Shown in pieces: positions 1 through 64,000 of a stretch of DNA of 64,000 nucleotides. The DNA lies in NCBI GenBank assembly GCA_964016885.1, contig OZ024741.1, forward strand, positions 47,244,001 through 47,308,000. The letters run 5' to 3'. Origin of the DNA: Eledone cirrhosa. Its lineage: Eukaryota. How positions within the stretch are numbered: position 1 is the stretch's first letter; the number at the start of each line of letters is the position of its first letter. The translations under genes were made by a program, and so were the position numbers. Under the pieces are notes generated by a model, which saw only the letters and a list, made by a program, of their open reading frames with translations, was not told the origin of the DNA and did not search any database.

Positions 1-1500
1 ACACCACACCTCCACAGTACCTCAACTAATGTGGCAACACCACACCTCCACAGTACCTCAACTAATGTGGCAACACCACACCTCCAGAGTACCTCAACTA
101 ATGTGGCTATACCACACCTCCACAGTACCTCAACTAATGTGGCTACACCACACCTCCACAGTACCTCAATGTGACTACACCACACCTCCACAGTACCTCA
201 ACTAATGTGGCAACACCACACCTCCACAGTACCTCAACTAATGTGGGAACACCACACCTCCACAGTACCTCAACTAATGTGGCTACACCATACCTCCACA
301 GTACCTCAACTAATGTGGCAACACCACACCACAGTACCTCAACTAATGTGGCAACACCACACCTCCACAGTACCTCAATGTGACTACACCACACCTCCAC
401 AGTACCTCAACTAATGTGACTACACCACACCTCCACAGTACCTCAACTAATGTGACTACACCACACCTCCACAGTACCTCAACTAATGTGGCAACACCAC
501 ACCTCCGCAGTACCTCAACTAATGCGGCAACACCACACCTCCACAGTACCTCAACTAATGTGGCAACACCACACCTCCACAGTACCTCAACTAATGTGAC
601 TACACCACACCTCCACAGTACCTCAACTAATGTGGCAACACCACACCTCCACAGTACCTCAATGTGACTACACCACACCTCCACAGTACCTCAACTAATG
701 TGACTACACCACACCTCCACAGTACCTCAACTAATGTGACTACACCACACCTCCACAGTACCTCAACTAATGTGGCAACACCACACCTCCACAGTACCTC
801 AACTAATGTGGCAGCACCACACCTCCACAGTACCTCAACAAATGTGGCAACACCACACCTCCACAGTACCTCAACTAATGTGACTACACCACACCTCCAC
901 AGTACCTCAACTAATGTGGCAACACCACACCTCCACAGTACCTCAACTAATGTGGCAACACCACACCTCCACAGTACCTCAACTAATGTGGCAACACCAC
1001 ACCTCCACAGTACCTCAACTAATGTGGCAACACCACACCTCCACAGTACCTAAACTAATGTGACAACACCACACCTCCACAGTACCTAAACTAATGTGAC
1101 AACACCACACCTCCACAGTACCTCAACTAATGTGGCAACACCACACCTCCACAGTACCTCAACTAATGTGGCAACACCACACCACAGTACCTCAACTAAT
1201 GTGGCAACACCACACCTCCACAGTACCTCAACTAATGTGGCAACACCACACCTCCACAGTACCTCAACTAATGTGACAACACCACACCTCCACAGTACCT
1301 CAACTAATGTGGCAACACCACACCTCCACAGTACCTCAACTAATGTGGCAACACCACACCTCCACAGTACCTCAACTAATGTGGCAACACCACACCACAG
1401 TACCTCAACTAATGTGGCAACACCACACCACAGTACCTCAACTAATGTGGCAACACCACACCTCCACAGTACTTCAACTAATGTAGGTGACAACACCACA
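1..1500. repeat. 36-bp minisatellite (ACACCACACCTCCACAGTACCTCAACTAATGTGGCA)n, about 40 units, in a Mis12 intron
   Basis: Head-to-tail near-identical 36-mers with occasional 32/33-bp variants and no spacers. Confidence 0.97.
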
Positions 1501-1510
1501 CCACTCACCA

Positions 1511-1850
1511 CCATCATCATTGCCCATGCCTAGTCATCATCGTTGTCCTTGCCTGGTCATCATTGCCCATACCTGGTTATCCTCATCATCGTTGCCCATG
1601 CCTGATCATCATCATCATTGCCCATACCTGGTCATCATCATCATCATTGCCCATGCTAGGTCATCATCATCATTGCCTATGCCTGGTCATCATCATCATC
1701 ATTGCCCATGCCTGGTCATCATCATCATCATTGCCCATGCCTGGTCATCATCATCATCATCGTTGCCCATGCCTGGTCATCATCATCATTGCCCATGCCT
1801 GGTCATCATCATCATCATCGTTGCCCATGCCTGGTCATCATCATCATCAT
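1511..1850. repeat. Minisatellite TTGCCCATGCCTGGT(CAT)n
   Basis: About 11 units of variable length, directly next to the (CAT)n end of a minus-strand RTE remnant. Confidence 0.9.
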
Positions 1851-2710
1851 TTAACCATATTTCAAGGCTTCAGTAGTCATGTGGCCATGTTTCCACAGCC
1901 AACCACTTTACAGCAGGAGCATACCGGTAGGCCAAGACCTAAATACCATACCACCTCTCTGCTTCTTTACTACCATCCTCTCCTTGCTTCTTTCATTCCA
2001 ATTACATGATAAGGCAACTCTTCTGTAGTACAAGCATGTTATCAGCCATCTCAATCCTTTGTCATTTCCTTCATGAGAATCAGCTGTGTGAAATCAGCCT
2101 TCACAAATTTTCCTAGTACTACCTCTTCAATAGGTTCCCTTGACTTTCAGCACCTTGCATTTCTTTTACAGCTGTCATCCTCCATATGTATCACATGTTA
2201 ATACCATTGCAGTTTCCTTTCCTACACACTGCATCTGACTCCCTCTTATGCTCAATTTTTCTCTCACCTCAATGACATTTCGCCGTTCATACATACTATT
2301 ATTTACAAATCCATCAAAGCATGCAAGCTTCATTACTTTGCAGTCTTTATAAGTCCTCTACATACAAAGCCCAAATCTTATCTCCATGCAGCATTGCCAT
2401 TTCCACACAAGCATCATACAATCTGCTTTTCCCTCTGCGAGAGAAAAGCCCTTTGCGTCAGCAGCTCCCCAAACTTTTTCCAAGCAGTCCTCGCATAACA
2501 CTAACTTTCACTGCTAATTTGATCACCCAGATAAAAAAAAGCAGCCCTCAACCTCTAGGGAGTCATCTAGAGAGTCATCTAGAGAGTCACCTTGTTTCAT
2601 GTGAGCTCTTCATGCTTACTGCTCTTGTGCATCTACCATATATAAAGCCTACATTTCTTACAAGCATACCCAAGATTCTACAACATCTGCTGCGTATAAA
2701 TAGCTTCCAT
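1850..2710 (-). mobile_element. Decayed RTE LINE 3' portion
   Basis: Reverse complement resembles the RLYDAC...MLHG.E.W...NEACM and ERRLRWY..V.RM.DD regions of the intact RTE copies. Confidence 0.7.
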
Positions 2711-2924
2711 TTCCTGCTAGAAGGAATGACATAAAGAGAGAGAGCAAGAGGGAACGACGTAGGGAGATAGCAAGAGGGAACTAGAGAGAGGAGAAAGAGA
2801 TAGAGAGAGGGAGAAAGGAAAAGTTCTGTGTATGACGGAAAGAGTGTAAAGTGAAAGAGAAAAAGGGGAAAGGCATGTGAAATGAAAGAGGAAAAGAAGA
2901 AAGAATGTGAGAGTAGACACTCAC

Positions 2925-3065
2925 TGCCCAGATCTTCATCTTTAAGTCATCAATTTCCTGATCAAGGTGAGATTCCTCTTGTGGAGTATATTGAACAGAC
3001 TGTGGAGAATCTTCCTCCAAGAGAATATGGGACGGAATGATGAAGATATTCTTCAAAACATAAGA
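2925..3065 (-). CDS. MIS12: Mis12 coding exon 4 (SYVLKNIFIIPSHILLEEDSPQSVQYTPQEESHLDQEIDDLKMKIWA); gene continues left of window
   Basis: ttttccag acceptor and GTGAGT donor. 141 nt, phase 0/0. Matches the Mis12 motif IL.IP.NILL.ED...Y..E...L.KEI..L. Confidence 0.9.
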
Positions 3066-3120
3066 CTGGAAAACAAACAAAATTAAATAATTACATAGTT
3101 GCTAGTTGAGCCATTCTGTC

Positions 3121-3635
3121 AATCATCATCATTTAACGTTCATTTTCCATGTTAGTATGGGTAGGACGGGCTATCCCTTTGGGATATATCAGGTCGGAGG
3201 ACCATGTTTCGCTCACACAGGGCTGATTTTGGCTTGATTTCTACAGCTGGATGCCCTTCCTAATGCCAACCACATTTACAGTGCATGCTGGGTGCTTTTT
3301 GTCGTGACGCCTTCACAACCACTTTTACAGCATGAACTGGGTATTGAATATATATAATTTTTTGAATCCAGGACTGGTATGACATGCATACTAAGATTAT
3401 ATGTGTGTGGTGACATGACGAAAAGGCACCCAGTCCACCGTTAGATGGTCATTTTCGTAACATGATAAAAACCACCCAGTCTACACTGTAACATGGTTGG
3501 CATCCAGCCGTAGAAATGAAGTCAAAATACAGATCCGTATGAGCAAGACATGGTCACCTAACCTGATTTGTCCCATAACAGAACTCATTTAACCCATGCA
3601 AGTGTGGAAAAATAAACATTAAATGGTGATGATGA
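3121..3635. mobile_element. Two RTE/SINE 3'-tail fragments in opposite orientation (3121-3345 minus, ~3410-3635 plus)
   Basis: Tail motifs ggaagggcatccagc.gtagaaa and acccatgc.agc.tggaaaa...gatgat. Confidence 0.7.
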
Positions 3636-3676
3636 AACATGCCAGATATACAAATTTCACATATATATATATATAT

Positions 3677-4018
3677 CATCATCATCATCATTTCATTTTA
3701 CATCCGCTTTTTCCCTGCTTGCAAGGGTGGGACGGGAACTGATTCTGGCTTGATTTCTACAGCTGGATGCCCTTCCTAACACCAACCTCATTTACAGTGA
3801 GTGCTGGGTGCTTTTTTGCCGTGGCACCTGCACGACCACTTTGCAGTGGAATGATATGGACCCCAGTCCCTATCATCTCAATTCTACAGCTGAGTGAAGT
3901 GGAGCAATGTGAAATAAAGTGTCTTGCTCAAGGAAACAACACATCACCCGGTCTGAGAATTGAACTCTCAACCTTTTGATTGCAAGGCCAATGCTCTAAC
4001 CACTAAGCCATGTGCCTC
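3677..4018 (-). mobile_element. Full-length tRNA-derived CORE-type SINE with RTE-derived 3' tail
   Basis: On the minus strand: A-box TGGCTTAGTGG, B-box GTTCAATTC, CORE-like GTTTCCTTGAGCAAGACACTT, a tail nearly identical to the 3'UTR of the RTE at 7660-7815, and a (GAT)n end. Confidence 0.85.
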
Positions 4019-4019
4019 C

Positions 4020-4046
<27 letters not shown>

Positions 4047-4050
<4 letters not shown>

Positions 4051-6050
4051 TCGAGGGGAGTATAATAAGTAAGGCAATCAAGGATATGAAGACAGGTAAG
4101 GCGGCTGGGCCTTCGGAAATAGTTGCTGAGATGCTGAAGGCATCTGGCACGGTGGGACACACCATGATCACCCGCATAGTTAACCAAGTCGTACAGAATG
4201 GGGTTGTTCCGAAGGACTGGCATAGCAGCATCATCGTTAACTGTTATAAGGGTAAAGGAGACGCCCTAGATAGGAGTAACTATAGAGGCATTAAATTAAT
4301 CGACCAGGTCATGAAGGTCACGGAAAAAGTAATAGCGCAACTAATCAGAGAGAGAATTGACCTAGATGAAATGCAGTTCGGGTTTGTGTCAGGCAAAAGT
4401 ACCACAGACGCTCTTTTCATAGTACGACAACTACAGGAGAAGTTCCTAGCTAAAGGTAAACCCCTCTACTTAGCTTTTGTCGACTTGGAGAAAGCCTTCG
4501 ACAGAGTCCCCCGCTCCATTATCTGGTGGGCTCTTAGAAAACTAGGCGTTGACGAATGGCTTGTGAGGGCTATACAAGCCATGTATAAAGAAACAGTCAG
4601 CAAGGTTAGAATTAACAACGAATATAGTGAAGAGTTTAGCGTAAAAGTTGGCGTCCATCAGGGCTCTGTTCTCAGCCCCCTACTATTTATTATTGCCCTT
4701 CAGGCTATAACAGAGGAGTTCAAGACAGGCTGCCCATGGGAACTCCTATACGCAGACGACCTGACACTCATAGCGGAATCAATGGTCGAGCTAGAGAAGA
4801 AATTCCAAACATGGAAGCACGGCCTAGAGTCAAAAGGACTTAAAATTAACCTGGCTAAGACCAAAGTTCTAGTTTGTAGGAAAGAAAACAAGGCAGCGGT
4901 CCCTTCTGGGAAATGGTCGTGCTCGGTGTGTAGGAAAGGCGTAGGTAGAAACTCCATTTTATGTCCTAAATGCAAAGTATGGGTGCATAAAAGATGTAGT
5001 GGGATCACAGGTAAGCTAACTAAGAACATAGATTTTACATGTGGCCGGTGTTCTGGTGCAATAAGTAGCAGCAAGTGCCCACAAAATACTAGCTCTTTCA
5101 ATTGCGCAGAGGGTTCTATAGAAATAGTGGACAGCTTCCGTTACCTGGGCGATAAAATCAGCAGTGGGGGAGGGTGCTCTGAAAGTACTGTAGCTAGAGT
5201 CAGAACTGGTTGGAAAAAGTTCAGAGAGCTTATACCACTATTAGCTGCTAAAGGGTTCTCCCTAAAAATGAAAGGCAGGTTGTACGATGCCTGCATACGA
5301 ACAGCAATGTTGCATGGCAGTGAGACCTGGGCATTGTGTGCAGAGGATATACGCAGACTAGAGAGGAACGAAGCTTGCATGCTCCGCTGGATGTGTAACA
5401 GTAATATACGTGAACGGCAAAGCATAAACGAACTAAGGAAAAAATTAGAGATAAGAGGGATCAGATGTTGTTTACTCGAGAGAAGGCTACGTTGGTATGG
5501 ACACGTGATGCGCATGAAAGTCGATAGCTGTATAACAAAGTGCAGGGCAATAAAGATAGACGGTAGCCACGGAATAAGCAGACCTAGAAAAACCTGGGAC
5601 GAGCTGATAAACTCCGACCTCACACACTTACACCTCTCCAAGACAATGTCACTGGACCGAGACCTTTGGCGGTACTCAGTAACAGAGAAGACCCGCCTTG
5701 CCAGTAGGCATCTCTAACAAAATACACCCCGTCCCGCCACCACCCCCACCCATCCACACCACCCCGTCCTATGTAAAGTTATGTTGGTGCCACGCCATCC
5801 AGGCCGAAACAAATGAGATCGTGTAGGTGTCACGACAAAAAAACACACAGTCCACGCTGTAATGTGGCCGTGTAGGCAACACGGTAAAAACCTCCCAGAC
5901 CCACACTGTAAATGTGGTTGGTGTTAGGAAGGGCATCCAACTGTAGAAAACCTGCCAGACAGTCCTATGCGAGCAAGACAATCACTCTTGCCTCAAGTGG
6001 GACTACCCCCGTCCAAACCCATGCAAGCGTGGAACACGGATGTTAAACGT

Positions 6051-6098
<48 letters not shown>
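4047..6098 (+). mobile_element. RTE LINE copy A, 5'-truncated, uninterrupted RT+PHD+C-terminal ORF to 5717, (GAT)n tail
   Basis: RT motifs KAAGP, QFGF, AFVDLEKAFD, GVHQGSVLSP, YADD, FRYLG. Flanked by (TA)n on both sides. Confidence 0.95.
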
Positions 6099-6127
<29 letters not shown>

Positions 6128-6130
<3 letters not shown>

Positions 6131-7927
6131 AAAAGATTGGTGCAGTAGCATCATTGTCAACTGCTACAAAGGTAAAGGCAATGCACTAGATAGAGGAAAC
6201 TATAGAGGTATAAAGTTGATGGACCAGGTCATGAAAGTAACAGAAAGAGTTATAGCACAGCTGATTAGGGACCGGGTGAAAATAGACGAGATGTAATTTG
6301 GGTTTGTACCAGGAAGAGGCACCACTGATGCCCTCTTCCTTGTGAGGCAATTACAGGAAAAGTACCTAGCTAAAAGTAAGCCACTCTACTTGGCATTTGT
6401 CGACCTTGAGAAAGCCTTTGACAGAGTTCCACGTGTTGTAATCTGGTGGGCTCTTAGAAAACTAGGAGTAGATGAATGGCTTGTGAAAGCGGTACAAGCC
6501 ATGTATAGGGGAGCAGTCAGCAAAGTTTGGATTAGCAATGAGTATAGCGAGGAATTTAGCGTACAGGTTGGTGTCCACCAGGGCTCTGTTCTTAGCCCTC
6601 TCCTGTTCATCATAGTCCTGCAGGCAATAACGGAGGAGTTTAAGACCGGATGCCCATGGGAACTCCTGTGTGCTGATGACCTCGCACTCATAGCTGAATC
6701 TATGGTAGAACTAGAGAAGAAATTCCAAACCTGGAAGCAGGGACTAGAAAGAAAGGGTTTCAAAGTCAACATGACAAAGACTATGGTCCTTGTATGTAGA
6801 CAAGAAAACATAACCCAGATCCCCTCAGGGAAATGGCCTTGCTCAGTATGTAGGAAAGGTGTAGGTAGGAACTCCATTCTCTGCCCCAAATGCAAACAAT
6901 AGGTACACAAGAGATGTAGCGGGATCTCAGGAAGCTTAATTAAGAATGTAGGATTCACATGCAGCAGCTGTGCTGAAACAGCAAGCAGCAAACAGCCACA
7001 GGAAACAAGTACCACCAATCTCTGGGAGGGCCCTGTAGAAACAGTAGACAGCTTCTGCTACCTAGGTGACCGAATTAGCAACGGAGGTGGGTGTTCAGAA
7101 AGTACAATAACTAGGGTAAGAACGGGATGGAAGAAGTTTAGGGAACTACTACCACTGCTAGCTGCAAAAGGCTTCTCCCTCAGAATGAAAGGCAGACTGT
7201 ATGATGCGTGTATCCGAACAGCGATGTTGCATGGTAGTGAGACCTGGGCGCTGAAGGTGGAAGACTTACGTAGATTAGAGAGAAACGAAGCCTGCATGCT
7301 CCGATGGATGTGTAACAGTAATATACGTGAACGACAAAGCATAAATGAATTGAGAGAGAGACTGAGCATAAGAAGAATCAAATGCTGTGTGCAGGAGAGG
7401 CGGTTGCGCTGGTATGGACATGTGATGCGTATGAAGGATGACAGCTGCATAAAAAGGTGCAGAGCACTAGAAGTTGATGGAAACCGCTGAGTGGGGAGAC
7501 CCAAGATGACCTGGGATGAGGTGATAAAAGCCGACCTTACCCAATTACACCTCTCAAAGACAATGACACACGACCGTGACTTCTGGCGTCACGCAGTAAT
7601 ACAGAGTACCCGACCTCCCATGGGTACAAGCTGAAGCATATAAACAATATGCCCCCACCGCAAGGTGGTCGTGGAGGTGCCACGGCAAAAAAGCACCCAG
7701 CCCACACTGTAAAGTGGACGTGTAGGCGCCACGAAAAAGCACCCAGCACTCACTGTAAATGAGGTTGGTGTTAGGAAGGGCATCCAGCTGTAGAAATCAA
7801 GCCAGATCAGTTCCTGTATGAGCAAGGCATGGTCAGCCGACCAGACACTGCCCACAACAGGACAACCCGTCTAGCCCATGCTAGCGTGGAAGAACGGACG
7901 TAAAACGGTGATGATGATGAAGATGAT
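6128..7927 (+). mobile_element. RTE LINE copy B (second subfamily), 5'-truncated, with in-frame stops
   Basis: ORFs 6342-6902 and 7185-7490 carry RT/PHD motifs, followed by a 3'UTR and (GAT)n tail. Confidence 0.93.
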
Positions 7928-7937
7928 ATATATATAT

Positions 7938-8380
7938 AAATGAAAGGTATAGAAAATATTGTAGCAAAAAGCCAACAGTATTCCATAATATATAAGTGAC
8001 TATAGCGTCAAAATGGGAAAAATATTTAACGTAAGATGTGGGAAAAATAATTCAAACTCAACTCAAAAAGAATCAGGATATAGATTCATCCAACAGAATT
8101 TAGTGAAATCCATGGAAAAATCAATAGAGCCTTAACTCATGATAAAATAAAGTTTAAAATACTCATCCTTCAATTTGGGACAATTACAAATGCTCTGTAT
8201 AGTCTTGAAGACTATTTCACGAAAACTTTCAGTGGAGATGGTCACGGTTAGAATTCGATCCTCAGCAGAGCTCAACTCGATAGCCAAATTTCTCACTGAT
8301 TAATATGCCAAAAAGGGAATTAAAAGCAGGCTAGTTTACCATCATGCGTGATTATGAAAATAAAACTCACATGTGGAAAA
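7938..8380 (-). mobile_element. Hammerhead-containing repeat (putative retrozyme), partial copy 1
   Basis: Homologous to 31343-31767, 32143-32990 and 58408-59108. Bounded by TA runs. Confidence 0.8.
8192..8271 (-). ncRNA. Type I hammerhead ribozyme (retrozyme copy 1)
   Basis: GCTCTG-CTGAGGA-tCGAA...TTCGt-GAAA-TAGTC ttcaa GACTA-TA-CAGAGC. Perfect stems I and III, AUA cleavage triplet, U.U at the 10.1/11.1 pair. Confidence 0.8.
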
Positions 8381-8473
8381 ATATATATAGGCACACACAC
8401 ACACAATATATATATATATATATATATATATCGTTTATATATATATATATATCGTTTATATATATATATCGTT

Positions 8474-8505
<32 letters not shown>

Positions 8506-9049
8506 AAATCAAATGAAAATGGAAAATGGGACAAAAAGCAAACAGAACAATACAGAAATGGGCAAAAAAATTGGGAGATAACAAGCACAAAAATAACAAA
8601 AAATTCCTAATCTTCAGCTGACACCTCTAAGCCCACAGTTTTAGGGGTTTCTGTATTTGTCTTTTGAGTCCGACTCATTGTTTGATCTGAGTATCACAAT
8701 CCTTTTGTTCCTGCATGCCCTCATTGTAAATGTGGTTGGTGTTAGGAAGGGCATTCAGCTGTAAAAACCCCAGCCAAATTTACAATCCCGTCGGAACAAG
8801 GTCCAGCATGGCCAATCCTAGCCAGACTTGTCCCTCGACATGGACGACCTGTCTGACCCATGCAAGCATGGAAAAATGTCTCACACCTAGTTATCTGTAT
8901 CTCTTCCAAATAACACCATTTTGAAGAATTGTTGTAGTAGAACTATTCTATAGTTTCCCAACTGTTTACCTACAGAAAAACCAGGCTTAATTTTTTATTT
9001 GTTAGAAAACAAGATGGCGTTATGAATGCCAAGTCCTTCTCCAGAGAAG

Positions 9050-11105
9050 AATACACAACTGAAGTTGGCTATTAGTGACTTAAAAATAAGCAGAAGATGC
9101 AACAAGAAATCAAGATGAAAAATGATAAAGCTGCTAGTCTGTCAATGATTGTTCTTGAGATGCTGAACTATCCTGGGGAAGTAGGAGTGAAACTGATCAC
9201 CTACTTAATCAGGCAATACATCTTGACTTGTGTAGTAGTATACTCAATTGTTACAAGGGAAAATGTAATGCATTAGAAAGGGGCAACTACAACAACATAA
9301 AACTGATGGATCAAGTTATGTGACAGAATTTTAGCATAACTATTTGATGAAATAATCAAATTAAATGAATTGCAGTTTGATTTTGTATGAGGGAGGAGCA
9401 CCATAAATGTCCTCCTCTTAGTAAGACAACAAGAAGTTTCTAGCTAAATGTAAACCACTATATCTAGCTTTCATTAAACTGGAGAAGGCCTTTGATAAAG
9501 AATCTTGATCAGTTATTTGGTGATCCTTAACCCTTTAGCATTTAAATCGGCCATATCCAGCCAGAATTCTCTCATCTCTTTCTGTTCAAACTGGCCACTC
9601 ATACTGATGTTAATATATTGTTCTCAAAATAAATAACATCAAAATCTCATAGATTTGATCTTATGTGAGGTAAAGCCTTTACCATAAAAATACTATAATA
9701 AATATAGAGTAATGTAAATGCTAAAGGATTAAGGAACTAGGCCATTAGAGAAGAGTTTAAAACTGGTTATCTATGGGAACTTCAGTATACTGACAACTTG
9801 GTTCTTATTGCCAAATCTATGGAAGAACTAAAGAAATTAAGGCTTTGGAAACAGAATCAAATTGGGAAAAACCAAATTCTTGCTAAGTATGAAAGAAAAC
9901 AGGACTAACACCATCAGGGAAGTGGCTTTGCTTGATATGTAGAAGAGTAGGTAGAAACTATTGAATGCACACAACGTAAACTTTGGTGAGTGGGATAGCA
10001 AGTAGACTAACAGGGACAGTTGGTAGTAAGAGCCTCAGTGAAATAATCCTATGAATAATCTACAAAAATATCTCAGGGCCATGTTCACGAGTGATGAAAG
10101 GCAGGAGGCTGTATTAAGTGCAAGAATTGCAAAAGCTGGTGCAGTAATGTGTCAGCTTCAGCAGTAATCAGAATAAGAGAGGTAGGCATAAAAGCCACAC
10201 TTGCTATCTTCCATTTGGTTTTTGCGCCAACCCTTACCTCTGGTCATGAATCTTGGGTAATAACTGAAAGAATACGATCATGAATACAAGCAGCTGAAAT
10301 GGGATTCCTCGAAAGGGTCTTTGGAATAACGTTATTCGATAAAGTGCGTAGCTCGGAGATCAGAGAGTCACTCCAGGTAGAACTGCTACTTCTCCAAATT
10401 GAGAGATCACAGTTCCAATACTAAGAAAATGTAGTTAGAATGTCTCAGGAAAGAATTGCTAAACAGATTTTATGGGCAAAACCAACAAGTAGGAGACCCA
10501 GGTCTAGACTCCAAGTAAGATGGTAGGATAACATCCATGAGCTTTGTTTGTCTCGCTTGGGGATCCAGCTGGATCAGTTGGAGATGGTTGCTTCTGACAG
10601 GACCTACTGACAGGAATAGGTGGGCAAAGAAGAATTAATCCATAAAAGTGATTGATAGCTTCCACAACCAAGGGGATCTAATTGGCAGTGGAAGAAGTTA
10701 CACCGAGAGCATTGTAACTGGGATAAAAACAGAATGGAAAAAGTTTAGGAAGTTACTACCTCTGTTGACAACAAAGAGTTTCTCTACAAAAGAATGGCTA
10801 GCTTTAAGATGCCTGCATGCGATGTTGCGTGGTAACAGTGAGACATGGGCAAAACAAAGATGAGTTGAGAGAAAAGCTAGGTGTAAAAAGAATCAAATAT
10901 AGTGTGCATGAGAGATGACTGCTGAACTGGCATGGACAATGATCGCTGGGTGAAGTAGTACCAAAGAATTCCAGTGTAAGGAAGCTACAGTAGAGGGAGA
11001 TTAAGGAAAACCTTGGCAGAAGTGGTGAGAGCTGATCTCAAAATGCTGAACCTTGCAGTGGAGAAATGTTGTGCTAGAAAAGATACGTTCAACCCATGGA
11101 AAATT
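9050..11105 (+). mobile_element. Heavily decayed RTE LINE, interrupted by a piggyBac MITE (9527-9732) and by a C-terminal fragment of a different RTE family (~10080-10620)
   Basis: Scattered KAA.PS, NCYKGK, QF.F, EKAFD and WKKFR.LLPLL motifs. The insert encodes GHESWV.T.RIRS.IQAAEM.FL.R. Confidence 0.7.
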
Positions 11106-11937
11106 GAACAAAACAATAACATACACTGTTCTGTAGACAAGTACCAATGACAGGCACAACTTACAAATATGAGTATATATATACACACACACGATAGCTT
11201 TCTCTGTAAATACAGTAGTAAAACAATACTTTGTATACAAGAGATATCCATGACAAAGTTACAATTTGTGTATGCATGCACGTGTGTATGTGTGTGTGTG
11301 TGTACGTGTACGTACGCGTGTACGTGTGTGTGTATGTGTGTGTGCGTACGTGTGTGTACGTGTGTGTGTGTGTACATACATGTACGTGTGTATACACACA
11401 CACTATAATCCCTCCTCCTGTATAGCTACATAATGTACACAATGCAGACATCTCTGCCTAGAAGCTATTGTCATGTAGTTAAACAGTAAGGGGCTGAATC
11501 AGTTGTAAATACATCAAAATCACTGAAGGAGAGAAAAGTACTTCTATGTAAGCAACAATGGAATGGAAAGCAGTGGAGAGAATTGTTTTTAACTGTCTCA
11601 GCAGTCAATGGATTTCGACAGGAGACAAGCAACAACAGCCTCACTTCTATTCACTTTATTCTTTATTTTCCATCCCTCCTGTGAATAATATTCAACTTCT
11701 CTGACAAGGCTATACATAAATACCACATTAGCTTCAAACCATTCCTTTCCTCTATTGTGCAGTGGTGACAGTGTCATCGTCATCTCAGTTGTCTTCCTTG
11801 GTAGACACAGCAGGGCCAAATGGTTATACAAGTTCCCTTTGCAACCATAAGGTTCTAGGTTCAATTAAATCCCAAATGAATGGCACCATGGCCAAATGTC
11901 ATTTACCATACACTCAAATCGACCCAATCCTTCCGAG

Positions 11938-12141
11938 TTAACCCTTTAGCATTTAAACTGGCCATATCCAGCCAGAATTCTCTCACCTCTTTCTGCTGTA
12001 ACTGATCTATCATACTGATTGTTAAGGTATTCTTCTCAAAATAAATAATATCAAAATCTCAGATTCAATATCATATGAGAATTATGCGAGGTAAAACCTT
12101 TACCCTGAAAATACAGAGTAATGTAAATGCCAAAGGGTTAA
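11938..12141. mobile_element. piggyBac-type MITE, TTAA|CCCTTTAGCATT...AATGCCAAAGGG|TTAA (related copies 9527-9732, 15155-15307, 15344-15553)
   Basis: TTAA target duplication, CCCT...AGGG terminal inverted repeats and internal sequence shared among copies. Confidence 0.85.
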
Positions 12142-12280
12142 ATCAGGTAAACAGAAGCTGTTTGGAAACAAGTTGGATAAACTGTATCTGAAAATTAAAG
12201 GGCCAGCTTTGTTACACACAGACAAATTGTTAAAAAATTCTCTTTGCAATCAAGGTTCCACATTTGATCCTATTGTGCAG

Positions 12281-13574
12281 TCATCATCATCACCGTTTTA
12301 CGTCCGTTCTTCCACGCTAGCATGGGTTAGACGGGTTGTCCTGTTGTGGGCAGTGTCTGGTCGGCTGACCATGCCTTGCTCATACAGGAACTGATCTGGC
12401 TTGATTTCTACAGCTGGATGCCCTTCCTAACACCAACCTCATTTACAGTGAGTGCTGGGTGCTTTTTCGTGGCGCCTACACGTCCACTTTACAGTGTGGG
12501 CTGGGTGCTTTTTTGCCGTGGCACCTCCACGACCACCTTGCGGTGGGGGGAGTGGGGGCATATTGTTTATATGCTTCAGCATGTACCCATGGGAGGTCGG
12601 GTACCCTGTATTACTGCGTGACGCCAGAAGTCACGGTCGTGTGTCATTGACTTTGAGAGGTGTAGTTGGGTAAGGTCGGCTTTTATCACCTCATCCCAAG
12701 TCATCTTGGGTCTCCCCACTCCACGGTTTCCATCAACTTCTAGTGCTCTGCACCTTTTTATGCAGCTGTCATCCTTCATACGCATCACATGTCCATACCA
12801 GCGTAACCGCCTCTCCTGCACGCAGCATTTGATTCCTCTTATGCTCAGTCTCTCTCTCAATTCCTTTATGCTTTGTCGTTCACGTATATTACTGTTACAC
12901 ATCCATCGGAGCATGCAGGCTTCGTTTCTCTCTAATCTACGTAAGTCTTCCACCTTCAGCGCCCAGGTCTCACTACCATGCAACATCGCTGTTCGGATAC
13001 ACGCATCATACAGTCTGCCTTTCATTCTGAGGGAGAAGCCTTTTGCAGCTAGCAGTGGTAGTAGTTCCCTAAACTTCTTCCATCCCGTTCTTACCTTAGT
13101 TATTGTACTTTCTGAGCACCCACCTCCGTTGCTAATTCGGTCACCAAGGTAGCAGAAGCTGTCTACTGTTTCTACAGGGCCCTCCCAGAGATTGGTGGTA
13201 CTTGTTTCCTGTGGCTGTTTGCTTGCTGTTTCAGCACAGCTGCTGCATGTGAATCCTACATTCTTAATTAAGCTTCCTGAGATCCCGCTACATCTCTTGT
13301 GTACCCATTGTTTGCATTTGGGGCAGAGAATGGAGTTCCTACCTACACCTTTCCTACATACTGAGCAAGGCCATTTCCCTGAGGGGATCTGGGTTCTGTT
13401 TTCTCGTCTACTTATAAGGACCTTAGTCTTTGTCATGTTGACTTTGAGGCCCTTTCTCTCTAGTCCCTGCTTCCAGGTTTGGAATTTATTCTCTAGTTCT
13501 ACCATAGATTCAGCTATGAGTGCGAGGTCATCAGCATACAGGAGTTCCCATGGGCATCCGGTCTTAAACTCCTC
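12281..13574 (-). mobile_element. RTE LINE copy C, 5'-truncated, near-identical to copy B
   Basis: 309-aa ORF 12576-13505 is nearly the same as the copy B translation. (CAT)n tail at 12281. Confidence 0.95.
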
Positions 13575-14402
13575 TTATCTCAGTATCTTAAGCAAACATT
13601 TATTTGCTAAAGCTCCCAATAAACCGATTTCTTGTAAATGAAATTGGACTGTACATGTAATTCAAAAGACTAGCCTTGTCACATACTGTATTATACTGAA
13701 TTTCCTTGGGAATTACATTAAGGCTACACATATCTGTGGAATACTCAGCCATTTGCACATTAATTTTACAATCAGGCTGTTCTGTTGATTACACAACTGG
13801 AATATTCATAATTCCCCAAAAAGATGGAAGGGAAAATTTGACTATGAGTTGGATCACAAAAACCAAAACAGATACGGCAAAGCATCTTGTATAACAATAA
13901 CACTAATTGCCAATCCACTGCCCTGGATTAGTCTTCTTCACCCACTTATTCTCCAAATGGTCCAACTGGATCCCCAAACCAGACCGACCAAAATTATGGA
14001 TTTTATCCAACTACCTTCCATAGGGGTCTACCTCTAGGTCTCCTGCCAATTAGATTGACCATAAAACCTATCCAACAATTCTTTCCTTAGATATTGTAAC
14101 TATATGTCCATAGTACCAAAGCTGTCATCTCTCAATATTAAGAAGCAGCAACTCCTTGATCCCCAAACTAAAAACCCTATCAAGAAATATTATTCCAAAA
14201 TCCCTTTAGAGGAACCCCCGTTTCAGCCATTTGTATTCAGTGTCATATTCCTGGGAGGCATGTGATGGGTGCACATCCCGGAACCCCATAAAGGGTCCTG
14301 AAGGGAGCAAGTGTTAACTGGCCTTGGAGTAGTACTAAATTTGACCCTGAAAGGATGGAGGACAAAGCCGAACTCAGCAAGATTTGAACTCAGATGGGAA
14401 AA

Positions 14403-14406
<4 letters not shown>

Positions 14407-14476
<70 letters not shown>

Positions 14477-14646
14477 AAAAAGAGAGAAAGAAAGAGAAAG
14501 AGAGAAAGAGAAAGAGAGAGAAAAAGAGAAAAAGAGAGAAAGAAAGAAAAAGAGAGAGAGGGAAAGAGAAAAAGAGAAAAAGAGAGAAAGAAAGAGAAAA
14601 AGAGAGAGAGAGAGAAAAAGAAAGAAAGAGAAAAAGAGAGAGAGAA

Positions 14647-14695
<49 letters not shown>

Positions 14696-14885
14696 TAGAG
14701 AGAGAAAGAGAAAAAGAGAGAAAGAGAAGAAGAGAGAAAGAGAAAAAGAGAAAGAGAAAAAGAGAGAAAGAAAGAGAAAAAGAGAGAAAGTGAGAGAGAG
14801 AAAGAGAGAGTGAGAGAGAGAGAGAAAGAGAGAGACTGAGAGATAGATAGATAGAGAGAGATAGAGAGAGAAAGATAAAGAGAGT
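14407..14885. repeat. ~480-bp (GA)n/purine-rich tract
   Basis: Almost exclusively A/G on the plus strand. Confidence 0.95.
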
Positions 14886-14960
14886 GAAGAATGGAGCAGT
14901 GAGGAAGGATAAAAAGAAAAGAAAAACCACAAAAAAAGAATGAAATTATTGCCCACTTAC

Positions 14961-15059
14961 TTCAAAACGTTCAAAAACCCTGTTAAAAACTTCCATATAC
15001 TGTTGCAAAATAACATCAGTGCCTTTATCAATATGTTCCTCAGTTAACAAATCACTGCA
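14961..15059 (-). CDS. MIS12: Mis12 coding exon 3 (CSDLLTEEHIDKGTDVILQQYMEVFNRVFERFE)
   Basis: tttacag acceptor and GTAAGT donor. 99 nt, phase 0/0. Aligns with human [29 protein letters not shown]. Confidence 0.88.
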
Positions 15060-16213
15060 CTGTAAATGGAGAGACAAAAAGAGACAATAGAAATAGAATA
15101 GTTCAGTGTTAATATATACTTTGTTAACTTCAACCAGTTTCATACCAAACCACCTTAACCCTTTAGCATTTAAACTGGCTGTATCTGGCCAGAATTCTTA
15201 AAATAAATATCAAAATCTCATATTATATGAGATAATTATGTGAGGTAAAGCCTTTACCACAAAATTACAATAGTAAATATAGACTAATGTAAATGCTAAT
15301 GGGTTAAAACCAACTTTCATTTTACAATACAATGTTGTTTATTTTAATCCTTTAGCATTTACATAACGCAATATTTACTTTTGTATTTTTTTGGTAAAGG
15401 CGTTACCTCAAATAATATCAAATCTACAAGATTTGGATATTTATTTTGAGAACAATACCATAAGCACAGTATAAGCGGCCGGTTACAGCCAGTTTGAACA
15501 GAAAGGTTAAAGAATTCTGGCCAGATTCGGCTGGTTTAAATGCTTAAGGGTTAGAGTGTTTATCATCATTTAATGTCAGCTTTCCCTGCTAGCACAAGTT
15601 GGATGGGTTGTTACAGACTGAGTCAGTACTCAAGCAGAGCTACTAACCACTCAGAGCCTGCAACTCACATTCCTGCACCCTCCCCAATTTGGGGGTAGGC
15701 CAAGGGCCTGCATCTCACATTCCTGCACTCTCCCCAATTTGAGGGTAGGTCTAAGGTCAACATCTTGCTTACAAACGGTCCTGCACTCTACCAAGTGTAT
15801 TTTATTATGACAGTAACACTAATGAGGTTGTCATGTCTTTGACACAACTGGAGAGTCCTGGCCTTTTGTTTAGGCATATCTACAGACGGATGCCCTTCCT
15901 ATCATCAACCACTTTACAGAGTGAAATGAGTGCATTTGTGTAGATCAACACTAGGAAGGCTGTCATGTCTTTGACACAACTGAAGAATCCTCCATTTAAC
16001 TTAAAATCAACCAACTTAACAATGAGAAAGTTAAATCTCTCTAAATTCAAAATTATTAAAATAATTATAGGCAGTGTCTTTCATAAGAAATATAAGGAAA
16101 TGGTTAAGTGGATGGGATGTCTCAACTCAATAATATTAATTTGTAATAGTGTTACAAAGCCACAAATTTAGAATCAATCAACAATGAATTTATTAACGTG
16201 TTAAAAAAAAAAA

Positions 16214-18206
16214 GGGTGGGAGTAGGGAAGGATATACAGCCGCTAAGAGAGACTAGACGTTAGGTGTACTTAGCACGCAGGGAGGCCGAGAGTAGGAGAT
16301 TTGCTAATGTTCTGCGACGGGAATATCAGAGGCGTGCGGTGTTCCACATTGCAAGGCACTGTGTCAATGCAAATCAGGATGTTGTTGGAGATAAATGTGT
16401 CCGGAATGATGCCGGTGTACTTAGTGTCACGAATGATCAGAAAATGGAGGCCTGCAAATGTCATTATGAGAGACTGATGAATGTGGAGAATGAATTGGAG
16501 AGAGAGAAATTACCCTCAGTAGATCCGACAGAGGGACCAGCTATTGAGATTGACGAATATAGGGTCCAAGAGGCGATTAAGGAAATGAAAAATGGTAAGG
16601 CTGCTGGACCATCGGGGATAGTTGCTGAGATGCTGAAGGCATCAGGGGACGTAGGCACTAAACTGGTTGCACGTATCATCAATCAGGCTATATATGGTGG
16701 TGTCATACCCAAAACTGGTGCAGCAGTATTCTTATAAATTGCTACAAAGGTAAAGGGGATGCTCTGGAGAGGAGCAATTATAGGGGTATAAAACTGATGG
16801 ATCAGGTTATGAAAGTGGCAGAAAGGATATTAGCACAACTAATTAGAGAAAAGGTCAAACTAGATGAGATGCAGTTTGGTACAACAGATGCCCTCTTCTT
16901 GGTGAGACAATTACAAGAGAGGTTCTGAGAGAAAAATAAGCCACTATACTTAGCCTTTGTTGACCTAGAGAAGGCCTTTGATAGGGTACCCCGATCTGTC
17001 ATCTAGTGGTCCCTATGGAAACTAGGTGTTGAGGAATGGCTTGTGAGGACAGTGCAAACTTTGTACAGAGGTGCTGTCAGTAAAGTTAAGGTAGGAATGG
17101 AGTTTAGTGAGGAATTCCAGATACAACTAGAAGTACATCAAGGTTCGGTCCTCAGCTCGCTCTTGTTCATTATAGTCCTCCAAGCCATAACAGAGGAGTT
17201 TAAGACTGGTTGTCCATGGGAACTTCTCTATGCTGACAATCTGGTTCTTATAGCAGAATCAGTAGGGGAGCTAGAGAATAAATTCTGGCTATAGAAACAG
17301 CAGTTGGAAGCAAGAGGACTGAGAGTGAACCTAGCTCAGACAAAAATGTTGATGAGTAGAAAAGAGGACAAAACTCTGATTCCGTCAGGGAAATGGCCAT
17401 GTTCGATATGCAGAAAAGGAACTGGCATAAATTCTATAAAATGCACACAATGCAGATCCTGGGTACACAAGAGATGTAGTGGGATAGCAGGCAAACTAAC
17501 AGGTAGGGAGAAATACGTATGCAGTAGATGTACAGGGAAATTAGACAGTAGAAGTCGCATTGATAGACACATTTTTCATATGCAGGCGGGTGCTATAGAA
17601 GTGGTGGATAGCTTCCGGTACCTAGGAGATCAGATTAGCATGGGAGGGGGTTGTTCCGAGGCCATAGTATCTAGAATAAGGACGGGTTGGAAGAAGTTTA
17701 AGGAGCTGCTTCCTCTGCTGATGAAGTGTTTCTCCCTGCGTACGAAAGGGTGCTTATATGATGCCTGTGAGGAGCGCGATGCTGCATGGTAGTGAGACAT
17801 GGGCAGCAACTGCAGAGGATATGCGACGGCTGAAGAGAAATGAGGCAATGGATGTGCAATGTCAATGTGCGTGAACGACCCAGCATGGATGTGTTGAGAG
17901 AGAAACTATGTCTGAGAGGGATAGAATGTAGTGTGCGAGAGAGGAGATTGAGGTGGTATGGACATGTGATGCGCATGGAGGATGACAGATGGGTGAAGAA
18001 GTGCCAGGAAATGCCAGTTGAAGGAAGACGTGGTAGAAGTAGACCACGAAAAACATGGGCGGAGGTGGTGAGAACAGACCTCAGATCGCTGAAGCTCATG
18101 GTGGAGATGACGAAGGACCGTGACAAGTGGAGAGATGCTGTGCTGAATAAGACCCGTCCCACCCCTGCAAGCAAAGAAGAGCGGACGTAAAATGATGATG
18201 ATGATG
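16214..18206 (+). mobile_element. RTE LINE copy D (third subfamily), truncated and frameshifted
   Basis: ORF pieces 16264-16737, 17043-17294, 17304-17792 and 17840-18190 carry RT and PHD motifs. Short 3'UTR and (GAT)n tail. Confidence 0.9.
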
Positions 18207-19784
18207 TTACCATATTTCTAATGAAAGGCAATACCTCTAATTTTCTGTTATTTTTTTAAATAGCCAAGAGTTTGGCAGGATTTAGAACATAACTTGACAA
18301 AGGTGTTTACATAAAATTATGAAAGTCAGCGATGTCCTCATAGCCTTTTTCAGGTCTCCTAGATTAGTCAGATAGAGAAATGTAACCTCAAACAAAAAGT
18401 CTAAATCATTCGAGAGCCAAGTGGTGGTGTTAAACAAGGTGTCAGAATAACCCTTTCATAACTGTATTTCTAATGAAATACATTATTTCAATTAGTTAAT
18501 GAAGAATTTTGAATGATTTACTGAAATTATTAATTATTTCATTACCAAGATGGTAACTTGATTTTATTTAAGAACCTTCCTTACATTATGTTGGAAGATT
18601 TTAATATAAATTAGAAGCCTTTAAAATGAGTGGTTTTATTTCATAGAACCAGTCAGTTTTGGCTAGGTTGGTAACTAAAGGGTTAAGTCTACTAGCCAAG
18701 CAAGTGTGAAAGACAAAATAAACAGGAGAAAGCAATGGTTTAATAGGGAGGAGAGCAGGAGCCAATAGTGGCTTAGACAGGGAGGGGCAGGGAAAGTAAT
18801 GGCTTACATAGAGGTACAGCTGGAGTAAATAGTGATTTACTGATGATGGAGGAGGGCAAATGGAGAATGCAATGTAAAACCAGTAGAAACATTTCAACCC
18901 ACAAAACCTAAAATATTTTAATTTGGTTACATTTGTCAGGCTTTGCTATCTATTCTCCTTCTCTAAATACAATGTGGCATGTGGAATAGAGTACCTTGCC
19001 TTGATGAAACATACCAAAACATGTACAGTGAATTTCAACTAAGCACATTGAAAGGTCGCTCAAATGAGGTTGTAAAGATGCTTGAGTGTAAGGAAGTTGA
19101 TCTTTGTTGTGTTCAAGAGACTAGATGGAGGGGTGGGTCTGCTAGATACGTTGTGGGTAAAAAACGATGCTATAAACTTTTCTGGATGGGAAATGACAAT
19201 GGGTTGGGTGGGGTAGGAATTATGTTAGCAGAAAAATGGGTAGATAAGGTAATTTCCGTAAATAGAGTGAATGACAGAATAATTAAAATAAGACTAGTTC
19301 TAAATAGAACTACTGTGACAATAATATCCACTTATGCACTCCAATCTGGTCTACTTGACGTTATAAAAGACAGGCTCTATGAGTCGCTAATGCTCACTAC
19401 CTCCCAAATAACCGACAGTGACCACATAATTATTGCTGGCAAACTAAATGGTAATGTTGGACAATATTCTGATGGTTATGACAGAATCCATGGAGGTGCC
19501 AAATCCTGAAATTCTGTGACGCTAATAACTTAACTATCTGTAACACAAACTTCAAAAAATGAGACAATCCCTATAGATCAGGGGAACACGCAAGCCAGAT
19601 ATATTATATCCTTACTAGAAGGCGTGACAGAGTGTAAACACTAAGTCCCCCATGAATAATGCACCTCCCAACATAGCCTAATAGTTAGTAACCTCATAGT
19701 CAGGACTAGACATACTCAGCGACAGGGGACTACTTTGAGAAGAATATGGAAGTTGAAGGATCCCACAGCCAGTAACAAATTTAA

Positions 19785-21048
19785 TCCTTTAGCATTCACA
19801 TTAATTTTTAAACGTCATGCTTATCTGTTCGCATTATTTTGAGGGCGGTGGATTGGCAGTATTGGTAGAGGGTCGGACGCCATGCTTTGACGTATAGAGT
19901 TACGGCCCTTGCCATTCCGAGTTCAAATCCCGCCAAGGTTAACTTTGCCTTTCATCCTTACGGGGTCGATAAAATAAAGTACCAGTAATGCACTGGTTAA
20001 ATTGCTGGCCTTGTGCCTAACGTAGGAACAATTATTTTGAGTTAATCATACTCAAGAGGGTTATCAATTTTATTTGTTTGTAATTTTCTATGTGCAGACT
20101 TGAAATTTTGTCAGTAGATGTTTAAATATCAATAATTTACAATTATATAATTTTACCTGATTTTTTTTTATCAAATTTGACTTTTATGGGCAGGTGAAAT
20201 TAATTAATAGGGGCATTTGAAGTATCAACCAGGTGCAAATACTGGTTTAATTTTAAATAACTTGTTTTCAGCATAATACTTGATATATAAGAATCACTAA
20301 ACCTTATATCAGTGTTCCAGTAATTCCAGTCTTGGAAATTGTTTTATACCGAACATAATATTTATGGTAAAAAATGCTTGCATTTCCGCAGCATCTGTCG
20401 GTTGCCAAACAGATCGAGTTTTCCTCGATTTGAAATCTGTTGTCGATTAATCTCTTCTGCCACAACTTCGAAGAAAGTTTGTGATAAAAACAAAAAGAAA
20501 TAATCCAGTGCTTTAGCATTGGGAGCTAACGTGTGTTGTGGACCAGTAATTTGAATAAAATCGGGAACATATATTAGTGTGATATTTTTCAACCACGTTG
20601 CTGTAATATTTTCAATGGCACCCTGGAGTCTCCTTCGTTTTCACTCAAAACAACAATGATTGTCGGACGAAATTTCAGAAATATAAACATCAGATTCATT
20701 TGAAGATAAATCACTAATATTATCTTTTGTTTCTTGTTTATTTTGAATGTCGTTGTGTGTAAAACCTTCAAAGTCGGTATCGCTACTTTCATAAGCCATG
20801 TTGATACAAAAAAAAAAATTTGTTGCACTTTCAAAGTTAAAAAAAAACACGTTTTAAGTTGTTCCACTATATTAAGTGTTAATTTCCGCGGTAAAGGTCT
20901 AATCTCGCAGCAGTCTCAAATTGACGAGATTTTGATGATGGTTTGTTTATTTTTAGAACGATTTTTTAGTGTGGGCGATTTCGGGCAGTTTGAACAAATG
21001 AAGGGGAAATAATTTCGGGCGATTTTGGGCAGTTTGAACACTACAGGG
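19785..21048 (-). mobile_element. Internally deleted piggyBac transposon
   Basis: TTAA at 19781-19784 and 21049-21052. Imperfect 13-bp TIRs (tCCTTTAGCATTC / GAACACTACAGGG). Minus-strand remnants: acidic N-terminus (ESSDTDFEGF) and DYFFLFLSQTFFEVVAEEINR, typical of PGBD transposases. Confidence 0.8.
19844..20030 (+). mobile_element. tRNA-derived SINE with a GCCTTTCATCCTTACGGGGTCGATAAAATAAAGTACC central domain (Meta-domain-like)
   Basis: A/B boxes (TGGCAGTATTGG, GTTCAAATCC) and an 11-bp TSD ATTATTTTGAG. Related copies at 30541-30726(-), 33310-33500(+), 59400-59545(-) and partial 14320-14400(-). Confidence 0.85.
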
Positions 21049-24000
21049 TTAAAAGCATATTGATGCTTTTGACAGTAAAGAGCAATTAGAAACATACAAT
21101 ATAGAGGAACAGTGGGAATTCCTAAAAGTTAACCTGCTGAAGGCGACAGATGAAATCTGTGGGTGGAGCAGACCTATAGGCAGGAGGAGAGTAACTTGGT
21201 GGTGGAACAGTAAGGTGGAGAAAACAATCAAGGCCAAAAAGCAGGCTTGGAAAGTAGGACAGGATTGGGGAAGTAGAGAACACTATCAAGTGGCCAGGAA
21301 AGAAGCTAGGAGACAAGTGTACTTTGCAAGAAGGGAAGCAGAGGATAGAAAGTTCAAACATGTTCTACAACGCAAGGACCAAAAACGTGAGGTGTTCAGG
21401 ATCGCAAAACAATGTGTCAAGGAAAACCGTGATATTGTCGGGGAGAAGTGAGTCCATAATGGTGATGGTGTACTTGCCCTCACTGATACTGGTAAGAAGG
21501 TCGCTTGGAAGTGTGACTACGAGAGACTACTAAATGAGAAGAATAAATGGGAAAAAGATAGTCTGCCCCAATAGAGGGACCAGCAGTGCAAGTTAATGGT
21601 AGTATAATAAATAAGGCAATCAAAGATATGAAGACAGGCAAGGCAGCGGGGCTTTCGGAGATAGTTGCAAGTATCTGGAATGATGGGACATACTATGGTC
21701 ACCCAGATAGTAAACCAAGTCATACAGAACGGGGTCATACCAAATGACTGGCGTAGCATCATCATCATTAACTGCTACAAGGGTAAAGGAGATGCTCTAG
21801 ATAGGGGACACTGTAGAGGCATTAAATTGATTGACCAGGTCATGAAGGTCACAGAAAGAGTTATAGCACAACTAATCAGAGATCGAATTGATCTAGATGA
21901 AATGCAGTTTGGGTTTGTGTCAGGTAAAAGTACCACAGATGCTCTTTTCCTTGTACGACAACTACAGGAGAAGTACCCAGCTAAAAGTAAACCCATCTAT
22001 TTAGCTTTTGTTGACTTGAAGAAAGCCTTTGACAGAGTCCTCCGCTCCATTATCTGGTGGGCCCTTAGAAAAGTAGGAGTAGATGAATGGCTTGTGAGAG
22101 TTATACAAGCCATGTATAAAGAAACAGTCAACAAGATTAGAATTAACATAGTGAAGAATTTAGCGTAAAATTTGGTGTTCATCAAGGCTCTGTCCTTAGC
22201 CCCCTCCTATTTATTATTGCCCTTCAGGCTATAACAAGAGTTTAACACCAGCTGTCCATGGGAACTTCTATATGCAGATGATCTAACTCTCATAGCTGAA
22301 TCTATGGCTGAACTAGAGAAGAAATTCCTAACATGGAAGCATGGCCTGGAATCAAAAAGCCTTAAAGTTAACTTGTCTAAGACTAAAGCTCTAGTATGTA
22401 GAAAGGAAAATAGGGTACAAGTGCCCTCTGGGAAATGGCCATGCTCAGTGTGTAGGAAAAGAGCAGGTAGAAATTCCACTCTATGCCCCAAATGCAAAGT
22501 ATGGGTACATAAAAGATGTAGTGGGATCACAGGCAAGATAACAACGTAGATTTTATATGTGGCTGATGCTCAGGTACAATAAGTAGCAAGTGCCCACAGG
22601 ATACTAGCTCCTACTGCCCAGATGGCTCTATAGAAATAGTGGACACTTTCTGTTACCTGGGTGACAAAATCAGCAGTGGTGGAGGGTGTTCTGAAAGTAT
22701 AGTAGCCAGAGTTAGTACGGGATGGAAAAAGTTCAGAGCTTATACCGCTGTTGGCCACAAAACGTTTCTCTCCAAAAATGAAAGGCAGATTGTATGATGC
22801 TTTTATACAAACAGCAATGTTACATGGCAATGAGACATGGGCATTATGTGCAGAGGACCTGCGCAGACTGGAAAAGAATGAAGCATGCATGCTCCGTTAG
22901 ATGTGTAATAGTAATATACACGAACAGCAAAACCTAAATGAACTAAGTGAGAAATTAGGAATAAGAGGGATCAGATGCTGTTTACTTGAGAGAAAATTAC
23001 GTTGGTATGGTCATGTGATGCGCATGAAAGACGACAGCTGTATAAAAAAGTGCAGGGCAATCAAAATTGATGGAAGTTACGGAGTAGGTAGACCCAGAAA
23101 AACCTGGGACATGATAAATTCCGACCTTGCACACTTACATCTCTCAAAAACAATGTCACTGGATCAAGATCTTTGGCGCCACGCAGTAATACAGAAGACC
23201 CGCCTTCCCCACATGCAAAGTTAACCTACAGTCAGTAGGCCCCTCCAAACCAAATATACACCCCAACCCACTACCCCTACTTCATTCTTCCACTCCCACC
23301 AACACCACCCTTTCTCTATAAAGTTATGTTGGTACCACAACATCCAGTCCAAACTAATGAGGTCATGTAGGTGTCACAACAAAAAAGCACCCAGTCCACG
23401 CTGTAATGTGGTCGTGTAGGTAACATCGTAAAAAGCTCCCAGTCCACACTGTAAATGTGGTTGGTGTTAGGAAGGGCATCCTGCTGTAGAAAACCTGCCA
23501 GATAGTCCTATACGAGCGAGACACGGTCACCCAACCAATCTTGCCTCAAGTGGGACAATTACCGTCTAACCCATGCTAGCGTGGAAGATAGACGTTAAAC
23601 GATGATGATGATATCATTGAACAGTTAATCCTATAGATTATTCACTAAGCTATTGTCTCTACAAATATTGATCTAACAATGTGGTTCTACTATTGCAAGG
23701 CAGCTAGTGTCGATGTTATGAAAAATGCTACCAGTAAACACCGTAAATTGGTTGACATCAAGAAGGGCATTAAGCCAGAGAAACCAAGCCCAAAACAACA
23801 TGAACAAAACATGGTCACCCAACCTATTTGTCTCACGTTACAACTCAGCTAACTCATGCAAACATTGAAAATAGATTATAAATAATATTAGCTTAACTTT
23901 ACATGCATGAATTTCTACCACACACAAACCTACAAAACATACTTCCCTTCTATTTTCCCCACCTATATCTCACTCCACATCCTTACACAGTCTTGCCAGT

Positions 24001-24721
24001 CTCAAAGATTTTGCTGACAGCAGAAGGAATAAAAAGTTTTTAACCAAAAGCCTAACATCAATATGGCATTGGCTACACACATGGTAGCAATAGTAACAGC
24101 AGCAGCAATAACAGAGTACGTGTAGACACCCATAGTGGCTACACACATGCTATCAGCAATAACAACATTAACAGTCGTAACAACAACCAGAGTAGGGCTA
24201 TACACATGCTAGCAGCAGCAACAACAGCAATAATAGTAGCAACAACAGCCAGAGAAGACACCAATTCAATTAACTGCCTTTATTTCTGAATCCAGAGAGT
24301 TACCAATAAAAGTAATCAACTAGAACCAACCAAGAATTAATCACTCCAAGCTGACAGTTTACTAGCAGTCAGTGATGTCTGTTTTGTTACAAACACTCTC
24401 CAAGGCCCCCTTTTCATCAGCGACCCTGGTATGAAAGTTTACAACAGAGTAGACTCCACAAAGAGCTAGGTAGTGATGTTAAACAATGCAACCAGACAAA
24501 AAGAATTAATCACACTTCAAGCTGTACATTAACTTAGTATCTTTTTGTACTAGTCCTGCTGCTCTTTTTCACAAGCATAGCTGTGTGGTTAAAAAGTCCT
24601 CTAGCATAGACCCAAGTTGATTAATACTTAGTGAATAGAATTTGGTAGGCAGAAACAGTGCATAAGTCTGTCCATACTAACGCAATCTCCTCTCCTGCAC
24701 ACTGCATCTTATATATATATA

Positions 24722-25745
24722 TCACCATCATCATTTAACGTCTATCTTCCACGCTAGCATGGGTTTAGGCGGGAATTGACCCACTTGATTGGTCGTCTCG
24801 CTCATATAGGACTGTCTAGCAGGTTTTCTACGGCTGGATGCCCTTCCTAACACCAATGATGTTTACAGTGTGGACTGGGAGGTTTTTACCGTGTTACCTA
24901 CATGGCCACATTACAGCGTGGACTGTGATTTTTTTTTTTGTCGTGACACCTACACGACCTCATTTATTTTGGACTGGATGTTATGGTACCAACATAACTT
25001 TACAGAGAAAGGGGTGGTGTTGGTGGGAGTAGGGGCGGCAGGGGTAGTGGGATGGGGGTGTATATTTGGTTAAGAGGTGCCTATTGACTGTAGGTTTCGC
25101 TTTGTACATAGGCAAGGCAGGTCTTCTATTACTGCGTAGCACCAAAGATCTCGTATTTATATATATCAGATGCAGTGTGCAGGAGACGAGATCGTGTTAG
25201 TATGGACACGTGATGCATATGAAGGATGACAGCTGTACAAAGAGGTGCAGATTGTTCAAAGTTGATGGAAGCTATGGGATAGGAAAACCTAGGAAGATTT
25301 GGGATGAGGTGATAAAAGCTGACCTTGCACAATTAAACCTCTCAGTGGCAATAACACAGGATCGTGATCTCTGGCATTATGCAGTAATACAGAAGAGCTG
25401 CCTCTCCATGTGTACAGGTTGAAGCATACATCTAGTATGTACCACCCTCTCCCCCATCATCCCTTCCATACACCATCATAACACATGACCCCTATATCTA
25501 TCTCTCCAATCTGCACACACCCCAATCCACACTGTAAAGCGGTCATTTTGGTGCCATGACAAAAAACCACCTAGTACACACAGTAAATGTGGTTGGCATT
25601 AGAAAGGGCATCTAGCCATAGAAACTAAGCCAAAATCAGTTCTCTATAAGCAAGAGAGGGTCACCTAACCTAGCTTGTATCACAACAGGACAACTCGTCA
25701 AACCCATGCTAGCATGGAAAATGGACATTAAACAGTGATGATTAT
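24722..25745. mobile_element. RTE 3' fragments back-to-back (24722-25155 minus; 25168-25745 plus)
   Basis: 3'UTR/tail motifs and the YGHVMHMKDDSC...KPRKIWDEVIKADL translation. Confidence 0.8.
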
Positions 25746-26525
25746 ATAGAACATAGGTGCAAGTTCTTCTGGGTAAGGGAAAATGGCAATATGGGTGGGG
25801 TGGGCATACTATTAGCTAAGAAATAGGTAGATAAGATGACTGAGGTAGTCAGAGACATTAAGATTAGTCTAACTTTGTACAATATGATTATGACTTATTG
25901 TATATGCACCACAAGCTAAGGCTTGCTGATGAATGGAAGGACCACTACTATGAAACCCACTTGTAGACTATCCTGGTGACATCACTATCTTGACTAGAGG
26001 TTTTAATGGACATGTTGAACAGCACCAAGGTGGATATCATGATATGCATGGAAGCTATGAAATTGACATGAGAAATTTAGCCGTTACTGCAATTTTGTGA
26101 CACAAATAACTTGACAATTCACAACTGACCAGTTACCTGATCAGTTACCAATGAAGCAACCACACAAGCCAGATTGATTTTATTCTTACAAGAAAACAAA
26201 ATAAACAGATGGTTTCCAGGGAAAGAATGCACCACCCAACAGATTTAGTGACTTAATAGTACAAACTAGACACATATAGAAACCTAAGTCTGAAGAAGAA
26301 AGATATAAAAACTTAAAGAGCCAACAAATAGCCAAAGGTTCACAGACACAGTAGGACAACCTATTGAGGGCCACAGATGAGACCTGTGCCAAGGATGATA
26401 CCAGGAAGGTAGGGCTTTAAGGTAGGATAAGAGACACTAGATGTCAAGTTTAGTTAGCAAGAAAGGAGGAAGAAACTAATGTTATACAATGTTTTATAGA
26501 TGTAACATAAATTATGCTGACTTAC

Positions 26526-26593
26526 CTTATGAGTGAGATAGGCCTGTACTGCTGTCATACATTCTATGAGGTAGTCATTCATGGCATTGTAGA
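26526..26593 (-). CDS. MIS12: Mis12 coding exon 2 ((V)YNAMNDYLIECMTAVQAYLTHK)
   Basis: ataacag acceptor and GTAAGT donor. 68 nt, phase 1 in and 0 out. Aligns with human [23 protein letters not shown]. Confidence 0.9.
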
Positions 26594-26699
26594 CTGTTAT
26601 AACAAAGAGGGAAATTAAAGGTTAAAGTCTATCCCAAATAATTACAGCTCATCTCTATTGCAGTCTCTCACACACACATTACAATAAAGTATTGGAGTA

Positions 26700-26880
26700 A
26701 CCCAAGCTTACTCCATATTAGACACCACCACCCAAGCTTACTCCATAATATACTCCACCTACACCAAAGCTTACTCCATAATATACACCACCAATACCAA
26801 AGCTTACTCCATATACACACCACCACCCAAGCTTATTCCATAATATCCACCACCACCACTTACTCCATAATATACACTAT
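26700..26880. repeat. ~30-bp minisatellite (CCAAGCTTACTCCATAATATACACCACCA)n in the short Mis12 intron
   Basis: About 6 degenerate tandem units. Confidence 0.85.
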
Positions 26881-26913
26881 CACCATCCATCCTTGATTCT
26901 TATATACACTCAC

Positions 26914-27001
26914 CTCCATTACAGAATGACTTTGGTGTAAATCCAAAATACTGTGTGGAATATTCTTCCATTTTAATAACTTCAAGATCAGCTTCAGCCA
27001 T
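26914..27001 (-). CDS. MIS12: Mis12 kinetochore protein, coding exon 1 (MAEADLEVIKMEEYSTQYFGFTPKSFCNG-)
   Basis: ATG at 27001. Y..QYFGFTP matches the Mis12 N-terminal motif (human YEAQFFGFTPQ). GTGAGT donor at 26913, phase 1. The exon's acceptor (tttccttcag) is at 27044, so 27002-27043 is 5'UTR. Confidence 0.9.
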
Positions 27002-27080
27002 CTCGGTGTATTGTAAGTTTTAATTATCCAGTTGAATTGAAGACTGAAGGAAATAAAAGAAATATTTCAGACATATATTC

Positions 27081-27127
<47 letters not shown>

Positions 27128-27139
27128 GACATATATTCA

Positions 27140-29380
27140 ATACACAATGTGTCAAGGAAAACCGTGATATTGTCGGGGAGAAGTGTGTACTTAATGATGA
27201 CGGTGTACTTGCCATCACTGACGCTGATAAGAAGGTAGCTTGGAAGTGTCACAACGAAAGGCTACTAAATGAGGAGAATAAATGGGAGAAAGACAGTCTT
27301 CCCCACATCGACCCAATAGAGGGACCAGCAGTGTTAGTCGAAGGTAGTATAATAAGTAAGGCAATCAAAGATATGAAGACGAGTAAGGCGGCTGGGCCTT
27401 CGGAAATAGTTACTGAAATGCTGAAAGCTTCTGGAACGGTGGGACACACCATGGTCACCCGGATAGTAAACCAAGTCATACAGAATGGGGTTGTTCCAAA
27501 GGACTGGCGTAGCAGCATCATCATTAACTGCTACAAGGGTAAAGGAGATACCCTAGATAGGAGTAACTATAGAAGCATTAAATTAATCGACCAGGTCATG
27601 AAGGTCACAGAAAAAGTAGTAGCGCAACTAATCAGAGAGACAATTGATCTAGATGAAATGCAGTTCGGGTTTGTGTCAGGCAAAAGTACCACAGACGCTC
27701 TTTTCATTGTACGACAACTACAGGAGAAGTACCTAGCTAAAAGTAAACCCCTATACTTAGCTTTTGTCGACTTGGAGAAAGCCTTCGACAGAGTCCCCCA
27801 TTCCATTATCTGGTGGGCTCTTAGAAAACTAGGTGTTGATGAATGGCTTGTGCGAGCTATACAAGCCATGTATAAAGAAACAGTCAGCAAGGTTAGAATT
27901 AACAACGAATATAGTGAAGAGTTTAGCGTAAAAGTTGGTGTTCATCAGGGCTCCGTTCTTAGCCCCTACTATTTATTATCGCCCTTCAGGCTATAACAGT
28001 GGAGTTCAAGACCGGCTGCCCATGGGAACTCTATACGCAGATGATCTAACACTCATAGCTGAATCAATGGCCGAACTAGAGAAGAAATTCCAAACATGGA
28101 AGCAGGGCCTAGAATTAAAAGGCCTTAAAATTAACCTGTCTAAGACTAAAGTTCTAGTTTGTAGGAAGGAAAATAGGGCGCCGGTCCCATCCGGGAAATG
28201 GCCATGCTCAGTGTGTAGGAAAGGAGTAGGTAGAAACTCCATTTTATGTCCCAAATGCAAAGTATGGGTGCATAAAAAATGTAGTGGGATCACAGGTAAG
28301 CTAACTAAGAACATAGATTTTACATGTCGCCAGTGCTCTGGTGCAATAAGTAGCAACAAGTGCCCACAGAATACTAGCCCATTCCATTGCACAGATGGTT
28401 CTATAGAAATAGTGGACAGCTTCCGTTACCTGGGTGACAAAATCAGCAGTGGGGGAGGGTGCTCTGAAAGTACAGTAGCTAGAGTCAGAACTGGATGGAA
28501 AAAGTTCAGAGAGCTTATACCACTATTAGCCGCTAAAGGGTTCTCCCTAAAAATGAAAGGCAGGTTGTATGATGCCTGCATACGAATAGCAATGTTGCAT
28601 GGCAGTGAGACCTGGGCATTATGTGCAGAGGATATATGCAGACTGGAGAGGAACGAAGCTTGCATGCTCCGCTGGATGTGTAATAGTAATATACGTGAAC
28701 GGCAAAGCATAAACGAACTAAGGGTAAAAAATTAAAAATAAGAGGGATCAGATGTTGTTTACTCAAGAGAAGGCTACGTTGGTATGGTCACGTGATGCGC
28801 ATGAAAGACGACAGCTGTATAAAAAAGTGCAGGTCAATAAAAATAGACAGTAGCCACGGAGTAGGCAGACCCAGAAAAACCTGGGACGACTTGATAAATT
28901 CCGACCTCACACACTTACACCTCTCCAAGACAATGTCACTGGACCGAGATCTTTGGCGGTACTCAGTAATAGAGAAAACCCGCCTTACCTAAGTACAAAG
29001 TGAAACCTACTAGTCAGTAGGCACCTCTAACAAAATACACCCCCGTCCCACTACCCCCACCTCATCCACACCACCCTTTCAATGTAAAATTATGTTGGTA
29101 CCACAACATACAGCCCGAAACAAATGAGGTCGTGTAGGTGTCACGACAAAAAAAACACACAGTCCACGCTGTAATGTGGCCGTGTAGGTAACATGGTAAA
29201 AACCTCCCAGTTCCATACTGTAAATGTGGTTGGTGTTAGGAAGGGCATCCAGCCGTAGAAAACCCGCCAGACAGTCCTATGCGAGCAAGACAACCACTCT
29301 TGCCTCAAGTGGGAAAACTCCCGTCCAAACCCATGCAAGCGTGGAATATGGACATTAAATGATGAAGATGATGATGATGA
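27140..29380 (+). mobile_element. RTE LINE copy G (subfamily of copy A), 5'-truncated, frameshifted
   Basis: ORFs 27037-27996, 27935-28735 and 28792-28992 are highly similar to copy A. (GAT)n tail. Confidence 0.95.
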
Positions 29381-31298
29381 TATATATAGAGAGAGAGAGA
29401 TACATACACACAGATACATACACACACACATGTATATATACATAAAATATGCCTGTGTAAAACAATTTAAGAATTATGCATTGTTAAGAAAGTTATGAAA
29501 AAAGTTGCAATATATAGTGTGGAGGGAGGGGAAGCAATAAACTGTAGTAATGGCTTTCTCTTGCTTCAGCAAATTAAATATTGTACTTAAGTATTAAAGA
29601 AGATAAACGGCAAAATCAAATATGTCGCTGCAAGTCCTGATGAGCTATGAAGTATCCGGGAGTCGATAAAAGTGTTTTATTGAAAAATTGCTACAAGTTC
29701 GAATTATTGAATCTGTTCCGCTGGTTTATTTCAAACATGCCTCCGCTTATTACGGGTTTTTTATTCCGTCTTTGCTTAATAAAGTTGGGCATCAGCAATT
29801 TTGTAAAGAACAAATGAACTACATGAAGAAATATGCGGTTGCGAGTTTGTATCATTTGCATCTCTTTTCATGCTCTCGGGTCATCCACCTCACACCCGCT
29901 TATCAAATTTTTTAACTTTTCCCACTACCACCCATCCCACTTACTAAATTTTTCTGATCTATCCCCAGCAAAATTTTATTTTAAGTGGTTCCTGCGACAA
30001 TTAATTTTCTTTATACAATGACAAACATGACAAAATAAAAAACAAAACATGAAAATCAATGGGAACAACCTAGAAAAATTATCGATTTTCCAAAACCCAC
30101 CCCCTATTATTTGGAACCTAAAGGTACATTCATATACGTTACGATACACATATACACCAGCAGAAAACGTCACAGAAGAAAGTATTTCTGCTAACGTAAA
30201 GTTCATAGGCATACTATGTAGGAGTGATGTGAAATCTTGCATGCATTAATTTCACATCTTAATAACTGTATTGTTTCTTTCCAGTAACTATGTTGAAAAA
30301 TAAGCCTCATTTGGTCATTCCATGAGAGTATCGTGGTCAGCCTATGAACCTTTCAACTGACCCTGGTAATTCAATATCACTCATGGTAATGCCGCCAGTG
30401 TGTTGGTTCGCCTCAAAAGGTAGTAGAGGGAGGTTTCAGCACCCCTGTGGTGTGTAACCGATTGACCGTTTTAAATTAACATTTTCTTTCGTCTTTGGAT
30501 TAAAGTCATTAATTGATTTTATTTACAGTAGCAATAGTAATAATTGTTTCTACGTTTGGCACAAGGCCAGCAATTACCCAGAGCATTACTGGTACTTTAT
30601 TTTATCGACCCCGTAAGGATGAAAGGCAAAGTTAACCTCGGCGGGATTTGAACTCAGAATGGCAAGGGCCGTAACTCTATACGTCAAAGCATAGCGTCCG
30701 ACCCTCTACCGATACTGCCAATCCACAATAATAATTCTTTCTACTATTGGCACACGTCCAGCAATCATCCCAGTGTATTACTGTCACTTTATTCTATCGC
30801 CCCCCCCCCCCCCCCCCCCCCCCATAAATATGGGGGGGGGGGCGATAGAATAAAGTGACAACTATAATAACGGCAAAAACTTTTTTTAAAAAGGAAACAG
30901 AGGGGGGGGGGGAGAAAGAAAGGAAATATAGAGAAAAAGAAAGAAAAAGAACGGGAAGGGGATGGCAAGAGCTCTGGAGACACGGAAGAGAGGGGAGAGT
31001 GACGGGGGATGATGATTGAGCTTTGGACAAGGGGGCAGGAGTGCTGCGCCCTGCAGACAAGACGGAAACTTTTGAGAAATATTTATGAGATTAAAAATTG
31101 TATTTATGCGTAAATTTTCATTCTGTAAGAATCAAAAATAATTACTAATTTTTTCTTTTTTTGTTCCAATTTTGGGTAAACCTATAGAATAGCGAACTAA
31201 TGTAAGGGACGTAATTTGAAAAATTGTGTATATATAACAACCATACCATGCATCCTTATAAATGTATGTATAGGCGTGTTTTATATATATATCTGTTA

Positions 31299-31342
<44 letters not shown>

Positions 31343-31347
<5 letters not shown>

Positions 31348-31767
31348 GAAAATAAGAAATTAATGTGGGCAAGAAGCCAATAGTAATTCATACATATAAG
31401 TGACTATTACGTCAAGATGGAAAATATTTAACGTAAGATATGGGAAAATAATTTAATCTCAATTCAAAAAAATATCCACAGATTTTGTGTAATCCAAGGA
31501 AAAAAACCAATAGAGTCTTAACTCAGAATAAAATTAAGGGTAAATACTTATCCTTCAATTTGGAAAAATCTACAAATGCTCTATATAGTCTTAAAAAGAC
31601 TATTTCATGAAACTTTTCAGTGGGGTTAGTCACAGTTTGAACCATTCATCAGTAAAGCTCAAACACAATAACCAAAAATCCACTGCTAAAATATGCCAGA
31701 AAGGGAATTTAAAAGCAGGCTAGTTACACTTTGTGTGGAATTAAGATAATAAACACACATGGAGAAT
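31343..31767 (-). mobile_element. Putative retrozyme, partial copy 2
   Basis: Homologous to the other copies and flanked by (TA)n. Confidence 0.8.
31578..31658 (-). ncRNA. Type I hammerhead ribozyme (retrozyme copy 2)
   Basis: GCTTTA-CTGATGA-ATG...CAT-GAAA-TAGTC tttttaa GACTA-TA-TAGAGC. Confidence 0.82.
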
Positions 31768-31875
31768 ATATATATATATTGCGGTATAAAAACGTTGAGA
31801 GTTGGTGAAATAAATCACTGCCAATACTGGAATTGAATAATCAAAACCGTAGCGGTATGTCGCATATCAAATCTT

Positions 31876-31940
31876 ATATTTTGTCTGATGAAAACGTACT
31901 TAAACACCATTGTACCTTTGAAATATGTATAATAAAATAT
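31876..31940 (+). ncRNA. Minimal type I hammerhead (Penelope pLTR-like)
   Basis: ATATTTTGT-CTGATGA-AAAcGTAC...GTACcTTT-GAAA-TATGTA-TA-ATAAAATAT. 9-bp stem I, near-palindromic short stem III. Confidence 0.72.
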
Positions 31941-32045
31941 ATATTTTGATTATGAGAATATTTTTCATTTATTAACATTTTGAATAATATATATATGTAT
32001 ATATATATATATATATAATGCACGCCTAACCCTACTTAGGCGTGC

Positions 32046-32090
<45 letters not shown>

Positions 32091-32142
32091 CAAAATGTTA
32101 ATAAATGAAAAATATTCTCAATCAAAATATATATTTTATTAT

Positions 32143-32982
32143 TTGAAGGATGAGTATTTAAACTTTATTTTATTCTGAGTTAAGACTCTATTGGTTTTTT
32201 CCTTGGATTTCACAAAATCCGTGGATAAAATCTGTCTTAATTTTTTTTTAATTGAGATTGAATTATTTTCCCATATCTTACGTTAATTATTTTCCATTTT
32301 GACGTTATAGTCACTTATATATTATGAAATACTGTTGGCTTCTTGCACATTAATTTCTATATTTTCATTTATATTTATACTCAGAATTTTCCTAGAGTGC
32401 TTAAAATTATTTGTGACTAATCCCGGTCTTTTTTTTTTTAAAACCGCGATAATATTGCTATTAGCTGAACTCCTTACATTTTGTAGAGTTTTTCGGAATG
32501 TTTTTGACTGCTGTTTCTTGTAAACTGATATTCGTCTCATTCTGACGTCACCAGCCATGTTTCTCCATGTGTGTTTATTTTCATAATTCCGCACGAGGTG
32601 AACTAGCCTGCTTTTAAATTCCCTTTCTGGCATATTTTGGCAGTGGTTATCATGTTGAGCTCTACTGAGGAACGACTCCAACCGTGACTAATCTCACTGA
32701 AAAGTTTCATGAAATAGTCTTTTTAAGACTATATAGAGCATTTGTAGTTTTTCCAAATTGAAGGATGAGTATTTAAACTATATTTTATTCTAAGTTAAGA
32801 CTATTGTTTTTTTCCTTGGATTTCACAAAATCTGTGGATAAAATCTCTGTCTTGAATTTTTTTTTAATTGAGTTTGAATTAGTTTCCCATATCTTACGTT
32901 AATTATTTTCCATTTTGACGTTATAGTCACTTATATTATGAAATACTGTTGGCTTCTTGCTCACATTAATTTCTCTATTTTC

Positions 32983-32990
<8 letters not shown>
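32143..32990 (+). mobile_element. Putative retrozyme copy 3, ~1.4 tandem units (period ~615 bp)
   Basis: 32143-32372 is directly repeated at ~32758-32990 and the copy ends in (TA)n. Confidence 0.85.
32659..32739 (+). ncRNA. Type I hammerhead ribozyme (retrozyme copy 3)
   Basis: GCTCTA-CTGAGGA-A.GA...TC.T-GAAA-TAGTC tttttaa GACTA-TA-TAGAGC. Stem II is weakened. Confidence 0.78.
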
Positions 32991-33015
<25 letters not shown>

Positions 33016-34378
33016 GTTAACACCTTATGTACACATGATTATTATATATACACATATAGAGTTAATGCCTATATGTATACCATAGGTACTCATTTCGAAA
33101 AAACTTTTTTTTTTTTTTAAATGACGTCCCTTACATAGGTTCGCTTATTCTATACGTTTGTCCAATTTTTTTCACTGGATAATATTTTATTTCAAAATAT
33201 TCAAATATATTTCTAAGATAAAATTACATGAAAATAATAAAGAATTTTGTAATGCTATTTATACAATTGTGAATAAATATCTGTGTATGTCTTATTTCAA
33301 TATATTATCTTGGTGGATTGGCAGTATCGGTAGAGTCGGACGCCATGCTTTGCAGCAAAGAGTTACGGCCCTCTATGGTCTGAGTTCAAATCCTGCCGAG
33401 GTTAACTTTGTCTTTCATCCTTACGGGGTCGATGAAATAAAGTACCAGTAATGCACTGGGATAATTCCTGGCCTTGTGCCAAAAGTAAAAACAATTATCT
33501 TGTAAACTGACTACTTAAGAACTAACCCTCTTCAAGAAATCGTTCGAAAAAGTAACCAGTCATTCAAATGACACCCTACCATATTTAAATAAAGAACATC
33601 GACAATGTTTCCTTCATATTCATATAAAATAAATTTTCAGTTACTTGTTAAAGTATCCAAGAATGTGGAAATATTTCGCAAAATAACTTTTTTCATAAGT
33701 TTTTTTCTTCTCGCTTTGATTATCTATTTTTGTGTATTATATTCATAAGGTTCCTAGCAATAATTAATTGATTATAAACCCATGCTAGCGTGGAAGATAG
33801 ATGTTAAACGATGATGATGATGATGTACTTCTATTTTATCTTATATATTTGCTATATGATGATAAAATAGTGTGTAAAACTATGGTGGAAGGAAAGCAGT
33901 TTTCTACCAATGAACCAGGGATGATTTCAGATATATTGATATATTGACCTATTAAAAATAGGTCAATATATCAAAAACTTCATAAACAATAAAATTTAGT
34001 ACACTGTTCCAGAAAATAAAGTATATACGACCTACAGTTGTATTCCCAAGTTGTCTAAAGGCTAAGATTCCGCGCTCACACCGTGGCGACCAAAGTGCAA
34101 GTCTCTTAGGAATTATTTGTCTAACCCATGCTAACGTAAAAATGGACGTTACATACAGTGATTAAGATGATGATGATACATGGAAGATTGTAAATGATCA
34201 GATATATTTATATATAAATGTTAGATTAACAATCAAAATCTAACCAGCTTTAATTGAAAATGCACAAATTTTAAGTGCAATGCAAGTATATCAACAAGTG
34301 TGTGTTTCTGAATGTCCTTCAACATATAGATGACGCAACATGCGACTTCAAAATAAAGACCATATTTGTCCGTCATAT

Positions 34379-34411
<33 letters not shown>

Positions 34412-34560
34412 CTGGTGAACCTACAGTAACTGGACGTTACAATCCCCAAACGAACAAACACACACACACGTATATAAGTTTATCCTGGGTTCAATCGGGG
34501 GTAACCACAGTAAGGTACTCAATACATAGAGTATAAATATTTAATATAAACAGAACATCA

Positions 34561-34600
34561 GACACTAATGTTTCTGGGTGGTTACCCTTCATCAGTACCA
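34561..34600 (-). ncRNA. Degenerate hammerhead core
   Basis: CTGATGA-aGGGT aacc ACCCa-GAAA-CA ttag TG-TC (GUC triplet), but stem I does not pair well. Confidence 0.4.
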
Positions 34601-35055
34601 TAAACTGCTTACCTGCCAACTGACAGAGCTAATGAAAATATATTTTCTGAAATATACAGCAACTGATCGGCCTGATTTGCATATCAGCAGATAGGCCAGT
34701 CAGTTTCATGTATACAAGCGATTAATGGCTGGCTTTGCCATATTCAAATAGTTTTATTGCTCTACATGGCTGAATACAATATATATATATTTTAAAATAA
34801 CAGATTAAAGTTTAAGCAAAGAATCACTGCTTTCACCCTTAACGGGATCTTCTGAAACGAGTTTCAGAAGATGCCGTTGCTTAAACTTTAATCTGTTATT
34901 TTAATAAATATTTGCTCTGCGGTTTTTATATATTTTTTATCGATAATTGCTGGCCTTGTGCTTAAAGTAGAAACAATTATTATTACTATATATATATATA
35001 TATATATATACTTAAAAAAAAAAAAAGACCATATTTGTCCGTTATATATATATAT

Positions 35056-35370
35056 CATTTCTACAGCTGAGTAAACTGGAGCAATATGAAATAAAGTGTC
35101 TTGCTCAAGGAAACAACACATCTCAGACCGGGTGATGTGTTTATTTATTTCATATTGCTCCAGTTTACTCAGCTGTAGAAATGAGATGACAGGGACTGGG
35201 GTTCATATCATTCCACTGCAAAGTGGTCGTGGAGGTGCCACAGCAAAAAAGCACTCACTGTAAATGAGGTTGGTGTTAGGAAGGGCATCCAGATGTAGAA
35301 ATCAAGCCAGAATCAGTTCCCGTCCCACCCTTGCAAGCAGGGAAAAGCGGACGTAAAATGATGATGATGA
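35056..35370 (+). mobile_element. 5'-truncated CORE-type SINE with an inverted 5' segment
   Basis: Same family as 3677-4018. 35056-35095 is the reverse complement of 35144-35183. Confidence 0.8.
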
Positions 35371-35404
35371 TATATATACATATACACACGGGTGTATAGA
35401 AGAT

Positions 35405-35786
35405 TATATTAATAAAAGGAAACTTTGTCTGATTTACTCGTTTTATTTACAATCCTTTAAAATTATAATGATATTATAATGAAATAGTATGGTAGAATAT
35501 TAAATGTTAAGTGTTAATTGAACAAGTACTTTCATGCTTTCGCAATCTTCAGGTTCTTATTCAGTGGTGACAGTCAAGTTTGCAATTTTCAACTTGAAAA
35601 TTGCAAACTTGACCGTCACCACACATTATGAACCTGAAGATTGCGAAAGCATGAAAGTACTTGTTCAATTAACACTTAACATTTAATATTCTACCATACT
35701 ATTTCATTATAATATCATTATAATTTTAAAGGATTGTAAATAAAATGAGTAAATCAGACAAAGTTGGAATTCCTTTTATTAATATA
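35405..35786. repeat. Near-perfect ~380-bp palindrome (centre 35593) with a minimal hammerhead in each arm
   Basis: Arms are about 190 bp with few mismatches. Plus-strand HHR 35629-35667: TGAAC-CTGAAGA-tTGC gaaa GCAt-GAAA-GTAC-TT-GTTCA, with a mirror copy at ~35519-35556. Confidence 0.85.
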
Positions 35787-36791
35787 TATATATATACATA
35801 TATATACGTCGGAGAAATATGGTCTTTTTTTAAGTATATATATATATACGGACCGGGTGATGCGTTGTCTCTTTGAGCAAGACACTATTTCACGTTGCTC
35901 CAGTTTACTCAGCTGTAGAAATGAGTTGCGGTGTCACTGGTGCCAAGCTGTATTGGCCATAGCCTTCCCCTTGGACATCGGTGGCGTGGAGAGGAGAGAT
36001 TGGTATGCTGGTCTTCCTCAAACAATCTTGCCCGGACTTGTGCCTCGGAGGGAAACTTTCTAGATGGATGTATACAATCAAATCTCAAAGGGGAGTAGAG
36101 AAAGACTTGTAGGTTGTAATTGCTGGCTACCGAAAGATCTGGTTGTTCAATGTTAATCTCATGCAAAAACAACCGTTAAGAGAAGAGTTTCGTTAGAGCT
36201 TGAAAAAAGGTAGTAATGCATTTAGGAAATAAGAGCATATATATATTCAAACGTATTATATATATAATAAAAAAAATAAAGTACGAGTAATGTACTGAGT
36301 AATGCTGGCCTTGTGCCAAAAGTAGAAACAATTATATATATAATAAATATAGTTATTTTTCTTGATGTGTGTCTATTTTACCGGTGGCATAGCGACGAGT
36401 AACGACCTAGTTTTAAATAAAATAAGGCCTTTATTATAATAACCAAGGATTTACCAATGTGCCATACGTCTATAGTAAAATTACGAATATAAAATTAAAC
36501 AAAAAATACACTAACTTATTTATATCACAGTAGCCAAGGAACTCAGCTTTAAATGGTGGTTTAAAGGCATCAGAAAATATTAATTAACGGAATTTTATCG
36601 TAAAATGGGTTTCAAAATAAAGCTTTTTCTTTTATTATTGAATAGTCCGTGAAAATAGAGGATAAAGAAACATAACAGCCTAAATAATATGAGTTTTGTA
36701 ATAAAAATGATAAAACAAAAATAGAGAATATCGGTTTGTTTACTTACACTAATCTGAAATTAAATGATATCTTCAAAAGTTCGACATATAA

Positions 36792-36823
<32 letters not shown>

Positions 36824-37344
36824 TGAGAAATTAACAGAAAACTTTGACGAGTCTAAACAATTAAAATGTACTTACACCGTATTGCAAATAATTAACCGCC
36901 TTAAATTTGTAATTTTATATAGCGGGGGAAATTAAAGTACGAAACTAAATGCATTAACACTTTTTTTAAAAAACATTTCTATTTATTTTCAATGTAAGGA
37001 AAAAATTAGCTGAATCTAATCTAATTAATTATAACTTTAAAAATAATAACCATTTATTGGTTATCTTTCGATTTAAGATGATAAAGGAAAGTTTTCTGAA
37101 TATCCGCTTTACTTGTTTCGTAACCGGTCAAGTTCGTGCGCGCAATTTATACAAATATGAGCACATCTTCTGGCATGTAATTTACTAAACTATATATGCC
37201 TTGTCATTTACTGAATTAATGTACATCTGATTAAAGGAAAAACGTGCACCATATGAAGACCCACGCTCTACCTTGAAAAACAATGGAGAAGAAGGAAAAT
37301 GTTTTTAATTTATCAGTCAATATTTCATCTTAATACGTATATAT

Positions 37345-39068
37345 ATTAAAGAAAATATAAAGGAAGGGGTGGACAACCGAGCCATCACCAGAGCAAAAGG
37401 CAGCAGCGTCGTGAGGAGTACTGGGCAACCTCTCTAATGATTTTTGAAGCAAACCAGCACGCTCGCAGCGTTGCCTCGGGTGACGGCGAGGCTAATGCGC
37501 TGGAACAACCAAGCGCACTTGCGAGATTCACCAGTTACCTCTATTGGGGGAGCCACCAGTGAAGAGAGGAAACTCGCAGTCAGCAGCCCGACTCCTCCAA
37601 ACGTCTCGAAAACCACAGACTGGAAAATGTAGTTAACCGACATATCACTGTATTTGAGGGTTTTGTTCCGTTCGGCTGCGGAAGTTGTGGATCTCGCCCT
37701 AACCGCAGCATCCAGGATGAAGGAAGAAGCAAAAGAGTCACCCGATGCGATGTCCCAGACAAGGCACCTGCCTCTCGACCAGGGGCACAGGGTAAGGCCG
37801 TCAGGTCTTTTTCTGTCTCTTCTGGACAACCCAGATGGTTCCAAGATTGAGGGAATGTTCACCCGGGCCAAAGCTCTCTTGAGAATGAGGTTTAGCTCCA
37901 TGTGATGTGCGAAGCGACCGGCATTCAGGCGGCAAGAAAGACCGTGGAGTCGAGGAGTTTGCCGCATCGACATCTCAAACCAATGCAGACGTCAGCTCCC
38001 ACTCCGAAGGCGATGGAGACACGAAGTTCGTCCAAGCTGAGTAGGCCACTGACGTTAGCCACGAGTGGGGCATCAACCCAGTCACCTGAGTATTTGGCGC
38101 TGGCAGATAGTAAGCGGCACCTTGCAAACTGATCCGACTGGACGAAGAGGGAGTTGAGGTTCCTTCTGACGATGTCGTTCTGAGTAGCCCGATGAGGGAG
38201 CCGGCCTGCACTAAGGCAGTAAGATAATGATAATGGGTGCAGACCGAACTCGTTGACCACTACTCCTCAGCGGTATCTGTGTGACTCGTACATGTGGGAG
38301 CCGAGGCGCTGCGTCACACCAATGCGAGTACACTCCTCATCAAGAAGGGTACCGGTTGATGAGAAAGGCAGCGAAAGGAGCCAAGCACCCCTGTTTGGCT
38401 GCAAGGCAGGTGAGACGGTGTTGGCCCGAGGAAGACTCGATCAGTCTAAAGGTGGACTTGTTATTTGGGACATTGGTACACTGGGGGAGTTGACTCCAGT
38501 TCCCAGGCCATGTTGGGTTCTGTCGTCTTGCAGATGATCTCATTGATGAGGGTGGGGTTGGAGGAGATTGGGGAGAGATAGGCCAGCAGTGCCAAGTCAA
38601 GAGTGGATCGGAGGTTGAGGCCACCGAATCTCAAGGGAGTTTTGCCTGTTGCCAGCCGAGTTCGACAAGTCGATCTGCTAGGGAGTGGCAAGGTGCACCG
38701 TGTAGCGTGCTGTGGAATTTGAGGAAAACCAAGCAGTTCCTCAGGAGAAAGAGTATCGGGTGTGCATATATGAGGCGTAATCTCTCCGTCATCATTGTCA
38801 GGTCTTCATGCTTGGTTTCCAGGCATTCAAGTGTGGCTTTCGAAAGGATTGGAGAGCCGAGAATTTGGCGACATCTTTCAGTCAGAGCAGGATAGATGCT
38901 GAGTATGGTGTCTTGGAATTCGATTTTGTCGAAGTTCACATTGATGACCTCGGACTTTAACGGGTTGATCTCCAGTCCTTAGTACCTTAGAGCAGGGATG
39001 ACTTGCTGGAGATCCTCAGCAATAGACTCAAAAAAGCCTCCCAGAGTCTCGTCGTCCAAGTACCAATT
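37345..39068 (-). mobile_element. Decayed 5'-truncated non-LTR retrotransposon with a restriction-like endonuclease (CRE-clade-like)
   Basis: WYLDD at ~39060, GLEINP.KSE, a C..C...HGLSC zinc knuckle, and the EPSGLSR.D.KRPDG.TL.PW..G.CLVWD endonuclease motif. Many frameshifts. Confidence 0.85.
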
Positions 39069-39231
39069 ATATATGTGACTTTATTTTATGACTTATGCGG
39101 TATGTGTATGTTGGGTGGAGTTATTAGCAGGATCATGATTTTCGTTTGCTTGAGTTCGTGGATAGCATGGGTTGAGTTTAGATTTCTTTACATTCTGGCA
39201 TGTAATTTACTAAACTATATATGCCTTGTCA

Positions 39232-39541
39232 AGGATGCGGTCCAGGGTGATGTGCAAAGACACACTCTGACGTGCAAGATCCCAGTGAACAGAATGGAAA
39301 AAGTGTTGCCTCTGAGGATTTTGAGATATAGCGGGTCAAATGGTAGTATAGATGTTTGGTTGTGTTGGGATGTGGTGTTGATTCTATTGTTGTGTATGCT
39401 CACTTGAAGATTGCTCAGGTGTGTGGTCACTGTTGTGTGAGTGAAGGCGAGAGAAGCTTGGTGTGCCTGATACAGTGTGACCAGAAATTGCGTGTGTGCA
39501 AGTAAGTGAGTAACAGTGTTCATTAAAATGATGATGATGAT
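39232..39541 (+). mobile_element. RTE-like 3' end fragment
   Basis: Ends in ttaaaa(TGA)n like the other RTE tails. Confidence 0.45.
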
Positions 39542-40689
39542 GGGATGGTTCCTTGATCACGTAGGAAATGAAATATATAAAAACCACGATAACCCAAAAC
39601 CGCTATGTTACTGATTTATTAAACATAACTCACGCCGACGTTATATGACAAAACACGAGGAAGAAATAAACATAGATGAATTGTGTGTTTAGATGATGTG
39701 TAAACGTTTGTTTGCAGAGGTATTATTAAAATGTATTTACCAAAACGTCTGTTGATGTGAAGCATTTCGTTGGCTTGGTCAAGAGAGGCCAAAAGAGAAA
39801 GAGAGACCCAGAGGGTCTGTATAAATCCGTGGACTGACTACATGTTAACTCTCAGAATTATTCTCCGCGACTCTACTGGCTTGACCGAGAACCGTCTATT
39901 TATGAATATCGCTTTCTTTATCTCCCTGACTTGAGAACAAGCAGGTGACTTTATGTTAAAAGGACATACATATTGGCGCTCAAAACCCATTCAGAATGTA
40001 AACTTATCATTGAGGCCACAAAGGTCAGCTACTATGGTAGCCGATTTGTCAGTGTAAGATAATTGAAACGGAACTCTAGTGGAAAGAGTATCAAATTGCT
40101 GCTACAGAGAGCCACATTGGAATAGTGACTCGAACTCGCAGAGCTCGCTCTTACAGGTGGCTAAATCTACCCCGATAGCAGTAAGGATGTTGTCCTGGGG
40201 CAAAGAATGCCGGAAGTTTCCACCACAAAAAGATAAACCTATTGGAGAGCGGCCAATACTTTGACAACTTTTCGGCTTGTTGGGCAACGAAGCTTGGGTC
40301 AGTCGCAGAAGGCACCAAGTTGCCACTGGAGAAAGTGTTGTATCCCAGATGAAGGGCTTACCACCGCAGAACAGAAGACTCTTTAGGAAATAAATATCGG
40401 TGTACATGCAACATAATATAAAAGACAGTAAATACCGGTGTGTGTGTGGTAATAAAGTTTTTACTTCATGGAAGTCAAAAGGCATTAAATATAAGGGTTT
40501 GTTACCCAATGGTCATAATACAAGGCTGAAGTTGGTAGAAACATCTTAGGCTCTCATCTCAGGCTGCAAGCTGCATTGTGCTTGGTAACGAAAGGGTCGT
40601 CAAGAAGGAATCACAAGCTATGGTCGAAGGTGTTACCACTTCAGGAATCAGGAGGCGAGAGAGAGATTTCGTGGTAAACCGCTCCTTTT

Positions 40690-41345
40690 ATATCTGTTGA
40701 CCGGAAGTGACCACCAGGGAGTCTGGTCAATCCCAAAGGGAAGCAACTCCACCTACTTCCTGTCTAGAGAGCAGTGATGAGCTTGTCATGGCAGGGGAGG
40801 TAACTCTTACTACATTATCTCCCGCCAGATTTTTAAAACATAAAAATCGAAATAAGCATGCATGGAGTAAGATGGCGAGCATGTAAGAGGCATGAAAACT
40901 ATGGTACAGAGTAATGGAAGTAAGAGAAGAGGTCAAAAGTTCAAATATCTAAAATACAGTTAACATGTGTGCAGTCACATGACAGCAGTAAAGAATGTGT
41001 TCCAGAGAATGAATGCAGATGGTTTCTGGTCTGTGGTATAACATGAAATGTCCAACTTCCGAAGGTAATTTCTCACAGGCAGAGTGCTGCAGAAATAAAT
41101 TGTCTGGCTTGTTCTGCTGGTTTTAGTTGTTGATGAAGCTGTGTTGTTGTCGTTGATGTTGTGAATGCGTTGACCTGGAAGGGTCAAGAGGCCAGCGACC
41201 AGAGAAATAAGCATTCTTAATAAATGCGCGGTTATCAACGGTAAATTCACGTGGTAAATTTATAAACCGGCAAATAGAAGAATATAGCTTAAAATGTTCG
41301 TTGTAAAGGAAACGAAAAACATATATATATATACATCCAGTGAAA
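40690..41345. repeat. Left arm of a long diverged inverted repeat (partner 45680-46870)
   Basis: 40975-41295 is the reverse complement of ~46100-46525, 40760-40960 of 46530-46830, and 41293-41332 of 45688-45724. Roughly 80% identity by eye, with indels. Confidence 0.85.
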
Positions 41346-41424
41346 TGGTAATGAGAGGTACATTGCAATACAATAAATCAATAAATAACAAGAACAGCAA
41401 AAAAAAAATATATATATATATATA

Positions 41425-44400
41425 AGGCTCCAATGGCCAGTTCACATAAAAATAGTTTGGCAGAACTTTTTGGGCCAGTGTACTCTCCGACAGGAACGGA
41501 TCGTAGTCTTGTATGTAGGTGAAGGTGGGGCAGAAGGAGCAGGTGTATGCACAAGAGAGAAAGATTGGGGTATTTGTGGCTCGGGTGTATGAGCGTCATT
41601 GTGTGCCCTTTTCAGTCTATCCACCGAAATTGTCTCTCTGGACCCCTTAACGTCTACAGTGAAATGTTTGTCAGTGCGTGCTAACACACGGTAGGGTCCA
41701 GAGTATGGTTGTGTGAGGGGTGGTCTCACAGCATCGTTCCTTACGAACACATGGGTCCACGAGGCAATGTCCCTCGGGACCGCAGGTTTTACAGTTTGCT
41801 TCCTCGTATCCATCGGCGGCAGGTCCTGTAAATAAGAACGCAGACGGGATACGTAGGAAAGCGGATCTTGGAAAGCAAGATCAACAGGGGCGAGCATTTG
41901 CCCAGGCAACGCTAGAGGAGCACCGTAAATTAATTCGGCCGGGGAGAACCCAAGGTCCTCCTTTATTGATGACCGAATTCCTAATAACACAAAAGGAAGG
42001 TACTCGCTCCAACGTTGAGAGTCTGGATAGGCGCGAAGAGCGGTCTTTAATTGGCGGTGGAATCGCTCCACCATTCCATTTGAAGCAGGATGATAGGCTG
42101 TGGTCCGAATCCGTTGAGCTCCAATTATTTTGGTGAGCTCAGAGAAGAGATGGGACTCGAATTGTCTACCGCGGTCTGTGATGAGTGTAGTTGGTACCCC
42201 AAAGCGGGTAATCCACCCTGATACCAGGGCACGTGCTACAGTCTCAGCAGTCATTTCTTGTAAAGAGATGGCTTCAGGCCATCACGAAAAACGATCGACA
42301 CACGTCAATATGTAGGAATGTCCACTGCTGAATGGCCAAGGTCCAACGATGTCAATGTGGATGTGTTGGAACCGAGCATCTGGAGTGGTGAAAGTACCCA
42401 GTGGAGTCCGGATGTGTCTATGGATCTTCGATTTCTGGCAAGCGATAGAGGAACGGCACCAAGCAGCAATGTCGCGCCTCATGTTAGGCCAGAAGAATCT
42501 GGCTGTTATGAGTTTAACTGTGGCAGCAGATCCTGGATGAGAAATGTTGTGCAGAGCCAGGAACACAATTCGACGGTGAGTCTCAGGAACAAGTGGTCGT
42601 GGTGCATCAGTGGATACATCACAAAGAATCTGCCTGTCGGTGGTGGACAAGGGCAGATATTTGAAAATGCAAGTCGCAAATTCAGTAGAAAGAGTGTCCA
42701 ACGATTGGAGTGCAGGTTGGTCTGCAGCTAAACGACCTAAATCGATATCCTGGGATGACGAGATGGAGCTAATTGGCAAACGTGATAATGCGTCTGCAAC
42801 TATGTTGTGCGAGCCGGCAATGTGCTGGATATCGTTTGTAAATTGTGAAACGTAGTCCAGGTGCCTTGTCTCTCTGGGCGAATATCTGTCGGCTTTGGCC
42901 CTCAAAGCGAAGGTCAACGGTTTGTGGTCGGTAAAAACCGTAAAATTTCTCCCCTCAAGGATATGGGAGAAATGTTTCACCGACAGATATATGGCTAACA
43001 ATTCCCGCCCAAACGTGCTATAACGCGTTTCTGCTGGTTTCAACTTCCTCGAGAAAAATGCCAAAGGTTGTTGGTTTTCAGCGTAAGACTGCTGTAAAAC
43101 TGCTCCCACAGCGGTATCAGATGCATCAACACAAAGCGAAAGCTTGGCCTCTGGTACCGGGTGGGCTAGCAAAGAAGAACTAGCGAGGGCTGTCTTGGCA
43201 GACTGGAAGTCCTGAAGCTGTCCTTGTGTCAAGGAAATGTCTTCATTCTTCTTACGACGATTTTTTAAAATGTCAGTAAAGGAAGATAGCCAATTAGCAC
43301 AATGAGGAATGAAACGCCTATAGAAATTGATTAGGCCTAAGAAGTGACGCAACTGGTGAAGTGTAGTAGGCGGCGGTAACTCCTGTATGGCTTGAACTCG
43401 CTGAGGGAGCGGCCTAATACCTTCGGCGTCGATGAGGTGGCCTAAAAAATGTAGGGAAGTGGAACCGAAAACACACTTTGCAGGATTCACGCAAACGCGG
43501 TAATCCTGAAGTCGCCGAAGTAAGAGAAGCATGTGGCGCATATGCTCTTCCGGAGAGGAACTAGCGACGAGAATATCGTCTATGTAAGCATAGACGAAGT
43601 CCAGACCACGCATGACCTCGTCTATGAACCGCTGAAAAGTGCTAGCGGCGTTCCTGAGTCCGAAAGGCATGGTCAAAAATTCGAATGATCCGAAAGGGGT
43701 TGTAATCGCAGTTTTCGGAATATCCTCCTTCCTGACCGGAATTTGGTGGTAGGCTCGCACTAAATCTAACTTAGAAAAAATCTTACACGCCTGCAGTGAA
43801 GATGCAAAATCGTGGAGATGGGGAATGGGATACCTATCCGGGACGGTCATGGCATTTAACCTCCTATAATCCCCCGTGGGTCTCCAGTCACCGGAAGTCT
43901 TGGGCACCATGTGTAACGGTGAAGCCCAAGGACTCGTAGATGGGCGAATAATGCCCAGCTGCAGCATATGGTCGAACTCGGACCGTGCTGCCTTTAATTT
44001 TTCCATCGGTAAGCGGCGTGGACGCGAAAACACTGGGGCACCGGTGGTGGAAACGAAATGTTCGGTCGAGTGTGCTGGGTCAGTGACTCGAAAATTTCCA
44101 TTCGTGAGCTCCGGGAAAGAACCCAGTAACGCATGGTAAGCGTCACCAGCGGCAGCGATAAAGAACACGGGGCTGACTATTGGGGCATTGGCTTCCTGGC
44201 CATGAATTGAAAAGCGGGTGATGTTATCCACCAGGCGTTGGCCACGGACGTCCACAGTTAAAGAGAAGTTGTGGAGGAAATCCGCTCCTAAGATGGGATA
44301 TGGCAAATCGGCAACCGTAAAAATCCACTTAAAATCCCTTCGAAGATTTATGAATTTAAGAGGGAGCGAGATTTGCCCGTACGTCTTTATAGACGAGTGG

Positions 44401-45680
44401 TTAACTGCCTGCAGCGTAACAGATGACTCTATGGGGGTATCTTTCAGGCAATGGACCGGCCAGATACTACAGGAGGCTCCTGTATCCACGAGGAAACCTC
44501 TTCCGGATATTAGGTCCTTAATGAAGAAATGGCGGTTTGGTGGCTTTATGTTGAGGCCATCTGTCCCCATCAGAGGACCTCTTATGCGTTTCCCGCCTTA
44601 TGATAGGAGCAAGGTTGCACGCAGTGCTTCGCGTTCTCAGCGAATCGCTCGTGGTACCAACATAGGGATGAAGCTGGTGATTTGGAACGCCGTCTGAAAC
44701 TTTGCGATCTCCCGCGACTGCGGGAGCGCGAACAGCCACCACACAAGGCCTTCATCTTGTGGAGCTCCATGGTGAGCTCCTGAATGGACCTTTGCATCGC
44801 AATGATAGTCGAGCTGTCTGTTGGCGCTGCCGCGTAGATCGCATGGCCGTGTGTGGCCCGAGCTGGGTGTTGAACAGCGGCGAGGGGGTCGCTGTCTCCG
44901 GCATTCGTCACCTCGAAAATTTTGTCCGCCGATGAGGCAAGCTGCTCAACCGTGCTTGAATCCCTCATGGGGGCCAAAATTGCCTGTACGTTTGTCGGCA
45001 GGCGCGAAAAGAACAACTGCTTCAGCAGGACAGTTTCCGCTGCAGACCCCTCCGTTAGGTCCTTCATTCGCCTAAGGAGGTTCGATGGGGTGCCATCCCC
45101 TATATGCTCCAGGTGGACCAGAGCCCTAAATCTCTTCTCTGACGACTGTTCTGTCCGGCTGAGTATTTCAGCCTTCAGAGACGTGTACGACGATTCTGTC
45201 GTTGCCTCTAACACGAGGTCCTTGACCGCTGGGAGAATTGCCGGCGGAATTGCGCTGAGGACCACAGAATGTTGTAGTTCCTCGTCGACTCTGTTCGCCC
45301 TGAAGAAAGCTTCTAACTGCGAGAACCATAACCTTACGTTGCCCGTGTACGTTGGCAGAACAGAGTGGGAAGCCATTGGTATGCCGTAGTAATCTACCGT
45401 TTGGGAAAAATGTCTCTAAGGTAACAGAAAATGAAAACTAAATTCTTTCGTCAGACCACCCTGACGTGATACCAACACGCAGCCGTTCATTGTTATAAGT
45501 GGTCACCCCGAAAAAAGAAAAAAATAGCAGAATCCGGTGTTGTGTGAGTAACATTACGAATACACAGCAAATTTATTGACAAACTATGAAAATACTCAGT
45601 CAAAGAAACGAACACACCACGCACATGTGAAATTCGCGTTCAGACAGACTTTTTCTCTCACGCATCAACTAACTGTCGCA
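41425..45680 (-). mobile_element. Ty3/Gypsy element 1 (gag 44582-45376; pol 42282-44570; integrase C-terminus 41442-42254), no direct-repeat LTR pair
   Basis: Gag has WFSQLEAFF and a CWYH..F...A..C..PC knuckle. Protease [14 protein letters not shown], RNase H DAS..AVGAVL, integrase HHCC, DDE and GPY. One stop at 42282. GGGAAAC slippery site at 44588-44594. Confidence 0.95.
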
Positions 45681-46870
45681 TTTCACGATATATATATATG
45701 TTTCTCGTTTCTTACAACGAACACTTTCAAAACAAAAAAAAAAAAGAAATTTGATATTTTTTAAAAAACATTTCAACAGGAAAATTTATTTTCGATGAAC
45801 CCTTGCCTTTTTTTTTTTTTCATCGTTTTCTTCATCGTTCAAGTTTTTTTTTCAAAGTTCACACCAATAATTATGCTAAGTGAAGCCTTTCTTTTTCATC
45901 ATTGTCACTTTCACACTTGCACTATCATTTTCTATCACTTTCACACTTGCACTATCATTAGAAATATTATTTTTTTAAACCTAACTTAACCTTGTATTGG
46001 CACGTGTAGGCAGCACAAATTCTCAACTCACAGAGATATCTCGACTCACAGAGATAGCCGCACGCCAGAGATAACGTTTCTCGCCAAGGATTCTTCAGCC
46101 TTAAGCTATATTCTCCTATTTGCCGGTTTAAAAATTTACCACGTAAATTTGCCGTTGAAAACTGCGCATTTATTCAGAATGCTTATTTCTTTGGTCGCTG
46201 GCCTCTTGACCCTTCCAGGTCAACGCATTCTCAACATCGACCATCAACTTCGGCTGTTATTTCTAGCACTTTGCGCAACTCATTTTTTCTGAAAAAATTT
46301 TTTTTACTGTAAATTTAAACACCGAATACGCTCACTCCGCGAGACAGCAACACAGCTTCACCAACAACTAAAACCAGCAGAACAAGCCAGAGAATTTATT
46401 TTTGCAGCACTCTTCCTGTGAGAAAATCCATTCGGAGGTTGGAAATTTCACGATATACCACAGAACAGAAACCACCTGCATTCATTCTCTGGAACACACT
46501 TTCTTTCCTGCTGTCATGTGATTGCACACCTGTGAACTATATTTTGTACATTTGAACTTTGAGCTCTTCTCTTACTCTATTACATTGTATCTTTGGGTGA
46601 TGGATAGATAGAGGTCCAGTCGTTCTCTGGCCAAGAGCGGTTGGCTACCTTGACATCTATCATTGATTTTTGTCGTAATTTTCATGCCTGTTACAACATT
46701 CTCGCCAACTTGCTACATATTTCATTCGATTTTTATATTCTAAAATTCTGGCGGGAGGTTATGTAGCAGTGGCCTCCCTTGTTGTGACTCACAACCCCAA
46801 TAGATTAACAACATCTAGACGGGAAGCAGAACCCTTTCTGTAACATCCGGTCAGAACCCTATAAAACTAA
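45680..46870. repeat. Right arm of the long inverted repeat
   Basis: See left arm. Has extra inserts (~45725-46100, ~46245-46345, ~46590-46670) and TATAAAA at ~46860. Confidence 0.8.
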
Positions 46871-47560
46871 CAACTTTAAGTTCTCACCCTCTCATTAGCC
46901 CTTCCGGCGCCTGGCCTTCGCCAGGCGTCTTCTGCCAGCCTGCGTTTGCCTGGCAATCAAAACGGTAACTACTAACTTTGCTTCATTCTTTCGTTTATTC
47001 ATTGACATGTCAACTATACTGTTAAATTGTTGATTAAATATTATACACACAAACCATGTCTGCTTGTTACATTCATACACACCGAGTTCTTCGCTATAAC
47101 TCCCATCAAAGAAAACTTCGAGCACCCCCACTTTCCGTTCTCAGAGAAGTCCATTGCGAGTGAGTTGAAGGTCAGATTAATAGAAAAACACACGGAAAAA
47201 CCTAGGGAAAAACAAAACAATACCTCACAGAACCCCAGTGAGTGATTTTCTATAAATATACCATTTCGTCTACCTGTTGATGGTAGCGCATGTGTTTGCA
47301 GCAGGGGCCTCGTTTGCCTTTAACATCTGAGGGAGACAAACCAACGTTTGTTGATTCGTAAAGGAGCATGTTAGTATTGTTTATGGTGCCTTTCCCGGGC
47401 CCTATCACATAAGCAAAATTTTACGCTAATTAAATTTTTTAAATGAAGTTCAGATATGAAAGAAAAAAAAGCTTTAAAAGAATCTATTATATCAAATAAA
47501 CAGAAAATAAAACATAGACGTTTGAATAAAAAAAAAAATATAAAGTAAATTTATTGTCTT

Positions 47561-49893
47561 TTAGAACTTTCCAAATGTATTATATCTCGCATCATTGCTG
47601 TCAATAAATAATGTAGCAGCTTCTTCACAACTAATCTTTTTCAAAACATCTCTATGAACGTGGCATATTAGAATATGATTTTGCTGAGTCATAGTCGAAC
47701 GCAGCCAAGTTTTGAGTCTACGCAGAGCGCTAAAAGATCTTTCTGCTTCACAAGAACTGGTTGGAAACACTAAAAGTAGCTTGAGCAATCGCTCAACATT
47801 TGGAAACATGCGACGGACTTCTGGTTGCATTTCACCGAATATTTTACGATGATCCTCGAGAGATGATCCACTATGATGATTTCTATAAAAAAATATTTCG
47901 TTCCTTAAAGAAAATTCATCAAGCTCTGGATACTGCATGATCACTTCAGCACAAACATTTCCATTGAGTAAAATATTGTTGTTTTTCATAATCTGATAAA
48001 TCCTGTGAAAAAAAATAATCTTTCAAATTTGATATTGCAGTATCCACTACCTGCAAATACTGCACTCTGTAATGATCCAAAACAGTGCAGTGTTGATATT
48101 TTAACGCATTTCCTTCCTAATATCTTTTAGGAACTTTTCGTTGCCTGGGTAGCTCCAAAGGAGAAATATCGAGTTGATAAATCATTTTTTCTGCTGTATT
48201 GAACAGCTCCTGAAATTTTTCTTCACTGCTTAGATTTTTTAGCTCCTCCAGCAACAGTTTGACACTCTGCAACATGCCACCTAGATTAATGGATCTACTA
48301 CATGCAATCCAAGAACACATTGGCCAGCAGAGAGACACGTAAGAATACCATTAGCTCTGGATGCAATGTTGGTGCCAAACTCATTTGTTGCCTCTTGTAA
48401 AGAAATGAGGAGATCTGGATAATTTTCAAGAAGGGCTTTGACTGCAGAACGTCGTGTTAGCCATTGAGTAGGGCACACAGGTTTCAAGGAGCGTGGTGAC
48501 GATACTTCATTTTCTTCATCATGTTGTGATAAATACGCGTGCTTAAATTTCCCTGATGTACTATATAGTTTTCGCCAATTCATTCATGTAATCAAGAGCA
48601 TTTTTGATAAATGAAGTTTGTTGAACGGACTTAGTTATAATAAGTTGAGAAATATGAGCACCGCAGTGCATGTAATGGGCCAGGGGCTGAATCTTCTTTA
48701 TTTCTGCTTCACAACCAAGATGTTCACCTGCCATATTGGCTGCACCATCGAGATTGTCTGGCATCGAAGATTTTGAATTGGTAATTGAAGGCGTGGAAGT
48801 ACATCAAGAATCATTTGATAAAGAGATTTACCAGTTGTACTATCTATATTGTAGATTCCTTAATTTCATCTTCTTTAATTTCAAAACAATCATTCACATA
48901 ACGAAAACAAATGACCTCCTGTTCCTTACCCTGAATATCTTGTGTACCATTAATAATTATTCAAAACTGCTTAGATTCTTTGTTAATTTTCTTTATTATG
49001 CCTTTCAAAACCACATAGCTCATTGTTTTTAAAATATCATTTTGGATTTCAGCACTGGCGTAGCTGTGTTTTCTGTTCAACCAAACTCTTAGCTCATGTA
49101 CATCTGCACATCGAAGATTTAATAGCTCCATGAAGTTGCCCTCATCACTAGGCTTTCCTTGAATTGCCAGCCCTTGCTTGGCTAAATACTTCAAAGAAGA
49201 TATTATCTTAAGCAAAGCGTGCCTTGATTTATCACCACGGTGGGCTTGGTTCAAGTTTGACCGTATACTTTCTTGTTTCTTTTTGAAAAGGATGTTAGAT
49301 ATTGCAAGTTTATGGCGTTTGACTTTTCATGAGAAACAAATTTTTCGTGTGCCTTTTTCCAGTTTTTGAAGCCTCTTAAAATGAAAGTATTATCAGAGCA
49401 TTTAGCCAAGCTTATTAGTTTGTTTTGATGTGCATATGAACAAGTGTGACAAACAACTCCCTTCAATCTAGCATCATAATGCAGCCAATTATAAGCCTGG
49501 AAGCATTTTGATTGAAACTTCAGTGTCTTGTTTGGCAGTTTTTGAACAGGTATCACAGTCATATCTGGATGATAAGGTTATATCGGTATAAAGCAGCTTT
49601 CATAACGTTCAGCAAGTTCAATTACGGTGGAAGTTGAGGGAGATACAGTATCTTGGCTTGATTTTTTTTAGCACTTTTTTTTTTTAGCTTTCCTGAGAAA
49701 GAACATTATTATTTTCATGATCAATTGGTATATGGAAGCTTTCATTACGTTCAGCAGGTTCATAAGAAATGATGGAAGTTGAGGGAGACACAAGATCTTG
49801 GTTTGATTTTTCTGTATTCCTTGTTTTGGAGTTTTCTTGAGAAAGAACAGTATCATTTTCACGACTACGATTAAAATATCCACGAATATCCAT
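47561..49893 (-). pseudogene. Decayed hAT transposase (ZMYM1-like: TTF zinc finger, DUF4371-like core, hAT dimerisation domain)
   Basis: WLHYD....V.C..C...F...GF.NWK.A...F..HE.S; LAKQGLA..G....GNF.ELL; DGAANMAG; HCGAH; CPT.W; FPN...LL...PTSSCEAERSFSALRRLKTWLRSTM. Multiple frameshifts. Confidence 0.92.
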
Positions 49894-50242
49894 TTCAAAT
49901 CAAGTTATGTTAAAATCTTTTTTTTTAAATCTTTTTAAAACACTCGTACGAATTAAATACAAAAAATGTTCAGTCCAAACAAAAGTAAACTATTTCAAAT
50001 TATATATTTTTGAAAAATAGACGTGAATGTTCTCAAAGACTTGATCTAAGTCGAAAAAGCTTTTTTTTAAATTCTATATTTCACTGTTAGCTGTTGCAAT
50101 ATTTTGATTGGATAGACAATTCTACAATTCAAACTGTAAAATCAAAATACCAAAGATGCAAAATATGAAGAATTTCTTACCTTTCTCTGAAATCACAAAC
50201 TCAGGGAAAATAGTACCTTGCAACGAATGAATTGAGATGCTT

Positions 50243-50310
<68 letters not shown>

Positions 50311-50522
50311 CTGGAGACAAATTCTTTCTGTACCAAAAACAAGGCACACACACACACACACAAACTTGCGTGTGTGTGTGTGTGTGTGTGTGCCTTGTTT
50401 TTTTGGTACAGAAAGAATTTTGTCTCCAGGTTTTATTGCCAGGTCAAAGGCCACTGCTCTGGGTACAAAGTAATATATTCCTTCCATATACTGTACCGAT
50501 TGTGTTGTTATTTCTGTTTATC

Positions 50523-51088
<566 letters not shown>

Positions 51089-51090
51089 AT

Positions 51091-51123
51091 TGGTAACCCC
51101 CGACGTGATTCGAACACGCAACC
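51091..51123 (+). promoter_or_regulatory. Primer-binding site complementary to the tRNA-Trp 3' end, extended to ~33 nt
   Basis: TGGTAACCCCCGACGTGATTCGAACACGCAACC versus the metazoan tRNA-Trp(CCA) complement TGGTGACCCCGACGTGATTTGAACACGCAACC (recalled from memory). Confidence 0.85.
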
Positions 51124-54100
51124 AGACAGCAGCCTAACAAGATACCGACATGGACATGTCACAACCAACGACAGAGGCCGAGATACCAACCACACAAGCG
51201 GCTTTAACATTGAAAGTCCCTGTGTTTTGGTCCAACGACCCGACTCTGTGGTTCGCTCACATAGAAGCACAATTCGCCGCTAACAGAATTAAGAGCGATT
51301 CTGCAAAACTTACCTATATCATTGGGTCTGTCCCGCCAGAAGTCTTGGCTGAGGTGAGGGACCTCGTCATGGCACCGCCGGGCACGGTGTCATATGAATC
51401 ATTCCGCAAGGAATTGATCAAGTGAACGACCGCGTCACAGCAGAGACGACTCAACCAACTCGTGTCTGCAGAAGAATTGGGGGACAGAAAACCATCCCAA
51501 CTATTGCGAAAGATGAGACGGCTGATGGAAGACCAGCTGGTTTCAGAAGATGTGCTGAAACGGCTGTTTATACAGCGCTTGCCCTTATCAATTCAGGGCA
51601 TTCTGGCATCGACCAACGAGTCAGCAACCCCGGAAGAACTGGTGAGTGTCGCAGATAAGATCGCTGAGGTGTCAAACCCTTTTGCCTCAGTGGCACAAGT
51701 AGATCATCGGATGAACCTTTACGTAGCGTCCTCGGATTCCACCTCCGAGATTTTTTAGAGCTGTAGGCTATGATCAGAGAACAGGCTGGTCAAATTAAAG
51801 CCCTCTCAAACCAATTAGAGAACCTGACCTTTCAAACACACCGGCGGCGCAGCAACAGTCGATTCAGGCCCTTTCACCGTCGAAGATCCAGAAGTCCCAG
51901 TCAAAATCGTGTGTCTGGCAACCTCTGCTGGTATCACGAAGAATTCGGCGCACAGGCATCTAAGTGTAGGGCCCTGTGCTCTTTCCAGAATACCACCCAG
52001 GGAAACGGGCAGACCAGGGCCTAGCGACGACGTTCACCCCTGGTACTGAGAAGAAAAGTCGTCTGTTTTTTATCAACGACCAAGCGACAGGCATCCGTTA
52101 CCTCGTGGATACAGGAGCCCAGGTTAGTGTTATTCCTGTTTCTCTAGTCTCGGGCAAAAACACCCAACCCCGTCCTTTCTGTAGGCAGTGAACCAATCGT
52201 CAATTCCGACTTTCAGGGAGAAATCACTGACCCTCAATTTAGGCCTGAGGCATCGTTTTCAATGGGTGTTCGTCGTGGCAGACCTGCCGACCCCTATCTT
52301 AGGAGCCGATTTTCTCCACCACTTCAACCTTCTGGTGGACATGAAGAACCGGAGGCTTATTGACACCACCACAAACCTCACTGTGAGAGGTATATTTACC
52401 ACGAAATCCACAGTGAGCCCTGTAATTTGCCAGTCAGAGCCTTCGCGGTACAACGGCATTCTCCAGAAATACCCAGACATCACTCGCCCGGTATTTAAGG
52501 ATGGTCCTATTAAGCATAGTGTCACACATCACATCGAGACAAGAGGACCACCCACAGCTTCCCGATCAAAGAGACTGCCTCCAGACCGCTTGAGAATCGC
52601 CAAACAGGAGTTTCAACACATGCTGGACCTCGGAATCATTCGCCCTTCCTCCAGCAACTGGTCTGCACCCCTATACCTTGTTCCTAAAAAAAAAAACGAG
52701 AATGATTGGCGACCATGTGGGGATTATCGTGCACTTAACAATTCTATAGTACCCGATAATTACCCTGTACCTCACTTGCACGACTTTTCTGCCTCTCTGC
52801 AAGGTGCACGCATCTTTTCCAAGATAGATTTGGTACGGGCATATAACCAGATACCTATGGAGCCTGCAGATATTCCGAAGACCGCAATCACCACACCGTT
52901 CGGTTTATTTGAATTCCTGCGAATGCCGTTCGGTCTGCGCAACGCCGCACAAACTTTTCAGCGGTTTATTGACACCGTGTTACGTGATCTACCCTTTGTA
53001 TACGCGTATATCGACGACGTGCTGGTAGCAAGTACTTCCGAGCAAGAACACGAGAAGCACTTAGATCTTCTTTTCCAACGTTTGGCCGAGTACGGTATTA
53101 TCATCAACTCCAGCAAGTGCCTTCTTGACGTTCCTTCACTGTCCTTTCTCGGGAACATCATTCCTGGGGAAGTAGAAGCTATCCGCAATTTTCCCGCACC
53201 TACATCACTTCGGAAACTGCGTGAATTCCTCGGTTTGGTGAATTTTTATAGGCGTTTCATCCCTCATTGTGCCGACGCATCCAGACTCCTCACGGACCTT
53301 CTTCGCAACCGGACTCGGAAAAACGAAGACATCACTCTGAACGAAGAAGAATTAACATCTTTTAACCGCCTGAAGGAAATGTTGGCAAACGATTCCATGC
53401 TCGTTTTCCCCAGATCTGGCGCTCCTCTTTCGCTGCTAGTTGACGCATCAGACACGGGGGTTGGAGGCATTTTACAACAATATGTCGACGGCGTTTGGCA
53501 ACTCCTATCCTTCTTTTTTAAGCGGTTGCAACCTGCAGAAACCAAATACAGTACGTTTGGCCACGAACTCTTGAACATTTTCGTCACATGCTCGAAGGAT
53601 CGGATTTCGCGATCTACACGGACCATAAACCACTAGTTTATGCGTTCCGTACCAAACCTGATCGACATTCACTGAGAGAACTCCGACACCTGGATTTTGT
53701 CTCCCAATATTCAACTGATATTCGGCATATCAAGGGATCAGACAACGTAGCAGCCGACGCCCTGTCCCGAATCCAGCTGAACGCAATATATGTGCATTCA
53801 GGCATCGACCTTCAACAGATCGCAGCTGACCAAGAGACTGACGAAGAGTTTATCAAGCTCCGAGATTCGCCATCCCTCAAGTTTCAGCAAGTTCCCATTC
53901 CTTCTTCTCCGGGACAAATTTGGTGCGACCTTTCTACCGGTCATGAACGACCGTACGTACCACGGATGCATCGTCGACAAGTTTTTTCTGCTTTACACTG
54001 CTTGTCTCACCCGGGAATCCGGGCTACACAGAAACTCATCTTTGCTCGTTTTGTGTGGACTAACATTAACAAGGACGTGCGCGACTGGTCCAGGACCTGC

Positions 54101-55994
54101 ATTGCCTGCCAGAAAGCCAAAGTCCACAGACACATCAAAACTCCACTCGGCACATTCGCGCAACCTGATGCACGTTTTCATCATGTGCATATCGACATCG
54201 TTGGACCTCTATCACCATCACAGAACTGCACACACTTGCTCACCTGCATAGATCGATTTTCCCGTTGGCCTGAGGCTTTTCCCAAAGTGATACCTCAGCG
54301 GAAACAGTCGCTAGAACTTTGGTTTTACACTGGGTATCACGTTATGGCGCCCCAGCGAAGATAACAACGGACAGAGGACGCCAGTTTGACTCCCACCTCT
54401 TCAGGGAACTGACTCGCCTATTAGGATGTAAACACATCCGCACGACAGCTTATCACCCGCAAGATAATGGTCTCGTGAAAAGATTCCATCGCCAATTGAA
54501 AGCTGCAATAAAAGCATATCCAGACACTGGTTTGAATACCTGCCACTCATCCTTCTGGGCATTCGATCCACCGTTAAGGAGGAATTCGGACACACACCTG
54601 AAGAATTAGTGTACGGCACCACCCTGGTTCTACCTGGTCAGATGGTTGCTCCCATCTCTCCTCAGGACGTTCCAGACCCAGGATCATACGTACACCGTCT
54701 TCGACAATATATGTCTCACCTTGCTCCTGCAAGCACCCGTCAACAGAACACGGCCACACACATACCTTCAGACATTAAAGATTGGACACACGTTTTCGTT
54801 CGAAACGACACCATCTCAGCTCATCTTCGACCTCCATATTCTGGCCCTTATCGTGTTCTAAAAAAATATCCGAAACATTTTATTCTCGATCTAGATGGTA
54901 AACAGAATTCTGCCAGCGTGGACAGATTAAAAAAAGCCATCATGGATACTGTTACAGCCTCTACACCAGAAACTCTAACAGATTGCTGTCCCAGCAAGCC
55001 ACCTGTTTCATCTCCAGTCACGAGAAGTGGATGACGTGTCCATTGGCCCGCCAAGTTGGCACAATATGTGAATTACCGTTAACCTCAAGTGAGTTTCTTA
55101 ATCATTCTTCTTGCAAAATATTCCCATTTTCCTTGTTGTTACTATTTCCAGTTTCAAATACAATGAACTTTCTGCTTGAACAATTGCAATTTTTAGTGAC
55201 CATGTGCTCATGTCACGAAGATTATTTATTATGAACATTATCTATTACAAAAACTATTTAAGAACAAACATTGTGTATAGCATTGTGTATAACATTTTTT
55301 TTTTTCTTCTCTCTCTTGTCTTGCAAAAATCTTTTTTTTTTTTTCGTTCTGCAACATTAATTGTGTAATTGCCATAATGTTTATATACATACAAGGCGTG
55401 TACATATTCTGTTTTTCATGCATACTACACAACCACGTTTGTTTCACCTTTTGGTTCATACACTGAGCAATAGATATTTTTGTCGCTCTAACTCTTACAC
55501 TACAAAATGTTTTCTCTTTGATCACGCATTTCACAAATCGCACCCTCAAAACACTGGCCTTCTCAATAGCTCGAGAATGCCTCGCTATTTTTTACCACAT
55601 GCATTCGCTCAAGTCATATGCTTTGGAGCAAACTGTTACTTTTAGGCAGCATGCTTACGGCCATTCAGTTCACACATTACGGTTATTTTCACTTCCCTGT
55701 TAGACTTTTTGTCACGCAATTCACAGGCAGCTCAACCCAAATTGCAACAGGCTCATTCATCACGCCTGCATAAATCTGGTCAAAGTCATTTTATAGTTTA
55801 TTTCTTTTTTCTCTTCCTGACACACACATCTTGCCATATCATCTCTACATCGACTCTGTCCTATACTCGATGATCACCAAACTTCACAACGTGCTGGACA
55901 CACCTTGGGCTATTGCCATGACAAATGCACCACTGGCTCATTACTATACGATATTTTGCTCTTTTGTTATACAAAAGATCTGGCAGGGGATTAA

Positions 55995-56478
55995 TGTACA
56001 GCCACCGGAAATAACATCTGTGAAATAAACAGCTCCATCTATCTGCTTAGCTAGCTACCTCACCGTGAAATAAACAACCCTTAAAGCCACCAAAATAAAA
56101 CGCCTACGCAGCGGCTAAACATCAATCGATTATTTTTTTGTATAAATAGAGTGATTCCAAGCACTTTCGCCAGTCGACCTTTGGCAGAGTCAACTCGCGT
56201 ATCGTTGTTCCTCTCCTCTGCCACGCTTGTCACTCACACACACCTTGTACCTCTGTATCGTCGCTTCATGTATGAAAATAAATAGCTGACCGAAACTACT
56301 CGCCTTGCTCGTCCTTTCAACTTGTGCTTTCGTCTGTCCATCCTTACCATATGTGACAACAGTTCTTTTAAGGGCTATGTTCAGATCCGATCAGACCGTA
56401 TGCGATAACAGTCCTTCTAAGGGCTATTCTCGGGACCGATCAGAAGTAGTGACCATACCGACTAACCACGTCGCTACA
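55995..56478 (+). repeat. 3' LTR of Gypsy element 2
   Basis: Follows the PPT and carries an extra ~50-bp tandem unit in U5. Confidence 0.95.
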
Positions 56479-56729
56479 TATACATACATACATATATAAA
56501 TGAAGAGAGAAAGAGGGAGAGACAGAGAGTAAGAGATATATATGTGTGTGTGTGTTTGGTACACGTCTATCTACCTATCTCCAAACATGCGGCCCGCGAA
56601 CTACTTTTCTATGGCCTGTGATAGAACCCATATTTCAGATTGCATTATAACTGGTGAAAATCATCAGTCTGTGTGTGTATATATATGTGTATGTATGTAT
56701 GTATGTATGTATGTATGTATGTATGTATT

Positions 56730-57332
56730 ATGTCAGGTCACCAGTTGGTGCTACTGGTAACATGTAGCCCAGTACAACCTGTCTCATGGTCGGGTCGTTG
56801 GCGATTAAACTGGCAACCCCACCAAGGTTTCTTGGTGAGGAGGGTGACTTTGACATCCTGCAGGACTAAAAACAAAACCTGTCAAAGGGCAAAGGAGCTC
56901 TTAAGAGTCAATGGCCATCAAAAATCACCGGGAGAGATGACTCCTTAACCTTTGTCAAGACAGAATTCTAGGAGAAGGAAAACTCTGATATAACACCTGC
57001 AACCCTGATGGTATCCAATGATGTTGACTTGTTCTTCTTTTTGGTAAATATCATCTTGGTTAAGAGAGTGGGACTGGCTTTGTGCAGTGCCTTTGCTCAC
57101 TATAAAAGCTTCACGGCACAGGCATTGCTTTGTATCTGGAGATCTCTCTGCACTTGTCATCACATGGTACCATGGGCCCAGCACTGTCAATAATTGTCAC
57201 AAGTGTAGTGTTTGTACGAGAGTTTTCAAGTCGCTGGCTGGACTAAAAATTCACACTCGTTCAGCGCATCGGTAGGGGTTCTCCTACATATAAAGTAGTG
57301 GCCGTACTCGAAAACGAGTTGGCAGCCACCAT
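56730..57332 (+). mobile_element. Short non-autonomous RTE-like element in (TATG)n, with a terminal C2H2 finger remnant
   Basis: CSVCTRVFKSLAGLKIHTRSAH just before the 3' end. (ATGT)n on both sides. Confidence 0.55.
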
Positions 57333-57397
57333 GTATGTATGTATGTATGTATGTATGTATGTATGTATGTATGTATGTATGTATGTATGTATGTATG

Positions 57398-57776
57398 TGT
57401 AGTGACCTACATTCCGCGGGCTCACATACATTCTCTGTGCGTGATTTGGCTCAGTTCAGCCAATCAGCGCCAGTAGAAGAGGATGTATCCCTACGCGCCC
57501 TGAGGAAGAAATTCCCCGCGAAGATTTGAAGAATCTCTCTCTTGTACCAGAAACTTCGAACCAGCAACACGCATAATGTAACGGTGAGATATTGTACCCT
57601 AGCCTCGCCCGCTTTTCGGCGCAATGGCACATTCCCTTTTGTAACCTCTTTTTATCTGTAACTTCAACCATATAAGTTAACAAACATTGTTTGTGCTACA
57701 TCAAAAATAAACATACATTTCATCTCTAATTTCTGCGGTTGAAATCATTATTATGTTTCTCGTGTCTCAATAACAT
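57398..57776 (+). repeat. Possible solo LTR
   Basis: TGT...ACA ends with CCAAT and AATAAA motifs. No clear TSD. Confidence 0.3.
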
Positions 57777-58367
57777 CTATAATCCATGCTGCTGGAATTG
57801 GGGACCTGACGAAAGGAATATTGTAAATACTAAGATGGTAAATAGATCGAGGGACCTTCCCTCGCGTCTATGTCGACAAGATAATCCAACGAGGATACTA
57901 TCACTTACCACACTGGCAACTAACGACCTTCAATCATCTACCCTGTTAAAGTGGCGACTATTCAACTTTCATACTGCTAAATATGTATGTATGATATGTA
58001 AGGGAGCTTATAGATAGGACAACACACGCTGTCTTTTCATGGGGTAAGTTTTTAATAAATTTTTGTATTCTGAAACATCAAAATACAACAATTTTTTGGT
58101 CACTGGACTCGGGAATGTCACGACAGAAGTTTGTGGAAGTTACACAAATATTTTCGTATATTTTACCAGAGCAATCCTTATTTATATTTTATACTTTACA
58201 TTTACTTACATCTCAATATAACATGGCTAAAATTCAAATTTTGCAAAGAGAAGAAAACGGACAAATGAACTAGATACATCTCACTGCCCCCCGTCACCAC
58301 AATAACGTCTACACTCTCTCCCCACCACCACCACATTTACACATGTCATTACCCTATCTAGACTAAA

Positions 58368-58407
<40 letters not shown>

Positions 58408-58411
<4 letters not shown>

Positions 58412-59108
58412 GAAAGGTATAGAAAACATTGTAGCAAAAAGCCAACAGTATTCCATAATATATATATATAAATCAAAGGTATAGAAATTATTGTAGCGAG
58501 AAGCTAACAGTATTCTATAATATATAAGTGACTATTACGTCAAAATGGGAAAATAGTTAACGTAAGATGTGGGAAAAATAACTCAAACTCAATTCAAAAA
58601 GAATCAGGATATAGATTTATCCAACAGAATTTAGAGAAATCCAGGGAAAAATCAATAGAGCCTTAACTCATGATAAAACAAAGTCTAAAATACTCATCCT
58701 TCAATTTGGGACAACTTCAAATGCTCCGTATAGTCTTGAAAAGACTATTTCACGAAAACTTTCAGTGGGGATGGTGACGGTTGGATTCCGTTCATCAGCA
58801 GAGCTCAACATGGTAACCAAGGTCTCACTGATTAATATGCCAAAAAGGGAATTTAAAATCAGGCTAGTTTAACATCATGCGTGATTATGAAAATAAAACG
58901 CACATGTGGAAAAACAGGGCTGGTGACGTCAGAATGAGACGAATGTTTGTTTACATGAAACAACAGTAAAAAACATTCCGAAAAAAAACTCTACAATAAG
59001 GAGTTCAGCAAAAAGCAATATTATCGCGGTGTTTTTTTTTTTAAATACCAGGATTAGTCACGAATAATTTAAGCACTCTAGGAAATAAATCCGAGTATAT
59101 ATAAATGA
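58408..59108 (-). mobile_element. Putative retrozyme copy 4, one full unit plus a duplicated ~55-bp end fragment
   Basis: Homologous to 32380-32990. Abuts (TA)n at 58371-58407. Confidence 0.85.
58723..58804 (-). ncRNA. Type I hammerhead ribozyme (retrozyme copy 4), best-formed copy
   Basis: GCTCTG-CTGATGA-ACGGAA...TTTCGT-GAAA-TAGTCTT ttc AAGACTA-TA-CGGAGC. Predicted cleavage between 58729 and 58728. Confidence 0.88.
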
Positions 59109-59648
59109 ATATATGTATATGTGTGTATACACACCACTCAGTCAAACGACCAGATTTCAACCCCAACATCTACAACAACAACACCGGCACTAATGTTTAC
59201 AGCAACAACAGCTTCAGAATGAATTGAAATGAACATTTACAACAACAACAACAGCGGCATCAAACGATAAAAAAAAACCCCTCAAAATAACAAAACACAC
59301 GCACACAACACAACATCAACTGCCACCACCACCACCACCGCCGCCATCACCATCACCAGCGACCGGGCCTTAAGAAAACAACAACTTTAATAATAATAAT
59401 TTTTCTGCTTTTGGCACGGATCCAGCGACTGTGCCAGCGCATTACTGGTACTCTCTTTTGTTGACTCCGTGGGGATGAAAGGCAAGGTTGACCTCGGCGG
59501 GATTTGAGCTCAGAGCGTGGAGAGCCATAGCTCTATGCTGTAAAGCAATTATAATAATACTGAACTGTAACACGAACGGCTTCAACTATACGAACTCTTG
59601 AAAGTCAACAGTTGACATAATCTTGTAATCTTGTATCAGTAATGACGG

Positions 59649-62135
<2,487 letters not shown>

Positions 62136-62498
62136 AATTATTAATTAATGCAATCGTGCAATGCCTGTGCGTGACGAATATTTTTAAAGTGAGGAAAGAC
62201 TGTGCACTGAGCCAATCCCACTCTGAGCGACAGTAGCTATAACCCGAAAAGAAGAAAAGATCAACATCATCGGTAACTACTGAGCCGCAGGTTTTATGTC
62301 GGAGTTAACCCAGTTTTCTGAGATGTTTTCTCCTAGAAGAATGCCCTGACAAGGGCTAGGGGTCCTTCACTCCCAGTGGTTTAACTGCGCGATCGGGCAT
62401 CCAGCCCGATTATTTCTGTCCTACGAAAAAAAACCCCCCAAAACTCACTTATTGACACTTATACGTACGACATACACACACACACGCTACTCACTTAT

Positions 62499-62562
<64 letters not shown>

Positions 62563-63545
62563 GATATTAAACAAATGGAAACTATATTTATAAAACCATA
62601 TTTATTTCATTATACATATTTCGGGGATACCATATTAAAAATATGGCATGCCTTCTTCAGATAAAATACAATATATAAACAGTTTTATAAATAATTTTGA
62701 CGTACCATAAATATTGATCAACTTTTATGTAAGAAGTTGGTTTGGTAGTGAAATGTTTATAAATATTTAGTGTTAAGCACAGTTAAAAAAAAATAAAAAT
62801 AAAAAAATAAAAAGACGGAGAGAAAGAAGAAATATATGTAAAGAAAAACAGAGAGAAATAGAGAGAGATAGGGGAGAGAGAAATAGTGAGGAGGTGAAAA
62901 AAGAGAGGCAGCTGAGGCAACAGATGAATAATAATAATTCATCATACAAATTGAGAGATTTAGGAGCGAGGGAGTACTGTACTTATTTAGTTATAGTGTT
63001 AAGGAGACGGAGAGAAATAAAAAATGAAGAGAAAACAGAGAGAGAGAGAGAAAGATAGAGGTGGGGGGAAAAAAGAGGTAGACCAAATAATAATAATTAT
63101 TATATATGGGGAGGTGAGAGAAATAGGAGAGAAGTAAGAGAGAAAACAAGAGCGAAACTCGAGAGGCAAAGTTAAAATAACCGATACTTAGACTTCATCA
63201 AATATAAAGAGGGAGGAGAAGAAAGAGCTATATCTAGAGAGAGGGATGATAGATTTACATCTTTACGTTATGTCCTATCAATTTGAATTATCAATTCATA
63301 TGAATTGGGTATTATAATGTAAATATCAATATTCATGAATGAGACATAGATATATAATGTGTGAAAAATAATGACCATATGTTTAGTTTAAAATTCTGAG
63401 GTCGATGTACCAAAAACTGAGATAAAACTTCAAAAAATACGGAAATATATAAGTATATATGTACTTTCCGGAAAAGGGAAGAAAGAGAAAAAGAGAAGGT
63501 CATCTCAAGCTCTAGTTGATACTATAGACATACCCATGATCTTAC

Positions 63546-63803
63546 GTGATCAACTCTGTAATTTCACTATCAGGCTTACTCTGGCAACTTAAACATGATA
63601 ACGTTGGGTATTCGATGTTTTGGAATATTGTCTCAAGTGGGATTCCTTTTAATTCCTCATCTGAGACATGTGACCTCTGTGTGGAGGAGATATTCTTTAT
63701 ATTAAAATCTAAAAATTCCCTTAATTTAAGGAGCAATTTATTCAGTTGCTGCAGACATAGATTGAACTCAACGTTTAAATATAAATATAAATTTAAAAGG
63801 TAG
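63546..63803 (+). pseudogene. C-terminal fragment of a second Penelope-like GIY-YIG endonuclease
   Basis: LS.LLWQLK......FWNIV....FN.SS.TC.LC.EE.F.IL.....LNLRS.LF..CRH aligns with the C-terminus of the 61063-61830 ORF. Confidence 0.8.
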
Positions 63804-64000
63804 TATAATTAGTTAAGATATTTAATTAATGTATGAAACCTGACGATAAATCTTTCGATTCCTTCAACTTTTTCTTTTAAACCTTCTTCATAAATATATA
63901 CTAATGATGTAATTAAACTACCCTAAAATGTAGATGCTCCCAATCTATTGAATAAATTTTACGCTAGATAAACTTCTATACTAAATATAAGAGCATCTGT

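Follow-up and report, generated by a model that had tools for sequence, protein, structure and literature searches.

What kind of element lies at positions 58408-59108 of this stretch of Eledone cirrhosa DNA, and how could it have spread? The window, by which we mean the whole 64,000-nt stretch that was analysed, carries four related loci which a preliminary description had filed as a retrozyme family. Our analysis supports this filing: the repeats are non-coding, multi-copy and partly tandem, their hammerhead shows selection at the level of lineages, and their insertions bear marks of the kind left by Penelope-like elements (PLEs). We thus describe non-coding repeats of about 632 nt with a conserved type I hammerhead, which reside by the thousands in (TA)n microsatellites and are likely mobile as a retrozyme, a reading to which we assign a probability of roughly 0.62. 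Judged by sequence, the repeat satisfies the definition of non-LTR retrozymes and constitutes a new family within the metazoan representatives of that already described class, its novelty being judged against the literature, while an earlier entry as an unclassified repeat in Repbase or Dfam is possible.

All four loci lie where the preliminary description had placed them, and each copy retains CUGANGA, GAAA, the TAGTC/GACTA stem III and the AUA site. A strict scan of the complete 64 kb in both orientations, requiring CUGANGA, GAAA, at least 3 pairs in stem III, a UH site and at least 4 pairs in stem I, returned exactly these four matches (Table 1), and the pairings quoted for stem I are correct throughout. 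The alternation of ACG/CGT and ATG/CAT claimed for stem II, in contrast, is found in the 58k and 31k copies, but breaks down in the 32k copy (C.A) and the 8k copy (U.U at 10.1-11.1). What had been taken for a single copy at 58408-59108 resolves into one full unit and a short duplication of its 3' end, and the proposed unit length of ~615 bp has to be revised to a median of 632, as 615 is merely the period of the deleted copy at 32143-32990. A partial tandem does exist at this latter locus, but its upstream part starts downstream of the cleavage site, such that two or more consecutive complete ribozymes, while present in arrays elsewhere in the genome, occur at none of the four window loci. Having one ribozyme each, the window copies are likely dead-end inserts. 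An origin of the inverted pair 31344-31766 / 32143-32990 in one event was ruled out: the two copies are separated by other DNA and, because they are only 85% identical, 31344-31766 is considered a separate insertion. The claimed lack of a credible ORF holds for the two window units examined, with longest stop-free frames of 85 and 105 codons, both antisense, and at most 55 codons on the ribozyme strand.

Table 1. Features of the window discussed in the text (positions are those of the 64,000-nt stretch).
Feature	Position	Strand	Basis or remark
Full-length unit of the likely retrozyme, subfamily A1, single ribozyme	58468..59105	-	BLAST against other copies and arrays; clustering
Type I hammerhead of the 58k copy	58723..58804	-	Motif scan, coordinates, pair counts
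Stem I, 58k copy	58804-58799/58728-58723	-	
CUGAUGA, 58k copy	58798-58792	-	
Stem II, 58k copy	58791-58786/58757-58752	-	
GAAA, 58k copy	58751-58748	-	
Stem III, 58k copy	58747-58743/58735-58731	-	
Predicted cleavage after AUA, 58k copy	between 58729 and 58728	-	
Flank/loop II helix, 5' strand (pseudoknot or blocking helix)	58806..58830	-	Covariation, folding
Flank/loop II helix, 3' strand, within the 40-nt loop II	58763..58783	-	Covariation
Conserved TGACGTCA palindrome	58924..58931	-	80/92 full copies
57-nt duplication of the unit's 3' end	58408..58465	-	
Target microsatellite (TA)19 adjoining the fixed 3' end	58371..58408	.	
5'-truncated copy, hammerhead core 8265, U.U at stem II base	7936..8381	-	
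5'-truncated copy, hammerhead core 31652	31344..31766	-	
Upstream partial unit, 5'-truncated, starting after the cleavage site, without ribozyme	32143..32372	+	L041
Full unit with small deletions, subfamily B, core 32665, C.A mismatch in stem II	32371..32990	+	
Motif-scan cores, one per locus	8265; 31652; 32665; 58798	-; -; +; -	
5'-truncated young PLE, separate from the repeat	59750-62100 (GIY-YIG-end ORF 61063-61863)	-	Candidate trans-acting partner family
Own, unrelated hammerhead of the window PLE	core 59843	-	~55 nt from the 3' end anchored at (TA)n 59651-59749

The multi-copy character claimed for the family extends to the whole host genome, where arrays of 2-13 units are found. The core pattern CTGANGAN{37,42}GAAATAGTC has 2,534 exact matches there, compared to 11 for the reversed control pattern, and a 21-nt motif close to the 3' end has 4,774, compared to 0 for its control. 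Scaled by the recovery of sampled segments (61/83 for the core pattern, 91/119 for the 3' motif), these counts correspond to ~3,400 ribozyme-bearing units and ~6,200 units overall, both of which are lower bounds from a sample biased to well-kept copies. Natural monomers, measured from cleavage site to cleavage site, span 618-651 nt (n = 27), with a GC content of 33-34% and one type I hammerhead per unit. After removal of 13 duplicate or window loci, clustering of 211 segments from 99 loci groups 125 full units in four main subfamilies that are 9-24% apart. With a C-type unit as query, the best 40 scored candidates contain units that are 98-99% identical and spread over many contigs, and in the young subfamily, at ~99.4% identity, full units from different loci differ by a mean of 3.9 substitutions per 622 nt (16 loci). 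The coexistence of four divergent subfamilies with near-identical young units therefore points to several waves of spread, the latest of them very recent. Three contig runs of unrecorded kind cover 29/29 bins with many variant contigs, which speaks to presence only.

No LTR structure was seen in any fetched locus, an RT or GIY-YIG ORF was found neither within the unit nor joined upstream of it in the sampled loci, and a search with ARAGORN for a tRNA-like head, as in tRNA-derived SINEs, yielded no tRNA gene in 5/5 array loci, a result that degenerate heads could escape. The TGACGTCA palindrome is invariant across the 6 subfamily majorities; it looks similar to a CRE/ATF site and is a possible internal promoter element.

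Is the hammerhead under selection? Conservation of the core in excess of its flanks, which the preliminary description had made one of three touchstones of its proposal, is indeed observed. Among 69 copies chosen by overall similarity and not by their core, 61 have the whole core intact; position 7 is free (U34, G26, C8, A1), and every other core position differs in at most 2/69. At the level of lineages, none of the 22 core and stem III columns varies, whereas 150 of the 461 background columns with few gaps do (p=0.0003). For private changes the core shows only a modest deficit (0.49% vs 1.37%, p=0.03) and stems I and III show none, which is what one would expect if selection acts on the source RNAs and not on inserted copies. 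In young loci, a core substitution is present in 2 of 52 ribozyme-covering units.

In a 73-row alignment, of which 22 rows were picked by the core pattern, 94.1% of the cells of stems I-III are paired, with three doubly changed pairs; the number of these pairs is not above that of shuffles (170/500), while the cell counts and the covariation score are (0/500), both inflated by relatedness. Stem III is paired, without double changes. On a tree of 92 copies, in which changes fall on separate branches, a core pair of stem I is G-C in 55 copies, A-U in 35 and broken in 2, a second stem I pair changed in a compensatory way in one 3-copy clade, and a C-G pair of stem II became U-A in 12 copies. The basal stem II pair, 10.1-11.1, which in hammerheads is usually G-C, is A-U in 57/92 and U.U in 30/92 copies. 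Stem II is also poorly populated in folding, with a mean probability of 0.10 in the presence of the upstream flank and 0.23 in its absence, and it is missing from the predicted fold of the 58k copy, which has a competing hairpin private to it. From the U.U and the weak stem II, the ribozyme may be slow. A U.U at this position is shared with the weakly active axolotl HHR_Amex2 (PMC7229834), and cleavage was seen in one of nine predicted Xenopus retrozymes tested by Li et al. (2026; bioRxiv 10.64898/2026.07.22.740005), so that activity of the predicted ribozyme cannot be assumed here.

Rfam hammerhead models, proposed at the outset as a check, do not recognise this ribozyme: neither a search of the window at E<=1 nor one of 58450-59900 at E<=10 gave a match. 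The miss is likely due to the loop II of 39-41 nt, and implies that Rfam-based surveys overlook long-loop hammerheads even at thousands of copies. For comparison, the giant squid paper gives 235 hits for Rfam hammerhead 1 (PMC6962438). We found no description of a cephalopod retrozyme in the literature, where the supplement of PMC7229834 may list related mollusc hammerheads.

A second conserved structure involves the 25 nt upstream of stem I, which pair with loop II. The resulting helix comprises 16 pairs with 91.5% of cells paired, compared to 19-52% for slid controls, and has 4 double-changed pairs (7/500 shuffles), two of which rest on a single sequence each. Within it, GUUG/CAAC is changed to GUAG/CUAC in 8/92 copies, and another pair is seen as G-C, G-U and A-U. 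In folding, the presence of the flank lowers the mean probability of stem I from 0.85 to 0.27, and in 45/73 sequences the fold with this helix is more stable than the active one (means of -21.6 vs -20.7 kcal/mol). The arrangement resembles the pseudoknots that stabilise about 40% of hammerheads at the corresponding position (Perreault et al., 2011; PMC3088659), where the stem II loop likewise pairs with a strand beyond stem I, and GUUG/CAAC stands at the expected position. However, those pseudoknots have ~4-6 pairs and the present helix up to 16, so that part of it may block instead. At its full 16 pairs the helix is probably too long for stem II to form alongside it. The helix may act either as an activating pseudoknot or as a block; since the alignment consensus also contains a rival partner for this strand, the assignment is tentative. 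As most circles of animal retrozymes are predicted not to be blocked by self-pairing (PMC7229834), a block would be new.

It is tempting to combine both roles in a still-spreading retrozyme with a two-state switch, in which the 16-pair helix silences the hammerhead so that the circle survives for PLE-driven rolling into (TA)n, while the proximal 4 pairs double as an activating pseudoknot. We regard this elaboration as possible but tentative, with the balance tipped against it. If true, the switch would be the self-pairing block that animal retrozymes reportedly lack, and the young arrays, with their near-identical units, would directly record rolling-circle target-primed reverse transcription in the genome. 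In consensus helices across the unit, 6 of 98 pairs are double-changed, consistent with selection on RNA helices. Circle stability is uneven across 15 monomers, with z from -7.5 to -0.6, and shows no preference for the ribozyme strand, the antisense being as low or lower in 5 of 9 tested.

The anatomy of the insertions is strand-polar. Read on the ribozyme strand, nearly all loci share one 3' end position, whereas they start anywhere at the 5' side. As claimed in the preliminary description, they are anchored in (TA)n: (TA)3+ is present at the 3' end of 113/119 loci and at the 5' end of 88/119, compared to 7.9% of random windows. Long direct target duplications are convincing in 2/119 loci (L003, L107), the rest being hidden by (TA)n. 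Sixty-eight loci outside the window were selected for carrying a full unit (two pairs among them overlap or are duplicated); in 55 of the 68 the sequence runs on upstream into a partial unit, which is again its 3' end. When loci are instead chosen by their 3' 171 nt alone (30 loci, 6 of them already sampled), 23 fall short of one unit in length and 24 cross the cleavage site, with 0 starts within 5 nt of it; the template was therefore not a cut linear monomer. Insert size ranges from 0.3 to more than 13 units, one locus (L193) shows a head-to-head 5' inversion, and a unit end at an internal position occurs in 4/16 young loci. In two independent young inserts (L195, L196) this end lies at unit position 198, hinting at a second priming site.

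The arrays further record how units within a locus are related. In 34 loci, the partial unit and its adjacent full unit diverge by 3.2%, compared to 4.5% between the partial unit and other copies of the subfamily (p=9e-6), and the two share 41 rare alleles where 2.95 are expected, 11 of the 41 stemming from one locus. Four of 16 young loci have a variant that is present in every covering unit (5/5, 13/13, 4/4, 2/2) and absent from other loci; the remaining 12 lack such an array-wide private variant. These shared private variants are as expected from a rolling circle, as far as sequence can tell, but local duplication yields them too. The latter would not explain the commonest form, in which a 3' fragment stands upstream of a full unit with an exact array junction. 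DNA-level duplication has nevertheless occurred, as follows from the dimer or trimer higher-order repeats in L128, L129, L133 and L189. L133 (G000:C1:82127000-82136500) is an old array of at least 13 units; within a dimer expansion that recently arose inside it, core-dead and intact ribozymes alternate. An interpretation of the higher-order repeats as marks of multimeric circles with one live ribozyme was not adopted, since it fits L133 only.

Which enzyme could have mobilised such a repeat? PLE families ending in (TA)n are abundant in the host genome, and the window itself contains a truncated member of a young family (Table 1), for which a first look gave 59,356 candidates; the best 150 scored are 97-100% identical, and full ORFs have 890-896 codons. 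An older family was also sampled. Protein matches of the PLE include an Argonauta entry, and Pfam returned 0 families for its ORF. Between the repeat and PLE ends, no homology was found by BLAST or nhmmer against two PLE families and the PLE fragments in fetched loci; a profile of the repeat retrieved its own copies alone in 709 kb of fetched loci, and an additional 70 kb gave no match, a sample that covers a minority of the genome's PLE families. PLE hammerheads in the host genome have a weak stem III of 1-3 bp and are unrelated in sequence to the repeat. Mobilisation by PLEs, a likely but putative route, is supported by insertion style and co-occurrence. PLE fragments next to the repeat in six loci (L004, L015, L033, L044, L062, L186) were considered as chimeras and rejected, since (TA)n or unrelated DNA intervenes.

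Hammerheads of other kinds are common in this genome, which is rich in uncatalogued representatives. Between the two middle copies of the window, 31873-31945 (+) holds a minimal, unrelated type I hammerhead (core 31885) with a weak stem III; this fragment adjoins a long palindrome at ~31930-32130 and is likely a PLE 3' end. At least 6 further type I families, with a stem III of 1-4 bp, were noticed in the fetched loci (e.g. L042/L059, L050/L071, L054/L128, L118, L009, L025).

From these features we can outline a putative life cycle of the repeat as a retrozyme. Loci carrying two ribozymes would be transcribed, and predicted self-cleavage after AUA would release a monomer RNA, which is likely circularised by ligation, a step that RtcB performs in other retrozymes (PMC7229834). 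On a nicked (TA)n, priming could then occur at the circle's UA-rich junction, and rolling-circle reverse transcription by a borrowed Penelope-like reverse transcriptase, with a PLE as enzyme donor, would generate multimeric inserts; some arrays were later enlarged by local DNA duplication. A model of more-than-unit-length cDNA has been stated as a proposal in a review (PMC7761336).

Could the repeat have spread in another way? One might see in it a satellite, amplified at the DNA level by unequal exchange or extrachromosomal circles and carrying its hammerhead as a relic, for which the higher-order repeats in 4 arrays and the alternation of dead and intact ribozymes in L133 could be quoted. 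We give this a slim chance, as it leaves unexplained the strand-polar ends, with a fixed 3' and a ragged 5' side, the 23 of 30 loci that are shorter than one unit, the dispersal over many contigs and the compensatory RNA changes on separate branches. Only a little better placed, and still very unlikely, is a retrozyme mobilised not by PLEs but by another non-LTR element, for instance the presumably RTE-like LINEs of the window. Fragments of LINE RT are abundant there, and the repeat has no detected PLE homology; yet its 3' part does not resemble the LINEs of the fetched loci either, and partial tandems, 5' inversion and (TA)n on both sides are habits of PLEs (PMC8557442).

Two further alternatives stay closer to the retrozyme reading. 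The same family could be copied from uncut linear multimers, transcribed from arrays, with a slow ribozyme trimming only some of the RNAs. Slow cleavage is suggested by the U.U at the base of stem II and the competing helix, homogeneous source arrays of 5-13 units exist, and the absent pile-up of 5' ends at the cleavage site suits uncut linear RNA as well as it does circles. We nonetheless hold this to be unlikely: the strict selection on the core in every lineage implies that cleavage is needed for spread, a 3' end that is fixed inside the unit, ~260 nt away from the cleavage site, and inserts that exceed most source loci in length are more simply explained by a circle, and circles have been shown for coral, mussel and axolotl retrozymes (PMC7229834). 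The unit might, finally, belong to an autonomous PLE as its pseudo-LTR (pLTR) or 3' UTR, the copies we see being truncated. Indeed, type I hammerheads are found in the pLTRs of PLEs, Xenopus retrozymes show homology to such pLTRs (Li et al., 2026), and a rare master copy could escape searches in which the best 40 candidates were scored. But 55 of 68 full-unit loci run 5' into the unit's own 3' end, no flank read enters an ORF, and the PLE hammerheads here, with their weak stem III of 1-3 bp, are unrelated in sequence; in line with the preliminary description, which had named such an origin as contrary to its proposal, no copy sampled among the fetched loci is part of an autonomous element. To this last alternative we grant the slimmest chance of all.

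How does the family compare with known systems? It is most similar to the metazoan non-LTR retrozymes described from coral, Mytilus mussel and axolotl (Cervera and de la Pena, 2020; PMC7229834), with which it shares non-coding units of less than 50% GC in tandem and dispersed form, one canonical type I hammerhead per unit with a stable stem III, thousands of copies and co-occurrence with PLEs. It differs from them in the long loop II and the covarying flank/loop II helix, in its strict (TA)n targeting with few visible duplications, and in being known here from DNA sequence. Its monomer was said to be longer than is typical, which is true with respect to the 150-450 bp of those retrozymes, but not to the family lengths of 51-972 bp given by Li, Clavereau and Pollet (bioRxiv 10.64898/2026.07.22.740005). 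The latter authors treat retrozymes as non-autonomous PLE derivatives that, as here, form monomers, dimers and multimers alongside PLEs; their stated scope is vertebrates, insects and a coral, with no mollusc, and among TEs annotated as PLEs they describe 21 with pLTR homology, while our repeat gave no such homology in the fetched loci. PLEs with a C-terminal GIY-YIG and a (TA)n preference (Craig et al., 2021; PMC8557442 and its preprint) are described with the same partial tandems, 5' truncation and adjacent 5' inversions, with (TA)n targets that hide duplications, and with a type I hammerhead; the repeat, in contrast, has no ORF, and its hammerhead is canonical, not minimal. Both the integration of retrozymes and what keeps the ribozyme from reopening the circle are treated as open in PMC7229834 and the 2026 preprint. 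For these questions the family is a testable case, as one subfamily is very young, the (TA)n target is defined and the priming site fixed, the genome also contains a young PLE whose ORFs are open, and compensatory changes back a candidate switch.

The surroundings of the repeat hold several other elements. A short, abundant and unclassified element of ~95 bp, built on a 35-bp inverted repeat, also ends at (TA)n (L004:1365-1460, L111, L028, L037, L070 and others). Within the window, several copies of LINE RT elements, which from their motifs we take to be RTE-like, lie at 3957-7620, 12281-13575, 16264-18083, 21317-23612 and 26980-29381, and gag/pol frames mark two Ty3/Gypsy-like LTR retrotransposon remnants at 41442-45415 (-) and 52185-55034 (+). 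The segments 40905-41151 and 46343-46589 are inverted repeats, and the window begins with a 36-bp minisatellite of 42 copies (1-1502), followed by a 29-bp CATCAT-rich array (1512-1851).
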